Shown: positions 1-64,000 of the stretch, piece after piece
Numbering within the stretch: position 1 is the first letter of the stretch
Layout of the letters: each line of letters starts with the position of its first letter
Assembly: GCA_008632985.1 (NCBI GenBank)
Contig: QPGO01000112.1
Span: forward strand, 62,001 to 126,000
Length of the DNA stretch: 64,000 nucleotides
DNA from: Psammoneis japonica
Taxonomy: Eukaryota
Direction of reading: 5' to 3'
The notes under the pieces: generated by a model
What the model was told of the DNA's origin: nothing
The model's input: only the letters and a program-made list of their open reading frames with translations
Database searches by the model: none
Program-made: the position numbers and the translations under genes

Positions 1-812
1 TTGACTTTGCCGAATTGGCTCCTCTGGTCGTCTGTGACCCTGTGCTCGATCTGAAGCCTTTCTTTGGCTTGGACGGTTGCCGCTGCGACAACACCTGCAC
101 CCTGCTGCCGCGTTCTGCTGTGGTGTTCAGCTCCCCCAACCCAGCAGAACTAGTTGCTCAGTGCTGAGCGCTCGAAGCACTAGATTGCTGCACCGCCCAG
201 TCCACCGTGCACGGCAAACAACGCGTTACCTTCATGGAGACGGACAGGAGCAAGCATTCCACGATTGGCCTGGCTGCCATGAGAGACGCTCGAATTTCTT
301 GCAAGCAGCCTGGCATGGCCGACCAACACACTCACCACCTCACCAGACTTCTTTCACGCATGGAGCACCTTGTCAATGAGTGCGTGGACCATGCCATCCT
401 CAAGGGTGTCGCTCGTGTCAAAAAGTTTCACAACTGGAAATCCCTGGCACGGTCAGATGGCATTTTCTCCTCTCTGGCGGCTGGGCGCAATGTCTTCCTC
501 AATGCCCATCGGGACCAGGACTTCTTCCTGTCAGTGGTCACCATGGTGGGAGTCCCTCCGTCCGGCAGCCACACCATGAATGATGGGATTGTGGCGTGCT
601 TCTGCTTCCCTGCCGAAGGCATCTCCGTTGCACTCCGGCTTGGTGATGTCATCATTTTTAACCCCACCAAGTGCCACCGCATCTCCAGCAGGACAAACTC
701 AAACGACGAGTTCTTCTGCGTGTCTCTCTACCTGAAGAGTGCTGCAGTGGGCAAGAGTGACAATTCAATCCCCCTTTCTCTAGAGGAAGAGACCATTCTC
801 AGGCGACTGTGA
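1..812 (+). pseudogene. TET/JBP-like 2OG-Fe(II) dioxygenase, 3' part, with in-frame TGA at 165-167
   Basis: GRNVFLNAHRDQD (HxD), FCFPAEGISVALRLGDVIIFNPTKCH (distal His) and VSLYLK resemble the double-stranded beta-helix motifs of TET/JBP-type oxygenases. The TGA corresponds to CGA in copy B. Confidence 0.65.
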
Positions 813-1034
813 CAGTGCAAAATAACTTGCTAAATTTGCGTAAATTTGCTGACTTTCTGTGCTCAGGCGACTGTGCAGGCACCTGCCAATTTGCTGGATT
901 TGCGCAAATTTGCCGACTTTCTGTTCTTCCTCGTTCCCATTTTTCGAACCACAACTGGGGCTACGCCTTTCCAACCAATGCTGCAGTTTCGCTGAAAAAC
1001 ACCAACACACTGTGCTGCTAATTTACAGAGCACA

Positions 1035-1673
1035 CTACACGGCAAACGTTTTGCCAGATGCAGAGCTTCTCCCCCCCGACTTGGGGAGTAGACGCGATTT
1101 CTTCTTCCGATTCATGGCACCCGACATCGCCTTCCTCTTCTTCTTCTTCTTCTCCGATTCGTCCAAGTTGCATCTGCAGAGAAATTCCTCCCCGGGCATG
1201 ATTCGCTTCGTGACTGCCAAGCACCCGTCATTGTAGAACTCGCAGTTGTTGTCTGCGTGTTGGCTTGCCTTGATCTTCTTCTTGTCCTTGAACGACTCGG
1301 TGGCATCGTTCACGCAGTGCATTCCGAGGCAGAGTGGATGGGAATTCTTGTTCCCTGGACTGCTAAAATCAAGCAGTTTTGGCTCCACTGTGACGTGGCA
1401 GCCCTCACTGTCATGGATGGTGGAGCAGCACACGCTGTGGTCTTCTCCAAACTTGCTGTCGTGGTCGCACCACGAGCAGCTCCTTGTCGCACCGGGCACC
1501 CTGGGGCCCACGTAGATTCCAACCATGCTGCCTTTCTGGAACTGGCGCAAAGCAAAAAAACCAATGCCTGCACCCCTCCGTTGCGACACGCGCAGCTCAC
1601 CCACCTCCACCTCCTTGGGGCCTGCGGAGCGAATGGACTTTTCGAGGCAAAACAACGCAGGTTGAAGTGACAC
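1035..1673 (-). pseudogene. SET-domain protein with basic C-terminal tail (mutated element ORF)
   Basis: GAGIGFFALRQFQKGSMVGIYVG, then MHCVND, NNCEF, AVTKRIMPGEEFLCRCN match SET motifs (GxGLFA..I.KG..IG.Y.G; NH; GEEL..Y) with Tyr replaced by Cys. KKKKKRK..RKKKSR is NLS-like. Confidence 0.75.
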
Positions 1674-1679
1674 GGCGCC

Positions 1680-2630
1680 TCATCCAAATGTGCACACTTC
1701 TGCACTTGCTCTCTTCATGAGGTGGACCAGTGTGAGCAACCACCCCGCTTCGAAAGCCTCAACGGCGGTCTTGAACACTTTGTTGCTCTTCGGCGTCGAG
1801 TCTGGGATGCCCCTCTTGCCGACTTCCGTGCGGCACCTCCACACCCACTTGCAGTGTTCGCCGTGAGCATTCGCGACGGCTTCAGGGTCGCTCCTGATGC
1901 ACCCCAGTTCTCCCAGCACGGGGAACCAGAGGTCGGGATCACTCGGCGCATCCTTCATCAGGCACATGGACTCCTGGAAATTATCGGATTTTTCGTGCCG
2001 CAACACCCAGTCCCACAAGTCGAATGACGGATCGTTGGGGTCCGGAAATTGCTTTCCTTCTTCTTCCTCTTCCGCCGTTGCTTTCGTGACCACTTTGGCC
2101 ACGGGCTTGGCTGCCTCCTCGCTTTTGCCGCTGCAAAAAGGCAGGACCTCCGGTTTCACAAAGGTGGCCTGATCACCCACCAACTCGATCTTGCAACCGG
2201 CCTCAAGGAGCTGCTCGGCGGTGCAACCCAGCTGCTGTGCTTCATTCCAACCACAAATTTGAAAGGTTGGCTCCGGCGGCACGGCTTTCTCCCTCTTTTC
2301 AGTTTGGGACTGCACCGGCTTCTCTGACATCCTTGCGCGTTCGGACTCGACGGACACACCCTCGGCACTTCCCTCGGCACCAAGTGCAGTCATGGCAGCT
2401 GCCGCCGCGCCTTCGGCGCCCGTGAGTTCTGCCATGACTTCCGGAGCTGCCACATCCTCTGCTTTGCCAGACGCAACGATGTTGTCCTCCGCCATTCTAG
2501 CGCCGTGATGACAGAGCTGCACTGACTGCTGTGTGGTGTGCTGCTTCATTCCAGCCGTTGGCGATCCACATCCTTCTGCGCACGTAAACGTATGACACTT
2601 CGCACCAAATTCCACGTAGCGCGTCTGCAC
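1680..2630 (-). pseudogene. Unknown element ORF, in frame with and upstream of the SET ORF
   Basis: 316-codon ORF conserved in copy B (60640-61620). Separated from the SET frame by a single TGA. Confidence 0.5.
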
Positions 2631-3065
2631 CTGTCTACGTCCGTCTTCACTACTGTACGCACTACGGTGCTGCAGCGCACCCTTTCAAACCTTCATTAAT
2701 GTTTATTTTTTCCTTCCTTTTCCTTTTCTCTTCTTCTTCTATCTGGCTGGGAGGAACTGCTGGATAGCCGGTGTATTGAAGCTTTCACTAAAGGAGGCTA
2801 CTGTAAGTTCCTTTTCTTTCTAGAGAGTCTAGAGGGCGTATCTCTTTTGCGTCGTCTGGAGAGGACAAACTGAACACCTCTAGCCTCTAGAGAGAGAATG
2901 CAAGTCGACTACGTAGGTGTCGCTCATGTCAAAAACTAAAAAAAAATAGATGTCGAAGAACTCACTTTTGATCTCCTCGTGACAAACTTAGCTTACAACA
3001 TGCTACCGTGATATGACATACTCAGTAGGAGTAACCAATTCCTTGTCACTACCAGCGAACGGTAC

Positions 3066-5544
3066 TTAAACGCCGCCCCTTCGCTCGATGTGAACAAGGT
3101 CCAAAACTTGGCGAAGATTGCCACTCGTAACGAGCCAGTCCCGAAAGCCTCTGTTCAACTCTTCTTCGAAACGAACTTGCTGTTCCTCTGTTAAATTCTT
3201 TTGGATCGCTTGTTGCAGGCTTCTCACTCGATCGGCCTTGTCCAAAGCTCGTCGCTCGTATTCCAATGGCAGATGAAACGGAGATAACTGCAGGATTTCC
3301 GCTAAATTGCGACAGTACTGGCTCTCCGTGACCCCTGTGGAAGATTCACCGTTTTGACGTTGCTCTTCAGTCTCCAATCGTCGCTGCTTCGCAGTGTCGG
3401 CCTCCAACGGGACTAGGAGTACTTGGAACTCAGAAGCAGGTAGCAGAACAGGAGTGTGCATAGTGTCATCATTTCCAGTACCAGACTTTGATCCTGTAAC
3501 CGCCTTATCATCTGCGCCAACTTGAGCTGCAGCTCCAGTAGCCCCGCCGGGAGATGTACCACCTGACGCAACCTGCGGAATCTCCAATTTGGAGAGTTCT
3601 ACCGGCTGCTTCCATTTATTGCTTGCACATTGCAACGGTGGGTAAGACGCGTCGTTTTCTTGGTTTCGATTCCCGTGGTAAGGAGACATGCTTTCTGGCA
3701 CAATAGCAGCAGCCAACCCTGTCGCCAACAAATCATCTCGAAGGCCATCATAATATGTGTTATACGGAGCAAATTGACAGTTGCGATTGTCGCCTACCAA
3801 CAAGGGTGGACTCGGTGTGAATATGCAATGAAGAACGTCAAAAGAATTGCTGACAAGCATTCGTCTCGAAGCGGATGTGACTGTCGTCTTTTCACAATTT
3901 ATAACATGAAGCAAGCCGGCTACAGCACCCACGACAATTGTACATCCGGTACAAGCGGCAATCGTCACGTGCTCAAAAGGCTGCAGCAAATACATGTGTG
4001 CATCAGAACAGTCGTATATCACCAAATCATGAAGACGACCACCACCAGATGAAGATACCCCAACATTTGACCCAGAAGAAGTAGATGCCCCCGACGACGG
4101 TCCATTGTCGGAGTAGTGAGAAGTCGGTTTGAGCAGTATGGTTGTTCCCCGCAAATGCGAGTAACTCAGTTCCTTTTGGTACGACTGTTGTGGTTGTGTT
4201 GCACGGCTCGTTTGCTCCTTTGCACCTGTTGATGTATCATCGCTGCTCTGGCGTGACTTTTTCTCTGAAAGTGACATAGAAGACAGTGCGGCAGTAGGGA
4301 CATCCTCCTCGCTGTGAGACGAGGATTGTGACCCCTCCGATTCCTGGTCGTGACCAGCCATAAGAAGTTCGAGTTCCAAGTGCCGCCGTATTTCTCGTTC
4401 GACTTCTGAAAGTGCAATTGAAGCTGTGGGGGGGACTTGTGACGAGTAGAGTACCGTCCATAGGAGGTCTCCAATCTTTAGTGGTGGGTCGTCGACGCCT
4501 CCGCCAGAAGGAGGTTGCAGCCAGAAATGAAATCTCTCAATGTCGTCCATCTTCAGTCTCACATCGGATCCTACATTGCCGTGTTCTTCATCGTGCTGTC
4601 GACGCAAGTCCTCTGCACTATGTTGGTTTGTTGCTCTTCTATTTGCGGAGGAGAGTGATGGAGGAGCAGGTGAAGGTATAGCCGCTAAATGCATGCAAGC
4701 ACGAACAGCCTCTGGATTGTGCGACACTGCTGACAGTAGCAAGAGTTTTCGCAAATGACGTAGTGCGTAGGCAATACAATGGGAGTTGTCGTTGTTCCAC
4801 CCTGCATGTATCCTAGTCCTGATTTTGTGAAAGAACAAAGGTGCACATGAGAGGGCACCAGGAAAACGAAAAAATAACTACAGGCGCGTTGCGACAGAAA
4901 CAAACATACCGTGGCGACAGAGCAGGATGCTTGAGGAGGCTTGTGAAATCCACTTTCCCTCTTGCGTTTTGAAGAACCGGTTCTGCAACACCAGAAGTTC
5001 CACCATAGAAACGGCGTTCGTCCTGACCACTTAAATTTCTTACATATGCCGATTCTTCACAATGCAGTAAAAGGAATGTGCCGATAAGCCACACGGGAAG
5101 TTCTTTCGCGGATGCTGAAGTTGAATATTTCTTCTTTTCGCCGCCGTGACCGGGCAGCGTTGTTGGAGTATTTCCGCTGCCTAGACTGCTCATACTTCCA
5201 CAACTTAGGATTGGAGGGATATGAGATTGATTTTCTTGATAATCTGCAGCATACGATTGTCCAGCCGAGTAAAGTGTATGATACATTGTAGCCATTTCCC
5301 AGAACAACGCTGCTGATGGTTCAGCCCATCCGAGCACACGCCATGCTTCTGTTATCCATAGAGTATATGGTATTACATTTTTTCGGTACGCTTGCTCCGA
5401 CAAGGCCGATGCAATAGCTAGACACAACGATGGCGTCAACTCACGGGCATGCTTCGGACTTAGTACGGCGCCTTCGAACGCATGGGGTTTGATGGATAGC
5501 CTCAGAACGGTATTTTCCGCAGTCGGAGTCCCTCCTGAGCTCAT
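3066..5544 (-). CDS. TBCCD1: TBCC domain-containing protein (TBCCD1-like), 2 exons
   Basis: C-CAP/TBCC beta-helix LVIYDCSDAHMYLLQPFEHVTIAACTGCTIVVGAV...FAPYNTYY and C-terminal FRDWLVTSGNLRQV. A GTATGT...ATCAG intron at 4909-4819 joins the two ORFs in frame. Confidence 0.85.
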
Positions 5545-6221
5545 TGTGCGTCACTCCAAACGCGATATTCACCAACCAGTCAACCCACGATGCGGCCGAG
5601 AGCGACGAGTCAACCAACGAAAGCAATAACAAGTCGTTCAAAATTCAGAAAAAGCAATGCTTGAAAGCCGATGTATTTTTTGTGTTTTTGCGGGGTGTTC
5701 TGAATTCCAAAAAATAATGTCTCCTCTCTTCAATTGAATAAATCTCTTTTGTTTCCTGACTTATCTACAGAACAGGCAGTCGCTGCAAAACCCTTTCCCC
5801 CATTGGTGGCAGACAGGTCCGTCGAAACACAAAGCAACGTCAAGAGAAGCGGACGAGCGTGAAGGCGCATTGTGTTGTGTCTTCCAAAGCACGCACGGCC
5901 CAAAAAAAATTCTGCATATTTCTACAATATTCATGATATTTGTACTCAACGGTAAAATAGTACTACAGGAATAATTATCTATATATTCTTGTTACATTTA
6001 TGATATTTTAATGAATGAAGGACGTTTTATCCGATCAGATCGACCGGACGACAGACGAGAGGCCGAGCTAGCGAAATAAACTCGCAAGAGGGACAATGGC
6101 GAAACGGCCCCCACAACCCACAACTAAAGTACTTCTAATTCTACTCTAAACAAGCGCACCATTGCCATCGTACATAGTACATCCCGCCCAGGCTCTATAG
6201 AGAATACCGGTATTGTCAAAG

Positions 6222-6689
6222 ATGAGTTCGTCGAAATCACGTCCCAGCGAAATAGTGTCAATCACCGATGATGAACGCAAGTTGCAACAACGCCTTCATG
6301 AACTCTTGACCCGATTAGCATCAACTTCAGGTATTATTAAGGATTGGCCCGAGAGTGAAGCTGACGATCCCTCGATTCACATGCAAACGACCAACAACCT
6401 TATAATATTGATTCAAGAAGTAATCAAGTCCATTGAGAAGGTAGAGGGCGTGATAAAGGCCAGTGAAACATTGTCGAAGGCCCTGAGAGAGTGCCCCATT
6501 CCTCTTGATCTCTTGGATCTGATGGACTACAATAACGGTGTGAATCCGGAGTGCTTCTCTAGGGAGTTGCTCCGCGAAGCTCTTGGTCAATTAGCGGGGC
6601 TACAGCGGCGAAAACTGGCTCTTCAAATGCTCGGTGCTGAGATCCAGTCAGGTTTGAACAAGAGAGCTGCAGCCGCGAACAAATCATGA
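6222..6689 (+). CDS. MED10: Mediator subunit 10 (Nut2)-like
   Basis: IPLDLLDLMDYNNGVNPECFSRELLREA...RRK resembles the MED10 IPxExxxxID.GRNP motif. Size (~155 aa) is appropriate. Confidence 0.75.
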   Translation: MSSSKSRPSEIVSITDDERKLQQRLHELLTRLASTSGIIKDWPESEADDPSIHMQTTNNLIILIQEVIKSIEKVEGVIKASETLSKALRECPIPLDLLDLMDYNNGVNPECFSRELLREALGQLAGLQRRKLALQMLGAEIQSGLNKRAAAANKS

Positions 6690-7460
6690 TTTTACTATGA
6701 GCTGCGGATGCAGTGAGCTGTGATCTCGATTTTAGTCTTTGAGAACCCATCAACTCGTACGATATTAATACTTGGTGGCATTAATGAGACAGATTCCTCA
6801 CAAAATCTTCATGGCTCTGCAGAACTGATTGGAGTGCTGGTAACATTCCTTCTCTGTTTCCGCCTCTAAAACTCCATAGTCTTGGAACTTCGTTCTTACA
6901 TCTCTATCATACTTCTTGAATGGCGTTCTGATGTACCGTCTCTTTATTTGTAGCCCTCTTCTATTGTTCAAGTCAAACTAGACGTCGCTACAGTACCCAA
7001 TCATCTAAAATCATTCTACTGCGCCGCGGAGAAGCTAGAAATGCTGATGAACCTTACATACTTGGCACTATCTCTAGAGAGTAGGCGTGCCCTCTCGTTA
7101 ATTGATTAGAGAATCACATTGAAGCAAACAGAGAACGAGATGGCCATGGGCTGGTGAAGGAAAGAAGCTAATGTTGTGTCGGTCTTGTTTTATTCGAGCG
7201 AATCGTACTCCGTCAGTATGTCTACCGTATTCTAACGCGTGGTACAAAACGCCAGTAAAACTCAGTCGTGATAAAGTCCGCGAAAAATTCGTTCCAACGT
7301 TCGATGCGATGCGTTCGATCCGCGCTTTGAAGTTCTGCCAAAGAACAACGGGAGACTTGCGACCATTTCACATTGTCAAAAACCAAAATTGGCAGTACAA
7401 TCACCGGGAATCGTGCTTGTATACAATTCCATCGATTGGATTTTAATTGACGCTTTTTCG

Positions 7461-10400
7461 ATGGCTTCAATTTGGAAGCAACGTCTTTATGCTTTCCTCC
7501 TTCGCAGAATTCTTGGCCCGTACCTGTCGGAAGCTTCCAATCGGGAATTACACAATTCCGTTGAGGTGTCGATTCAAGAAGGGAAATTCGCTTTAAAGGA
7601 TGTCTCCCTGAACGAAGAGTATTTGAATACTCTGATACCGCCAAGTTCTAGTGGTTCTAATGCGTCATCCTTTCCGATTGCATTTCGGAGGGTGCGAATA
7701 CGGCAACTCCTGATTCAGTTGTCCATTGAAGAAACAGACAAGACTTCAGTAACACCCGATGGTCAGTCTAAATTGACAGGAGTAGCCGTGGTGGCGCATG
7801 TGGAACTTGACGGTGTCGAAGTCGAAATTGAGCCAGGTGCGACACAGCCTCCTGCCTCTTCAACGTCATCCCCACAAACTGACGAAGGTACATCCAAGTC
7901 TGAAGGGAGCATGGTATCATCTTATTTAGACAAGGCGATATCTTCTCTTCGGCTAAGCCTTCAATTGAGCGACATTTGTCTTCGATTTGTGTCTACGGAA
8001 AACAACAACCCCACTAGCTGGATAGAGTTACGGCTAGCTTCGGCTTTTTATCACGACGTATCGCCTGAAACCGATGAGTCTGCCGTCAAGAAATCAGAAT
8101 CTCACTCTGAGACTTTGTTTAATAAAGCTATTGAATTTGCGGGAATTGAAATTCATGCTGGCGAGACTCCAAATAGAGGCATCCCCAGAAAGACTGGTGT
8201 AGGTTACGAGAAAGAGTCTCGCAGTGTGCTTGGGCGGACCGAAGGAACAGGCCACATTTTGTTTCGTGCTGTTGCACATATGAATCCCTTGTCGACGACA
8301 TCTGTCCCATCTGAGAATGATGACTCTGTGACAGAGGAAGACCAGGTTGAAGTTGCCCGAAGAATCCAGCAGGACCTTGACTTAACGCTTGGTCACCGTT
8401 TCAACGTTTCAGTCGACAAAAGGTCACTTTCTCAAATAGCCTTGGTGGCAAAAAGCTTTCAAACACATCACAGAGCAGATGAGAATGCCGCGCAGCTGGA
8501 GTCGCGAGGTCCGAGACAAACGGCGACACAGCCCCGAATGCAGATGGATATCGACAATGGAAAGGAAAGCGACAGTGCAGACATTAAAGCGTTGTCTGGC
8601 ATGATGAAGCAGTACTATGAAGCAAGAGAACTTGTGGAGTCAAATCAGTTGCGTGGAGGAATGTTGTTGCCATCGTCTCCTGATGATTCAAGACATGATA
8701 ACGTGGACACCGAGCAGGTTCCAACTTTCGATACCTTCTTCGACGCGAACGACCAAAGTTTTTTCCATTACAAGTCTGTCTTGGAAGAAAGTCTTGTGGA
8801 AGCAGACCTGGAAGAAGACGGTGGGGCTGATTTTGTTCACACTAGGATCAACATCCGACTACTGGGGGGTGGAATCAGAGTGTGTTTCCCCACCAATGAA
8901 CAGAGTGAAGGGAGGCATTACATTTCGGGATGTGAATACATGCTTCTAACGTTGAACGACATTGAAATATTATCATCAATCTCATGCACGATGTCTGACG
9001 CATCAATAACCGTATCTCACGTTGAAATTGAAGACTCTGTGTTGGATTATGGTGGAAATGCGGTCATAAGATCAGTGCTTCGCTTCGTACAGGTGAGTCA
9101 CGCAAGGTACCTTTTCTTTGAACCATATTCTGTGTTTCTGCTGTTGTGTGGAACATCTCACGATTCTCGCGTATACTCTAATAACGCGCAGAGTGACGAA
9201 GCCAGTGATGCGGATATCGCTGATGTGTTGTCCCAACCTTCCTGTGTGTCTCTGCGCGGCATCAAAACCAAGAGTCGTGGACACCCAAAGAGCCTCGAGG
9301 TTGATTTAAGCTTACAGCCGCTCGATGTAGCCTATCGCTTGTCGACTGCACAGAAGCTTAGCCAATTGGCGAAGCAATTTGTTTCTTTATTGGGGACGGG
9401 CGAATCTAAGACGGGAATAGAAGATTATGGCACAAAAGATTCTTCCTGTCCAATTGCTTGCTTCACTTGTATATGCCCATCAATAACCGTTTCTTGCGCC
9501 GAACAAGATTTGGATCATAGAAAGAAGGAGACCAACAGTCTCGTGACGGAAAATTGTTATGCTGCTTTTGATAGGTGCGGATACGATCTAAATGGCATGC
9601 CAGCGACTCGAACTGGTCACGTTGGAGTAACCATCGATGGTGTCTCCCTTGAAGTCAAAGCTGAATCTAATTCAAGCAGTCAGTCGGAAAGCTTGATTGT
9701 TACCTGCAACAATATCATCAATTTTGTAACTTACCCATCGATTGATCGTGCAGGGCGTATCGTTGGAATGAAAAGAATGGACTACTTGGTCCTTTGCGGC
9801 CAAGTAGAGATTGAGCCATATGCTCCTATTTCGATTACGTACAAACGGAGAGTGGCGAATTCTCTGGATGACGTTAAAGACCTTGGAAGAAAAGCTTTTC
9901 CTATCGTGCCCTCTCTTTCGGCTTTCAAAGCTAGACAAGAGGATGATGATGGAGACGAGGACGCCGACGAAACAAAAGGCACTGAACACATCGAGTCACC
10001 AGTTCCTGCGTTCAGTGGCTCGCACCCTGAAAGACAAATGGTTGCAGACGCTGAAGAATGCGATGCAGTTGCTCACGTGCACATCCCGACTATTTGGGGC
10101 GATTTCTCTCGAATGGAGGCAAGCATGATATTGCAGATGGTCGAATCGGCCACAGATAGATCGAGTGAAACACGTGAACCCGATTCCGAAGAAGCTTCCG
10201 TTAAATCTTGTGCGGGTCTTGGTATCGCCCTTCAGTGCGATCAGATCTGTTTAACGGCGCATTGTCTGTCACTTTCAGACTACAACGATTCGAGCGCGTT
10301 CGATGGCGGCACACACTCGTATGCATGCATAAGTAATGGATGGAAAGCTTTCGCTCTGATTGATGAGTCAGCGTTAAAGAATGTTAGAACCCTAGTGCAT

Positions 10401-13400
10401 GACATCAGCTTGTTTGAGGGTAAGTTCAGATGCAAAAAATGCTTTCCATTTCCGTTGTTACTCATGGTCATTGGTGCTTGCTTTTGTACTCAGTGAAAAA
10501 CATCGTGGAACACGAAACAGTCGCCAGCGAAAAAAGCTTCACAGTGCAGGACCGTTGCGAAAGAGTCCGACTGCGTCACGAGCGAAATTCACCCACCTCT
10601 GCCGTACCTATCATCTACAGGTCTAAACTCTTTTCTCCGATATCCCCGGAGAGCCCGAGCTTGCTACTCGACCTTCTGTTTTCGAGGGCGTCGGTGTCAG
10701 AGCCGACCGAGAAGTACCTGGAGAGATGCGTCTATCTGACCTTGTACAACATGACATATAGATATGATTTGGAGTCTCTGTGGCTTGAACGCATCCGAAA
10801 ATTGTTTCAAAAGGAAGAACAGGCCGTCAGCGAAAGGACGAGCGACGAAGAAAGGCCTCTGACGGATGAAATGACCCATCAGCATAGCAGCGAGGCTGAA
10901 ATGACGCTGACAAGAGTGAGTTTTGACGCCTTGCTTCAGGTCGATCATCTTCTCTATTCTTATTTGCTTTTGTCTGTTCTTGTATCTGCTGCGAAAAAGC
11001 TTTTCGTTTCGCTCGCCGACTGTAACGTTGACTACACCTCTTCTGGGCATTTCAAACGGGCTTCGAGACTAATTCTTAGAATTGGCGATACTCGTCTATC
11101 CAGCAACCTTGTCTCTAATTCAATGGCTTCGCAGGCTCTAAGGCTTACGATCAATGACGTGTCTACCCATTTAAGCAACAGCCGATTCCCATACTGCGCC
11201 GAGAATTCTCGTTTGTTGAGAGCATCGTCGCTAATGGATCCTCGGGATATCATATCAGAAGAGGATTTGCAAACGAATTACCGTGTCGCACCGGAAACTG
11301 CGCTGCAGAATATGGACTTCATTACCGTTGCGACCCTCGATTCGATTGATGCACTCCTCACCATTGCGAGGAAGCAAGACGACTCAAGCTACCTTGTTGG
11401 TGGACATGAACAAGAGGTTGACCCTTCCATGACGGCAAGTTTGGGTGTTGGGCATTTATGTATTTACGCATGCCAGGATTCCTTTGGCTGTCTTGTTGAA
11501 ACAGTTTCAGATTTACAGGTTCGACTAACATCACTCACACAACAAGATATGGAACAGCTTAAGGAGAAATCCGTATCGCCTACCGTGGAGCGTACATCAG
11601 ATGAGGTTTTTGATCCAATCTCGAACGTAAATACCGAAGATGATTTGGAAGAAGGCGCTCCTTCTGAGGGTCATAATGTGCCTTACGCAGAAGATTATTT
11701 GAATATGGTACAACAGTCAGAGTCAACGCAACGTGATGTACCGCAGCAAGAGTTCCTTCTTGATGGATACGATTGGACTACAGTTGACAGTGAATGGACA
11801 AACGCCTCAGCAGGTGGGCATATCGAGGAGCAATCGGCTCGATGGTACTCCGATTCCACTGCTTCTGACGCGAAAAGAATACCTTCTCCCACGGAACTGC
11901 CCATTCATCGGGATCAAGTTCCGAAGGGTGCAGAGAGTGCGTTAAAGCCCGAGAGTGATAGCACGGAAAACATTCGAATCATTCCACAGCACATTCCTCT
12001 TGCTCAAATAGTGGACCCACTTTCTGAGGGTGACATGGACGCCCCGAAACTTGCTGGAACGGCTTGCTGCCCTCCAGTTCAGACTCGCGTTCTGCTACGA
12101 AAGTTTAATCTTCGATGCCGCCTGTTTGATGGATATGATTGGCCAATGTACGTGGACCCTAGCTTGGATAAGGAGAAGTCGGCCGGCTCCGCTGTCGTTG
12201 GATCGGAGAATGTCGACAGTAATGAAGAAATCGGCGGTGATGCTACAGCACGAGAGAACTCCCATCGACGAGCTCAATTGATGGGTGACTTGTTAGGTGA
12301 CCAGGAAATAAAGAACCAGACGTTTAGTGATACTCCTCTACCGGAGGAAAGAGGAATGATTTTGAAGAAGCTGTCCGGGAAGAGACGCTTAGCGAGGAGG
12401 TCAAATCGTTTTATCCAAGCTTCTGCCTCTGGGGTGAAGCTTCGACTGGACAGTTTCGAAGACTCTTCTGAACATCAGTTGGCATCTTGTATTGATCTAA
12501 CTATTGCCGATTTATTCTTAGCTGAAACAATTAGCGACTCTAAGCCCGTGAAAATGCTCGGGGAATGGGTAAATGATATCGAGCACCCGCGAGATACAAA
12601 CCATGGCTTTGTCATGGCAAAGGTGAGTCGCTGAGTTGTACCGTCACTCAGCATTATGGGTGTCTTAACTCACCTCCCCTTTCGTATTCGTTTGCTTCAG
12701 CTGGCAAGCTTCCGCCCGCGTATTCGAGTTTCTGATGACGGCGAGATCGTTCCAATGCGAAGCCGCGTTGTGCTGGAGCTACTCCCCATCCGCTGCCTCT
12801 TAGACCAACGGGCAATAGGATTTGCGTCCAAGTTCTTTGCTTCCGAACCTGAATCTAAACAAGAAGATGAAGAGGCCCACCACGTTCATGATAGTGGGCT
12901 GGTAGCTGTACCTCCACCCGTATTCAAATCATTCAGGGTTAAGCAGTGCAAACTTAAGGTGGACTACAACCCTGAAAAGATTGATGTAGATTCTCTTCGA
13001 GATGGCAGCTATGTCGAGCTCATCAACTTGAGCCCATTGAATGACATGGTTATCACCTTACAGCCTGTAATTATACGTGATCATGACGGTCTCGGACCGG
13101 CGATAAAAGAGTTGCTCGGTGCATGGATATCAGATGTGATTAGCAGTCAGATGTACAAGTTTCTCGCCAATGCCACACCCTTCCAGCCTATATCGAATGT
13201 TGGCGGCGGCGCTGTGGATTTGGTTGTACTGCCGTGGGAAGCATTTAGGAGAGGTGACAAATTTGCAACTGCAGTTCGTTCTGGTGCTCGTTACTTTGCC
13301 GAGACTGTGGCGTATGAGACTTTGAATACGACCGCGAAGTTAACAAAGTATGCGGCTGACAAGCTCGCCTCCCTATCCATGTCATCAACTTCACAGACGG

Positions 13401-13732
13401 CTGCTGTCACTCCAATGCTACCTTCACGCCCAGAAGCGCCGCCACGTGGTGTCCCAAGCACGACAAACCATGCCGTGGAAAGCATAGCTCACGGCATTAG
13501 TGCTGCAGGGTACAAAGTTGTGGTCATTCCTGTACGGGAGTATAGGAGGAGAGGAGCGGCCGACGCTGCCAGAAGCGTAGCTCGAGGGATTCCTGTAGCA
13601 ATCATGGCGCCCATCAGCGGTGCGTCGGAAGCAATATCCTACACGCTGCTCGGTGCTCGGAATCAGATTCGTCCCGACATTCGAACCGAAGAGGAACAAA
13701 ACTTGCGTGGTCTGCGTCACGGCGACCTGTAG
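7461..13732 (+). CDS. ATG2: Autophagy-related protein 2, multi-exon
   Basis: Chorein-N-like start MASIWKQRLYAFLLRRILGPYL. LKVDYNPEKIDVDSLRDGSYVELINL and the ATG_C-like end RGIPVAIMAPISGASEAISYTLLGARNQIRPD are present. GT-AG introns at about 9093-9191, 10420-10493 and 12623-12700, probably another near 10916. Confidence 0.9.
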
Positions 13733-13883
13733 AAAAACGATACTGGTATGCTCCGAAACCGAGAGTTGAATAATAATGTCCTAAGGCCCTACAGTATCAA
13801 ATAAATCAAAGCAATAGCTACGACTACTTAAGGTCCCGGAGAAGTTTTCTTACTATTTTTGTGCCTATTTTGAGCCATCTGAA

Positions 13884-14640
13884 TCAGGGGAGGGAAAGCT
13901 TGGAAGCCTTTAGTACCTTCTTCGCCTCCTCGTCGACTTTGCTAGGCTTAAGTTTCTGAGCCCACTTGATCATGTCGTTGATTTCCTTTTCCGTGGCAGT
14001 CCCCGTCCCTTCAGCTTCAACTAATTCACTGCGCTGATTTTCCAAAGCTTCGAGTAACAGGGTCTGAAGCTCCGACGCCGGCTTTCTCGCCATGTTGACA
14101 AAGTTAGGAGCCTCATCATGGTTTCGAGTATCCAAAATGTGCCCAACCTTATCCCCAGACGTGCACACATAGACGCCGGGAAAGCCGTCCATTGCGTCGT
14201 AATGCGGTGGGGCAGACGAATTTCCAAATCGGGCCACTTCAGAGCATACCACCAGCGACAAAGAAACCGTTGAATTATAAGGCCCTTCTTACATTCTGTC
14301 CCATAGAGTGCAGAAGATGCCGTCATGTAGGAACCGGTGCTGCTGCTAGTGGTGCTTTGAGTTGACTTGGCGGAGGATGACTTGGTTTTCGCCTTTGTCT
14401 TTTTCGCCTTAACTGGAGTTTTTGACTTTTTCTTCTTCTTGGGCTCCGACTTTTTCTTTTTCTTTGAGACTTGAGCGATGATAAGGGCACGTCGCTATCA
14501 ATGTCTTCTTCATCGTCGTCTTTCGCGACCGGAGCTTTCGCTAACGAAGAGAGCGGTTCGTCATCGGATGATGATTCAGGTTCTTCCTCTTGATACGCCT
14601 CATCCGCGTCGTTGAACTCTGCCTCTGAGGAACTCGACAT
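13884..14640 (-). CDS. Conserved-looking hypothetical protein (acidic/Lys-rich N-terminus, LCRWWYA domain), split by 2 apparent frameshifts
   Basis: Three overlapping frames join into MSSSSEAEF...KKKKKSK...IQRFLCRWWYALKWP...GFPGVYVCTSGDKVGHILDTR. Shifts are near 14460 (homopolymer tract) and 14230. Confidence 0.6.
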
Positions 14641-15150
14641 AATTCTAAGGTCTTCCCGTCAAAATACTCGGTAAGTGAAGCGATTTCGTTTTGTACAAGC
14701 TCTAGGGACTGCTCGAGGACGTGACCGAAGACACAACCGACACCGCGAACAGCAACAGCGAAATGTGCGATGTGCGAGATAAGTTCAAAGTAGAGTGTGT
14801 CGCGTGTTGCCAAAAAATAGCGTCTTTGCGGTCGTTTTGCAAATTGTCAACTTTTTCGGATTATATGTGGTTTTGGTGCATTTTCGATGTTTTTCGCACG
14901 TCTGTCTGTCCCTCGCTCGCCCTCACGCCGCCAGACATTTTTGAAGATTGTATTGGTCGGTCTTTTCTTTATTCAAAACGCCTATTTCCTTATTCAAATT
15001 TTGTCCAGTCACTGTCCCGCGGTCATCCGCAACGCAACACGCAAGAACACGCAACAAGAACACGCGACGATTTATCACAATGTAATGGGAAATGGGGGGG
15101 TGATGAGCGAGATGCGAGAAAGTGCGTTCCAAATCAACGTGAAGTAAGCA

Positions 15151-18100
15151 ATGAAGGAATTTAACAAGGTGGACGACGACTTAAGATCTCCTCCTGCCTC
15201 ATTGGGAAGACCCCGGCAACCGCAGAACGTAGCGAAGGTGATAAAAGGAGAAATACACAATGTCTTGAATGTGATGAGAGCCGATGCTCGCTATGCTTCG
15301 CCGCAGAGGTTTGCGCAGGAACTCTCGTTCGATGAGCACCCTCTTTTGCTGCAACTGCGAGAGCTGCACGAGAAACTGTCTCTCTTGGAGCTTAAGCAAG
15401 AGACACCGAACCTCGTACTGTACATTACTCCTTTTTGTTCCGCAATCTCAGGAAGAGACATTTCCGCAAGCATTACTGGCGCAGCTCTTTCAGCCTTGCA
15501 GAAATTCCTACTCTACGGATTTATTACACCAGAAACAGAGGGGGCGAGCGAAGGAATGACATTGGTCGCAAAATCCTTGCTTCACTGTACGTTTGAAGAG
15601 TCTAATAGCGGAGCAACAAAAAATACCAGGTCGACACGTGCTGTTTCAGAAGTTCAAGACGAAGAGGTTGTTCTAAAGCTACTCGGTCTTTCTGCTTTGG
15701 TAGTGCGGTACTCTCTCTTCAAGACACGAGAAACGCCTTTATTGGATGCTTCTGTATTCTTGGGACTACTCGACACTTGCCTTCATGTTACCCATCGAGC
15801 TAGAGATGCGTCCGCGCTGCTCAAAAGTGCTGCTGAAGATGCGCTCGGACAAATTGTTCTTGTCACGTTTGGAACTCGCGATGTTGACGGTGAACACGGT
15901 GTCAGAGAAGAGGATGTTTCTGTTGCGATATCTCGGTCGGCAATGTTATCCAAGCTTGCGTCGCTTGTAAACCCCATCAATCACTCGGATGCCACTTGTG
16001 TAACCGCACTGAAATTGATTAACATTGCCCTTGAAACCATGAGACACCAACCATCACCAGCCGAAATATCCATATTGCAAAATGATCTTTGCAAGTACTT
16101 GCTTCAGTGGTCGAACACGTCGGACTTAGTGATCTTGTCACTCACATTACGAGTGATATTTAACTTATTTCAGACCATTCGCGATCATCTCAAGGTACAA
16201 CTCGAGGTCTTCTTGACGTCGGTGCATCTTCGAATATTGGACCCATCTTCGTCCAGTTCAAATGAACAACGTGAAGTGGTGCTAGAGAGCCTTGTAGAAT
16301 TCTGTGCCGAGCCAGCGTTGATGCAAGATCTGTATCGAAATTACGATTGCGATGTTCATTGTTCGAATTTGTACGAAGTGATTTGTGAAACGCTAGCTCG
16401 AGTTTCAGAAGTTGTGGTGGAGGAATCTCCTGCTGATGCGGAGGAACCGGGAATGCCCCCGCCGTTGAATGCACTTAACAGGCTGGCTATAGAAGGCATA
16501 TTGGCTGTGATTGATTCCATTGCTAGAAGGTGTCAAGGTCGTGGCGAACTACCCCCATCAATGTCGTCGTTATCGTCACGTGCTTCGGATGTATCTGACA
16601 CAGAATCAGATACCGGCTCCATCAACCCCAACGAGCACATCTCTGACCTCGGAGACAGTTGGGAGGTGGCTTCGTCCGAGGACGCGCAAATACTCTTACA
16701 GCAACGCAAGAGACGAAAGTACTGGCTAGAGCAGATTGCGCAAGAGTTCAATCGACGGCCAATGGGAAAAGAATGGGTGCAAATCGCGGAGCAATCGAAC
16801 ATTGTGCCGTCACCAGCAGATCCATCGTCCATTGCGTCGTTGCTCTTTGCAGCGCCTCACTTGGACAAGACTCAGCTGGGACTCTACCTGAGCAAGGGAC
16901 CGGTCTCGAAGTACCCTTTTCACGCAGATGTGCGAAACGCGTTTGCATCTCTTTTCAACTTTCGTGGCATGTCATTTTCCAATGCTTTGAGATTTTTTCT
17001 CAAGAAGTTCCGTCTTCCCGGTGAAGCTCAGTGCATTGATCGGTTGATGGAGGCATTCGCCGCTCGTCTATACGAACAGCAGCAGTTGAACGCACAGAAA
17101 GTACACGAGGAAATTGCGACTGATGACATGCTACATGCAGATCAGTCTCAGAATGCTATGCCATTTAAAAGTGCGGATGCCGTTTTTGTCTTGTCATTTT
17201 CCACCATTATGTTGAACACTGACTTGCACAATCCTACCATTAAGGATAGCCGTCGAATGACAGTTGAACAGTTCATTCGCAACAATCGTGGTATCAATGA
17301 TGGAGATGATCTACCGGAACAGTTTTTATCTGACCTGTACCATCAAATCAAACAAGACGAGATTCAGGTACAGACAGAGTTATCCGACGTGGTGCAATAT
17401 CATTCAACAGAAGAAGGAGAGTTTAACTCTGTACACTGGGATGGACTCCTTTCCAAGTACAATCAAGTGTCAAAGCCTTTCTTCACGCCGGCAGAAGCAG
17501 CACGGCGGACAAACATTCAAGCGGGAGTGCATGAGAAAGACATGTTTTTGTCGATGTCACAGTCGTCTATTCAATGTATTGCTAGCGTTTTTGCGCGCTC
17601 TCATGATGACGTTCTAGTTGTGAAGACTCTCAAAGGCTTTAAACACATGCTGAAGATATGCGTGTACTATGACTTGGACGAAATGTTCAACGAAATTCTT
17701 CAAGTATTACTCACTCACGGACGAGACTATGTTATTGGTTGCATTGTTTTGAATTATGCGGGATTGGGAGATGGAACCTCACAGAATGGTAGTCAAGGTG
17801 AGGATTCAGAGCACGGATCAGGGAACGGAGATCGGACCGTTGGTTCTGAGTCCCTTGTTCCAAAGTCACTAATTGAATCGAACGTAAATGAAACCGATGA
17901 GGACATCATGCATCCCAAACACCCAGATTTGATTGGAAGTGCCGACCACAGAGGTCTACTAGCTTTAGACTGTGCGTTTAAGGTCATCCGATTTCAGACG
18001 CCGAGAATACGCGAGGCATGGCCTCTGTTAATTGAGTGCCTTTGTGCCTTGAGGGATGCGAAAAGTCTTCCAGTGGGATTGGCTGATCTAGATGATTTTG

Positions 18101-19776
18101 CTGACTCGAGCGGGCGGATTTTACCACGATCACGCTACGCACGGCAAGCACAAGATCGGCTCGACCAGTACTACCAGTCCCTCGCAGGGTTGGACAACAA
18201 CCAGGGATGGTTCACCTTGCCGTCCTTCTTCAAGCGAGGTGCTAGCTTCCTATCTGAAGAACCACCTACGGACTCATCTGCTGACCAAGTCCGAGAGGAA
18301 ACTCCAGCAGGGATGAGGAGCTGGCTACTCTCGGTAGCCGAAGGCGCAGATCTGAAACAGGTTGTTTTGATGCGGGCGAAGAACTTGCCTCTGGCGAAGC
18401 AGACAATCCGTGCCCTGCTAGACACAATTGAAGTACAGTCTTGTGTCGAGGAAGGAGCGTATGAGCTGCACGCTGTCTTTGCTGTCGAGCTAGCAGCCCG
18501 GGCTTTCTTTGCAAATCGAAGCCGAGCTAACGAGCTTTTTCCGCTGTTCCTAGCGAAGTTCGAGGTAGTGCTTGGATCGCAGCTTAGACGCGGTGTTTCC
18601 AGTAAGAGCTCCATCTACGCAGCACCATTTCTCGCAGAACGATTGATAGTCACAATTCTGCGGTCCTGCATACATTTGTACGACATTGTCGAACTGCGCC
18701 CTCAGCTGAAGGCTTCACTGCTTTTTCTGATAAAGTTGCCGACAGACTATGTTCGTTTCGTTTCGGATAGGATCGGGTGCGGCATGGCAATCCTTTTACG
18801 TGGTGCCTTTAGTCTCTTTGACACGGAAGAAGAATGGAATTTCATGCTAGACATGCTTGCCACCCTGGCTCATTTTGGGCCAGGGCGTGGATTTGTCTTT
18901 GATGGGATTGCTTCCACCGTCGAGTATGCGTTGCCGGATTGTGATAACAACCCGGCTGAAGACATCACACAGGACGATTACGACGACCCCTCGAAGAGGC
19001 TTTCCGAAAAAGGTTGCATCGTTTTCTGCAAGTTGCTAGTCAAGTTTGCGGATGGAAGCTTCCAGAAAGACCTGTCGCTCCAGGTGCCGGCCGTCTTGTG
19101 CCTTGGGAAGGTTTACAGACGGTTGATTTTGATTAGAAAGTCATTAGATACTTCCGACAAAGATGAAGGGGGTGCTGCCTTTGATTACGATTTATGGGAG
19201 AGCACTGTAAAAGCCTCTTACGCCGTTGGACTTTCGAATGTAGAGGAGGCTTCACACCAAGGATGCGAGTGCCTTCATGGAATTCTGCTGGAAGCGGAGC
19301 ATATTTTGCCACAAGAAAAATGGATGTCAGTTCTAAATCTCATGGTCTCCAGAAAGCCACCGGTTGTGTCAGAAGGCGCTAGAGTGAACACGTTCTCTTT
19401 GATAGGAAAAGTACTCTTAATTGCGATCGAAAACTGCAGCCACCACAAAGACTGTTGGGATGAACTTTCGGGATTGGTCAATCAGACAGCGGTGTTGATA
19501 GGCGAGAACTTGCGCGAAGGACGTCGTGGAACTGTTAGCCCATTGTTTGAACGCACTCTCCAGACCGTGACATACTTGTGCAACCATATGGTAACCAACG
19601 AGTTTGGAGGGGATGAAGAATTCAGTCAGTGGGCCAGCGAGACGTTATTGTTGGAGCTGGAAAAGGTTGGGGCTAGCGGCGGGACTTTCAAGAACGTTGC
19701 TGCAATATCAAGGCCGGCTTGCGACGACCAGGAAATGATTCTTGTCGATGTCGCCCCTTCCACCAGAACTGAGTAG
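15151..19776 (+). CDS. Large Sec7-domain ARF guanine-nucleotide exchange factor, GBF1/GNOM type
   Basis: 1541-aa ORF with DCB/HUS region (LYRNYDCD) and Sec7 motifs FRLPGEAQCIDRLMEAF and FSTIMLNTDLHNP. Confidence 0.93.
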   Translation: MKEFNKVDDDLRSPPASLGRPRQPQNVAKVIKGEIHNVLNVMRADARYASPQRFAQELSFDEHPLLLQLRELHEKLSLLELKQETPNLVLYITPFCSAISGRDISASITGAALSALQKFLLYGFITPETEGASEGMTLVAKSLLHCTFEESNSGATKNTRSTRAVSEVQDEEVVLKLLGLSALVVRYSLFKTRETPLLDASVFLGLLDTCLHVTHRARDASALLKSAAEDALGQIVLVTFGTRDVDGEHGVREEDVSVAISRSAMLSKLASLVNPINHSDATCVTALKLINIALETMRHQPSPAEISILQNDLCKYLLQWSNTSDLVILSLTLRVIFNLFQTIRDHLKVQLEVFLTSVHLRILDPSSSSSNEQREVVLESLVEFCAEPALMQDLYRNYDCDVHCSNLYEVICETLARVSEVVVEESPADAEEPGMPPPLNALNRLAIEGILAVIDSIARRCQGRGELPPSMSSLSSRASDVSDTESDTGSINPNEHISDLGDSWEVASSEDAQILLQQRKRRKYWLEQIAQEFNRRPMGKEWVQIAEQSNIVPSPADPSSIASLLFAAPHLDKTQLGLYLSKGPVSKYPFHADVRNAFASLFNFRGMSFSNALRFFLKKFRLPGEAQCIDRLMEAFAARLYEQQQLNAQKVHEEIATDDMLHADQSQNAMPFKSADAVFVLSFSTIMLNTDLHNPTIKDSRRMTVEQFIRNNRGINDGDDLPEQFLSDLYHQIKQDEIQVQTELSDVVQYHSTEEGEFNSVHWDGLLSKYNQVSKPFFTPAEAARRTNIQAGVHEKDMFLSMSQSSIQCIASVFARSHDDVLVVKTLKGFKHMLKICVYYDLDEMFNEILQVLLTHGRDYVIGCIVLNYAGLGDGTSQNGSQGEDSEHGSGNGDRTVGSESLVPKSLIESNVNETDEDIMHPKHPDLIGSADHRGLLALDCAFKVIRFQTPRIREAWPLLIECLCALRDAKSLPVGLADLDDFADSSGRILPRSRYARQAQDRLDQYYQSLAGLDNNQGWFTLPSFFKRGASFLSEEPPTDSSADQVREETPAGMRSWLLSVAEGADLKQVVLMRAKNLPLAKQTIRALLDTIEVQSCVEEGAYELHAVFAVELAARAFFANRSRANELFPLFLAKFEVVLGSQLRRGVSSKSSIYAAPFLAERLIVTILRSCIHLYDIVELRPQLKASLLFLIKLPTDYVRFVSDRIGCGMAILLRGAFSLFDTEEEWNFMLDMLATLAHFGPGRGFVFDGIASTVEYALPDCDNNPAEDITQDDYDDPSKRLSEKGCIVFCKLLVKFADGSFQKDLSLQVPAVLCLGKVYRRLILIRKSLDTSDKDEGGAAFDYDLWESTVKASYAVGLSNVEEASHQGCECLHGILLEAEHILPQEKWMSVLNLMVSRKPPVVSEGARVNTFSLIGKVLLIAIENCSHHKDCWDELSGLVNQTAVLIGENLREGRRGTVSPLFERTLQTVTYLCNHMVTNEFGGDEEFSQWASETLLLELEKVGASGGTFKNVAAISRPACDDQEMILVDVAPSTRTE

Positions 19777-19851
19777 CCTTCTCAAAGTTCAGCATGAAGA
19801 CTCACCAGCACGCGGTTGCAGTACACTGCGTCGTTTTCTCCTTTCAACGAA

Positions 19852-22263
19852 TCACCACAATTTACCAGACATTCTCTCTCGAACGAGTTGATCAATATCG
19901 GATTTGCGCTTTTCAGTAAGTGGCTTATTTGGAAGCCCTGTGGCGGTACGACGCGGATCCGACAGTTTCTCCATTAAATTCTGAATGTCCGCAGTCAAAG
20001 CATCATCGCTAAATACCTCATCTTCTTTATCCATAGAAAGTAGATCAGCAATAAATAGCCGAAACCGACCCCATAGTTTCTGCAAGCCCACCGTTGCTCT
20101 TCTTGTTTCCTCGCGAGCAAAAGTAATTGCACGGTGGTGCTCATTGTCGTCTCCAAGTCGATGCACCAGCTTGTCGAATACTTGAGATACTCTACGGCCC
20201 AAGTCTTGCGCATTTCGTTTCAGTTTCTTGAGACCCATCGCTATTCGCTTTGTCAGTATCTGTAATCCTTGACCCATCAACACTTCTTGAATGGATGAGC
20301 CAGCTGCACCAACATCAAGTTCGTCAGGAGGATCAACAGCCTCCATGAATTTGTCTAGATCATCAAGTCCGTCAACGAAAGCGTCGTTGACAGACTTAGC
20401 AGCCGGTGCCATTTGCAGGGGCTCTCCGACTTCTCCTTTTAATAAGTCCTCAGAATCGTCCTCTGTTTTATCTTTGATCGATTTAGTTTCATCGTGACTT
20501 TGTTCGTCCGCGGGCGTACTGTTAGACTTCTTTGCGGGCTCGTCGACGCTTCTTTCAGCAGAATCTTCCTCAAACGTGGTGGCAGAATATTCATCGACCA
20601 CTTTCGGGAGCAAGCTTTCTTCAGTGATATCATCAACTCGTTGTGAACTATCCATATTACTTCCTTCTCGATACGCTTGTTGCTTGTGTTGCACTCCCCA
20701 CATGCTCGCCTGTCTTTCGTCATGATGAGGTTGGTCGGTTTCGAAACGTTGAAGCTCTGGCTCTCCTGCTAGGCGATCGTCGCTTTCACTCTTTTGCGCT
20801 GTATCCTTCGGTTGCATTGTTTGTTTGGAATTATGCTCGTTTTCACCCTGCAGCACAGGTTGTTCAGACGCTCTCATCGGGAAATCATTTTCGTCATTCA
20901 AATTCAGTGTATTCTGCGCCATTGAACTCCTGAATACCGGAGCCGCCTCGCCATTGCGGGTAACGCCGGCATGTCCCCCATCTAAAGAAGAGGCAGGCAT
21001 GATGTTCTTACAGCGTTTTGTATCATCCAAACGGTCAAAATCAAGCGTCGCTTCATCTTCTCCAGCGACATCGTCATTCGCGGATATGTGGTCACATTTG
21101 ACTTCTTTTTCGTCTTCCGGCACCAGAGTGCTTCCTTCATTCTCACTTGAATCTTCTGGCTCGTGAGATGGCGATTCTGGGAGTAGAGAAGGGTTTTTGT
21201 CAGCTTCAAGGACTTCGGGTGTCACTGCGGCGGAGTTTGAATCTATGGAAGAGACCTCACGATCATCGCTTTCAACTTCTTTATCAACGCTTTGCATTTC
21301 ATCGCCCAGAACGATATCAGGTGGCTTGGACCCTTTTGATTCATAATCTGTCTCTTGAGATACAATATCGCCCATTAAATCTTCAACGACAGGTTCAGCG
21401 AGTCCCTCGCCATTGCAAGACTTGTTATCGAGCCTTCAGTTTCGCTTACACATTCTACCGTAGCTTCTCCAATATCTATGCCATTCTCTTCCAACGTACT
21501 TTCAGTAACAATGCCAATATCCGGTGTTTCCTCCGTGTCTGTGTGATTTGGCAACGAGTCTCGCTCTGTCGATGTGCCCGGAGTAGGATGGCCTTGCTCC
21601 TCGCGAAATGGAAGTTCGTTCTCCTCCCTCGTAGAAATTTGAGATGCCACATCTGACAACGATTCTTCTTCTTCTAGACTGACTCTCAAGGTTCTACTCC
21701 CATATGTTACATCAGTTTCGGTCACATCATTCAATGAGGGTCCTTGTTCTAGTGCAGACGTGTCGCCGTTCACAGTTGCATCCGGGTCAATTCGATCTTG
21801 CATTGACGTTGCTGTTGCTTCCGACGTGAAAGGTTTGGTCGGTCGCAACTGATTCTGCCGCAGTAACCAAGTCTACATCCAGTTCTTTATGTTCTAAGGT
21901 GTCGAATGGGGCTGGATCAGATGACGTGATGGTTTCCGTTTCATAGTGCGAAAGTACCGTGCTATCCTCTTCGTTGTCCTCTAATGCGTCAGCGTCTGCT
22001 TCACGATCAGAAAGACCAGTCTCTCGCACAAGCTTGGTTTCATTGTGCTCATAGTTTTCTTTTCCAAACTCTTCCAACTTCTTATACTCAGTGGATACTG
22101 ATTCGGCACCAACAAAAAAGGGATCGTCGCTGTCCTTCGATACGCTCAGATTCCTCCAGACGTCATCGAATTCATCAGTCCGAGTTGACACCGCGATAGT
22201 TCTGCGCAACAAACACAAAACCATCAATAGTGATAAGCAATGACATTCTAAAACTTGACGCAT
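19852..22263 (-). CDS. Acidic low-complexity hypothetical protein with probable signal peptide, split by apparent frameshifts near 21830 and 21380
   Basis: Three consecutive same-strand ORFs of similar D/E/S-rich composition. Hydrophobic N-terminus LSLLMVLCLL. Ordered C-terminal segment FVDGLDDLDKFMEAVDPPDELDVGAAGSSIQEVL. Confidence 0.6.
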
Positions 22264-22334
22264 CGCGTAGATCACTGATTTAAGTTATGCTGCGTTCCCT
22301 CTCGAAATGACCGGTAACACCTCAAGCAATACAA

Positions 22335-24430
22335 TCAACGCCATGTTTGTTGTTGCATGCCCGCCCATCGCCCATCAACTGTTGCTCTGCAAAGACGGCT
22401 CACGGACAGACTCACGAATCTTTGCTGTGGCGGCTGGCGGGCAGGCATGGTGTGGCTGTGGGCGACAAGGGCTGTCCACAGACAATGTGACTCCGAAAAC
22501 TGTCATCCCGTTGGCAGGTCATCGAAATGGGAAGAGAAGCAAAAGTGAGAGGAGCAGAAAACAAAATATATTTGTGAAATGAAGGTCACCCAGAACAGCC
22601 TGTCAGATGGGCTGCAGTCTGTCCTGTCATTGTGCAGCGCACTTTGCATGATTTGGGTTGGCTGCCCACGAGACACCTCACCACACATGTTTCTCAATTT
22701 GTTTGCACAACATCTGGGATCAGAATCATCCAAGGAGTGGAAGAAGCCAAGGTCCATGCATGCAAGGTCAGCAAATTGATTCAAGTGACCAACAAAAAAG
22801 AAGAAGAAAAAGAAGTGTGCCGGTCAAAGAGCAACCACTTGACAAGGGTCCGAGGTTGATGAGCCAAGTTGAGAACCCAGAAAGAAGACTTGCTTCTTGA
22901 ACTCTGCACAATGAGGTTCTCCCCAAGGTTGGTTGGTTGAGTGAGTTGAGAATCATTCAAGGAAAATTTGCTTGAAAAAACCACCCACACAACAAGCAAG
23001 GCCCGAGGTCAACAAATCAAGCGAGAGCAGAGTCTTCTGTCTGCACTGCTTTCAAAAACATGCTGGCTGGGGTGCCATCTGCCAGCACATGGTGGTGCAA
23101 AAGAACTTCCATTGAGGGAAGACACTGCCACATGGTTTGCTCTCTAGATGATCCTGGCATGAAAGTCTGGCCAAGCCACATGTGGGACAAGGGTGCAGGA
23201 TGAAAACAGGGCAGATGCTGGTTTTTTTTGGAGGATCATCTTGGTCCCAAAGAAACTCTCCTGCTTTTGCCACTGCCAGCACCATGATGCCTTGCTTTTG
23301 ATGGCAGCCATGCATCCAAACTTGTCCTTGAGAATTTGTGTTGCATCCAGTTTTGTGCTGCCCCCAACTCAGGCTGCTTGAAGAGGTGGGAAGCAAGGTC
23401 TGTGAGAAGCCCAATGAAGCATGAGTGCAGTGTCTCCATTGGCAGATGAGTCAAAGAGCAATTTGTCATCTTGATCCCAAAGAAACTCTCCTGCTTGTGC
23501 CACTGCCAGCACCATGATGCCTTGCTTTTGATGGCAGCGATGCATCCAAACTTGTCCTTGAGAATTTGTGTTGCATCCAGTTTTGTGCTGCCCCCAACTC
23601 AGAGGCTGCTTGAAGAGATGGGAAGCAAGGTCAAAGAGAAACCCAATGAAGAAGTGCAGTGTCTCCATTGGCAGATGAGTCAAAGAGCAACTTGTTTGCT
23701 GTGTGCAAAGCTGGCTTGTCAAAAGTGTCATTTTGATTAGAGTGTTTGAGCTGTGCCGGAGGTGTTTTCAGCAATGCTTGGTGCAACTCCTTGCATGGCT
23801 CCATTGGCTGTGGCTGTTTTGGTGAAAAACTGCTCCAATTTGACAGTGCCCTCAGCAACCTCTGGCCCAGTGGATCTGCAGAAGAGGAGTTCTGCTGCTT
23901 GTCAAGAGGCATCTCTGATGCCATGATCCATTGTGGGGGGAGCAACCAACTCAAAGAGCCAGTCGGTTGCAACTGACTCACCAGGTCACAGAGTTCAATG
24001 TGTTTTGTGTTGGCGCTGTTCTTTTGGGAAGCCATGAAGAAAAGACTTCCAGCCCACAATGTGAGAGGTGTCTCCAATGCGGCCATGACATTCACTGTGG
24101 CAAGGCAACCAACTGAAGCCACCCACTTGGTCATGATCAACTCATCCAATCATGGAATTTGCTCTTGGCTGGAAACCAAAAGACCAGGAAAGAAAAACAC
24201 AAGCAATCCTTCTCAACAAGAAAATTGCCATCCTTTTCTTGCTGACTGGAATGGCTTGAACCACATGTGCCAGAGATTGAACAAGTGTGGCTTGCTCCAG
24301 TTGTTCCCATGCCTGGAACATTGGAAGAACAAATGGGGGGTGCAGACGTGGTCATCTTTTTGTCCCATCTGGGCTGCAGGTGCACTTGCACACAGGTTTC
24401 TTGCATCTTGTGCGGAATCTTTGCGATGAA
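22335..24430. mobile_element. Highly degenerate repeat patch, probably including a non-LTR retrotransposon 3' fragment on the minus strand
   Basis: Almost no TpA, few CpG in the core, and TG/CA-rich. The minus-strand IVGWKSFLHGF near 24050 resembles the IGW..FL.G motif of LINE ORF2 tails. Confidence 0.6.
23236..23695. repeat. Tandem duplication, 2 x ~230 bp
   Basis: TCATCTTG(G/A)TCCCAAAGAAACTCTCCTGC...GGCAGATGAGTCAAAGAGCAA occurs at 23236 and 23466. Confidence 0.95.
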
Positions 24431-24891
24431 AACAAATAATGTAAAAGCATCGAAAGCCGCTGCTCTGACGTGCCGGCGAAGACGGGCTTGAATGTCAACA
24501 ACGTTGGCGTATTTCTCATGCAGCAGTTCCTTGGCATTGAGTAATTTCTGTCCATGTCTCTCTAGGTGGACCAACTAAAGTAGCCACATACCAGAACTGC
24601 AATAGATAATGCTACTATACGGTGGATGCACTTGCTTCTACTCGAGTAGCAGTGACTTCTACTAGAGGAACGGTGGATACGTCGGGATAGCTATTTAATG
24701 CATACAACACACAAGATAAAGTATGTACTTTCCTCGTTGATCAGGCCTGAAATGCAAGCTGGATTCATTTCGCGAGGCTTTTGTGCTGAGGCGAAGCGAC
24801 GTCCATGAAGCTTGGAGCTGGTTGAGACTGCTTAACGAAAATTGAATATTGTTCATATTCACGTGGTGGGGTATGATTGATGCGATTGCTG

Positions 24892-26644
24892 TCATGAAGG
24901 TGAGTCCTTTTCCCTCAAAAGCTTTTCTAGCTGCTCGCATTTGCGTAGCAGTTGTTTTTCCTTCGCAGCTGCCTCGGCTCTTACGGACTCCAGCATCTCT
25001 TGTGCTGACCTTGCGTCGTCCTTTGCCTTCTCCAGTTCCTCATTCAACTTCATCGTATCCTCGAGCACGTTGAAACTGCTGTCTCTTCCCGGGAAGATTA
25101 TTTGCCGTCGCTGCCTCTGCTGGTGCCGTTCAATTTCCAGCGTATCGAGTGTTCGTTCAAGCCTAAGGGACAATTCAGAAATGATTACATCGCGCTTCCG
25201 CACAGCGTCTTCCGCAACATCAAGTCCATGTTCTTCGTACTGAGCTAGTGATTCGTACAATCCATTATTTTCCGTTTGCGTTTTCTGTTGCTCATCGAGA
25301 TCAGCCCGAAATGTTTGAACTTCTGACGAGAGGGCGTTCCTGTCTGCCTGAGCCATGATCAGCTCCGATTCCAGGTTCGTCTCTTCTTCCTCTCGGATGG
25401 CAGCTTCCTTGCTCCAGTGATTACACATCATTGAAGATTTTGAGAGCTTTGAGTGGATATCTTGCTGCCACCGTGACTGTGTATTATGAGAATAAAAGAG
25501 AAATCCACGAAAAGCTTAGAACAGGCGCAGTATAACTGCGATGTCAACATCACGCATTGCTATCCATAGTACATACCCGTTCCCGAGTCATTGATTCAAT
25601 CTGTCTCTTATGTCTCCCAGACACATCTTGAAGTCGCTGTGACGCCTCGCTCAATGCACTAGGCCCTGTACCCGACCCAACTCGTCCGAGTTTCTTCTTT
25701 CTGCTCTGGTTCTCGCAGGTCGAACATTGATACTCTCCTCGCAGGGACACACTACGTAAGTACTCCAAGTCTGCTTGAACCGCATAGAGTCGAGCAGTGA
25801 GGTCTTCACAGGAAGAGCAAGTCGAACCCGTTGTGGATGCTTGCTGGCGTGCATTTCGCCCAGGTCGTGGAACTGGTTTGGAGAGACTCACGTAATCACC
25901 TCCTGCATGATTCGCTGCGTTTGAAACCCCAGTTGGTGTGAGCTTCCTCGCTTTCTCCGAGTCGGTAGTGGAACCAAAAGACTCTCCCCTGCTTACACTC
26001 TCTTTAGGGTTCATACTATTATCGCCTGGACGTATTCTAGCTCTTTCGGTAATTGAGGAGGATCTCGACTGTTGCTGATGTTGTTGCACAAAGGCAGTCT
26101 CGTTCAGATACTTTCCGGTTGTGACGGACTTTGTTGATCGATTTGGGTCTGCGGATAGGATCGTCATGTTAGCATCTCCTGGTAGATCAAACAGCCCAAT
26201 GGCCCATCTCATCGAGTTATTGTCTTCTGATTTGCTGAGTTTTGGCTTTGAGGCAGCTTCTCTCTTGTCCCCCTCCTTTTGCTTGGACGCTGTCGCACTC
26301 CCTTCTGGCTCGTCTTTTTCTTTTGTCATTGCCATTTCTCTCACCAAATCCGAATGAGATCTCGTTCGCTGTAATCGTCTTCGATTCTTTCGCGAATTGA
26401 ATCTTCTTATAGCCCGGGCTTCCGGATCGTCCCATGTAGTTGCTGTAGCAGTCGTAGCGGTGTCACCGCCTCGCAATTCCGATTTTCTTCTCCCCGGCGA
26501 ACGGGGAGCTTCAGTATTTGTTGAGGTTTCTTGCACATCTTTTCCCCTATTATCTTCTGCCTGATTCTTTCCGTCAAGAAACACCGAATGTTTGTTGTTT
26601 ACCTTGGTCCAGATGTTGACCCACCCTTGCAGCCCACCAGGCAT
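24892..26644 (-). CDS. Coiled-coil protein with disordered N-terminus and two CxxC pairs, 2 exons
   Basis: ORFs 25550-26644 and 24892-25431 are joined by a GTATGT...ACACAG intron at about 25576-25477. CSSC and CSTC flank a helix, and the C-terminus is heptad-rich. Confidence 0.7.
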
Positions 26645-27275
26645 TTTTATGATTCAAATTAAAAAGTCGCTAAACGACTGTCCCCCCAGCACGCACCTCT
26701 CGTGTCTCACCGATGGATTCTTATCGCATAACTCTGAATCTTCCTCTTTGATAGTATCTTTTTTACTCTAGTTTGAATAAAGGACTCTTCAGCAGACAGC
26801 GCAATCGCAAATGTTACAAGAACTAACAGCTCACTTTTGTAGCAGTGTCTCAGCATCGATCGCCTGTTTTCAACAGCCCAAACTCAAGGTGTCAACAGCC
26901 TTGCGCGACTTCGTGCGAGCAACCACGACCACCAGTATTTAACTGTCTATTTCACGAATATTTCTACGTGCCTCTGGTACTGAGCGATTTTTACGATCAA
27001 AGCATGGGAGTTGTCGCGTTACCACTTTCATAGATTTCAGATTCCGCATTCCATACAGGTACCACCGTACTTCGTATTTTCGTCGCGTTGTTTTCACGAC
27101 AGTAGGAACTACAGTACTCTACTAGTACGGTAGCAGGGACACTGGGTAGGTGACTGTGCGGTGTTGTGTAGAGAACTTGTTACTTCGACAACACCAAACA
27201 GCACGTTTCGACGAGACTTACTCTTTTGTTTCTATCGTTGCTGCGATTATCCTTATTCTATAAGTAGAACTGAAA

Positions 27276-30200
27276 ATGGCATCCGTAGAACGCAATCAAA
27301 AAGAAGACGCTCGCGGCGGAGTGGCATTTGGAACGGCTGTGGGATATGACGACGCCTACGCAGACGCTACTGGCAACGGTGAGTTTGTCAAGGAGCTGCA
27401 GGAGCTTTCCGATGACGAAGGAGACGCCGTGGACGAAGGACGTGTTAGCAGTCATCCGAGTACGCGACAGCAGGTAAGTGAATCACAGCTTTTGTGTATT
27501 GAAAGAACTTGTTGCAGGAATTACTCACATTATACGAAATATCGCTTCTCTTTTCCGCAGTCGCAGGACGATGAGAAGGATACTGTACTGCCTCCAGAAG
27601 GCAGTTCTGGCTTGGTCAACACGAGGATTGCAGACCGAGAGTCGGAGTATCAGAAACGCCGCCATGCACGGGAGTTACGGCCGGACGGAATGTCCTTCAA
27701 GGACGCTATGCAACACGCTTCGCTCGAACGGGAAAAGCACGAGCTCGTCAACGAGGCACGCAAGGACCTGTTGGACGAGAACGGAGACATGAAGCAAACA
27801 ACCACGAGGAGGCGGCGGCGATGGGATGATTCGTCCAACACGAAGGAGCCTCCAGCCACCAACGGCACCACGACGGCGATTGTGAGCGACGCGGATTCTG
27901 TGGCTTCTGAATCGAAATCTCGTTGGGACGATGATACCGCCAAACCCGCTCCCAGGAGGAGAAAGCGCTGGGACGAAACGCCCGTTGTGGCTGCTGCGGC
28001 GGCAACGCCACTTGTTTCCTCTTCTGGTATGCCTGATGCGACTCCTGTTGTGGGAACGGCGAGTCGTTGGGATGAAACACCGGTTGTACAGCCAAGCACC
28101 GGTGAGGTTGCCGGTGAGCGAAAGCGAAGTCGGTGGGATGCTACACCGGGGCCCACCCCCGTAGCTCCCATTCCACAGACTCCTGTCACGGGGAATCTCG
28201 CAAAAGCCTTGTCGCTTGAGAAAGAAATGGAGTCGAGGAATCGTCCCTGGACGGAAGCAGCCCTCGATGCCATTTTGCCGTCTGAAGGATACACGATTAT
28301 GCGGCCGCCTACAACCTATGTTCCGCTGCGTACGCCTGCTCGAAAGCTTCTAGCGACACCCACGCCCATAGGTATGACACCAGCGGGCTTCCAGATGGAT
28401 GTGCCTATTGAGCAGCGCCAGGAGACCGAGAGTGTCAAGGACGTGTTGGAGGCATATGGTGTTCCTTTACCGCCATCGGGGGCGGAAGAACAAAGCGCTG
28501 GTGGGTTGCCTTATATAAAGCCAGAAGACATGCAATACTTTGGTCGACTCATGGAGGATGTCGAAGAGGATGCCATGGGCAAGCAAGAAGCAAACGAAAG
28601 ACGCATCATGTCGCTCTTGCTCAAAATCAAGAGCGGGACGCCACCACAGCGCAAGACTGCCATGCGCCAAATCACAGACAAGGCACGATCCTTTGGTGCG
28701 GGGCCGCTCTTTGATCAAATCCTTCCCTTGCTCATGAGTCCGACGTTGGAGGACCAAGAACGTCACTTGCTTGTCAAGGTTGTCGACCGTGTGTTGTACA
28801 AGCTGGATGATTTGGTGCGACCATATGTGCACAGGATTTTGGCTGTCATTGAGCCTCTTCTCATTGACGAAGACTACTATGCACGGGTAGAGGGACGAGA
28901 GATTATCAGTAATCTTGCCAAGGCTGCTGGTCTGGCCACTATGATTGCCACGATGCGTCCTGACATTGACAGTCCAGACGAGTATGTCAGAAACACAACC
29001 TCGCGAGCGTTTGCGGTGGTAGCGAGCGCTCTTGGTGTTCCGTCTTTGCTTCCCTTTCTCAAGGCCGTTTGTCAATCCAGAAAGTCTTGGCAGGCTCGCC
29101 ATACCGGGATCAAGATTGTGCAGCAGATTGCGCTGCTTATGGGATGCGCCATTCTTCCGTACTTGCGAGAGCTCGTGGAGATTGTTAGTCATGGCCTCAC
29201 GGATGAAATGCAAAAGGTCAGAATTATTACAGCATTGACTCTTGCTGCGCTTGCTGAGGCCGCTCACCCGTACGGAATTGAGAGTTTTGACTCTGTCATT
29301 CGTCCTCTGTGGAAGGGTGCATTGGAGCATCACGGGAAAGCTTTGGCTGCGTTTCTCAAGGCAATCGGTTTTGTGATTCCTCTAATGGAGGAGAACTACG
29401 CCAGTCACTCTACTCGACTGGTCATGCCTGTGCTTCTGAGGGAGTTCAATTCGCCGGATGAAGAGATGAAGAAGATTGTTCTCAAGGCGATTCAGCAGTG
29501 TGTAGCTACTGCGGGGGTGGAGCCTGAGTACATTCGCAAAGAAATCTTGCCTGAATTCTTCAAGTGCTTTTGGATTCGCCGCATGGCGCTTGATCGAAGG
29601 AATTATCAGCAGGTCGTGGAAACAACTGAGGCGCTGGCAAACCAAGTTGGTAGCTCCGACGTGGTAAGCCGCATTGTGGATGACCTGAAGGATGATTCCG
29701 AGCCGTACAGACGCATGGTGATGGAAACCATTATGAAGGTACTGAACAATCTCGGCGCCAGTGACATTGACGATCGCCTTGAGGAGCGGTTGATCGATGG
29801 TATTCTTTACGCTTTCCAAGAACAAGCTGTAGATGCCAGTACCATGGGCATCTCAGGCTCAGGGAAAGAGGGTCAAGTCATGTTGGACGGGTTTGGTGCT
29901 GTCGTCAATGCACTCGGAGAACGCTGTAAACCTTACCTGAAGCAAATAGCTGCCACCATCAAGTGGCGTCTCAACAACAAGGCGGCCTCGGTCCGAATGC
30001 AAGCAGCAGATCTCATTGCGAGAATAGCCGTTGTGATGAAGGCGTGCGGGGAAGACCAGCTCATGGGCCACCTTGGAGTGGTGCTATACGAATATCTTGG
30101 AGAGGAGTTCCCAGAAGTGCTTGGGTCAATTCTCGGTGCGCTACGGGCCATTGTCAACGTCATTGGTATGACGAAAATGACCCCACCAATCAGAGATTTG

Positions 30201-31181
30201 TTGCCGCGGTTGACTCCAATCTTGCGTAATCGTCACGAGAAGGTTCAGGAAAACTGTATCGACTTGGTAAGTGCTCTCTGTATATTGGACTTTCTTATTG
30301 GGGTTCTTGATGCTCGTTGTGACGTGATGAATATTATCTATGGCTCTAACAATAGGTTTGTTTACGTTTCTTCTTTACAGGTTGGGAGAATTGCCGATCG
30401 AGGCGCCGAGTTCGTTTCAGCGAAGGAATGGATGAGAATATGTTTTGAGCTTCTCGAGATGCTGAAGGCTCACAAAAAGGGAATCCGTAGGGCGGCAGTC
30501 AGTACCTTTGGTTATATTGCCAAGGCTATCGGACCGCAGGATGTTCTTCATACACTTCTGAATAACCTGAAAGTGCAGGATCGGCAGATGCGTGTGTGCA
30601 CGACGGTCGCTATTGCCATTGTGTCTGAATCTTGTGGTCCCTTTACGGTCCTTCCTGCGCTAATGAACGAGTATCGCGTCCCAGAGCTGAATATCCAGAA
30701 TGGTGCGTTGAAAGCTCTGAGCTTCATGTTTGAGTACATTGGGGAAATGGGTAAAGACTACGCTTATGCAGTTGTACCCTTGTTGGAAGACGCTCTCATG
30801 GACCGAGACGCAGTCCACCGACAAACCGCGTGCGCCACAGTGAAGCATTTGTCACTCGGAGTTGCAAATCTTGGGTGTGAAGACGCTCTCCTCCACCTGC
30901 TCAATTTCGTCTGGCCCAATATCTTCGAAGAGAGCCCGCATGTCATTCAATCTGTCTTTGACGCCATTCAAGGCTTAATGGTCGCACTCGGTCCGAACTT
31001 GATTTTGCAATACGTGTTTCAAGGATTGTATCATCCAGCTCGGAAAGTTCGTGAGGTGTACTGGCGTGTGTTTAACACCCTCTACATTTACTCTTCCGAT
31101 GCCCTTGTTATGGGATACCCAACGATCGAGAATGAGGGGGAAAACATTTACTCTCGTCCATCTCTGGAACTCTTCCTTTAG
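27276..31181 (+). CDS. SF3B1: Splicing factor 3B subunit 1
   Basis: RWDETP repeats, [15 protein letters not shown] and HEAT repeats ([32 protein letters not shown]). In-frame introns at 27474-27560 and 30267-30380. Confidence 0.98.
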
Positions 31182-31693
31182 CCTTGTAAGTATCGGCCTC
31201 TTTACCTCTACTTTATCAGCATCCATGATTTTTGAGACATTCGAGACTCTCGCTTGCATTCTCTCTGTTAGCTCTCCTTCATCTAGCACGACGACAGATC
31301 CTGTGGTTTTTAAATATATGTTACTCTAGCACATGACCCGACTCTTACTCCGTTTTAACAATAGCATGCAGTCTCGAGCTCACAATTCGACGCATTGTGT
31401 ATGACCTTGCCGTCTGCTACTGTACTCTGACTGATTGAAGTATGGTTAGCTAGTTCGTCCGTCACTTAGAAATGCGAGCAAAGCTGCTGCAGCTGCGCGC
31501 TTCGTTCTCTCTCAAGCTCATGAGAGTGGCTAGCGAGCAAGAGAGGAATCCCTTAGGTCCTATAGAGAAACAACAGATCCAGCAACTTAAGGTGGACCTT
31601 GTAGGACATGAGTCAACTATTACTATGTTTTTAACAATCATGCAGTTTCGAAACTTCAAATTTTATGCAAGTTCACTTTTGTTTTTAGTGGCC

Positions 31694-33214
31694 TTAAATA
31701 CCCGACATGCTGCTCAACTCAGTCCAGCCAAAATCGTCAGTCGACTCGTAGAGCTTGTTCTCCGATGCCCACGTATTAAATGTATCGCAAAGATTGTCTG
31801 ATGCTTTCGAAACCGTCAGCTCAACGTCGCTTTTACCTGGTCTCTTCACCTTCAAATCCGGAAAGGCGCAGCATTCGATGGATTGCCTAGCAAAGTCATA
31901 GTGCTGGCAAAGACGCTTGTGTGCTGCCTCTACACGGGTAGACGACGGGCGTTTGTCTTCTGGTATATAACCGAAATGCACGCCTGTGGTACCTATAATA
32001 GCATCAATGGCGTTGAATTCGCTGTCTGACAAGGATGGTACGAGATTGTATTCGCAACCTTCACAGTCCACGTTGACAACGACTGAGCGCGGCGGATCTG
32101 CTTCAAGGTCTTCCTCTGCAGTGGCTTCTGCCAATATGGATCGAAACGTTCGGAGTCGCACGACAATCTCCACATCATCGTCGCGGTGTTCCGACTTACG
32201 CGTCCAAGACCTTGTTGTTCCTGTAGACCAGGGCCTCCACATGAACTTGCCCATGCCATCATTCTTTTGTCCAACGCCAGCCAAAACCGGTGTCGGGAGT
32301 TTTGAACCAGTAGGAAGGTTACAAACAATGTTTAGGCGCGAAAGCAGCCATGACGGTGCTGCGGGTTCAACAGGAAGAACCGTTGATCCTGGATAAAGAA
32401 GAGCTACTGCCAAAGAGGAAAGGCCTAGACCTGAACCAATGTCGATAAAGAGTCGTCCCGGGCCAAGGACGCTTCGAAGATCCCAAACACCACTGGTTTC
32501 CTCATTCAGCGTTGCGACAAGATACTCCACAGTTTCGTCGTTCCAAGGGGCCCAAATGTTGAGTGTATTTTTCGCGAGCGTTCTTTCTGACTCGGTCGCC
32601 CAATCCAGTGTCGTCTTAATCATATCTAGGCTCATTTGAGAACGCGCAGAAGCCCATACATCAAGCAGGGCCTCCCGCTTGGATCCTAAAGCGTCGCACT
32701 TGAAGGCTGCTGCAGTGACGTGGCTTGGTAGATTAGATGTACCGGCTACAAGACACATAAGTTCTTTCGCAGTGACACGAGCAGAAGTTGCATACAGTGG
32801 ATCTACAAGGTCGTCGACTCCGGGCTGCCATTCTTCGTTTCCCGCGTCACCTTCTCCCGATACACCTTCAAGCCGCCTCTGAGCAACAGCTTCTAATCCT
32901 TGGGCAGCTTCTCCCCCTGCTTCTCCTCCCAGCGACTCACACGCTAAGCTCTTGATTATATCCATAGCAATCGCATTGTGAGAGTTATCAACCGACGGGA
33001 TGGGCAAAAGGTGCTGGCTCTCAGCCCTAAGCCGTCCTCGAACTCGCGGTTCTCCACCCCGGAAAAAGAACCACGCCAATGTTAGACACGAAGCTGCGAC
33101 TGCACCGACAATCAACACGAGCAGTTTCTGAAGAGGCATACTCCCGCCAGATCCCCGCGCTCCTCTCCTGTTGCCAAGTCGGCTGCCGACGGACGCAGAC
33201 TTTCGCCGCATCAT
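31694..33214 (-). CDS. FkbM/Methyltransf_21-like SAM-dependent methyltransferase, type II membrane protein
   Basis: N-terminal TM LLVLIVGAVAASCLTLAWFFF, motif I LFIDIGSGLG...VEP, and VNVDCEGCEY. Confidence 0.8.
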   Translation of the reverse strand: MMRRKSASVGSRLGNRRGARGSGGSMPLQKLLVLIVGAVAASCLTLAWFFFRGGEPRVRGRLRAESQHLLPIPSVDNSHNAIAMDIIKSLACESLGGEAGGEAAQGLEAVAQRRLEGVSGEGDAGNEEWQPGVDDLVDPLYATSARVTAKELMCLVAGTSNLPSHVTAAAFKCDALGSKREALLDVWASARSQMSLDMIKTTLDWATESERTLAKNTLNIWAPWNDETVEYLVATLNEETSGVWDLRSVLGPGRLFIDIGSGLGLSSLAVALLYPGSTVLPVEPAAPSWLLSRLNIVCNLPTGSKLPTPVLAGVGQKNDGMGKFMWRPWSTGTTRSWTRKSEHRDDDVEIVVRLRTFRSILAEATAEEDLEADPPRSVVVNVDCEGCEYNLVPSLSDSEFNAIDAIIGTTGVHFGYIPEDKRPSSTRVEAAHKRLCQHYDFARQSIECCAFPDLKVKRPGKSDVELTVSKASDNLCDTFNTWASENKLYESTDDFGWTELSSMSGI

Positions 33215-33583
33215 GGTAAGAACCTTCTTCAAAGTATGCGGAAGATAAACAATAGGCAGCAATGACTGCTTTTGCTGCTTCCCAGATCTTTGAGCTTTGT
33301 TTACGCGTTGTGGTGTGAATGAAGCATAGTACTGGAAGCACGTAGAATTCTACGGCTCGCAGTATTTTCGAGCGTTGAAGCGCAGATTCACGACAGGGGG
33401 ACAGACGATCACTCTATCTTGGATCTATCTATCTCCCTGCCTCATCTATCATCTCCACGACGACATCCATCTACTGTACTAATGAATTTATCATTGATCT
33501 TCTCTATAAAACGCAGTCACCATTATTTATCTAGAGCCTTTTTTTAAGTAAAACAAACGGGGCGGTGACCTCTCTCCTAGAGA

Positions 33584-36500
33584 CTAATACCAATTGTCGC
33601 GAATCACGCGGTCCGACGTTGATCGAATCTGCGCCACTTCACGTGGAATCTTGTGTTCCCTCCATAACAACTCGAGAGCACGGTAGCGAGCTTCGTGAAG
33701 AAACAAGGGACGTCCCCGACGAAGTCCAGGATCTTCTTCACCGTGCTCGTCGACGTATAAACTAGCAGAGTAAGCAGACTTGTTGTTGTGCATGAGGAGC
33801 ACCTTGCATTTTTGAACTAAGAAGAATATCCCAGTTCCTGACCCAATCTTTCTGGCATGCAGCGTACAAGCCCCCGGAGGACGGACCTAAAGCAAGGACA
33901 ACCCAAACAAGAGGATGAAAAAAGCGAAAGATTGCGCGGAGCTGAAAACACAAATCATTGCTAGGAATGGAGGATGATGAGAGGCTACACTTACAGTTCG
34001 TGAGTAGGTACGACGATGCAGAGAACCCGAACGCATCACAGCTCCCGTAAGGAGGCATAGCGCTGTTTCAGACATTCCACTATCATCCGCATCGTCGGCC
34101 TCTCCGGCGCCACTTCGCCCTTTTATCCGATTAACTAGGCCGTACAGCTCGACAAAGGACTTCGGAAGTCTAACGAGACAAACAGTAGGAACGCCTGTCG
34201 CAAAAGTAAAAAAGAAACATTGTGAGTTTCACAGCCAGCAATGTGACTTCGCAGTGATTCAATCGGAAAACATACCATGTCGATGTATCATTCCCAAGTG
34301 ACTCATATCACACATGAGGGAAGATGCTGCTGATAACTCCATCGAGGACCCTCTCGGTCCTGGTCCAATCACCGTACCGAGGAGACTAGGTTGGTAGGGC
34401 AGAATTGGAGAGCTTGAAACTGATGCAAATGCTACTTCATCGGGATTGGAGTCGTTCTCGTCTGAGCTTTCATCAAACACGTCTGTAGACACGTTGCTTC
34501 TCGAACGATCAGGTGAGTTTCCCGTCGATTCGTTATCGAGAAAACCGATTGTCTCTTCTCCCACCTCCACCTCCATCTCGTCGTCTGACTCTTCCACATC
34601 TCCGTCAGGGCCGAGAACAATGACAGCATCTTCCATGATGGCATCTTCTTCTTCTTCACTTTCTTCAAGGCTGTCACTGGCGTCTCCTCCGCTCTCAATC
34701 GAGACACTGAGATTCTCGTCATCTTGAACGCCACTATGAGACAGCCTTTGTGGTGATTCATGGGGACGTTTCCTATCCTCTTCCTCCTCGGTACTCATTC
34801 CTGATCCGTTCTGAGAAGAGACAGAGTCTCCTTTCAATGGCGAAGACCCTGACAAGATACTCGCGCCCTTAGAACCATGATGAATTTCAAGACCCACGAC
34901 GCTGTCAAGCCATCTACCAATAAGCACAGACCAAGACAGACTCCCTTCTGCTGTTAAGTTCGTGACTAAATGGGAAGGAAGTGGACCACCCATTGCCTTC
35001 AGAAACAGGAAACCATCTTCACAGGCCATTAACTCTTCATCGAATAGAATAGAATCCAGTACATCACGTTTCTCGTCACTAGAGTGACCCGGGCGCATCT
35101 TGTGCGCACGATGTCGTTCTCTTACAGCGCTTGAACAAGCGCGAAGCAAGATAACGAGAGACCGGGCAAAGGGGAGAATTGCCTGCCCGACCGGGCCAAA
35201 TAAGCCAGACTTCTTAGTAAGATTGGATGTCTCAACGACAAGAGGACCTTGGCAGCTCCTCGACTTCATCCTCGTCGAAATGTGGGAAACCAGCTTCCCG
35301 AGAGATTCGTCCTCCTTGTCGACCTCTTTTCAGTCCAGGAATCAAAATCCATGCCTTCGTCTTCAGATGCGGACAAGTGATACCCGCACGGGGTGATAAT
35401 CGTCTGGATGATCCTCCCAACTAACAACAAGCGAGAAACTAGTAGTAAGTCGTCATTTGTAGGAAGGTCGTCGACGCCACTTGTGAGCATTGTCGAAAAT
35501 ATGGCTCCCGTTAGTGTGTTCAGATCCCAAGCCAAGAGCGGAATGTGAAGGAAAGCACTTGCAATCGCGGCCGAAATGGCACATCAGAAGAGGCATTTGC
35601 TGACGAATGGTTTCGAAAAATGAAAGCATCCATCGTGCCCCAATTCGCCGGTAACTGAAAGATCCGGGTGGGCGGCAGATAATACTTCCCTTACCGCTAG
35701 TGGAGTGGGAGGGATCGATGAATCACTGGGAGCGTCAGCTGGTTCACTGGTGCCATTGATTCCCACTCCGTTCACGGTCCACATCGCCGCCGCCACGGCA
35801 CGAGCTTCGTGTCTAGGTGATATCGTTCCATCTCTGGCTGTGTGGCATGGTAGCGATGATAACAATGCAGTCAGCATACTGTACCGCTTCAGCTCGCTGC
35901 TGGGCTCGCTAACGACGGAGCTGTTGCATCGAAATTCTCGCATCCATGATCGCCCATAAAGAATATCTCCGAGACAAGACCCTACAATGAAAGCATCCCT
36001 GTCGGTTGCGGTTCCATCCCCGAAATGATTGTTCATTTCAATAGCAAGAACCTCCAAAAGGCCAGAAGTGGCATTGAGGGTTCTTCTCATCTCTTGAAGA
36101 AGAGGATGAGAATCCTTAACAGAATCCGAGTAGTCAGACCATGGATCACTTGTCTTTGCGAATAAGCCGAACGGCAGCGACTCTTCAACGCCTCTAGATG
36201 ATGCTTCTGCTGCAGATGCACTGTGACCAACCGCAGCCCAAGCTATATGCTGCTGGCGGAGCAGGCGCAACACATTCTTCACGCTTGAGCCAGCTTCCGA
36301 AGAAGACATTGATTCGAACGCTTCATCCTCGTAGTCCCATCTTTTTATTGCAGAATTCCAACGTCGCTGCGCCTTCTTCTCTATTGCGGTGGTTCGTTCC
36401 CATGGCACCTCCATTGCTTGAAGCAGATGAGCTCCGAAATCTTCAAGCGCTTTTTTATCCTGCACGCCAGAAGCTTTCGATTTCAAAGCAAGGAGCCGTC

Positions 36501-39500
36501 GAAGAGAATGGTGGTCGTTACCGAATGGTCCACGCACGCCCCCAGTATCTGTATCTACCTTCGCTGTAGAGACAGTTGTTGCCTTATCTCCAGAAGTTGT
36601 GTTGGCGGCCTCACGAGCGTTGATATCCCTGGGGATGAGTATATTCGAAAGCTGCTTACAAAGAGGGCAAAGAAATTCACCGTCGTCAATGTTAGCAGCA
36701 AAGCGTCCATCATACGGCTGCTCGCCAGCGGCACGCTGGTGCAGTGAGAGCACATGAGCCTCAACGCACTTCAAATGAGCCGCATGGCCGCACTGTCGAA
36801 CAAAAGGACGCGTGCTTCCCCATCGTGTACTGGAGAAACATACACTGGTCAAGGGACTCAAGATCACGTAGCCCTGAGAAGACTGCAGACTCGCCCATCC
36901 TTCTGTGATCTTTTCCTGCCCTGAACCAAACTTGTCCGCTACGTGTCTCACAAGAACTCGACGACACAATAAACCATACTTTTCAGAAACCTTCCTCTTT
37001 AGTACGGACACGATGCTTCCCATTGGTAGGCATGCGATTGGGGTAGAATCCATTTGCTCGCTTTCTCGAAGCTAACAAGGATAGCAAGAAAGTTTAGTAC
37101 AACTACAATGTAGACAACAATTGGAACCACTTTGGAACTCACCTGGCAGCCATGATCTCCCACCACTCTGTAGCTGTGAAAAAGCGTGTTTTGGATTTGG
37201 TCCGAAAAAACTGCATCGTTGGATTCATGGAGAGTCCGAATATGTGCAGCACGCGATCGCTGGACATGACCGAGATAACCAAGAGGGCCGTTGCTCTCCC
37301 CATCATCATCATCACACCTGCAAATGATGCAAAGCTCGCTCGAGCTTTCTTCCCCTCCCAGCCCCTTTTCCATATCGCCATCTGTTGAAGCGATTGACGC
37401 AGCGAATGCACTCTGTTTTTGCTTCATCATTTCCATTACTCGTCTTTGCGCAGCCATCCTTGCTTCCTTGTTCTTCGTGGATTTCTTATTCTCGGGCGCT
37501 GACGAATGCGTTTCGTGTTTAGGCCATAAGTCAGGTATATTTGAAAGCATTCTGCTAACGGTTGACTTGATAGAAGAATCAATTGTCCAGCGTACGGGAT
37601 CGGTACTCCCAGACGAAGCGGAGGATCCGAGCGCATCTTGAACAGGGATGCCGGACGTGGCACTCTGGCATGCAGCTTTCACGCTCGGTGCTCCATCCAC
37701 GAGGGCGCTGACAAATCGAAGTAGCCACTTTAAGCCGCTGGCAGCCAAGGTCCTTGCACCACCGTGGTCTTCGTCACTGTGGGAAGAGTTTGTTTCCCCT
37801 TCCGTCATGTCGCCCCCATGATCGGCCCGATACTCATAGAGAGCAATTAGCAGACCAAGAACGGATCCACGATTCTCTCCACTACCTTTGGACGGCAACG
37901 GTCCAGCCGGAGGTGGACTGAGGGCCCAAACGTCCTGTAAGGTATCCGGAACATGGATCAATCGACCTAAGTAAGAGTTGATAGACAAGCTCGCAGATAG
38001 AGCTTTTGCTTCGCCATCGAGATCAATCTGTGTACGATGCAACGACGCGCACTCTTCAAGAGTATGAACCTGGAGAGTCAACAACTGAAGTACTTCGAGA
38101 AAAGAAACAGATGATCCGGCAACAACTGAAGGTGAAAATTCAGGGCCGTCCTCGCTGTCATTGAAAGATCTGGCAGAGATCTGTGATGACGACGACCTCT
38201 TGAAACCTCTTCGTGTAAAAGTCGTGACTGGAACAGCGGAAGAAGTACCACTAGCACCATGCGCAACTGTGGTCGAGGTGATTTCAATACTGTCGGCATT
38301 CTCCACCGCTTGAGGTGTTGGCTCGGGAGGTGGGAGCCAAGAGCCCCCCGTGAGTGCAAATAGCAACGCCCGACGCAAAGCAGCATCCATTGCTGACAGG
38401 TGCAATATCAGACGGCACGGGACAAATCGTGGGTGAGCCTTTGGTGGGGCACAAACAAGTGGAAGACACTTTTTGTCCCGGGATTTATCGCTCTCTTTCT
38501 CGGCAGCTTGTTTTCGTAATCTGGCAACATTGTCCATTGCGTGCTGGTGTTCTTGGCGTCTCAAATGAAAGAAAGTCGGGTCGTATTCATGACAGCAATC
38601 CGCCCTTAACTCGAACGCAGGCGGACCCGATGCAGCGCGAGCATTTCCCTGAAACTTCTGCTTTCCAATCTCACGAAGTACCTTTGCAAACACGTCGCGG
38701 AAGACTCCGCCCCCTCCGCTACTTCCAGAAATATTGTCACTGTCATCTCTTCGACTCACAGCACTAGAAGCAGCTGCCATAGCCTCGCTATGCGAGCGGG
38801 GCTCCGCCGCTAGAGCATGGAGAAGTTCCCGCCGAACGCTTGTCTCTAGTGCTGTATCATCGACAGGGGAAAGCGGTGGTGGCGACGGCAGCTCTGTAAC
38901 GAGTAGGCAGAGGGTCGTAAAGAATGACTCTGAAAGGGCAACAGCATGGTCGGGATCTTGCAGCCGTGGTGGGTTTACCCAGATACTAGTACCGTATGAA
39001 GCGCTCGAGCTACTACCCTGGACTCGTCTCTCTGGATCACAAAGGTAGCCATCCATACTAAAACGGCTGATAAGAAGTGAGAATACTCTTCGGGCCCCGA
39101 GACCAATGCTAAGTCCTGCCGCAGAGAGCTGGACAAGCGATAAATCTAAGTCTCTGAACGACCTGCACAGCGGCGCACTGGAGTAGTTCAACGCCATCCC
39201 CGCAGTAGAAGTTCCGTTTCTAGCCCATAGGTGCCTTTCAATCTGTTGAGCTGCAGCCAGACATCGGATGGGATGATCGGCGATGGAATGGACAATCTTG
39301 GCTGATGCTATCGCTGCAGAAACTGCTTTTGACCTTGCCCGGCGTCGCTGAGCTTCGGCAGGCGTACAATCTGGGCCTGCGGACCAATTCACACGACAAT
39401 TTGCTGATCTCAACGTCGGCCGAAGAAGAGCCACAAGAGGATGTGTGCGACAGGGCCGCTGGAATCCAATGAGGCCGCACGAAACTCCTCATCCAAAACC

Positions 39501-42500
39501 GGGAGCTTCCACCAGTCGTTAGGATATGCGCTTCTGATGGTCTCGGGCACAACTACCGTGCAAAGGCTTCTCACGCTCTTTGCCAGCGCTCTATGCAACG
39601 GTAAATGGAAAGACAAGGAATCCCCTGCGAGAGGCGAATGAGGGACGCGTAGCCAGTCCCCCATCGCTGGACCATTTCGACTGCTGTCGTTTTGAAGCCC
39701 TCCTTGCTCCACGGGTGCACCACGGTACAGGGTATTCGATTCTTCCATTCGAAGGGCGCTTTCAATCACATCGAGCTGCGCCTCTGTCATCTTCACTCCT
39801 GTTGCACAAGACAACGCTACAGCGTTCTTAGACCCCCCGGGCGCAACATTCCCAGAGGATCCATCGTCAGAAGAGAGAGTTGATATTTGAGAGCTCGAAA
39901 AATGCAGTGTACTTCTCTGTAAAGCTTCTACTAGAGATGCTTCCAATGCACCCTGTCCACCTCCGGGTGGCAAGGGCAAACCAGTCTCCAACATTCCTTC
40001 GCGATACAACCAGAGCTTTAGCTCGCGCAACAGCGCCGCGAAAAGGTTTCCCATTGCCTCGCGTATGCTCACAAGATGCGACCCATCAGATGCTAGGGGC
40101 GTCAATGCCGTGCTGCTGCTATTCGTTGAACTTTCGGTAAGAGCATCTCGCGTGCTGGCCAGATTTAAGCTAAGACCAAAAGCCTCCAACCAACGATTTT
40201 GTTCATATTCAATGTGACCACCCGAAATCTTTCGCTTTTGAGGATCCATACCTTGCGCGAGCCGCAACAAGCGCGCCCAAACGGTAGGGAAGCTAATTAT
40301 ATCCTCTAATCGAGGGGATGTCAGTGGGACAGGATAAATAGGGAACTTCTGGGGGAGGAGCAAACGCACGGCCGTAGCAGGGGTTTCAATGATATACTCC
40401 AGGTCTCGCAAAAGATGCGGCAGTCGTTTATGACGAGTAGATCGCGAATCTAAGAAACCATCGTCAGGAGAGGCTGGCAACTGCGTCGTCAATGGGTGCT
40501 CGCCCGCGCAATACGTGAGAGCGGGTATCAAGTTTTCGTTTCGGTTGCTATCTCCGGTTTCATCTTCACTGTCGTCGTCATTGCCGGCGGAAGTGTTGTT
40601 AAGAATCATTTGTACTTCCTTCGAGGCTCCAAGTAAGTTTGTGTGAATGCATCTCACGACCGTATGTGCGATTGGAAGAGTGAACGTTCCTACCGGCGAT
40701 CCGCCTTCTTCGTGTTCGATGCCATTTTCACAGAGCAACAATTTCCTCGTTGCAGACGAATTGCCCAGGGCACGAACTAAACTTCCTGCTGTAAAAATTT
40801 GCACTGTGAACCCCAGCAACGAATCGGCTTCCGTTCCCACACCAGCACAAAAGAGAGTACTGAGAGAGCGATACGCAACGCCTCCAAGGGCGGCGGCGAA
40901 ACGGCATTTGAACCTGGAATCAACGAGCAATTTCAGAAACAGAGCATGAAGATTTGCCCGGAACTGTTTCGTTGGATAAGGATCAAGCAACAGCAGCAGT
41001 AGAATGGGAGAAACAGGAGCGCGGAAAGAGCAAGTGGATATAAGATGTCTCCACTCCATTGAGGAAGGCAATGGTGGCGGTGTCTTGCTAACTGATCGAG
41101 GGGAAATCGTTCCCAGTCCACTGATGATATGCAACCCTGGCAATTTACTCGGATAGACAGAGGACGTAAGTCGTTCCGCTTCTTGTTGTTTTCTCAGATC
41201 GGTGTCTATCACCAAAACATCTTCCACTAACATGTTTTCTGCCACTGACGGAAGCAAACTATTTTCTTGACTAAGTCTGGCTAACAGAGGATGCTTCAAC
41301 GCCGACGGAATCGTGTCGCTGTATTTGGAAGGGAGTGTGCCCCAGAGCGCATGCGGAGACTTGCAGTATCGTCGCGATGGTAGACGGTACGGAACATTCT
41401 CATAAAAGCTGGCGTCTGTGCCTGATGTTGCGAGAAAAGAATTGGTAGCAAGAAGCTGAGGCAAAGGGAGGCACAACAACAACAACAATCAATAACAAGA
41501 ATACTAAACGCTCACCGGTTATATCCACAAACGAAGATGCGTTCAACTCCAGACCTAGCGAAAGCAACCGTTCCGCCTCGTCTCGCCTCAAGTAGCTAGA
41601 TTCCAAATGAGGTGGAAACGCCTGGAAACGCCTGCGACACTCTTGAAGTTCGTCACCACGATCAGAAAAGGCAGCCCATGAGGGAATCGTACGTGCCTGG
41701 TTCCACACGTGAATACCGGCAATGTTCTGGTCCTGGTTGTTCACCTGAACCAATGCATGCACCACCAAGACCGCCGCCGCTGGGTGGGCCGCACTTACTT
41801 CGGCAAGCCACAAAGACAGGGCACGAGCACGCTGTTCAAGGTCTAGCTGAGAGGTCCCAACGACAGCGCAGTGCAAACCGTTCCTCTTCAGACGGCGGTA
41901 CCCTTGCATGGCAGAAGTTACGTTCGCGCATTCCTTTACAATCACCTGTCCATCGGCGTCTACATGGTTTGTCAGCTCCTCAGCTTTCTCTCTGTGAATA
42001 ACTAGAGCCTGCTCAGATTCGTTTCTCCTTGCGGTTCTCGGTTCATGCATTGCAGATATTACTTCATCAAAGGTGTGAACATCATCATTATGAAGGCGAA
42101 GATGTAACAGATATCCACTTGGAGGGAAAGCTGTGGCTCATCACCTCCCAAGAAGGAGCGAGGCGTCACTGTAGGGCTCGCCTTACGAGTAGAGTAGTAT
42201 TCATCGTTGGGAGAACCATTCCATACGCGTGAGGCGTCATCCGCCCACCTTAACTTCCACTGACTAGGGTCTGCACCAATACCGGCGCCATCCGCTGCTT
42301 CTACTAGGCACTGGACGGCTGAACCAATCACAACGCCAAGAGCCGCCGCCAGTCGCGGAGGAAGAGCTGTCTCTGCGCTCGTTAAAGTCTCCACCGCTTC
42401 CTCACGAGCTTTGGTGGCTGTGCGCACAACTTCTTCGGTTACGTCAGAAAGCTCTTGGGGAGAAGCCTTTGGTGTACTTTGAGGACGATGCTTCGCGCAA

Positions 42501-43308
42501 CACCCTTCAGGCTTCCAAGCCTCCGGATCTCCGCAATCGCAGCATCCTCCGGGGGTCGTGCGGTGAAAAAACACTTCATGTCCTTCGTGATTCGATGCGT
42601 GAAAGCACGTATCGCAAAGCACACAGGTAGCATCCGCTTGGCACGTGCGGCAGTTCCAAGCAATATCACCTCGCTGAAAGACGTAACCGCAGGGACGGGT
42701 TCGCGCTCCTCCGCGAGATGAGACACTCCTGTCGTCAGAGTCATGGTGCTGTTGCTTCGCGTCATCAGCCAGACGTCGCAAAACTGCCACCACAGTGTCG
42801 TCAACCACCGAACCTGCACCCAACTCGGAGTTGTATGCTTCTTCTTCGCTTGATGGAATAGTCTCTAAGGTTTGTGCATCGTCTAGGTATTGCAGCACCA
42901 TGGAATCTGTCCACCGACGACGGCAGAAGGTGGCACACCGGTTAACGAGTTGAAAGCAGCGTCGGCCAGGGCGGACAGAGACGGTAAGAAATGCGGAAGA
43001 GACGTATCCTTTCCATACAGAAGGATGAACTTTCGAAGTCTATCATCGGCGAGCCGCGCTTTTGAGACAACGACGTCGGGCGACAACACTCGCCGACGCG
43101 TCGATCGCGGGGTCTGCGAACCTTCCTGTGCTGTGTTGCTGGTATGAGAGTACGAAGCTAGATCATACCAATCCTCCCCGCTGTCGCCATTTCCCGGCAG
43201 CGAAATCCCTCCTGGACAAAACCGGAGATATGCAGGTAGCGGATAGCTTGGAGTCGGCTCCATTGCTGGGGGAGAAGACCCTTCCGTACCGGTACTGGTG
43301 CTCGTCAT
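33584..43308 (-). CDS. UBR-box N-recognin E3 ubiquitin ligase (UBR1/PRT6-like), multi-exon, with several apparent frameshifts
   Basis: UBR box CGYVFQRGDIAWNCRTC...CFHASNHEGH...GGCCDCGD, ClpS-like LHNDDVHTFDEV, split RING-H2 CIICR...CGHAAHLKC...EFLCPLCKQLSN, and C-terminal LYVDEHGEEDPGLRRGRPLFL. Confidence 0.92.
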
Positions 43309-43999
43309 GGCCCTTTCGCGAAAATGCAGACGTGGACGACACTCGTCTTCGTGCCTCAAACTCTCTCAACGGTAAGATGTCGTAGAAAGATACCGAAGAT
43401 ACTTGAGTGTATTTGTATTCATGACTAAAGGACATAAAAACGAAAGATTTAAGCACGTATCAAAGAATGTAAAGCTTAGATCTTGATTATCACATTCAAT
43501 TACGTTACTCACGAATTAATATCTATTTATTTGTTTTGCCGTTGGATCGCCTTTGCTTTTTTTTTACACTGTATTAATAGGTGGTGCTTTTTGGTGCGTG
43601 GTTTCGCAGATCCTTTCATTTTTTGCTGTCTGGATGCGATGGACACGACCGAAGCAACAAGTGCGAGTCTACGAGGAGACATTAGTCGTCTAAGGCTATC
43701 GTCACAAAAGGAAGTTGTGCGAGGAAACAAAATTAAGCTGCCAAACTAAATCTAAAAGAAATATGCCACTTTGCGGCTTGAAATATCAAACCATATATCG
43801 TCTGCCTTCGAGTACAAGCAACCCCTTTACAGCTTGCACTCCAAAGTATTGTGAATGAACCCAGAAGAATCTAATTCTCGGAGTGACACGATAACATAGA
43901 GAACTCTAAAAGTAGAAGTCGGCATCTGGTCGGACATACCGTCTCGTCGGTCGCACCGAATCCTGATGCACACTCCTGGAACTCATCATGGTATCTTCT

Positions 44000-46690
44000 C
44001 TACATGGACGCTTCGTCCGAGCCATAGTCAGGGATACCGTAGCGCTCAAGACTCACAATCAGACCACGCGACAACACAGCATTTTCTTCGCTGGAAGAAC
44101 GCCAACGATTCTTTGGTGGGTCCAACGTTCGTGACCTAGTTCGCTGGCGATGGTCCTGTGCTTCACGATGCAGCCTTCTTATCCTGGCTCTTCGACCTCG
44201 GTGCGAGAGGGTGCTTCGAGTGGACTTGGCTTCAATGCTGGTGTCTGAAAGATCCGTGCCTGACGAGGAGTCGTCTTCTGATGTTGACACGGTTGCGATA
44301 ATGGGACTATGGATGCCGTGCTTGTAAATGTTGTCCTCTCGAGTTATCCGTCTGCTTCGTTGCAAGCTAAGGGATCGACATCGCCTTCGCTTCTTCATCG
44401 ATGATTGATTATCATCATCGAGTCTATCCCTGCGACTGAGTCTTCCTGCACCAGTCGACATTACTTCATGCTTGTCGCTCGATGGAGTAACAATTGCCTC
44501 GTCTCCAGAGGTATCAGTTTCCGATTCCAAAACTCCGTCTTCTCCTTCAGAATTCGACGAGGCGGAGACTTGCGGGGTAAAGGAATCGACGCCGTGCATC
44601 CAAGTCGAAGACAGCCCAGAGTCAAGTAGCCGCACGTCAGGAGCTGATTTGGTTCGTGTCAGCGTAGGGTAGCTGTGGAGGCCGGATGTGGACGACATGG
44701 TCGATGTATAGCTCCTGCTATTGTCCTCTGTATCGCTGTTCTCGAACTCTTCTAGGTCACGATCTGTTTCTTCGTCAATAGTGGTATCTAACAAGGACGT
44801 ACCAGAGGCAACGGAGTTTCCCATGGAGCGACACCGCCTAAGTTGTCGACTTCTCGATCTGCCTCGATGTTGCCGACTCCACCTGGGTGCGTCGCTTTGG
44901 GTTTCGAGATTGGTAGATTCGGGCATTGAGGAAGTGCTAGAAGCACTGGAAGAACCACCGTCCGAGTACGAATCGTTGGCACCAAACGAACTCATTGAAA
45001 GTGATGTCGGCGTCCCTTCACTGCTAAAGTTAATGTCTTCGGGGTCATCCTCGGCACTCGATTGAGAGAACGTAGTTACAATAATGGGTGGACTCGAAGC
45101 AAAAAGCGCATTCCAATCGTTCACTAGGTGTTGATTTTCAGACTTCGCTTTAAGGAGAGATGGCATCTTGTCTGAAACACCCAAATCACCAGTCCCGAGA
45201 GAGCTGACTTTAGACTTGACGGATTCGCCTTTGCTCCGACGTCCCAATGTCGACCGAGATCCACAGTCGCTGAGGACGGCAGCGTAGTCCCGTCCGTTGT
45301 TCATTCGACGAGAAACATCGCGCTTCACTTTTGCCGTGAAAGCTCGAATATTCGAAATCATGACACCCCGTGAGTTATCTATCTGCGATGACTCTATTTC
45401 GTCAGACTTCATGGGCACTACAATCTCGCCAGAAATGATTCGCTCGTGACAATCATTCGAATTCGTAATGATCAACGGCACCGCATCGTTCTCAAGAGCT
45501 GACCTGTTCTCGACCATCTCCTCCAAAATGTCGTTGTTGGGAGCAACGTTGTCCCGATCACCGCGGACGAGCTCCTCACCGAGTAACTTCGAGTCGTTCT
45601 CCGGATCCGATTCCCCACTCGTGTCAGGCGACGTTGGGGGAGACCGAGATTTGTTCTCGTGCTCTGCCAGTTTCAATAGGTCGTCCAAATCACCAAAACT
45701 TGCAATACTTCTTTGGTCATCACCGATTCTCTTACCGTCCTGTACTTTAAGCAAAAGACGGGAGTTGGTACTGTTCGCATAGTAGCTGCCAGCCTCTTGG
45801 CATTTCGGGGTATCAGCAGCAGAACGGTCCCCTCCTTGGTGACTGATTGATTCAGTATCCACCAGTGGTAGGGCCGGTGTGTTTGCCCACCGACGTCTAT
45901 GATACCAGCGACGGATTCCATCTCCAAACCGCCCAAATGACTTTGCCTTTGGAGTGGAATAGCGTTGAATCAGAAGCACCTCATCCATGCCGTCCTCCAC
46001 GGATGAATCAAAGATATCTGGGTAGGAGCCAATGTTCTCGCTTCGTTTTTTGACTTTCCAGGCATCAAGTTCGACAGCCCAACGAGGTGGATCGATGCAC
46101 TGAGTGTAGAGCGTTAAGAAAATGAAGCATAGAATGCTTGCTATCAGATAGTAGACACCAGTCGAGGTTGAACATTTCTGCCCTTCGTATTTTGTACAGG
46201 CATCCGTTTCAAAAAGAAGAAATATAGGAACCTCGATCACGGCCGAAAGAGCTGAAAGAATCGATAGCACTTTCCAGTTCAAGTCTGTAGGAGGAAGCAG
46301 AGTACTGATTGCCCATGATAGCAACGTGCACAACGAGCCCATTGCGAGGGAAACGATCAGAAAAGCCCGACTCAGGTCCGCAAAGTTGTCACTATAAAAG
46401 AAGTCACTCTCGCACAAGATACCCATGTCGTGTGAGGACGTCTCTGCGTCCTCCTTATCGCTGACAAGAGCTTGGCCATCTTTGGTTGACACGGTCAGGA
46501 AGCTGCAGGTGCTGTCGAAGTGCGCCGAGAGATAGACGGGTTAGTAGTGCTCCATCTAACAGCAAACACGGGAGTGGTGCACAGCAACAGACTTACGTTC
46601 CAGCTAGAGCCAATAAGGCCAACGCGCATGATGACGCCGAGGCTGCCCCCAGGGCTGGCAACCGATGACGAAGGACAAGACCCGACATTC
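44000..46690 (-). CDS. Membrane protein with several N-terminal TM helices and a long Ser/Asp/Arg-rich cytoplasmic tail; start uncertain
   Basis: 830-codon ORF with hydrophobic segments AFLIVSLAMGSLCTLLSWAI, VLSILSALSAVIEVPIFLLF and GVYYLIASILCFIFLTLY. A further hydrophobic stretch lies upstream in another frame. Confidence 0.65.
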
Positions 46691-47610
46691 GGAGTGGGTC
46701 CGCGTTGTTTGAAGGTGATTTCTACGAATTTCTGGAGTTTAAGAGGATTCGATAAACACTGAAGCGAGAACTATGCCGTCTTGCAGACTTGCGAATTGAT
46801 GTTCGCCGGCAATGCACGTCAACTGAATGAATGATCAGAAGAACAACGCTCGTTGTTACTTCTATAGATACACAATGCGGTCGTGTCTGGGGTCTGGGTG
46901 TGATGCTGCTTTTCGAGTTTTGATTGACTGCGTCCTTGGCAGTCATGCAAAAATTGTCATTTCAACATTCCTTAAAATATGATAATCTCTTCATAAATTT
47001 AATCATGTTTGGATTCGATAAACATTTTTCTCTGTTCCTTATAATCGTACATTGGTATTGATCAGGAAGGAGGTTAAAATGCGGTTAGAAGTATCCAATA
47101 AATAATGCACAATTTTAGATTCATTCAAATAAAACATATACATACAGAAAAGTTCAATTTGTGCACTAATACTCTAAACAATAATTGAATGAAAATCTTG
47201 CAGTCCAAAGATCTCATTATTTTTCATAATATCATGGAGGCCAAATCAAAATACCAAGAGACTTCTACGTGTCTTGTTTATTTGCGTTGTTCTTGTCGAG
47301 GTCTGTGGTCTGTGGCTGGGCCCTATCCTTACCGGTACCGTAGGCCTACGTAACCTGCTGACATCTGGAACAGCCAGACTACTCTCTAGCTAGTTGCTAT
47401 CATAGGGCCCTCTAGCTAGAGTAGGAGTACTTACAGCAGCGTCGTTCTATTCGGCAGTGCACAATGCTGCAGACGCATCATATCAATGCACAATTCACAC
47501 GCCGACTGCATACGTAGGGCCCTCTAGGTTCATCAAGGCAGAGCCATTTCTCGTCATCCAGACTACCGTAGGCCTCTGAGCGCAATATAGCAGTTTACAA
47601 GCATCGCGCG

Positions 47611-50508
47611 TTAGCCTGCAACCTGAAGTATCGAACGCATTGCGCGAGACCCTCGGATTTCAAGGACTTCAACTGCGACGAGCTGAAAAACGCTTTGTAT
47701 TTCAGACAGAATTGGAGCTGCTTCTTCCCGTCTCCTCTCGTCGTTCATAAACAACAATATCTCTCGCAAAAGCTCAACGACAGACTGTATTCTGTCACCT
47801 TGTGTTGATTCATCATTCGTCTCAAGAGCCGACTGAAGAGTTTCCAATAGGCTTTTCATTTCTTCCATTCTTCTTGAGTTGATCGGGCCATTCATTCCCG
47901 GAAGAGGTGGTAGAAGTCCTCTAGTTACGCGAAGCAGGTTGGATTCACCCACGCTTGCCATTCCTGGGAGGCGGGAATAGAAAAGACATCACAGCAGTTA
48001 GTTTGCCTCGGGATGAAACGCCATGTCTAAAACAATAAGAACAACCCACGACCCACCATCAATAGTTTCCGCAATTTCATGGACAAGTGGCTTCTTCAAG
48101 AAGATTCCAGCTCGACTAGTAAGAAATTTAAAGAATAAATCAAAAGTTTGTCTCGACAAGCTAACTTTGTCGTCCGCGTCATCTTTCGATGGATCGTATT
48201 TGCTCGACGCCTTCTTGGCAAGACGGAGGAACTGGTTCAAGCGTCCCCACTCAATCTCTCGTCCTGATTATTTAACGGCCAAACAATGAGATATCCGTGA
48301 AGATTCCTTGCAACGAAGACAAGCAGAATCCTAACGTACCTTCGCCATTAACGGTCAAAAGACGAACCAACAACTTCTGTAATGCTGGGGGGACACGCTC
48401 GTTCCTGTCCGGAGAAACAAGCTGCGCCAAAACATACGGGTATGCTCCACGAACCAAACGAAAGTTTGGATCGACACTGAGAGCCATACCCTCGAGCAAG
48501 ATTAGGCTGCGGATAATGACAGTAAAAAAGGGAGGAGTAGAGAATCGCAACACGTTTTCTCTACTGATCTCGTCGAGCTCCGACTGGAGGCTAGCAAAAT
48601 TCAAATCCGACGCTTTACCTGTGCCTCCGGTGGCGTTCTTCAATGCAGTGCGAAGTCGCGGTACAAGTTGATCCAACTGCGCTGTGTCCTTCAAGAAACC
48701 AAGCTGCCAAATAATACAATTCGAATGAGAAAGTGAGCCACGCAAGCTGATGCCTTTGGTCGCTTCAACAATACTCACTTTCAACAAATTCTCAGTAATC
48801 AAAGGAAGGTCCTTGTTTTGCAGACCAATCGCAAGACCAACCAGACCGTATCGGTCTTCTTCTGCCACATCAGCCATCATCCCAAAATCGATAAATGACA
48901 AGTCCCCTTCGGGAGTCTTGAGAACATTTCCTCGATGAGGATCAGAATGAAACAGGCCTGTATGCATCAATTGATCTACCGAACACTTTAGTCCAAACCG
49001 CACCATTCTCGCCCCGTCATCGTTGGGCCATGGACCTTTCTCTCCATCTATCCATTCCATCACGAGAACTTTCTTCCTGGTCAGGGCATTGCAAGCGCGA
49101 GGTACCTTGATATTATCCCATTCCCCATAGAACTCTCGAAATCGATCACAGTTATTCGCCTCTCTGATATAATCAAGCTCGCCAAACAGTTGCATACCGA
49201 ACTGATCTGCAATTGCAGGGATGTCTCCGCCACGCATTTTCGACATCCACATGGCAGAGCGTCGAATCAGATACATATCTAGTGATGCAGAGGCTGCAGC
49301 ATTCGGTCGCTGAACCTTTATGGCAACAACTTTTCCACCCCATTTCGCAGCTTCCGCTTTTCCGATTGCGGCCTCGAGCTGCGGGCCGCGCTTTATTCTT
49401 GCCTTGTACACTTGCCCAATAGAAGCTGAGGCAACGGCAAGATTTCCATTGTAGAACTCAAAAAGGCTCAGAACAGGGTCAGACTGAACCTTAGCTTCCA
49501 ATTTGGAAAGACCCTCTAGCTCCTTTCTTGTCTTGGTTCGAGTGCTGACTTTCGACGCCTTGATGCGAGGGAGAAGATCCGACAGTTCTTCCTTCATAAT
49601 GTTCATTGCTGACTTGTCGTCGAAAGATCCAACCGCGTCCACAAGCTTACCCAACTCTTCGGCCCAAATTTTGTTGCGAATAAGGTCCGGTCTGAGGCTA
49701 AGGGCCTGTCCTGACTGATGTTGCCGAGTGGAAAAGCAACAACAAACAACAACAACAACACCTTGTCAATCATGTTTGTACAAACTAGCTTCCAAACCTA
49801 AACAATTCAGGTATTTCAGGTATTTACCTTAATTAGAGCCACACTCCCTGATCTGACAAGATGAAGCCTCAGTTCCTCTCCACGTTTAGCTTGAATTGAC
49901 TCCTTGTCTGAAACCTTCCTCGCCTTATCAACCAGGAGTCCAAGATACCATCCTTAGAACGACCAAACAAAAGATTGAGAATGATAGTTCCCACCTTCCG
50001 CGATTTCAGGGGGGGGGCTCGCCGACGATACAAGTCACTCACCTAGAAGCGGTATACCCAACGAGTTAAGCCTCCATCCAACCTGAAGTGGTCTTTTATC
50101 GTAGTAATCACAGATTGCTTGAGCATCATAACCAACAACAGGCATGGGTTTTGTGTGCTGCACCGCTCTGACGTTTCCATTCGATCCGTCTGAGCGAGGT
50201 TGAGACCATGTCCGATGTTCTACGGAGCTTTCTGACGAAAGAGCAAGAGAAGTAATTCTTCCCGTTTTTAGTCGAGGTACCCTGGTGTGTAGACCGTGTC
50301 GATCGAGAGAAACGGAGAATGCCATCGCAAGGTTCCCTCCAAAAATGTCAATCAACATTACAAAAAATAGAAAATGAAACAGTTGTTTTGTTCGCGCATC
50401 GAATTTACAGTGTCGGTTCGAGGAAGAGCTTCCATCATCATTTGGGTCACAAGATCCTTTGCCGCGAAATCGTACAAGACCACGCGGCAGCAGGGCGTTG
50501 CTGGACAT
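47611..50508 (-). CDS. ABC1/UbiB-family atypical protein kinase, multi-exon, possibly plastid-targeted
   Basis: ASASIGQVYKA, VAIKVQRP, ELDYIREANN, GLFHSDPHRGN and FIDFGMM. N-terminal YDAQAICDYYDKRPLQVGWRL, with a hydrophobic leader ending AMAFSV. Confidence 0.92.
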
Positions 50509-52118
50509 GTTCCTTGCTTCTAAGTAGAACCCTCTCTTGATCGTCGTGGCGAGCTTTCGAAATGACCGCCAGATACCTCGATTAGACTATCATCAACTTC
50601 CCTTGCTTATAAGCAATGCATGCACCTGCACTGTCAGATGCGTTTGCGATTATTAACAACAGAAGAAGGAATGTTCACCTGTTGGCAGGTGCAAGTTGTT
50701 GGCACTTGGCAATTGGCCCGCCAAGCAAGAAAACAGGTGCAGTGTAGTCTGTCCTGCGTTCACCGAATTTGACAGGAAACCCCAGCACCATGCGGTAACA
50801 CGTGGTAGTTATTGTACAGGACGATTCCGCATGTACATTGTGTACCACAAGTGCAGTAGAAAAGCGCTGTACAGTATCTTGACCTTCTTGCTGACTGCAA
50901 CATTATCATCGACGATCAATTCGACTAATCTCAAAACCGCAGCTCACACCAGGACTAAAGTGAGGGGTTGAACAAGTTTGAAGCCCTCACCATCTGCAGC
51001 AACTCTGAGAATGAATTTACTTGAGGTTGGCATGCTCAAGAAAAAGGCAGGCACCACAACAGCCATGAACTTTTTTTGCAGTGCTGGTGACGAATGTCTC
51101 TCACAATGTCTCAATGCACAGCTGAGTTTCAGCCAAAAGTTCAAGCTGTTCAAGCAGGCCAGCCCCAAAAATGTGTTTGCAGCCTTGAAGAATGCCAAGA
51201 AAGGGGTGGGGGGGGGCAACAGTGTGCCTGAAGAACTGACAAAATGCACTGTGAACAAAAACTGAGACAGAAGATCAGCAGCGCCGAAAACGCGCCGGAG
51301 CACAGCCAGCTGTGGACTTTTTTTTTGACAACTGAGCTTCACGTTGTCAGTTGAGGCCACCAGAGATGTCTGATGCAGCCTCATAAAAACAATCAGCCCC
51401 TCTGCACAATTGCAAGCTGCCCAGCAATTGTGGCATGTTGTCAGCTGCAATTTTTTTGGAAAACAAACTTGGCAAGTCATCAAGCATGACAAAGGTTGGC
51501 ATCAAAATGCCAACAAGGAGTGCAGACATGACTGCTGAGACTGAGCCACACATTCAAGAAAAAAAGTGACAGCAAAAGAATTTTGGGTGTGTTCTTGGCC
51601 TGGTGAGATGCCAATGCTGCCCCAGCCATTTGCCGTTGTGTGCGCACTTCCCAAAGGCACACCTCAATGCTGGTGGCATGACAGAACATCGCAGGTTGCC
51701 ACAGGGCTTGCAATGGGGTGTGCCAAGATGATGTGTTGTGCGCCCCATGTGCTGCTTGATTGGGTGACAGCAGTTGCTGCACCTGGCAGGTGGGGCTTGG
51801 TGATGATTGTTGAAAGCAAAAACACCAAATTTGCAGCTTTTTTTCATCCAGGCTTTGTGAAAAGTTTGGTCTCTAAAATGAGTCAACAAGGACAGCAAAC
51901 AATGGCACCTGTCCAAGCATCTCACATTGGCTTTTTGACTTTTCTTGATGAACTGGGTTTTCACCAAATTGCCTGACTTGCCAATGGGTTGTCATGTGGT
52001 CATTTGAGCTAGAAGACGAGGCAGAGCTGCAAAATGGTCTCCTCATGTGTGCATCTGCTTTTGCATTTGCATCAACAGCAGGGTGCAAACTTTTCCAAAT
52101 TTACTCTGTGTGTTGGTG

Positions 52119-52266
52119 CTTGGGTTCTGCAACTTTTGCAACCCACAACCTTGGGCCCTGCGACTTTTGCAACAACCCGTGATCTTGGGTTCTGTGACTT
52201 TTGCAACCCACAATCTTCTTGGACCCAGTGACTTTTGCAGCTGTCCACAACCTTGGGTCCTGTGAT
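52119..52266. repeat. Degenerate minisatellite, ~4.5 units of 31-34 bp
   Basis: Units resemble CTTGGGTTCTG(C/T)(A/G)ACTTTTGCAACCCACAA. Confidence 0.85.
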
Positions 52267-52399
52267 GGTTCTGTGCAAGGCTGTTTTGCTCAACACTTGT
52301 GTGCACACTGCACCCAGAATTGCCTGTCTTGATCATCACACAAAGAGCAACAACAACTGGCACACTCCACCATGCAGAAGCCACAGTGTGCTGCGCCAT

Positions 52400-54200
52400 C
52401 ACAGAGACTGGAGGTGAGGAGCAGGTTGGTGAACAACATGCACAAGGAGGTTGATGATTGGATGAGCCATTTGCACACATGCTGTCCAGCAAGGAGGCAC
52501 CAAGTGTGGTCATGGCAGAGGCAGCCAAGCATCTGGGGGGCAACATCTCCCGCTTTGAATGGGGAGAGAGAGCAGTGGGTCACAGAAATGTTGGCTTGGA
52601 ATGCTGCAACTGCCAAACATGGGTTCAATGACAAATTCTTGATTGGCGCTGCTGCTGCTCAAGTGTTTCTCCATTGTGTTGAACAAAATGACAGAGTGCT
52701 GTTGTTGCTCTTCTTGTGCACAACTGCGGCACTGTTGGAAGGTGCACTGCAGTGTCTTGGACTCCTCAACTTGGCAAAACAGCAAGTGGGTGTTTGCTGT
52801 GTGGTGTCATTTCAACATGTTGATTTGAGCTCATTGGGAATTGCACACAAGGGCTGCAGTCTGGACTCAGTGTGGAGATGTGCCCATCCAGTTTGAGCAA
52901 CTGAGAAACAAATGACAGAGTGCCAAATGGGCAGCAAGACAGGCAACAAACAACCAGAAGCAAGTGGAGAGCTGACACTGGGTTTCCCAGGTGAAGCTCA
53001 AGTCCCAATCATGCACACAACAAAGAGAATGATGCTCTTTTGTGCCCCACTCTTGATGAGCACTGTGGTCACAGCCTTGTTGCACCTCTTTGGCATGATC
53101 CTCTTGATGAAGAAAAGCACAAGATTTCTTGTGACAAAAGCAAATGCTGCAGCCCAAAAAGAAAAAGCTGGTTTTGTCTGTCTGGAAGAAAAGGGGCAAT
53201 GGAGTGGCCTTTGATGCAGGATGTTCACAAGTCATCTGCACAGGGTTGGCTTGTGTTGATGTGCAACTCCACCAAGTGGCAGGTGGAAGACACAGAGAGG
53301 CTTGTTGGAAGATTGCAAAGCAGCGTGTGATTGAAACACAAACACATTGGATGGAGGGGCTCAGGACAGTGATGACAGGCACAAAGCAGCCCTGGGAGCA
53401 TGTCTTGTCAATGTGCAGAGATGGGTCACAAGGCTGCTGCTTTGACTGATGCAGCATCAAGACTGAAATGAGGAAATTGATTTGGGGCATTGGCCAGCAC
53501 TCTTGCCACAATGTTGACTGCTGCCAGGAACTGCTTGGCAAAAGTGCTCCTGTCCATGGCACACCTCAATTTGGGTGTCCAGACCTGCTGCTGAAAATGC
53601 ATGGAGAAATGCTCTGCCAGCAGACAGTGTTTTGTGTGGTGATGTGCAGACAGCCAGTCATGGAAGAAGGCAACATTGTGGCATCAGACTTGAGTGGTGT
53701 TCCTGAGATGTCTTTCGAAAGGAGTGGGCAGTGACGAGACATGCAAACAGTGGCTGAGCCAGAGCACAAAGATCCAGTTGCCAGTGCTGCCTTGCCACAA
53801 CACCTGCGCATTTAGCACGAGAGTGCAGACAAGCTTGCCTCAATTGCTGGATGCAAAATTGAGGGTTCTGAGTCACCCCAACATCAGGGCAAGCTTGCCA
53901 TTGATGTTGCTCTGTCAACCTGTTTGTTGTGCATTGCTGTGCTGGCACTGTTCTTGCAGCAAAAAGAGGGGAAAAGGTTGGCTGCTGTGAGCTGCAACAA
54001 TGAAGGAAATTTTGGGAAGAGCCTGTTGCTGCAAGTGCTTGCATCTGTTGTCTCCAGTTTTGTCAGATGACGCTTGCTCCTCCAAGCTCTCATTTTGGCC
54101 TGTCATTGCTGACAAACTGTGCAGCAGCCATGCAAATTGTTCATTCCCCAGCTGCACTCATCAAAGATGTCTGTGCTTGAATGATTCTTGCATGGCACTG
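52400..54200 (+). mobile_element. Possible non-LTR retrotransposon ORF2 relic (post-RT region and RNase H-like start)
   Basis: Fragments THWMEGLRTVM, GNIVASDLSG..MSFE (cf. RNase H IVASDGS..SFGW) and IADKLC (cf. N..AD.LA) appear in the expected order but are very degraded. Confidence 0.4.
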
Positions 54201-54999
54201 TTGTGGACTCTCTGGCTGGGTGTTCATTTGTTCGTTGCAGATCTCACCTTTCTTGTGTTTGCTTGGCCTCCGGCACCTTGCTCAGGGTTTCCAACCCCCT
54301 TCTAGTCTAACTGGACAGTGATGACTGCTGGTGCAAAACATCTAGAGCCACTGGTCTCTGTGCCCACCCCTCAAGCTCCTTGCACCGGGCCAACTCCTCT
54401 TCAGAGCTTCAGTGCCTCTCAAGGAGTCATGTTCAATGTTCAATGTTGGCACTTCTGCTCCCTCCAAGAAGCAGAGGAAAAAAAGAGCACCAGCACAGTG
54501 CTGTCATGCAGTTTGCAGATGACTCTTTGGCAACTGTTGTCTGTGACAAAAAGAAGCCTTCTTCATGTGTACAATCAAGCAGTCTGTGGTCAAGTCTTCA
54601 GCAACTCAAGTTGGGCCAGCCATCAGCACCTGGCTCAGCTCACACCACCACCCTTCTGATCCAACAGCAGTGCAAAACATGCAGCCACCAGCTCCTGCTG
54701 AGCATCTGGGGTTGGCAAGAACCCTTTTAGAATGTCTGCCAAGAAGTCACCAGATGTGCCAGCCATCTAAATTGCACACACAGAATGACCCCTCTGGATT
54801 GCATTGATGGAAAACAAACAGATCATCAAACACATTTGTGACCTTGCTCGCTGGATCAACAAAACACTTCATGCAAGTGTGACGAGTCCTTTCCATCACA
54901 ACCTTGCTGCTGTGCAGACCCTTGATCAGGTCCACAACCCAGTCATTGACTGCAGACAAAGTCAAACTTAAAGAGCTCTGTGTTGTGGCAGGTTCACTT

Positions 55000-56200
55000 C
55001 CCTTCAGAAGGTCTTGCTGCTTGCTGCAATGATGTCATGCTGGAACAACCATGACAACTTCAAAGTGTCACAGATGACACCTTTGTCATCTCACACCAAT
55101 CCAAATTGACCGCCTTTTTTCCAGTGTGTCAACAGGTGCCACAATTCACAACAAGGGGACCACACAAACCATGCTGGTCCATGCCACAGGTGGGACAACT
55201 TGCTGACAACAGCCCATGCAGATGGTTTGCACCTTCCTTGTCTGGGACAAACTCCAAATTGTTGCCTTGTGATCCCGTGATTGTTTCTTCATCATGCTTG
55301 TCACTGCACTCATCTTGATGGTCTTCCCTGCAACAACATCCCATGCCTTGTGTCCAGGTCTTGTGTCCTTCCATGCCACATTGTTTGACATCAGTCTCAA
55401 CTTGCCTGGATTGTCAAACATGGAGAGCATTGGTGCAGTGGAGGGCATGTGCTTGTGCCCTTCTTGACTCTGCATCACTTCAATTTTGCACACCTTTTTC
55501 ACAAGGTTGTGCCTCTCTGTCCACAGCTTGTGGGGCTCTTCCTCAAACTCACTTGCATGCCTTTTGTTCAATCTGCCAACAATGCTCCAGACAACTTTTC
55601 CTTTCCTTTCAAACTCAATCATCAACAAACCCATTCCAAGGAATTTTCTTCTCCAGGCTTGGCTGGCTGGGCAACAGAGGATGTGGTCATGGTGGTCTTC
55701 CATGGGACACTCACAATTCAAGAAATGGTGGGGCCTGACTCAGTTGCACCAACGAACCATCTTTTTGGCAGGAAGCAGTTTGTGGATGAGCTTGATGGTG
55801 GACATGTGTTGCTTGGAGCTCTGGGAAATTAGCACTGCATGAACCTTCCAATTGATCATGTGTGGGCAACTTTTTCAGTCCATTGACTTCATTCCTGGAT
55901 GTGTTCTAGAAGTGGAGGAGCCATGGCAGCATGTTGCACTGAAGGCTTGAGACCCAAAGTGATTGTGCTGTCACAGAAAGGGAAAGGCAACTTTGGCAAT
56001 TTGGAAATGGAAATGCATGAGCAGTGTTGTGTTCACATTGACCCTGATGCTGGCCTCTGTGAGTTTGTTGGTGCACACATTCACTCTGGTGTTGAGAGGC
56101 AATGACTCTGCTGGGGTGGAACGGAATCAGCGGCCCTTCACCCAGGTGTTTGAAGGTGATGAAACTGGAGGGTCATTGTCTGACAGTGACTCAATGTCTG
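55000..56200 (-). mobile_element. Non-LTR retrotransposon ORF2 C-terminal relic
   Basis: INWKVHAVL...TIKLIHKLLP...NCECPMEDHHDHILCCPASQAWRRKF...LWTERHN matches the C..C...E..DH...C zinc-binding tail of LINE ORF2. Confidence 0.6.
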
Positions 56201-56399
56201 CATGTGTTTGAAATGTCTGGTTCACCACATCTCAATCTGGCAACAGAGCATCTGCACCATGGCATTGGAGCCAACAGTCTTGTTCTTTGAATGCAGCAGT
56301 CATTGGATCCAACAATGGCAGGGTGGCAAATGAGTCAAGAAGCAGCACATGCACAAGCCCCTTGTTGTTGCAATGTGCTTCAACTCCTTGGCACTTTGT

Positions 56400-59300
56400 G
56401 ATGTGACAAAATTTCAGAAGGCAGAAAAGAAATCTTGATGCCAAAAAGACACCATGCATTTCTGCCCAGAGCACCACTCCACAGTGTCAACAACAGCTGT
56501 CATCAGCATTCCTTCCAACAATGTGCTGTCAGCCTGGCTGACTCATCTTTGTCTGGCCATTCTCTGTCAGTTTTCTGTTGCAAACCATTTGTCCCTTCAT
56601 GTGACTGTCTCGCTTCTCCATTTGGAACATCAGTGCAACCATGGCCTTGGTTGTCTCAGTTGGAGTCATGTCTTTGATCAATTGTGGTGCAAAACACACC
56701 CTGTTCTTGTGGAGTTGCTCAATCTCATTCTCTGAGGCGTTGTGCCTTCTCCGGCCAAATGCTTTTGGGTCTTCATGCAGCACCAGATGCTGCTGGGTGA
56801 GGGAAGTGCTCTTTCCTGATTGGAGTCAGTTGTCAATTTCACACATGAATCATGCTGATGCTGCTCCTGTTTCCATGTTGTGCTCAATGTCACCCCCTGG
56901 GGTTGGGGCTTGTGTTCATTCTCAAACAATGGCAGTGCTCAAGCTTGTTTTGTTCTTGCTCTGCTTTTGCATCTGCCACTCCTGACATCAAACTTTCTTT
57001 GCTCTGTGTTCATGTGTCTTCTCATTGTGGGATGCACCGCACTTTGTGCCACTCCTTGTCACTCTGCCTGGCATTTTTCTTAACTCTTCCACTGGTTTCT
57101 CTTTTCCACTTTTCTTGTCTGGGAACACTTCCTCTTTCTGATTTTTTGTCTGACACTCTGTGGTCTTCTTGTTCTCTTTGGCTTCTTCTTGGCTCTTGGG
57201 CTGTCAATTGAGGCTGGATCTTTTGCTGCTGGCATCTCATTTGCTTCACCATGTTGATCATTTGAGTCAGGTTTGTCTTCACAGTCTTTGTCTTCAGACT
57301 CAGCCACACAGCTGGCATTGTCTTGCTTGTTGTTGTTTTTGTCCATGCTTTCATCTTTGCTGTCACTTAAATTGTTGTCCACTCCTGTGGTCCAATCAGC
57401 ATTGCACACAGGCTGTCTCCATGTTTGCTCACAAATTTGAAGTCTTTGATGCCTTGCACCATTGCCATCTTCTTCTTGACCCCTTGCACACATGCATTGG
57501 TCAGGGGGATGGCATGGTGCACTTGCAGGGACTCAGTGGCTTGCTTGTGTGCAGGTTCACAAAGCAGTGGCTGCCCTTGGGAACATTGAAACGTGGTCAC
57601 AGACACATGTTGTCAATGCCATGTGTGTCCACCATGGTGTTTGTCAAGTTGATTTCAATGTGAGACAGGAGGACAAATGAACCAAAGGCAAAATTGAAGT
57701 GCTTGTTGCAGCCAAGGTTCCTTCATTGCATGATGGTGTGCAGACTGTGTGTGTTGAAAATTCCTTTCTTCTGTGGGCACATGTTCACCATCATGGTGTT
57801 CTTGAAAACATGGCATGCTTGCACATCAACTTGGGTGTCGCCTTGTGCAGCAGGTGATGTGCAGTGGCTGGAGATTGCTCCTTGATGGTCACAGTGGGTG
57901 CTCCACTCCACTTCAGGAACATGGTCACCAGTGTTTGCAGACACCAGTTCTGAGCTTGTGCCATCTGCGACTTCCTTCAGCATGTCTTTGAACTCAGAAC
58001 CACACTCAACAAAGTCAATCTTGAACAAAGCTGTGTTGCATTGCCATGTCCAGTGCATTGCACACACACTGACATGCTTCTTGGACCTCAGTCTTACACA
58101 CTCAATTGTCACATGTCATTGTCTTGTCAGTTGAGTGCAGCATTTAAACTCCTCTGCATGCTTCCATGATGTCAGTGCAGATGATCACACCTTCTTTTGG
58201 TTTCTTGCATGCATCTCAGGTGAAGTTGCTGCAATTTTGCTCCTCTCATGGGATTGTTGTGGGTGTTTGGCATTTTAACGCATTGATGAGTGTGTCCCCC
58301 AAATGGCCGCTGTCCTGTCCTCCATGTCTTCAGGTGCGATGGACAAGTTCTTCACCTGGTTTGATCACAAAAAAAGCTTTGAATCTCTCACACTGGGAAT
58401 TCCAGTCTGAGCACTTGCTTGGCATTTGCCACCTCCCTCTTGGCATGGCCTGTGGAGTTCTGCTCCACTGTCAGAACTGTGATTCTGCGCACACTCCTCC
58501 ACTTCTTGTTGCTGTCCTTTTTTCATTTTTTTCTTCTTTGATGGCATGCTTCTTGCGTGTGACTTGCTTTCTTAGAGAGATGTTTTGCATGGTCAAAGAA
58601 CTTCTGGCTTGATGTGAAGGTGTGCAGTCTGATGTCATTGACTTGGAACACTGCAACTTGCTTGCCAGTCTTCTTGTCCAACAGCTGGAACTTGTCCAGC
58701 ACCACTCGGTTGTCATGTGTGATGAAGCACTTGTTCTTCACACCCTTCAAACTGAGGATGTTTGCTGTTGCATTGTGCAATCCAAGCTTCACATCCCCCC
58801 ATTCAGGCATGGTGCAGTTTTCACCATCTGGGACATCCATTCCTGCATTCTTGAACCAGTTGTAAAATGCAGCGTTGTTTCAATGTTTGCAGTCTGGAGA
58901 GTTGTGCCCCAGTTCACTGCAACAGCGGCACACTGCAGCATTGCTCTGGTTTCTCTTCTGGACATGGCTCTGGTCCTTGGAATTCTTGGACCTCTTGCTC
59001 TCATTTTCAACATTGTTGTTCTTGTTGTTTGTGCACTCATTGTTCCCCATGCTGTGACTTTTGTGAGGGCAATTGTCTTTTGGATGATTCAGCAGCACAT
59101 CCATTGCCTTGTCAATGGTCTTTGGATGCATGTGCTTGCCCAGGCTGCAGTCTCGGATGAAGCTCTTTTTTAAGCTCTTGCAGCAGCAATTGTTGCTGTT
59201 CTCCATGAACAGAAATGTCATGCTGCATGTGTCAAAAAGCTGCATCCTTCAGCACTTGCTTTTCCATTGTGGCGCCATCCTTGCACACCTTGGCATTGGA

Positions 59301-60040
59301 AATGACTCCATCTGGCACTCTGTTCCCCTGTGACTTTCACTTGCAGCATCTTGCTGATTCTTGAATCTCAACAGGCAGCAATTTGGCAACTCATTCTTTT
59401 GTTGTTTCATGTCCAGCACACTCTGCAGGGACTTGACAAGTGTGTGAAACGGGTGTGGAGCTCTCATTGAGTGTCAAGTGCAAGAGACTGGATCAGCTTC
59501 AACAGCTTGATTGGGTTGTTTCTGACACACAAGCAACTGGGATCACCTTGCAGCCACTCTCTGCTTCATCAGCTTGGTGCAGTGATCATCTAAGATCTGG
59601 GTGAGTGTGGCAGTCTTGTTCTCTTTGAACTGCTTTGCTTTGTTGCCACACTGGCGTGGCTCCGCTTTGTGCTGGTGCTCCAGTTTTTCATCCTCTTGTT
59701 GCTTCTTTTCCAGCACAGTTTGGCAGTCTTATGCTGTCACAAGTGGTGTTGTCATCATTGGCATGCTTGAGGTTGGTTTCTCAGATCTAAAGTCCTTGTG
59801 TTTCACATTTTCTGGAGATCTCACCAAATGCACGCCTTGGGTGCACTCTTTCTGCATGTGGCAATGGATGATCTTCTCCTTGACATCTTTGCATGTTGCA
59901 CTGCAAGTGTTGCTGTTCAGTGATGAAGGATGGAACTTTGTCTCAGGCTGAAAGTGCTTCTCAATGTTGGTCTTCTTTGTTGGGTCAGAGGTTCTCAGGG
60001 CCTTGGTTGTCAGATCTGCCACTTCCTTGGCCACTCATTG
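56400..60040 (-). mobile_element. Ty1/copia (CoDi-like) LTR retrotransposon relic: gag, zinc knuckle, protease region, integrase, truncated RT
   Basis: In copia order on the minus strand: gag ATCKDVKEKII...FLFMENS...DCSLGKHMHPKTIDKAMDVLLNH; knuckle CRCCSELGHNSPDC (CX2CX4HX4C); ANILSL...ITHD; integrase SEFKDML...DHVPEVE; RT EIEQLH...KAMVALMFQMEKRDSHMKG. Confidence 0.9.
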
Positions 60041-60639
60041 TGCAGGTGCTCAGCAATGACTTGGCTGCAGGTGGAGTGGTGTTGCCAAGCACCAAACATG
60101 GTGCTTGTGACTCTTTGGAGTGAACATTGAACCAGCAAGTCAATGTTGCCAAAAGGGATCTCTTGATGCAAGCTTCAAACTTGTGGTGCAACAGGTGCCC
60201 AGTGGCACTGATCCAATGACATTGTGCAAACCAAATGGGCCAAATGATTCACTCCAAAGAGAGGGACAAGCAGAAAGGTGAAAAAGATCGGTGACGATGA
60301 GTTTTCAATTGCAAAAAGAAGAGTCGCCAAATCTTTCCCATGTCAGGAGCAACAGCATCTTCGCTCTCTTCAACAAATCTGGGTTCCTAAAATTTCCCAG
60401 CATCTTCCAGATGTTCCAACAGAGATCGGAACACTTTCATCTTCTGCACAGTGTTGGCTTGACTTTGATGAGGGGCAAGGGCAGTCTTGCAGAGCTGCGT
60501 GTGTCGCAGTCGTGAGATGAATGACACACCGGCTGTCCAGCAGTTCCTCCCAGCCAGACAGAAGAAGAAGAGAAAAGGAAAAGGAAGGAAAAAACAAACA
60601 TTGATGAAGGTTTGAAAGGGTGCGCTGCAGCACCGTAGT

Positions 60640-62250
60640 GTGCACAGCAGTGAAGACGGACGTAGACAGGTGCAGACACGCTGCATGGAATTTGGTGCGA
60701 AGTGTCACACGTTTACGTGCGCAGAAGGATGTGGATCGCCAACGGCTGGAACAAAGCAGCACACCACACAGCAGTCAGTGCAGCTCTGTCATCACGGCGC
60801 TAGAATGGCGGAGGACAACATCGTTGTGTCTGGCAAAGCAGAGGATGCAGCAGCTCTGGAAGTCATGGCAGAACTCACGGGCACCGAAGGTGCGGTGGCA
60901 GCTGCCATGACTGCACTTGGCACCGAGGGAAGTGCCGAGGGTGTGTCCGTTGAGTCCGAACGCGCAAGGATGTCGGAGAAGCCGGCGCAGTCCCAAACTG
61001 AAAAGAGGGAGAAAGCCGTGCTGCCGGAGCCAACCTTTCAAATTTGTGGTTGGAATGAAGCACAGCAGCTGGGTTGCACCGCCGAGCAGCTCCTTGAGGC
61101 CAGTTGCAAGATCGAGTTGGTGGGTGATCAGGCCACCTTTGTGAAACCGGAGGTCCTGCCTTTTTGCAGCGGCAAAAGTGAGGAGGCAGCCAAGCCCGCG
61201 GCCAAAGTGGTCGCGAAAGCAACGGCGGAAGAGGAAGAAGAAGGAAAGCAATTTCCGGACCCCAACGATCCGTCATTCGACTTGTGGGACTGGGTGTTGC
61301 GGCACGAAAAATCCAATAATTTCCAGGAGTCCATGTGCCTGATGAAGGATGCACTGAATGATCCCGACCTCTGGTTCCCCGCGCTGGGAGAACTGGGGTG
61401 CATCAGGAGCGACCCTGAAGCCATCGCGAATGCTCACGGCGAACACTGCAAGTGGGTGTGGAGGCACCGCACGGAAGTCGGCGAGAGGGGCATCCCAGAC
61501 TCAACGCCGAAGAGCAACAAAGTGTTCAAGACCGCCGTCGAGGCTTTCGAAGCGGGGTGGTCACTCGCACTGGTCTGCCTCGTGAAGAGAGCAAGTGCAG
61601 AAGTGTGCACATTTGGATGAGGCGCCGTGTCACTTCAACCTGCATTGTTTTGCCTCGAAAAGTCCATTCGCTCTGCAGGCTCCAAGGAGGTGGAGGTGGG
61701 CGAGCTGCGCGCATCGCAACGGAGGGGCGCAGGCATTGGTTTTTTTGATTTGCGCCAGTTCCAGAAAGGCAGCACGGTTGGAATCTACGTGGGCCCCAGG
61801 GTGCCCGGTACGACGAGGAGCTGCTCGTGGTGCGACCACGACAGCAAGTTTGGAGAAGACCACAGCGTGTGCTGCTCCACCATCCGTGACAGCGAGGGCT
61901 GCTGCGTCACAGTGGAGCCAAAACCGCTTGATTTTAGCGGTCCAGGGAACAAGAATTCCCATCCACTCTACCTCGGAATGCACTGCGTGAACGATGCCAC
62001 CAAGTCGTTCAAGGACAAGAAGAAGATCAAGGCAAGCCAACACACGGACAACAACTGCGAGTTCTACAACGACGGGTGCTTGGCAGTCACGAAGCGAATC
62101 ATGCCCAGGGAGGAATTTCTCTGCAGATGCAACTTGGACGAATCGGAGAAGAAGAAGAAGAAGAGGAAGGTGACGTCGGGTGCCATGAATCGGAAGAAGA
62201 AATCGCGTCTGCTCCCCAAGTCGGGGGGGAGAAGCTCTGCATCTGGCTGA
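60640..62250 (+). pseudogene. Unknown-domain ORF plus SET-domain ORF, same frame, interrupted by TGA at 61618-61620
   Basis: Homologous to 1035-2630. GAGIGFF...KGSTVGIYVG, HPLYLGMHCVND and REEFLCRCN are present. Confidence 0.7.
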
Positions 62251-62487
62251 ACGTTTGCCGTGTAGTGTGCTCTGTAAATTAGCAGCACAGTGTGTTGGTG
62301 TTTTTCAGCAAAACTGTGGCATTGGTTGGAAAGGCGTAGCCCCAGTTGTGGTTCGAAAAATGGGAACGAGGAAGAACAGAAAGTCGGCAAATTTGCGCAA
62401 ATCTGGCAAATTGGCAGGTGCCTGCACAGTCGCCTGAGTGCAGAAAGTCAGCAAATTTATGCAAATTTAGCAAGTTATTTTGCACTG

Positions 62488-63933
62488 TCACAGTCGCCTG
62501 AGAATGGTCTCTTCCTCTAGAGAAAGGGGGATTGAATTGTTGCTCTTGCCCACTGCAGCACTCTTCAGGCAGAGAGACACGCAGAAGAACTCGTCATTTG
62601 AGTTTGTCCTGCTGGAGATGCAGTGGCACTTGGTGGGGTTAAAAATGATGACATCACCAAGCCGGAGTGCAACGGAGATGCCTTCGGCAGGGAAGCAGAA
62701 GTGCGCCACAATCCCGTCATTCATGGTGTGGCTGCCGGACGGAGGGACTCCCACCACAGTGACCACTGACAGGAAGAAGTCCTGGTCCCGATGGGCGTTG
62801 AGGAAGACATTGCGCCCAGCCGCCAGAGAGGAGAAAATGCCATCTGACCGCACCAGGGATTTCCAGTTGTGAAACTTTTTGACACGAGCAATGCCCTTGA
62901 GGATGGCATGGTCCACGCACTCATTGACAAGGTGCTCCATGCGTGAAAGAAGTCTGGTGAGGTGGTGAGTGTGTTGGTCGGCTGTGCCAGGCTGCTTGCA
63001 AGAAATTCGAGCGTCTCTCGTGGCAGCCAGGCCAATCATGGAATGCTTGCTCCTGTCCGTCTCCATGAAGGTAACGTGTTGTTTGCCGCGCACGGTGGAC
63101 TGGGCGGTGCAGCATTCTAGTGCTTCGAGCGCTCGGCACTGAGCAACTGGTTCTGCTGGGTTGGGGGAGCTGAACACCACAGCAGAATGCGGCAGCAGGG
63201 TGCAGGTGTTGTCGCAGCGGCAACCGTCCAAGCCAAAGAAAGGCTTCAGATTGAGCACAGGGTCACAGACGACCAGAGGAGCCAATTCGGCAAAGTCAAT
63301 GTCAGCAAGACAAGGTGGTGCAGGCTGAGTGTAGTCGCCGTTGTGAACCAGAGTGCGGTTGGCTACGCAGCGCATGGAGAGACTCTCAGTGGCGCACGGT
63401 GCGAGTGGAACAAGGCGAGCAATCTTGGATGTTTTTGCACTGGCACGGCTGCGGATTCGCCTGCGGCTGCGGTGGGCCTTGCGAAGTGGCGGTTGAGCCC
63501 TCAACACATTCTCGCATGTCCTGGTGCGCATTGACGATGCGGTGTTCGCAGAGAACGTGTGTGCAAACTTGCCGGCAAATGTTCCGCTGCTTGACACTGT
63601 CACTGTCATCTCAACAGTGCCCAAAGCAGAACTCTTTCAACAGGGACCGGCGGACTCTAGGGGAGTGGGGTCAAAACCTGATCGAGAGATGTGTCTGCTT
63701 TCCGTTGCCTCAAGAGCACCCAAAGCAAAACTCTGTTGACAGGGACCGGCAGACTCCAGGGGAGTGGGGTCGAGACCCAATCGCAAGAAGCATTTGCTTG
63801 TTGTCGGGCTGCGAGCTGCATGTCCCAAACCCCCACACTGTTGAGACCGGCTGTAACTCGATCGCGACAAGTGCTTGTCGTTGGTGGGACGACGCAGCGA
63901 GGCACGAGGCAGTTGCAACATGGTGTGTCTCAA
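62488..63933 (-). pseudogene. TET/JBP-like 2OG-Fe(II) dioxygenase with N-terminal extension, one in-frame TGA at 63637-63639
   Basis: ORFs 62488-63624 and 63637-63933 share a frame. NAHRDQD...GDVIIFNPTKCHCIS gives the HxD...H triad. Confidence 0.65.
63620..63800. repeat. Two imperfect ~99-bp tandem units encoding a 33-aa repeat on the minus strand
   Basis: CCCAAAGCA.AACTCT.T..ACAGGGACCGGC.GACTC.AGGGGAGTGGGGTC occurs at about 63620 and 63719. The peptide G(L/F)DPTPLESAGPC occurs twice. Confidence 0.85.
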
Positions 63934-64000
63934 TTTGAAATGTGTTTCAAAATGTGATGACGGAAGTGTTGTCGCGTTGTTTTTGTCTCCGCGGAGGGAG

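Follow-up and report, generated by a model that had tools for sequence, protein, structure and literature searches.

Inserted and repeated DNA in a 64,000-nucleotide stretch of the Psammoneis japonica genome (contig QPGO01000112.1; the window) has, with a probability of about 80%, been altered by two transition processes, each specific to a dinucleotide context and each leading to TpG/CpA. One would be the ordinary decay of CpG to TpG/CpA expected of methylated repeats, and the other a hypermutation of TpA to TpG/CpA (A:T to G:C). The changes have a direction and a specific dinucleotide context, are restricted to sharply bordered regions and show a 50–80-fold excess. By analogy with Bigelowiella natans, where it was measured directly, the process would be active, targeted and acting on DNA, and the TpA hypermutation may serve as genome defence. 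Mutational bias normally runs from GC to AT, and to our knowledge RIP was the only well-known repeat-directed hypermutation before 2026, one that followed the GC-to-AT rule. The one report of TpA erasure by A:T>G:C change in inserted DNA concerns the rhizarian alga B. natans (bioRxiv 10.64898/2026.01.13.699255). What is new here is the host, a pennate diatom, together with a conversion that has reached saturation and is accompanied by CpG decay.

Two inverted copies of a mobile element were compared:

1 to 2774, minus strand: copy A of a multi-copy mobile element, clipped at the window start; TA observed/expected (O/E) 0.22, CG O/E 0.78
60526 to 64000, plus strand: copy B of the mobile element, alignable to A until 63299; TA O/E 0.15, CG O/E 0.77

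The inverted-repeat arms (1–2774 and 60526–63299) align without gaps over 2774 nt at 96.0% identity, and self-BLAST of the 64-kb window found no copies besides A and B. Reads place the element end at 60524/60526, before which the flanks differ in other copies, and repeat-like read depth continues in copy B up to the window end (64000). As a rough estimate from depth, the element has about 15–35 copies in each haploid genome. The copies differ at 110 positions, comprising 107 transitions and 3 transversions. Pyrimidine–purine steps hold 104 of the 107 transitions, although such steps make up a fraction of 0.474 in the background (binomial P = 6e-30), so the A/B pattern described in the initial annotation is real. 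Divergence was 41% at TA steps (13/32), 30% at CG steps (57/188) and 0.26% at other sites (6/2300), the 41% and 0.26% being relative divergence between copies and no measured rate. Per base, the excess at TA and CG steps over other sites is roughly 50–80-fold. The pair also contains 17 TG/CA doubles, compared with about 4 expected arithmetically under independent, equally mutable sites, and a simple two-process model is therefore incomplete. Within element positions 8–425, copy B is in the TG/CA state at 17/17 single events (8 TA-class, 9 CG-class), a co-direction with P = 0.004 in a runs test and P = 0.0015 for the longest run. Such tract-wise runs are compatible with episodes of conversion and equally with mosaic ancestry. 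TA-class and CG-class events fell in the same copy at 11/13 sites, which is weakly significant (P = 0.08).

For the terminal 200 bp of the element, A 2774–2575 was reverse-complemented and aligned with B 60526–60725:

2575 to 2774, minus strand: terminal 200 bp of copy A, unconverted dinucleotide content
60526 to 60725, plus strand: terminal 200 bp of copy B, converted

Observed against expected counts in A were 11/11.9 for TA, 13/11.1 for CG and 25/23.1 for TG+CA; in B they were 3/10.4 for TA and 36/23.2 for TG+CA. All 11 differences in this interval have B in the TG/CA state. Eight of them have TA in A (60535, 60559, 60595, 60603, 60643, 60648, 60683 and 60708) and three have CG in A (60641, 60678 and 60685), and no A/B difference in the 200 bp lies outside these sites. 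The initial annotation had described the same pattern with nine TA sites, one more than was found; its count of three CG changes agrees, its four quoted sequence examples are all present, and its remark that no other substitution type was noticed agrees with 11/11 differences of TA- or CG-class. The TA-class sites are clustered, with 8/13 in the initial 200 bp of the 2774-bp alignment (P = 7e-7). TG and CA products are interleaved within these 200 bp, indicating that both strands are affected. The direction at the eight terminal TA sites is taken from the remainder of the A/B pair.

The A/B pair is symmetric, so pairwise comparison cannot tell direction and independent polarisation was used. 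What had been presented initially as polarised evidence came from two copies alone, which give no direction. Polarisation drew on an open reading frame of the element:

62488 to 63624, minus strand: putative TET/JBP-like 2OG/Fe(II) dioxygenase ORF of copy B, 378 aa, open
30 to 821, plus strand: TET/JBP-like ORF of copy A, clipped at the window start and broken by TGA
60640 to 62250, plus strand: two same-frame ORFs of copy B, separated by a stop (61618–61620) common to A and B

Copy A carries TGA at 165–167 where B has CGA; it has kept Tyr at 729–731 (TAC) and has Cys at 597–599 (TGC). The ORF of copy B keeps H278, D280, D282 and H334. For the HxD...H triad, H278, D282 and H334 were invariant among 70 sequences and D280 was present in at least 90% of them; which Asp binds the metal can be suggested from this alignment. 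The predicted structure had a pLDDT of 91.6 and a pTM of 0.91, and a single-sequence fold had a pLDDT of 33.4. Best Foldseek matches of the model were CcTet, CMD1, NgTet1 and TET2, and VIA Z was 18.4 for human TET2 (rmsd 4.4, 274 aligned), 14.3–14.6 for CMD1, NgTet1 and CcTet, and about 11 for FTO and AlkB. The modelled double-stranded beta-helix fold is closest to TET-family structures, and the ORF is a predicted member of the TET/JBP dioxygenase family on the basis of fold and motif. Pfam assigned no family to the three element ORFs at E ≤ 0.1, the family profile had no match among PDB sequences, and a word-indexed protein search returned no match for the 378-aa ORF or for ORF2. No transposase or reverse transcriptase was found in the part of the element visible in the window. 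Scans of metagenome contigs with the window protein and P0252, and of viral contigs with P0121, found no relative loci.

Homologues of the TET/JBP-like ORF numbered 724 at E ≤ 1e-3, and the best 150 of the 724 were aligned. Conserved-Tyr columns were defined as those in which Tyr is the commonest residue and occurs in at least 43% of homologues (194, 236, 299, 308 and 352). At these columns B has H, C, H, H and C, and A has H, C, H, C and Y. His or Cys thus replaces the conserved Tyr at 5/5 columns in B and 4/5 in A, through CAY or TGY codons that are one transition from TAY, and two of the replacements arose after the A/B split. Column 352, with Tyr in 95% of the 150 homologues, reads TAC in A and TGC in B; column 308, with Tyr in 89%, reads CAC in B and TGC in A, so that one TG/CA double is derived from TAC. 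Four more columns with Tyr at 35–38% have F or L in the copies and are uninformative. The Tyr content of the B ORF is 0.3%, compared with 3.2% in homologues. CG changed to TG/CA at polarised columns 125, 146, 164 (CGA to a TGA stop), 179, 183 and 196, a direction that, as judged from sequence, would be that of CpG-methylation-type decay. Column 335 is a counter-example: Cys is the residue in 74% of homologues and in B (TGC), whereas the CGC of A reads as a change from TG to CG. None of the homologue-aligned columns polarised a site in the RIP direction (TG/CA to TA). This independent polarisation supports the direction TA to TG/CA. The peptide pairs VSLYLK (A)/VSLCLK (B) and HPLYLG (B)/HPLCLG (A), pointed out initially as changes in either copy, are both present; the second falls inside the ORF stretch at 60640–62250 and has no polarity because the ORF2 protein search was without a match.

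The composition of the window identified two further regions:

50957 to 60525, no strand assigned: saturated tract 1, 9569 bp of complex sequence with a sharp left border, directly adjoining copy B
22331 to 24436, no strand assigned: saturated tract 2, 2106 bp, both borders sharp

Tract 1 contains 27 TA (O/E 0.04), 63 CG (0.11), 1194 TG (1.78) and 1032 CA (1.96); frequencies in the remainder of the window would give 370 TA (P = 6e-120) and 572 CG. Tract 2 contains 4 TA (O/E 0.03) and 26 CG (0.21), with an O/E of 1.81 for TG and 1.62 for CA. In the rest of the window TA has an O/E of 0.59 and CG of 1.00. The comparison of TpA between repeats and the remaining DNA that had been suggested at the outset therefore gave, within the 64-kb window, 0.03–0.22 in tracts and copies versus 0.59. 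TG+CA was predicted as the baseline plus missing CG plus missing TA, and observed and predicted counts were 2226/2175 in tract 1 and 450/469 in tract 2 (agreement within 2–4%), 464/464 in copy A and 609/595 in copy B; in copies A and B the missing TA alone accounts for the TG/CA excess. AA, AT and other dinucleotides are not depleted, AA having an O/E of 1.28 in the saturated tract. Across the four tracts, compared using the usual RIP index thresholds, TpA/ApT is 0.04–0.30 and (CpA+TpG)/(ApC+GpT) is 1.46–2.05. Borders of the four tracts are sharp to within tens of bp, in line with confinement to inserted or repeated DNA as opposed to neighbouring genes; the term "repeat-targeted" refers to these four tracts in one window. 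No protein family was recognised in tract 1: between 50600 and 60500 there are 81 stop-to-stop ORFs of at least 70 aa, and a Pfam search with 76 of them (the last five, overlapping copy B, were left out) gave two sub-threshold matches, which were not credited. Nor did the TET-like family profile find a remnant in the saturated tracts. A tandem duplication at 23236–23695 post-dates conversion and is uninformative on direction.

These observations would fit a history in which A and B split recently (0.26% background divergence) and have lost TA and CG copy by copy since, and in which older insertions were driven until nearly every pyrimidine–purine step was TG or CA.

That the TG/CA letters are an artefact of sequencing or assembly, modified bases (5mC at CpG, modified T or A at TpA) having been miscalled, is highly improbable in view of the reads of run X1. 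A k-mer contig of 425 nt at the single-copy depth of 70, which reaches from the unique flank of B to 60553, had 0 differences; it matched 60300–60553 exactly, covering the end of the saturated tract and the first TG site of B, and confirmed the G at 60535. Confirmation by reads, a check proposed in the initial annotation, was thereby obtained for one of the eight terminal TA sites. Read depth shows the final 225 bp of the saturated tract to be single-copy, and they are fully converted. At 62570 the majority of X1 family copies have T, giving TAC (Tyr) on the coding strand, and at 63188 X1 contigs have C, giving CGT (Arg); both fit the homologue consensus, and these are the two sites that reads and homologues alike could polarise. 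Among the X1 contigs, 215/769 match copy B at 99% identity or more, and the variation between contigs itself consists mostly of transitions (116/136 places). At least 8 places have CG in X1 contigs where B alone has TG/CA. Miscalling would agree with the B letter being absent from X1 contigs at at least 13 places in the A/B-comparable region and with a fraction of 0.49 of B's sampled 31-mers being present in X1. Rare variants, however, are lost in the way Logan contigs are built, and this explains why private letters of B are missing; the Tyr to His/Cys changes are common to both copies. X1 possibly comes from the sample that was assembled and is thus not fully independent; X2 yielded 1 contig and X3 yielded 0, which is no evidence about absence.

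Reversed polarity, in which an RIP-like C-to-T change at CpA/TpG made the TA sites of A and CpG decay acted in B, is exceedingly improbable, even though fungal RIP turns CpA into TpA (RIPCAL, PMC2621366) and the symmetric A/B comparison cannot by itself rule against it. C-to-T change cannot yield His or Cys from Tyr at conserved codons, and both dinucleotide ratios run opposite to those of RIP-affected DNA. Positions 8–425 would need A to be derived at 8/8 TA sites and B at 9/9 CG sites, and the terminal 200 bp of A are normal in dinucleotides, without TA excess. This polarity is contradicted at every site open to polarisation. The direction proposed in the initial annotation is borne out by the Tyr to His/Cys columns, the T at 62570 in X1 and the composition of the saturated tracts, and its description of the process as the reverse of RIP by the inverted indices and the lack of any polarised site toward TA. 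Scarcely credible, too, is an account with no mutator, the composition having come from a TA- and CG-poor donor such as a virus or from selection against UpA and CpG in RNA. Such selection is described for RNA viruses and mRNAs (PMC3829696), and the rest of the window is already at a TA O/E of 0.59; but 9.6 kb at an O/E of 0.03–0.04 cannot accommodate Tyr codons at all, the loss of strongly conserved Tyr degrades the protein, and 41% differing TA steps against a 0.26% background make the TA loss recent and copy-specific. RNA-level editing, an ADAR-like A-to-I change on double-stranded element transcripts fixed by reverse transcription and reinsertion, has a very small chance of being correct. 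ADAR favours U 5' of the edited A (bioRxiv 10.64898/2026.01.13.699255), and the element family is multi-copy. On the other hand, the end of the saturated tract is converted despite being single-copy, no reverse transcriptase was found and Pfam credited nothing in the three element ORFs and 76 tract ORFs, and the other ADAR-favoured context, AA, is undepleted. Within 200 bp, TG products are interspersed with CA products, so that both strands are hit, as opposed to one-strand A>G clusters, and in clonally growing B. natans the signature appears in an integrated virus present as a single copy (bioRxiv 10.64898/2026.01.13.699255). GC-biased gene conversion was rejected, as it would lack TpA specificity. 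Strand-specific deamination coupled to transcription or replication was likewise rejected, TG and CA being nearly balanced in tract 1 (1194 versus 1032).

For the enzyme behind TpA loss, an adenine deaminase acting on TpA has been proposed (bioRxiv 10.64898/2026.01.13.699255). An alternative would be TET/JBP-type oxidation of thymine at TpA. Oxidised thymine is mutagenic. A single system, in which a TET/JBP-type oxidase acts on the 5-methylpyrimidine of self-complementary pyrimidine–purine steps in silenced DNA, is unlikely, as is its wider form. In such a system 5mC in CpG and thymine in TpA would both be oxidised. Misreading or misrepair of the oxidised bases would then cause C>T and T>C, respectively, and all CG and TA steps would end as TG/CA; an oxidase of this family may be carried by the element itself. 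In the wider form, TpA-directed DNA editing would be an ancestral defence of the stramenopile–alveolate–rhizarian group, with mutation as its trace in Bigelowiella and diatoms and 5hmU at TA as its trace in dinoflagellates. In a dinoflagellate, TA and TC are the preferred contexts in which 5hmU takes the place of T, and the mark overlaps 5mC on repeats (PMC11572971). A further lead for a single system is that tracts and copies with TA conversions here also have CG conversions. By the time A and B split, however, the family was already depleted in TA (O/E about 0.16) and had lost very little CG (about 0.77), which argues for two separable processes and against one.

The finding of the end state of two such processes in a pennate diatom suggests that TpA hypermutation is widespread among major marine phytoplankton. 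Multi-kilobase tracts in that state, with TA at 3–4% and CG at 11–21% of expectation, offer in their TA-poor, TG/CA-rich composition a simple genomic marker of old insertions beyond recognition by similarity searches. Annotation of transposons and viral insertions in diatoms is affected, as converted copies lack Tyr codons and are Cys- and His-rich. Young, partly converted pairs such as A and B provide material for studying enzyme preferences and timing.

Literature searches found no diatom report of the TpA hypermutation signature, and the available part of a Phaeodactylum tricornutum mutation-accumulation paper makes no mention of TpA (PMC6604790). Among known processes, 5mC deamination would account for the 57 single CG-versus-TG/CA differences and part of the 17 doubles, with the direction given by six polarised sites; it cannot remove TpA or make His and Cys codons from Tyr codons. 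Like RIP, the changes described here are context-specific transition hypermutation in repeated DNA that saturates tracts and breaks reading frames. RIP, in contrast, makes TpA from CpA and lowers GC, and its indices are inverted here. Dependence on duplication finds no support in the single-copy end of the saturated tract. Fungal transposons encode TET/JBP dioxygenases (Kojima 2025, PMC12730594), and a dinoflagellate TET/JBP thymine hydroxylase marks transposons with 5hmU (PMC11572971). The element shares with the fungal transposons a predicted TET fold, the HxD...H motif and a multi-copy mobile nature, and differs from the fungal and dinoflagellate systems in its diatom host, in having no recognised transposase in its visible part, in escaping Pfam's own model and in the degradation of both copies.

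The initial annotation knew of no described pathway for such a change, but one has been described in B. natans. In mutation-accumulation lines of that alga, two integrated viral regions gained 231 mutations, of which 230 were A>G or T>C; these 230 were all at TpA, with a rate about 1000 times the background (bioRxiv 10.64898/2026.01.13.699255). The two cases differ in the branch of the host, a stramenopile diatom versus a rhizarian, and in the evidence, which is comparative here and consists of de novo mutations there. Depletion is deeper here, with an O/E of 0.03–0.04 versus a Rho of 0.45 in the B. natans NCLDV region, and is accompanied by CpG loss, of which the available part of the preprint makes no mention (bioRxiv 10.64898/2026.01.13.699255). 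The young target here is a multi-copy element with a TET/JBP-like gene, whereas that in B. natans is integrated viral DNA; the TpA-poor sequences of B. natans are also enriched in transposon-type genes (bioRxiv 10.64898/2026.01.13.699255). As regards restriction to TpA, 6/2300 sites in the A/B pair differ outside CG, TA and double steps, and one polarised change runs from TG to CG (column 335). As in B. natans, the changes run A>G/T>C, are confined to inserted or repeated DNA and exceed the background, and the conversion is the same as that described by Mettrop et al., TpA to TpG/CpA on both strands (bioRxiv 10.64898/2026.01.13.699255).

The element was considered together with the other features of the window listed below.

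1–2774: copy A, first arm of the inverted repeat, truncated by the window start
60526–63299: copy B, second arm of the inverted repeat
30–821 (plus strand, copy A) and 62488–63624 (minus strand, copy B, 378 aa): TET/JBP-like dioxygenase ORF, assigned by fold and motif
22331–24436: second saturated tract
50957–60525: long saturated tract, 9569 bp

The two arms align without gaps over 2774 nt at 96% identity. Their 110 differences comprise 107 transitions and three transversions, and pyrimidine–purine steps, whose background share is 0.474, hold 104 of the transitions (P = 6e-30). By dinucleotide, 92 events were counted: 30 CG/CA, 27 CG/TG, 17 TG/CA doubles, 7 TA/TG, 6 TA/CA and 5 others. Divergence between the copies since their split amounts to 41% at TA steps, 30% at CG steps and 0.26% elsewhere. 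The initial annotation had counted nine sites with TA in A and TG or CA in B at the element end (A 2575–2774, B 60526–60725). The pattern was recovered on aligning A with B, but with eight such sites among 11 differences; the remaining three are CG in A and TG or CA in B. The sequence examples quoted for it and two peptide examples were all found in the copies. TA-class sites are clustered, with 8 of 13 inside these 200 of 2774 bp (P = 7e-7). No third copy was found within the 64-kb window.

The terminal 200 bp of A has normal dinucleotide content (TA 11 vs 11.9 expected, CG 13 vs 11.1, TG+CA 25 vs 23.1), whereas that of B is converted (TA 3 vs 10.4, TG+CA 36 vs 23.2). At element positions 200–430 each copy retains one TA against 8–9 expected, and past position 430 the copies have 18 and 17 against 115. 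Because the inner parts are equally TA-poor in both copies, TA loss is mostly older than the A/B split, the terminus having been spared until recently, perhaps because only copies with intact ends were still able to move.

The 378-aa ORF gave no Pfam match and no word-indexed protein match. Its model, built from a 70-sequence alignment (pLDDT 91.6, pTM 0.91), had CcTet, CMD1, NgTet1 and TET2 as top Foldseek matches. VIA-align gave Z scores of 18.0–18.4 to TET2 entries (270–281 residues aligned, rmsd 4.2–5.1) and 13.3–14.6 to CMD1, NgTet1 and CcTet, with FTO/AlkB next at about 11. H278, D282 and H334 are invariant in the alignment and D280 is nearly so. As judged from the modelled fold and the motif, the ORF is a TET/JBP-like dioxygenase gene, degraded in A and B alike, inside a multi-copy mobile element. 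TET/JBP genes are carried by fungal DNA transposons, according to the accessible part of PMC12730594, and our literature search found no report of a transposon-borne one in a diatom. Pfam and word-indexed searches detected no relatives of the element's two same-frame plus-strand ORFs. An in-frame stop between them is common to B (61618–61620) and the matching place in A; possible readings are an old lesion, an intron and a read-through site. Past the A-comparable stretch, B contains two imperfect 91-bp tandem units (63610–63799, 79% identity). Neighbouring genes have their best named matches in Nitzschia, Cylindrotheca and Pseudo-nitzschia at 61–66% identity (best unnamed match, 69%), which places the organism among raphid pennate diatoms.

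The A/B pair is symmetric. Taken alone, it fits C>T decay in the direction of fungal RIP (CG to TG/CA to TA) as well as A>G (TA to TG/CA to CG), so outgroups were sought for direction. An exhaustive HMMER search yielded 724 ORF homologues at E ≤ 1e-3 (406 at E ≤ 1e-10), the best 150 of the 724 being aligned with both copies. Alignment columns were informative where Tyr outnumbered every other residue and reached at least 43%; there were five.

Residues (codons) of the two copies at the informative Tyr columns
Column; Tyr in homologues; copy B; copy A
194; 90%; H; H
236; 43%; C; C
299; 55%; H; H
308; 89%; H (CAC); C (TGC)
352; 95%; C (TGC); Y (TAC)

Since only His and Cys replace Tyr at these columns, all replacements are TA to CA or TA to TG products. 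Two are younger than the A/B split. Four more columns, with Tyr at 35–38%, have F or L in the copies and were uninformative. Tyr makes up 0.3% of the B ORF but 3.2% of the homologues; for Cys the shares are 4.8% and 2.7%. The homologues also polarised CG to TG/CA at columns 125, 146, 179, 183 and 196, and CG to TG at column 164 (B CGA, A TGA stop). Contrary to this simple picture, column 335 (B 62620–62622, TGC; A 678–680, CGC) has Cys in 74% of homologues, so that A seems to have gone from TG to CG, the sole polarised change that creates a CpG. Four of the 150 homologues (P0132, P0216, P0241 and P0252) contain 0.4–0.9% Tyr and show His or Cys in place of Tyr at several of the conserved columns; judged from their sequences, the same signature may be present in other public entries.

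Copy B was also compared with k-mer contigs of X1, a public sequencing run containing 0.49 of the sampled words of B. The unique flank of B has a depth of about 133, divided between two alleles (about 70 and 67). A second contig, as deep as the first and with short deletions at 60363, 60393 and 60399, probably represents the alternative allele in a diploid genome. A depth of 1200–5400 and 769 contigs over the element indicate a multi-copy family, and differing flanks that start before 60524/60526 place the element end there. Transitions account for 116 of 136 variable places in the contigs. Within the A-comparable stretch, X1 lacks the letter of B at 13 places, where all contigs have that of A. 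At eight the family has CG and B has TG or CA; at 62570 the family has TA and B has CA; the adjacent 61465/6 form a TG to CA double; 61748 and 62249 are changes of other kinds. Reads and homologues concur at both places open to both tests (62570, Tyr; 63188, Arg). The sole read-scored terminal TA site, 60535, was confirmed by a contig running from the flank of B to 60553 with 0 differences.

Beyond the element, two tracts approach saturation.

Dinucleotide counts and observed/expected (O/E) ratios, with TG+CA predicted as rest-like TG+CA plus missing CG plus missing TA
Region; TA (O/E); CG (O/E); TG O/E; CA O/E; TG+CA predicted; observed
Long tract; 27 (0.04); 63 (0.11); 1.78; 1.96; 2175; 2226
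Second tract; 4 (0.03); 26 (0.21); 1.81; 1.62; 469; 450
Rest of window; O/E 0.59; O/E 1.00; 1.11; 1.11; –; –
Copy A; –; –; –; –; 464; 464
Copy B; –; –; –; –; 595; 609

At the rest-of-window frequency 370 TA would be expected in the long tract, where the remaining dinucleotides have O/E 0.78–1.28. Predicted and observed TG+CA agree in both tracts and both copies. The tract borders are sharp, within tens of bases, and the final 225 bp of the long tract is single-copy by read depth and matches reads exactly. In A and B hardly any CG is missing, so that their TG/CA excess corresponds to the missing TA alone. Low-complexity DNA was rejected for the long tract, the sequence being complex. In its 56001–60000 portion the plus strand has far more T than A (AT skew –0.25 to –0.29), with TG and CA still nearly balanced. 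The second tract contains a tandem duplication (23236–23695, about 230 bp, 93.6% identity) that is younger than the conversion, since its units do not differ in the TG/CA manner. Ordinary genic DNA (2775–22330 and 24437–50956) already has the TA ratio of 0.59 with CG at 1.00, which may be a weak genome-wide form of the same process.

For the TA sites, decay in the RIP direction would require that, within one 425-bp stretch, A be derived for one class and B for the other. Moreover, conserved Tyr is replaced by TA to CA and TA to TG products, none of the polarised sites runs from TG/CA to TA, and RIP indices are inverted in the tracts and copies. The claimed TA to TG/CA direction is thus borne out by the Tyr columns and the reads at 62570, and a repeat-associated process is supported by polarised sites, saturated tracts and mass balance. 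The copy in the TG/CA state switches in runs along the element, 70 single events forming 23 runs (P = 0.004). With B converted throughout, the longest run covers 17 events at element positions 8–425 (8 TA-class, 9 CG-class; P = 0.0015), and at 11 of 13 TA-class sites the closest CG-class event is converted in the same copy (P = 0.08). Such runs fit regional episodes; mosaic ancestry through recombination among element copies would also give them. By our arithmetic, sites mutating independently and with equal ease would give about 4 TG/CA doubles, against the 17 observed (e.g. 60752/3, 60848/9, 62702/3). The excess points to strong site or tract differences, an incomplete explanation. At least one double derives from a TA ancestor, while two (columns 289/290 and 361/362; ancestral G) are compatible with a CG ancestor.

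The direction, context, tract restriction and magnitude relative to other sites are shown in this window. The conversion would act on DNA, as an active process able to recognise inserted or silenced sequence. Because its two products, TG and CA, are intermingled in close to equal numbers, it would act on either strand of the self-complementary TpA, halting once the step is TG or CA. CpG decay would proceed in parallel; that the family lost TA early, with CG spared, speaks for two separable conversions. Thymine is hydroxylated by TET/JBP enzymes, and its oxidation at TpA by such an enzyme might be considered as a lead. According to the accessible part of PMC11572971, 5hmU in a dinoflagellate stands in for T preferentially at TA and TC, and on repeats its distribution overlaps that of 5mC. 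The published proposal for TpA conversion is adenine deamination.

That proposal comes from a 2026 preprint on Bigelowiella natans (bioRxiv 10.64898/2026.01.13.699255), a precedent although the initial annotation knew of no described pathway. As far as its accessible text goes, 231 of 302 nuclear mutations in mutation-accumulation lines fell inside two integrated viral regions; 230 of the 231 were A>G or T>C, all on TpA, at about 1000 times the background rate and in some lines only. Its authors proposed an ADAT2-like adenine deaminase; the words diatom and CpG are absent from that text. The accessible part of the P. tricornutum mutation-accumulation paper (PMC6604790) leaves TpA unmentioned, and searches on TpA hypermutation or depletion, RIP-like processes in diatoms and diatom mutation spectra found no further report. 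The B. natans evidence consists of de novo mutations, whereas that from the diatom is comparative and comes from one window, in which the observation is confirmed and its interpretation as TpA hypermutation of repeats is supported. A barely known process is thereby extended to diatoms, with its saturated end state displayed.

What the first reader, a model, noticed from the sequence alone, without database searches (positions are those of the whole stretch)
50940..60524. Surviving TpA sites reveal a 5'-TAY target motif
Seen: the few TpA left in the old TE cluster are mostly YTAR (CTAA 51874, CTAG 52010, TTAG 53812, CTAG/CTAA ~54303, CTAG 54343, TTAA ~54969, 57081, 57368, 58145, 59171; positions approximate). 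YTAR is the only context in which neither strand reads TAY. Also, 8 of the 9 polarised changes at the element end are TAY to TGY on one strand. Inference: an enzyme-like specificity, equivalent to RTA to RCA. Two candidate chemistries: (i) DNA adenine deamination by a TadA/ADAT-like enzyme (TadA edits UACG, and engineered derivatives favour TA contexts); (ii) thymine oxidation, since 5-formyluracil mispairs with G and yields T-to-C.
Basis: partly seen in the sequence, partly recalled or inferred. Interest (0 to 1): 0.85.

Follow-up and report, generated by a model that had tools for sequence, protein, structure and literature searches.

The report
TpA-erasing hypermutation in diatom repeats
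Silent repeat blocks in this diatom chromosome have had nearly every TA step rewritten to TG or CA by a local mutation process that prefers TA followed by C or T, a genome-defence-like signature so far reported only once, in an unrelated alga.

Summary
In 50940-60524 only 28 TA remain where about 369 are expected from genic density. Of these, 21 are YTAR, against 20% YTAR among genic TA (p=8e-10). All ten listed sites and the "8 of 9" count were verified.

The cause is mutational and acts in place. Two inverted copies of a repeat (1-2776 and 63299-60524) differ at 111 positions, and 105 of these lie at TA or CG steps that became TG/CA. They are 99.9% identical in purine/pyrimidine space.

At TA sites with one predicted target strand, 10 of 10 polarised changes go TAY>TGY, which is RTA>RCA on the other strand. 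CpG decay shows no such rule (10:17).

Copy A keeps 11 TA in its last 185 bp beside a gene. Copy B, embedded in the repeat block, lost 9 of them, about 1000 times the background rate.

The host is a diatom. The closest precedent is a 2026 preprint on TpA hypermutation in Bigelowiella natans. The text I read gives no 3' context and does not mention diatoms.

The chemistry stays open: adenine deamination or thymine modification. "TE cluster" is unproven.

The parts
50940..60524 (.). Old hypermutated block. TA (28 left) and CG (63 left) are both nearly exhausted, and CA/TG are about doubled. 50940-56200 shows unique-level contig depth. 56200-60400 shows raised depth, consistent with a repeat.
   Evidence: composition, survivors; depth about 64-70 up to 55000, then 250-1100 over 56200-60400; left boundary: regular TA stops at 50926, CG at 50938
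60525..64000 (-). Young repeat copy B. 60524-63299 is homologous to copy A, and the repeat runs on to the window end. TA is depleted (25 left), CG is still near normal, GC 0.55. It belongs to a family with high summed contig depth.
   Evidence: 96.0% identity to 1-2774, inverted; 99.9% in R/Y space; summed contig depth 1800-4200 against about 64 over genes
1..2590 (+). Young repeat copy A, hypermutated body: 20 TA left (8 YTAR, 12 half-sites, 0 RTAY), CG near normal.
2591..2776 (+). Unmutated edge of copy A beside the TBCC gene. It keeps 11 TA and 10 CG, where copy B lost 9 TA and 3 CG. This marks the boundary of the mutating domain inside the repeat.
   Evidence: 12 of 12 derived states in B, p=5e-4
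22331..24436 (.). Second old block. It is TA-free from 22331. CG is depleted only from about 22524, so 22331-22523 is TA-free but CpG-rich. It contains a 231-bp tandem duplication (23236-23695).

Best explanation
These blocks carry the footprint of a local, enzyme-like hypermutation that turns TpA into TpG or CpA in silenced repeat DNA of a diatom. It is the same kind of process just reported in Bigelowiella natans.

Shown here:
- The changes are transitions at TA made in place, after the copies were inserted.
- Both DNA strands are hit about equally.
- The rate is of order 1000 times the background.
- The target is 5'-TAY-3', read as A>G, which is equivalent to T>C in 5'-RTA-3' on the other strand. 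RTAY sites have two targets and go first. YTAY/RTAR sites have one target, go next, and always change in the predicted direction. YTAR sites have no target and persist.
- The process works inside the same domains in which CpG decays. That CpG decay is symmetric and is presumably 5-methylcytosine deamination. The domain can end inside a repeat copy next to an active gene.

Inferred, not shown: the agent is a polynucleotide adenine deaminase acting on DNA (A>inosine>G), directed to methylated or heterochromatic foreign and repeat DNA as a genome defence. Activity may be hindered when the +1 base is the cytosine of a CpG, which would be methylated if these domains carry 5mC.
For: 1. Composition. 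TA O/E is 0.04-0.05 and CA/TG 1.7-2.2 in 52001-60000. AA (1.22-1.23) and AG (0.98-1.05) are unchanged there. The total of Y-R steps is conserved, 237 per kb in genic DNA and 242 per kb in the old block. So the losses are transitions within YR steps.

2. Pair of copies. Of 111 differing positions in 2776, there are 57 CG<>TG/CA sites, 14 TA<>TG/CA sites, 17 adjacent TG<>CA doubles (34 positions), 3 other transitions and 3 transversions. Identity is 99.9% in purine/pyrimidine space.

3. Direction. All 8 half-site TA differences in the pair follow TAY>TGY or RTA>RCA. Two more sites (61076, 61106), polarised by a diverged copy seen in run X2, also follow it, giving 10 of 10 (p=0.002). CG decay at half-sites runs 10:17. 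Fisher p=0.003 for TA against CG.

4. Budget in the half-site class, per kb, genic to old block. Rule products rise from 41.2 to 74.3 and anti-rule products from 32.9 to 46.4. TA falls from 18.9 to 0.6 and CG from 32.2 to 3.3. If CG loss is split evenly, the 18.3 lost TA all appear as rule products (18.65) and none as anti-rule (-0.95). Fisher p=4e-4.

5. Graded survival: 0.28 for YTAR, 0.033 for half-sites, 0.009 for RTAY.

6. In-place action and domain edge. In 2591-2776 copy A keeps 11 TA and copy B keeps 2. All 12 derived states (9 TA, 3 CG) are in B (p=5e-4). Ordinary divergence is 6 of 2776 positions.

7. No strand bias among RTGY and RCAY products.

8. Independent contigs of run X1 reproduce 46001-57453 with 5 differences, all five at YR steps.

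9. Precedent. Mutation-accumulation lines of B. natans show 230 of 231 mutations in two viral inserts as A>G or T>C, with all of the GC-biased ones at TpA. The rate is about 1000-fold raised, and the genome has 124 TpA-poor, CpA+TpG-rich clusters (10.64898/2026.01.13.699255).
Against: - The rule is not absolute. Two of the 14 TA differences in the pair are at YTAR sites (151, 2697). The site at 62249 and the possibly allelic differences at 52011 and 54014 are also at YTAR sites.
- Nine of the 17 TG<>CA doubles sit in half-site flanks. The strict rule forbids opposite products there. A uniform CpG-loss model predicts only about 3 CG-derived doubles in total, my estimate from the counts. So either CpG mutability is very uneven or anti-rule events occur.
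- The budget assumes that the ancestral block had genic composition. This cannot be checked.
- Copies A and B are not independent samples, and everything rests on one 64-kb window.
- No deaminase gene, base-modification data or methylation data could be examined.
- The TadA-like context TACG is the most resistant TAY context.
- The repeats could not be shown to be transposons or viral.
Confidence: 0.6

Rival explanations
1. The footprint and motif are the same, but the modified base is the thymine. A TET/JBP-type dioxygenase marks T in 5'-RTA-3' of silenced repeats as 5hmU or 5fU. Mispairing with G, or faulty repair, then gives T>C.
For: Sequence cannot tell A>G in TAY from T>C in RTA, because both strands are hit equally. 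In dinoflagellates a TET/JBP homologue makes 5hmU, which is enriched on transposons and silences them. Older work cited in that paper found T replaced preferentially in TA and TC dinucleotides (PMC11572971, passages read).
Against: The spectrum is almost purely transitions: 3 transversions among 111 differing positions, and YR steps are conserved. From recall, untested here, oxidised thymines and their repair also give transversions. No mutational footprint of 5hmU is reported in the passages I read. Whether diatoms carry such an enzyme or 5hmU was not testable, and no diatom appears in the 12 listed papers.
Confidence: 0.2
2. Collateral damage of repair. Frequent 5mC deamination in methylated repeats triggers patch repair by an error-prone polymerase (Pol eta type, WA>WG hotspot), which mutates nearby TA.
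For: TA loss and CpG decay share the same domains and the same edge. TA>TG is the commonest Pol eta-type error (recalled from the somatic hypermutation literature, not tested here).
Against: The WA motif includes AA. Here AA O/E is 1.22-1.23 and AG 0.98-1.05 in blocks where TA is 0.04-0.05. A strict 3' pyrimidine rule is not a described Pol eta feature (recall). In B. natans the hypermutated regions show no accompanying C>T.
Confidence: 0.06
3. RNA-level A-to-I editing (ADAR-like, or ADAT acting on double-stranded repeat RNA), fixed by reverse transcription when retroelements copy themselves.
For: T/U at -1 is the usual preference of RNA adenosine deaminases (stated in the preprint's discussion).
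Against: Changes arose after insertion. One copy lost 9 of 11 TA in a segment that its twin keeps. Possibly allelic differences occur in a block with unique-level depth. Both strands are hit equally. No reverse transcriptase or any other domain was found in the blocks. ADAR's favoured triplet UAG (recall) is among the survivors here.
Confidence: 0.03
4. The pattern is not a mutation process. It is either selection against TA in these sequences or a sequencing or base-calling artefact at modified bases.
For: TA is mildly under-represented everywhere in the window (O/E 0.5-0.65 in genes). Modified bases can mislead some base-callers (recall).
Against: The blocks have no detectable coding capacity. 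Copy-to-copy differences are discrete TA>TG/CA changes with a directional rule. A separate contig set at depth about 64 reproduces the old block with 5 differences in 11.4 kb.
Confidence: 0.03

Closest known systems
TpA hypermutation of integrated viral DNA in Bigelowiella natans (Mettrop et al., bioRxiv 10.64898/2026.01.13.699255; abstract, sections 11-12 and passages read; supplements closed)
   Same: The changes are exclusively TpA>TpG/CpA transitions, locally confined, at about 1000-fold the background rate. They leave TpA-poor, CpA+TpG-rich clusters in non-host-like DNA. An adenine deaminase (ADAT2-like) is proposed there.
   Different: The host here is a diatom (stramenopile), not a chlorarachniophyte (rhizarian). 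The targets are repeats of unknown nature, not shown to be viral. A 3' pyrimidine rule, relative resistance of TACG and co-located CpG decay are seen here. The words 'context', 'trinucleotide' and 'diatom' do not occur in that text. There is no mutation-accumulation evidence here.
Repeat-induced point mutation (RIP) of ascomycete fungi
   Same: Dinucleotide-specific transitions made in place on both strands of repeated DNA, destroying it. The domains have edges that do not coincide exactly with the repeat.
   Different: RIP makes TpA from CpA (C>T). This process removes TpA (A>G or T>C), the opposite direction. Dependence on duplication or on a sexual cycle is unknown here.
5-methylcytosine deamination (CpG decay) in methylated diatom transposons (CpG methylation of P. 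tricornutum LTR elements: PMC2806351, passages)
   Same: It occurs in the same blocks: CG O/E 0.09-0.10, and 57 CG<>TG/CA differences between the two copies.
   Different: It is symmetric with respect to flanks (10:17) and slower than TA loss in the same 185-bp segment (3 of 10 CG against 9 of 11 TA). It cannot remove TA.
TadA/ADAT tRNA adenosine deaminases and ADAR (motifs recalled, not tested here)
   Same: Adenine with a 5' T/U is the preferred substrate. TadA's native site is UAC(G).
   Different: Those enzymes act on RNA. ADAR prefers a 3' G, which is the resistant context here. TACG is the least efficient TAY context here.
5hmU made by TET/JBP enzymes on dinoflagellate transposons (PMC11572971, passages)
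   Same: A base modification at T in TA (and TC) steps, enriched on repeats and linked to silencing, in another SAR lineage.
   Different: It is an epigenetic mark. No TA-erasing mutational footprint is reported in the passages read. Its presence in diatoms is unknown.

Membership tests
Bigelowiella-type TpA hypermutation of foreign DNA | Mutations are A>G / T>C transitions confined to TpA | tested here: met
   There are 14 TA<>TG/CA differences and only 3 other transitions among 111 differing positions. YR steps are conserved, and AA and AG are unchanged.
Bigelowiella-type TpA hypermutation of foreign DNA | Long-term footprint: clustered TpA depletion with CpA+TpG enrichment | tested here: met
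   Four blocks have TA O/E 0.04-0.39 and CA/TG 1.3-2.2.
Bigelowiella-type TpA hypermutation of foreign DNA | Rate about 1000-fold above the rest of the genome | tested here: inconclusive
   Inferred from one 185-bp segment. Nine of 11 TA were lost, against 0.0011 ordinary changes per site per copy. No direct rate measurement was possible.
Bigelowiella-type TpA hypermutation of foreign DNA | Targets are of viral or other foreign origin | tested here: inconclusive
   The repeat nature is supported by summed contig depth. None of 94 ORFs gave a significant Pfam match, and two long ORFs had no homologues.
Fungal RIP | C>T at CpA, raising TpA and lowering CpA/TpG | tested here: not met
   TpA is nearly absent and CpA/TpG are doubled. 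Polarised changes run TA>TG/CA.
5mC-driven CpG decay | CG>TG/CA transitions, symmetric, in the same DNA | tested here: met
   There are 57 CG<>TG/CA differences, running 10:17 with respect to flanks. CG O/E is 0.09-0.10 in the old blocks. Methylation itself is not testable here.
ADAR-type editing fixed by retrotransposition | Changes made before insertion, on the transcript strand, with 3' G favoured | tested here: not met
   Loss occurred after insertion in one copy only. There is no strand bias. TAG and TAA are the survivors.
TadA/ADAT-like DNA adenine deaminase | A deaminase-fold gene present and active on DNA | not testable with these tools
   No genome is held for this window, and the ORFs of at least 200 aa scanned in the window show no deaminase domain.
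TadA/ADAT-like DNA adenine deaminase | Target context T-A-C(G) | tested here: inconclusive
   TAY is the target. TAT is lost at least as fast as TAC, and TACG is the most resistant TAY context (11 of 84 against 19 of 547).
Pol eta WA>WG repair signature | A mutated after either T or A (WA) | tested here: not met
   AA O/E is 1.22-1.23 where TA is 0.04-0.05.

The most novel reading that the evidence does not exclude
Stramenopiles and rhizarians share a 'reverse RIP' genome defence. In this reading a DNA adenine deaminase is recruited to methylated, silenced repeat and viral DNA. It reads a three-base site (5'-TAY) and is hindered when the adjacent cytosine is methylated. It erases TpA about 1000 times faster than background until only YTAR sites are left. 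The enzyme would be a natural, context-defined A-to-G DNA editor, and the TAY/YTAR signature would allow it to be traced across eukaryote genomes.
Probability: 0.3. Interest if true: 0.9.

Novelty: new member of a known kind. Interest (0 to 1): 0.72.

Why it matters
RIP-like mutational genome defences are documented mainly in fungi, and adenine- or thymine-directed ones had no example until a 2026 preprint on one chlorarachniophyte.

Finding the same TpA-erasing footprint in a diatom moves it from a curiosity of one alga towards something that may be widespread in the SAR supergroup.

The three-base rule (TAY hit, YTAR spared, TACG slow) is a concrete biochemical fingerprint. It can be used in several ways:
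- to screen candidate deaminases or dioxygenases;
- to re-read the Bigelowiella mutation table;
- to date and detect silenced foreign DNA in algal genomes;
- to avoid false gene calls, since TA-free DNA lacks TAA and TAG stops and shows long spurious ORFs.

If the agent is a DNA adenine deaminase, it would be a natural counterpart of engineered adenine base editors.

Tried and rejected
- **Whole genome.** None is held, so no genome-wide census or proteome search was possible.
- **Earlier scan notes.** There was nothing for this genome or sequence. Word searches returned only unrelated phage and prokaryote notes.
- **Nature of the blocks.** Pfam on 94 stop-to-stop ORFs of at least 90 aa gave nothing below E=0.003, and nothing reached a curated cut-off. 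The 382-aa ORF 62491-63636(-) had no hit among 7571 candidates. The 334-aa ORF 60616-61617(+) had no hit in 1.84 billion representatives. So 'transposon' and 'viral' both remain unproven.
- **Deeper homology by purine/pyrimidine recoding of the window against itself.** Only the known pair and small tandem repeats appeared. There was no link between the old blocks and the young repeat.
- **Tandem duplication 23236-23695.** Its differences are ordinary and uninformative.
- **Strand bias among RTGY and RCAY products.** None was usable for telling A from T as the mutated base.
- **Sequencing runs.** No RNA holder is listed. X2, which behaves like spliced transcript contigs, has no cover on 50801-60400. 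Only 40 of 559 'other letters' rows were shown, so family-wide polarisation was not possible.
- **Relatives.** 80 metagenome loci around SF3B1 relatives (698 kb) contained no 1-kb window with TA O/E below 0.2 and CA/TG above 1.4. These are mostly genic contigs, so this says little.
- **Literature.** Searches found no report of TpA-specific repeat mutation in diatoms. Two diatom transposon papers hold none of the terms hypermutation, dinucleotide, deamination or 'point mutation' (passages only); TpA was searched only in the second, with no occurrence. The Bigelowiella supplements (Table S2, the mutation list) are closed and may already contain the 3' context.
- **Rejected readings.** RIP (wrong direction), Pol eta-type repair (AA untouched), RNA editing plus retro-copying (post-insertion, both strands), and artefact (independent contigs agree).
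Full report
**What the window is.** The 64-kb window is a gene-dense stretch of a eukaryotic chromosome. It carries the housekeeping genes TBCC, ATG2, a Sec7 GEF, SF3B1, UBR1 and an ABC1 kinase. The SF3B1 ORF finds its best named relatives in diatoms at 70-73% identity: Nitzschia, Cylindrotheca, Pseudo-nitzschia, Chaetoceros and Epithemia. The best unnamed relative is 77% identical. I therefore treat the host as a diatom. No whole genome is held for it.

**The observation.** TA and CG counts per 500 bp and dinucleotide observed/expected values show four abnormal blocks.
- 50940-60524 and 22331-24436 have lost both TA and CG. In 52001-60000 TA O/E is 0.04-0.05, CG 0.09-0.10 and CA/TG 1.7-2.2.
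- 1-2590 and 60525-64000 have lost TA but keep near-normal CG and have GC 0.55.
- In 50940-60524 only 28 TA remain, where genic density (38.5 per kb) predicts about 369. Only 63 CG remain against about 573 predicted.

Of the 28 TA, 21 are YTAR, 6 are half-sites (YTAY or RTAR) and 1 is RTAY. Among 1769 genic TA the counts are 361, 869 and 539 (binomial p=8.3e-10).

- Contexts are very unequally depleted: density relative to genes is 0.28, 0.033 and 0.009.
- The survivors are not explained as new TA. The local CA+TG pool from which new TA would arise is only 23% YxxR (p=1.1e-8).
- In the young repeat, 7 of the 8 YTAR sites of copy A are shared with copy B. They therefore predate the split of the copies.

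**It is mutation, made in place.** 1-2774 is an inverted copy of 63299-60526 at 96.0% identity. The two copies differ at 111 of 2776 aligned positions:

| Class of difference | Count |
|---|---|
| CG<>TG/CA | 57 |
| TA<>TG/CA | 14 |
| Adjacent TG<>CA doubles | 17 (34 positions) |
| Other transitions | 3 |
| Transversions | 3 |

When the window is recoded to purines and pyrimidines the pair is 99.9% identical. The copies are thus very young, and 105 of their 111 differences sit at the two palindromic Y-R steps.

The total number of Y-R steps per kb is the same in genes (237) and in the old block (242). AA and AG are unchanged. TA and CG have therefore been converted to TG/CA by transitions and by nothing else.

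Contigs of run X1 at depth about 64 reproduce 46001-57453 with five differences, all at Y-R steps. A base-calling artefact is therefore unlikely.

**The TAY rule.** A TA step can be read on either strand. If the target is A in 5'-TAY, then RTAY has two targets, YTAY/RTAR has one, and YTAR has none. Four independent lines fit this.
1. The graded survival given above.
2. Direction. At half-sites the rule predicts YTAY>YTGY and RTAR>RCAR only. All 8 half-site TA differences in the pair obey this (729, 1089, 1330, 2617, 2651, 2704, 2740, 2765). So do two further sites polarised by a diverged copy seen in run X2 (61076, 61106). That makes 10 of 10 (p=0.002).
3. CpG decay at half-sites shows no such direction (10 rule-like, 17 opposite). 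Fisher p=0.003 for TA against CG.
4. A tetranucleotide budget for the half-site class, per kb, comparing genes with the old block:

| Half-site class | Genes | Old block |
|---|---|---|
| Rule products (YTGY+RCAR) | 41.2 | 74.3 |
| Opposite products (YCAY+RTGR) | 32.9 | 46.4 |
| TA | 18.9 | 0.6 |
| CG | 32.2 | 3.3 |

With CG loss split evenly, the 18.3 lost TA are all recovered as rule products (18.65) and none as opposite products (-0.95). Fisher p=4e-4.

The rule is a preference, not a law.
- From the near-equilibrium ratios of TA to CA+TG, loss at half-sites is at least 8 times faster than at YTAR sites, and at RTAY about 23 times faster. This is my arithmetic.
- YTAR sites do change. They account for 2 of the 14 pair differences (151, 2697). 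The site at 62249 and the possibly allelic differences at 52011 and 54014 are further cases.
- Nine of the 17 TG<>CA doubles have half-site flanks. That is more than the roughly 3 CG-derived doubles a uniform CpG-loss model predicts. This remains unexplained.

**Domain behaviour and rate.** In the last 185 bp of the repeat (2591-2776), copy A lies beside the TBCC gene and keeps 11 TA and 10 CG. Copy B abuts the old block and keeps 2 TA and 7 CG. All 12 derived states are in B (p=5e-4). In the body of the repeat, CG loss is about even between the two copies (25 in A, 32 in B over the whole alignment, of which 3 of B's lie in the edge).

TA loss and CpG decay thus share one domain, whose edge can lie inside a repeat copy. 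This fits a chromatin- or methylation-defined target better than pure homology.

With ordinary divergence at 6 of 2776 positions (0.0011 per site per copy), losing 9 of 11 TA implies a rate of order 1000 times background. That is several times faster than CpG decay in the same segment.

Products at RTAY-class sites show no marked strand bias. This argues against transcript-level editing.

**Secondary context effects (weaker).**
- In the young, CpG-rich copies TACG is the most resistant TAY context: 11 of 84 against 19 of 547 for the other TAYN (Fisher p=8e-4). The two copies are not independent.
- The two TA that copy B retains in the edge are both CTACG. The two edge TACG sites that did lose TA had also lost the CpG.
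- Among YTAR survivors the +2 base is A in 60% of readings against 33% in genes (p=8e-5).

**What the blocks are.** Summed contig depth rises from about 64 over the genes to 250-1100 over 56200-60400 and to 1800-4200 over 60400-64000, while 50800-55000 stays near 64-70. The tool warns that this figure is not a copy number. It is consistent with a multi-copy young family lying next to an old remnant that is now unique.

None of 94 ORFs in the blocks matched Pfam significantly, and two long ORFs have no homologues. 'Transposon' is therefore plausible but unproven. The long ORFs are expected by chance, because TA-free DNA lacks TAA and TAG stops.

**Comparison with what is known.** The closest precedent is a 2026 preprint on Bigelowiella natans. 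I read its abstract, sections 11-12 and passages.
- In mutation-accumulation lines, 230 of 231 mutations in an integrated giant-virus region and a virophage region were A>G or T>C. All the GC-biased ones were at TpA.
- The rate was about 1000-fold elevated, and the genome contains 124 TpA-poor, CpA+TpG-rich clusters.
- The authors propose an ADAT2-like DNA adenine deaminase.
- Their text contains no mention of 3' context, trinucleotides or diatoms.

Seven literature searches found no report of the phenomenon in diatoms.

The present case is therefore a second, phylogenetically distant example. It adds a three-base target rule, a shared domain with CpG decay, and an in-repeat domain edge.

It is the mirror image of fungal RIP, which creates TpA. 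It is not the Pol eta WA signature, because AA is untouched. It does not fit ADAR, whose favoured UAG context (recalled) survives here.

**Mechanism.** What is shown is a local, context-specific, two-strand, post-insertion TA>TG/CA process. Which base is attacked is not shown.
- Adenine deamination (A>I>G in TAY) is my preferred reading. The spectrum is purely transitions, and -1 T is the usual determinant for nucleic-acid adenine deaminases.
- Thymine modification in RTA is a serious rival. Dinoflagellates mark transposons with TET/JBP-made 5hmU, historically found at TA and TC (PMC11572971, passages).

I put about 0.85 on the process and motif as described. I put 0.6 on the full statement including deamination-type enzymology directed at silenced DNA, and about 0.2 on the thymine route.

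**Limits.**
- The evidence comes from one window and one pair of copies, and those copies are not independent.
- The budget test assumes an ancestral composition.
- No methylation, modification or proteome data were available.
- The output of the read-laying step was truncated.

Noticed in passing
window 1-2774 and 60526-63299: The two young repeat copies are inverted relative to each other and bracket the whole 57.7-kb gene-bearing segment. Both run off the window ends, so the full element is longer than 3.5 kb.
   Followed up: partly
window 60636, 60663, 60714 and other TACG sites in 1-2590 and 60525-64000: TA followed by CG is the most resistant TAY context in the CpG-rich young copies (11 of 84 against 19 of 547). 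The two edge TACG sites that lost TA had also lost the CpG. A methylated +1 cytosine may hinder the process.
   Followed up: partly
window 22331-22523: A 193-bp strip at the left edge of the second old block has no TA but 13 CG. TA loss reaches about 190 bp further than CpG loss, either as spreading into the flank or as a younger addition.
   Followed up: no
YTAR survivors in 50940-60524, 22331-24436 and 60525-63995: The base two positions 3' of the surviving TA is A in 60% of 62 strand readings against 33% in genes (p=8e-5). The most resistant sites look like T-Y-T-A-R-A.
   Followed up: partly
window 51485-51486, 52011, 53735, 54014: The only five differences between the window and the run X1 contig over 46001-57453 are all at Y-R steps: one CA/TG double, two TA/TG at YTAR sites and one CG/TG. 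They may be allelic and would suggest the process is still running.
   Followed up: partly
window 46001-50679: Run X2 behaves like spliced transcript contigs. It skips 76-330-nt stretches within the ABC1 kinase region (47963-48055, 48263-48338, 48704-48778, 49715-50041), so these genes have short introns.
   Followed up: no
window 60616-61617(+), 62491-63636(-), 1683-2684(-): ORFs of 334-382 aa in the TA-free repeat have no homologues. TA-free DNA lacks TAA and TAG stops, so such ORFs are expected by chance and could be miscalled as genes.
   Followed up: yes
window 1038-1679(-): Weak, sub-threshold SET-domain match (E=0.014, 16 bits against a cut-off of 22.4) in an ORF of the young repeat. 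It is probably noise.
   Followed up: no
window 23236-23466 and 23466-23695: A 231-bp tandem duplication lies inside the second old block at 93.6% identity. Its differences are ordinary ones, including transversions and indels.
   Followed up: yes

Follow-up and report, generated by a model that had tools for sequence, protein, structure and literature searches.

A many-copy repeat in the diatom Psammoneis japonica carries a predicted TET/JBP-fold dioxygenase gene next to a SET-like reading frame

Can a transposon of a diatom carry both an enzyme that modifies DNA bases and one that modifies histones, and would such cargo help it to escape silencing by its host? This question is raised by the end of a 64,000-nucleotide stretch of contig QPGO01000112.1 (hereafter the window, meaning the whole of the DNA analyzed here), in which the first-pass annotation had proposed a mobile element with an HxD…H oxygenase-like gene of the TET/JBP type and a gene for a SET protein, arranged tail to tail. 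In fungi, TET/JBP genes ride on 11 lineages of DNA transposons, namely Kyakuja, Dileera, Zisupton, Plavaka, EnSpm, hAT, Harbinger, IS3EU, ESTA, Helitron1, and Helitron2, and it has been proposed that this cargo of many-copy elements counters silencing by methylation (available text of PMC12730594). The same text cites two further cases: HarbingerS and MuDR elements of Phytophthora that carry SET genes, and the VANC anti-silencing proteins of the Arabidopsis VANDAL (MuDR) transposons. Diatoms and stramenopiles are not mentioned in that portion of the source. Similarly, our literature search returned no TET-carrying transposon from diatoms or other stramenopiles, and no report of a TET gene and a SET gene paired on one element.

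The sequence in question occurs twice in the window. Copy B comprises at least the terminal 3475 bases (60526..64000) and runs past the window end, while copy A (1..2774), truncated by the window start, lies 57.7 kb away in inverted orientation. When positions 60001-64000 were compared by BLAST with the window, 60526-63299 aligned with 2774-1 (reverse) over 2774 gap-free bases at 96.035% identity, and 107 of the 110 differences were transitions. The terminal 30-mer has two exact occurrences in the window against 0 expected, so that the shared end is sharp, and the sequences beyond it are unrelated between the two copies. The interval between them (3-50 kb) is occupied by the housekeeping genes TBCC, ATG2, Sec7, SF3b1, UBR, and ABC1, which makes the copies separate insertions; a reading of A and B as the arms of one giant element was ruled out on this ground.

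The abundance of the repeat was assessed with contigs of the DNA run X1, from which 909 pieces fall on 59500-64000 with 85-100% likeness (230 at ≥99%, 311 at 95-99%, 260 at 90-95%, and 108 at <90%). Copy number was inferred from summed contig depth, which differs from a count: it amounts to about 1350-5500 over 60557-64000, or 17-70 times the 70-79 of the unique flank, the latter being the depth of the four X1 contigs that match the flank exactly. In copy B, the summed depth is still 2140-5540 up to base 64000. Such an excess indicates a dispersed family and no one-off duplication. Positions 60526-64000 and 1-2774 thus represent separate insertions of a single repeat family with many copies and a defined end, as the first-pass annotation had claimed, and they combine the many dispersed copies, the common sharp end, and the unrelated flanks by which transposable elements are generically recognized. 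A local inverted segmental duplication without any mobile element, named in that annotation as the finding that would overturn it, would account for the two inverted copies 57.7 kb apart in the window but is scarcely credible given the X1 pieces, their depth, and a sharp end between unrelated flanks.

The first of the two genes is an ORF of 378 aa on the minus strand of copy B (62488..63624; first ATG at 63609), with a 99-bp tandem repeat (63620..63799; 1.8 copies, 80% matches, score 248) just upstream. Its length is beyond chance, since the longest open frame reached 378 codons in 0.3% of 300 dinucleotide-preserving shuffles of copy B, and homology also backs it. A remnant is present in copy A (207..812, plus strand), where frame 3-812 corresponds to residues ~109-378 and holds one in-frame stop in place of an Arg of copy B. 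The structural model of the protein (pLDDT 91.1, pTM 0.90; a single-sequence fold with pLDDT 33 was set aside) identifies it as a predicted Fe(II)/2-oxoglutarate dioxygenase of the TET/JBP fold. All the top rows of a Foldseek search were Coprinopsis CcTet, human TET2, Chlamydomonas CMD1, and Naegleria NgTET1 (E 1e-9 to 1e-6). VIA-align placed TET2 first (Z 18.6; 273 aligned, rmsd 4.4), before CMD1 (14.7), NgTET1 (14.6), and CcTet (14.3), and these four filled the top 16 entries (Z 13.2-18.6), followed by FTO/ALKBH3 at about 11. A Foldseek-independent search of 48,161 representative chains put the same four on top, with ALKBH1 in fifth place (Z 10.8). The model therefore agrees with the TET/JBP assignment made earlier and not with a 2OG oxygenase outside nucleic acid chemistry. 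The solved neighbors share the HxD…H triad, and their Z values exceed those of AlkB-type folds by 2 to 8 units; their sequence identity to the window protein is 9-13%.

The family around this protein is large, comes mostly from marine samples, and is missed by the Pfam model Tet_JBP. It comprises 724 cluster representatives at E ≤ 0.001 (406 at ≤1e-10), to which the window protein aligns over its full length (residues 13-376). None of 71 family members reached the gathering score of PF12851 (Tet_JBP); at E ≤ 10 this model matched 9 of the 71, with a best value of 0.003, and Cupin_2 matched 16. For the copy B ORF itself, Pfam gave nothing at E ≤ 1, and neither a word-indexed protein search nor a sequence comparison with the PDB returned a match; the family profile likewise had no meaningful match among PDB chains by sequence. 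H278, D282, D324, and H334 are invariant in 70 of 70 relatives, and D280 and K354 are found in 69 of 70. In the window copy the iron triad is complete, with HRD at 62785-62793 (residues 278-280) and the distal His motif at 62611-62631 (His 334), both on the minus strand. In TET/JBP enzymes, an Arg after the distal His binds 2-oxoglutarate. The family has no conserved Arg at +15 from this His; R339 (+5) is present in 56 of 70 relatives, and the practically invariant residue is Lys354 (+20), where Arg would be expected, a further difference from TET2, NgTET1, CcTet, and CMD1. With its hundreds of 50%-identity clusters, this clade would broaden what is known of TET/JBP enzymes among marine protists.

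The genomic context of relatives was analyzed at 30 loci, found with a four-sequence alignment, at which 109 ORFs were scanned, TET-like ORFs included. Gene order is conserved within two sets of five contigs (L006-L010, and L017, L018, L021, L022, and L024), where the neighbors include histone, cyclin, ankyrin, and RING genes, and the relatives in these two groups lie as host genes would. The large neighboring ORFs of L006 had no PDB relative, and a scan of viral contigs returned no relatives. Only one locus has a transposon gene above cut-off as neighbor: at L001, the relative (40% identity) follows, at a distance of 700 bases and on the same strand, a protein with DUF6570, Helitron_like_N, and PIF1, the arrangement of a Helitron RepHel. 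At L013, a DDE_Tnp_4 ORF lies 2.5 kb from the relative, and models for KDZ transposons matched none of the 109 ORFs.

What type of element the window repeat represents can be approached from its end. We infer that it is a DNA transposon whose transposition gene would lie beyond the window; the word transposon rests here on copy number and on the sharp end, because neither a transposase nor a second end or a target-site duplication is present in the 64-kb window. The 3' end of a Helitron reads CTRR, with a hairpin about 10 bases away; these elements insert before a T and are devoid of inverted terminal repeats. The end of the element (60526..60561, minus strand) has an imperfect 9-bp hairpin (arms 60553-60561 and 60533-60541) some 7-8 bases inside the terminus, preceded by a pyrimidine tract, and in copies A and B alike the first base past the shared sequence is a T. 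A Helitron-type element is our best guess, and a tentative one: the end reads GTGTR, as against the canonical CTRR, and the hairpin folds no better than shuffled sequences (z -0.80). The RepHel of L001 is unmatched in the window. A KDZ or Plavaka affiliation, marked by the transposase of the family and by inverted terminal repeats with a target-site duplication, finds no support in the window. An apparent compensatory change in the hairpin (60535 and 60559) was discounted, as both TA losses fall in a cluster of eight.

The second gene lies on the opposite strand. Its SET/PR-like ORF (61627..62250, plus strand; 207 aa, without an ATG of its own) ends 237 bases from the stop of the dioxygenase ORF, and its counterpart in copy A (1035..1673, minus strand) has 212 aa. 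It carries a basic, NLS-like tail (KKKKKRK at 62149-62169 and RKKKSR at 62191-62208, plus strand). The ORF map and the motif positions thus bear out the convergent pair described for each copy, including the tail. In the same frame there is an upstream ORF (60640..61620, plus strand, 326 aa; in copy A 1680..2630, minus strand, 316 aa), parted from the SET-like ORF by one TGA (61618-61620) that is common to both copies. The upstream ORF has no Pfam family and no relatives, and a word-indexed protein search with the plus-strand read-through of both ORFs (X at the TGA) returned nothing.

As judged from sequence similarity, the C-terminal part of this gene probably corresponds to a lysine methyltransferase of the SET/PR type. 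The Pfam model SET (PF00856) matches the copy A ORF over positions 1-102 of 105 with E = 0.014 and a score below threshold (16.2 bits; cut-off 22.4). Among the language-model neighbors of the ORF in the Atlas, SET is a feature of 21 of the 30 nearest clusters (score 0.95). In addition, the best PDB sequence match of the copy A ORF is the PR/SET domain of MECOM, non-significant (E = 1) and collinear at both ends. SET domains are marked by GxG near the start, an NHxC-type motif, and a C-terminal ELxxxY. In copy B, RRGAGIGFF (61720-61746) and REEFLCRCN (62107-62133; GEEFL/REEFL) align to the PR/SET domain, while the middle motif, LGMHCVND (61972-61995), is degenerate; all three are on the plus strand. 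Cys stands at what we take to be the Tyr positions of the C-terminal motif, which fits a decay of TA to TG. The claim of a SET protein is thus more weakly supported than that of the dioxygenase, the Pfam match being below the cut-off in copy A and absent at E ≤ 1 in copy B. By sequence, copy B gave chitinase-like noise against the PDB, and the word-indexed search returned no relatives of the SET-like ORF.

Both copies are inactivated relics: conserved residues are replaced, frames are interrupted by stops, and CpG decay is heavy. Copy B has R146H, Y194H, Y308H, and Y352C at dioxygenase columns that are 90-97% conserved; at 62570, where it has a private Cys, X1 contigs read a Tyr codon. Nearly all the divergence that has accumulated since the copies split falls on CpG and TpA dinucleotides. 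At CpG bases it amounts to 22%, compared with 0.8% elsewhere, a well-known signature of CpG methylation over long periods. The o/e values are 0.77 for CpG and 0.15 for TpA in copy B, and 0.78 and 0.22, respectively, in copy A. The heavy CpG decay implies that the cargo did not keep copies A and B unmethylated.

On balance, we consider it probable that a many-copy DNA transposon carried the TET/JBP dioxygenase and the SET-like gene, which may have delayed its silencing, and that the copies seen today are its relics. By analogy with fungi, the dioxygenase of active copies would oxidize 5-methylcytosine on the DNA of the element itself and the SET-like enzyme would methylate a histone lysine; together they may delay silencing by host CpG methylation, as proposed for the fungal TET-carrying transposons, and copies that are silenced all the same would then decay in the manner of A and B. 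A transposon-encoded factor that reverses the epigenetic silencing of its own element is also known in VANC, an unrelated protein that acts sequence-specifically and is not a base-oxidizing enzyme. With the fungal elements, the window repeat shares a many-copy element and a cargo of the TET/JBP fold, and a relative of the dioxygenase at L001 is again found behind a Helitron RepHel. Its host, by contrast, is no fungus, its clade escapes Tet_JBP, and a SET-like gene adjoins. The likeness to Phytophthora is that of a stramenopile transposon with a gene for a SET-type histone methyltransferase; the difference is that no TET partner is reported there in the available text of PMC12730594, and that the SET match here is below threshold. 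If intact copies exist, they would offer a natural two-enzyme kit for DNA and histone marks, and a handle on DNA-methylation silencing of repeats in an ecologically dominant algal group.

The genes could instead be passengers. Helitrons often capture host genes, and a Helitron-like or other capturing element may have taken up a TET/JBP and a SET gene of the host that played no part in its life. The host-like conserved gene order around relatives in the two sets of five contigs would fit such an origin, as would the lack of partners: at none of the 30 loci are TET and SET paired, no SET domain was found in the 109 ORFs, and tblastn with the SET-like and upstream ORFs gave no match at any locus. 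We nevertheless regard mere carriage as fairly unlikely, because the captured dioxygenase is full length, with residues 13-376 aligning to the family, and because the Tyr at 62570, kept in X1 contigs, was not lost family-wide. In addition, TET genes were captured repeatedly and independently by 11 lineages of fungal transposons, which speaks for an advantage to the element that carries them (available text of PMC12730594).

A further doubt concerns the SET-like ORF alone, which might be no gene but a frame that stayed open in hypermutated DNA once TAA and TAG stops had been lost. These two stops are nearly absent from this DNA, so that ORF length is weak evidence: in the shuffles of copy B, 207 codons were attained in 57% and the 326 codons of the upstream ORF in 2.3%. 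Copy B has five open frames of at least 200 codons, one of which (63315-63938, plus strand) overlaps the 5' part of the dioxygenase ORF and the region upstream of it on the opposite strand, and its SET-like ORF shows no Pfam match, no relatives, and no ATG. Since length does not raise this ORF above chance, the call rests on weak similarity. We judge an accidental frame unlikely, as three separate weak signals (the full-profile Pfam match, the Atlas neighbors, and the PR/SET motifs) agree, and the motifs occupy the two ends in the order expected, with Cys for Tyr as TA-to-TG decay would leave it.

The loss of TpA might bear on the substrate of the dioxygenase. Repeats in the window lose TpA (to CpA/TpG) about as fast as CpG, and this TpA decay is specific to repeats. 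To our knowledge, a loss of TpA as fast as that of CpG is a mutational process without a known explanation. A sequencing artefact was considered as the source of the CpG/TpA pattern and rejected, since four X1 contigs match the depleted flank (59500-60553) exactly, X1 being possibly the assembly's own data. In trypanosome telomere repeats, base J is found at TpA steps on both strands, and 5-formyluracil mispairs with G. The enzyme might accordingly be a thymine hydroxylase, of the JBP or dinoflagellate TJ1 type, whose 5hmU at the TpA steps of repeats would give rise to the decay to CpA/TpG. Dinoflagellate TET/JBP homologues make 5hmU, a base that shows enrichment in repeats and has been connected with the silencing of transposons (available text of PMC11572971). 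Two of them, CryTJ1 and AmpTJ1, are, like the window protein, divergent homologues from marine protists, and the window protein has the HRD iron motif named for CryTJ1; CryTJ1 and AmpTJ1 are host enzymes that act on T (available text of PMC11572971). A thymine hydroxylase nonetheless appears quite improbable, given that all four solved structural neighbors act on 5mC, that TpA is normal at the loci of relatives (o/e 0.45-0.77), and that depletion is greatest in older window repeats without sign of this gene. The T-to-C signature on which the first-pass annotation had remarked is real and striking, but nothing ties it to the enzyme as had been speculated.

More remote still is a dual activity, in which the clade would consist of 5-methylpyrimidine dioxygenases acting on both palindromic steps, 5mCpG and TpA, in repeat chromatin. 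Their products (5hmC/5fC and 5hmU/5fU) would then turn CG and TA alike into TG and CA, the double decay visible in every repeat block of the window, and an alga would, if this is true, possess an oxidative analogue of fungal RIP. An oxidation of 5-methylcytosine remains the activity that we favor, and the TpA loss of repeats deserves separate study. No Pfam family was assigned to the ORFs in the old repeat (51-60.5 kb), in which a CCHC-like string at 58880-59245 is a candidate motif.

The two copies of the repeat, copy A at the start of the window (1-2774) and copy B at its end (60526-64000), are truncated by the window start and the window end, respectively. BLAST of 60001-64000 against the window aligned 60526-63299 with 2774-1 in reverse, at 96.035% identity over 2774 gap-free bases. 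The end shared by both copies is sharp: the window contains exactly two instances of its terminal 30-mer (0 expected), and the flanking sequences are unrelated. Ordinary eukaryotic genes (TBCC, ATG2, Sec7 exchange factor, SF3b1, UBR-type ligase, and ABC1 kinase) occupy about 47 kb between the copies; a heavily decayed old repeat block of 9.5 kb (51-60.5 kb) follows these genes and precedes copy B. The intervening host genes rule out arms of one giant element, and copies A and B are therefore separate insertions.

The dispersed family proposed in the first-pass annotation is borne out by X1, a public DNA run in which 45% of the words sampled from the window are found. In this run, 909 contig pieces fell on 59500-64000 (230, 311, 260, and 108 at ≥99, 95-99, 90-95, and <90% likeness, respectively). 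The unique flank (59500-60553) has a depth of 70-79 in four contigs matching without any difference, versus a summed depth (which is not equal to copy number) of ~1350-5500 in every bin of 60557-64000, to the last base. Tens of diverged copies would produce such depth, which rules out a one-off duplication. The step coincides with the element end visible in the window, and the repeat extends beyond base 64000. Near 63835-63957, segments are replaced in some X1 contigs.

Copy B carries a 378-aa ORF on the minus strand (62488-63624, first ATG at 63609), directly downstream of a tandem repeat of 99 bp × 1.8 copies (63620-63799). It gave no Pfam match at E ≤ 1, no relatives in a word-indexed protein search, and no PDB match by sequence. 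HMMER, run in full against 1.84 billion cluster representatives, retrieved 724 relatives with E ≤ 0.001, of which 406 had E ≤ 1e-10; the best has 42% identity (E 2.8e-63). When the ORF was aligned with 70 relatives, H278, D282, D324, and H334 were invariant and D280 was present in 69/70; the 2-oxoglutarate Arg expected after the distal His was not seen in this alignment, which has an invariant Lys at +20 from that His (K354, 69/70 relatives). The AlphaFold model built from the alignment reached pLDDT 91.1 and pTM 0.90; a single-sequence model (pLDDT 33) was useless. The best Foldseek matches in the PDB were all TET/JBP enzymes (CcTet, E 1e-9, TET2, CMD1, and NgTET1), other 2OG oxygenases beginning about a thousand-fold weaker. 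Similarly, VIA-align gave Z 18.6 for TET2 (273 residues, rmsd 4.4), 14.7 for CMD1, 14.6 for NgTET1, and 14.3 for CcTet, with FTO and ALKBH3 next at about 11, and a search of 48,161 representative chains that did not depend on Foldseek returned TET2, CMD1, NgTET1, and CcTet as its top four and ALKBH1 fifth (10.8). By predicted fold and iron triad, the protein is thus a TET/JBP-type enzyme, as had been read from the sequence. Judged by Pfam sequence models, it is not a member of Tet_JBP: none of the 71 alignment members reached the Tet_JBP cut-off, and at E ≤ 10 nine matched Tet_JBP and 16 matched Cupin_2. The substrate may be either 5mC or T.

The convergent partner described in the annotation is also present: a 207-aa ORF on the plus strand (61627-62250) lies tail to tail with the dioxygenase ORF, the two stops 237 bases apart, and ends in the basic, NLS-like tail KKKKKRK...RKKKSR. 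Its assignment to SET was retained in part. Pfam SET matched the copy A ORF only (E = 0.014, profile positions 1-102/105), SET or PR/SET occurs in 21 of the 30 nearest Atlas clusters (score 0.95), and a PDB sequence search at E ≤ 10 gave a single match, the MECOM PR/SET domain (E = 1), in an alignment that takes in the GxG motif at the start and PGEE(F/L)L at the end. These three signals, each weak, agree with each other, but the Pfam score of 16.2 bits is below the cut-off (22.4) and the copy B ORF has no Pfam match. The second gene is quite probably of the SET/PR type. A search for relatives of this ORF found none. The ORF lacks its own ATG, and 57% of dinucleotide-preserving shuffles yield an open frame this long. 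In frame upstream is a 326-aa ORF (60640-61620) without recognisable feature, separated from it by one TGA common to both copies.

A pattern scan of metagenome contigs provided 30 loci with dioxygenase relatives. The SET-like and upstream ORFs, used as tblastn queries, had no match in these loci, and Pfam scans of 39 + 70 ORFs from them (TET-like ORFs included) contained no SET domain. In the closest locus, L001 (40% identity), a DUF6570 + Helitron_like_N + PIF1 helicase protein precedes the dioxygenase relative by 700 bases, both being encoded on one strand; in another (L013), a DDE_Tnp_4 ORF is 2.5 kb away. In two groups of loci (L006-L010; L017, L018, L021, L022, and L024), the genes around the relatives are conserved between contigs (82-100% protein identity), as would be expected of host genes or of one repeatedly sampled element. 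The clade therefore has both transposon-linked and apparently resident members, and the TET-SET pair is so far particular to this element. No relative was found in viral contigs.

Several of these loci have their own architecture. L001:1694-10084 reads as a Helitron RepHel, the 626-aa dioxygenase relative, and tandem-repeat DNA. The five marine contigs L006-L010 (e.g., L006:4258-19471) have in common a same-strand block of ORFs of 1282-1415 aa, 440 aa (TET-like), 499-502, 380, and 1351 aa, none with a Pfam family; the first is only 874 aa in L008 and almost missing from L007, and PDB searches with the two largest found no relative. The block may be a host locus or a large element of uncharacterised type. 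In L027:1105-4719, a TET-like domain is C-terminal (residues ~940-1180) in a 1205-aa ORF, behind ~900 uncharacterised residues.

Only one end of the element lies in the window; relative to the dioxygenase gene's strand, this is the 3' end. It consists of a pyrimidine tract, an imperfect 9-bp hairpin, and CCGGTGT, then G (copy B) or A (copy A), with T directly after the last base in both copies. This layout is reminiscent of a Helitron 3' end, but the terminal bases are not CTRR. The hairpin does not fold better than shuffled sequences (z -0.80), and a paired change in its arms was discounted, since it belongs to a cluster of TA losses. On the opposite strand, the sequence (C/T)ACACCGG would also be compatible with a cut-and-paste element ending in CA. 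A Helitron is a tentative assignment, somewhat less likely than a DNA transposon of another class, for which the chance is about even.

Transposon-borne TET and transposon-borne SET are each already known. In the literature searched, we found no report of TET and SET on one element, of a TET-carrying or SET-carrying element in a diatom-like host, or of a Pfam-missed TET clade in a transposon role. The pair is seen here as relics alone, surrounded by a separate, unexplained mutational process. Most likely, the dioxygenase would oxidise 5mC on the element, delaying methylation-based silencing, and the SET-like enzyme, directed to the nucleus by its basic tail, would place a histone mark. We infer this role by analogy with TET-carrying transposons in fungi, as described in PMC12730594. 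A less likely alternative is that both genes are passengers without part in the element's own life.

Both copies are relics. Copy B has R146H, Y194H, Y308H, and Y352C at columns 90-97% conserved in the family; in copy A, R146 and Y352 are intact, but Y308C and R179H are present and the frame is stopped at a position that is Arg in copy B. X1 contigs carry a Tyr codon at 62570. Among the 110 differences between the copies, 91 affect the 410 bases inferred to be ancestral CpG (22% diverged), and the other 2364 bases account for 19 (0.8%); 13 of these 19 are TA vs TG/CA and 6 others remain. For most of the time since insertion, the copies were evidently methylated at CpG, and the cargo therefore gave no protection. 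CpG o/e is 0.77-0.78 in the copies and 0.12 in the neighbouring old block (51000-60525), versus about 1.0 in host genes (0.97-1.02); the contrast between copies and old repeat may simply be age.

Every repeat block (1-2774, ~22.5-24.5 kb, and 51-64 kb) is depleted in TpA and CpG and enriched in TpG/CpA. From 0.58-0.60 in host genes, TpA o/e falls to 0.22 in copy A, 0.15 in copy B, and 0.04 in 51000-60525. The direction of change is TA loss, because all four consensus-Tyr columns of the family read His or Cys in the window, Y308 is His in copy B and Cys in copy A, and Tyr makes up 1 of the 378 residues of the dioxygenase ORF versus 3.1% in the family. The loss of TpA after the two copies separated amounts to ≥20% per site, about equal to CpG loss. 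Eight of the 11 TpA losses of copy B lie within the 200 bases abutting the old repeat (60526-60720 vs 2580-2774), and copy A, which adjoins a host gene, retains those steps, which suggests that the process spreads from adjacent repeat chromatin.

We found no paper describing TpA decay and know of no mechanism for a twin CpG/TpA loss. Chemically, a TET/JBP enzyme that oxidises thymine is a reasonable cause, and dinoflagellate homologues make 5hmU in repeats, according to PMC11572971. However, TpA o/e is normal (0.45-0.77) at the relatives' loci, and presence of the gene family is therefore not enough to cause the decay. Of the T-to-C link first suggested, the signature is real (TpA o/e 0.04-0.22 in repeats), but nothing connects the dioxygenase with it.

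In the repeat blocks, TAA and TAG stops are nearly absent, and spurious ORFs that are long and have abundant Cys, His, and Gln are therefore frequent. At 56000-60000, within the old repeat block, AT skew is strong (-0.25 to -0.29) and CpA o/e (2.1-2.4) exceeds TpG o/e (1.6-1.8); the decay is therefore strand-asymmetric there.
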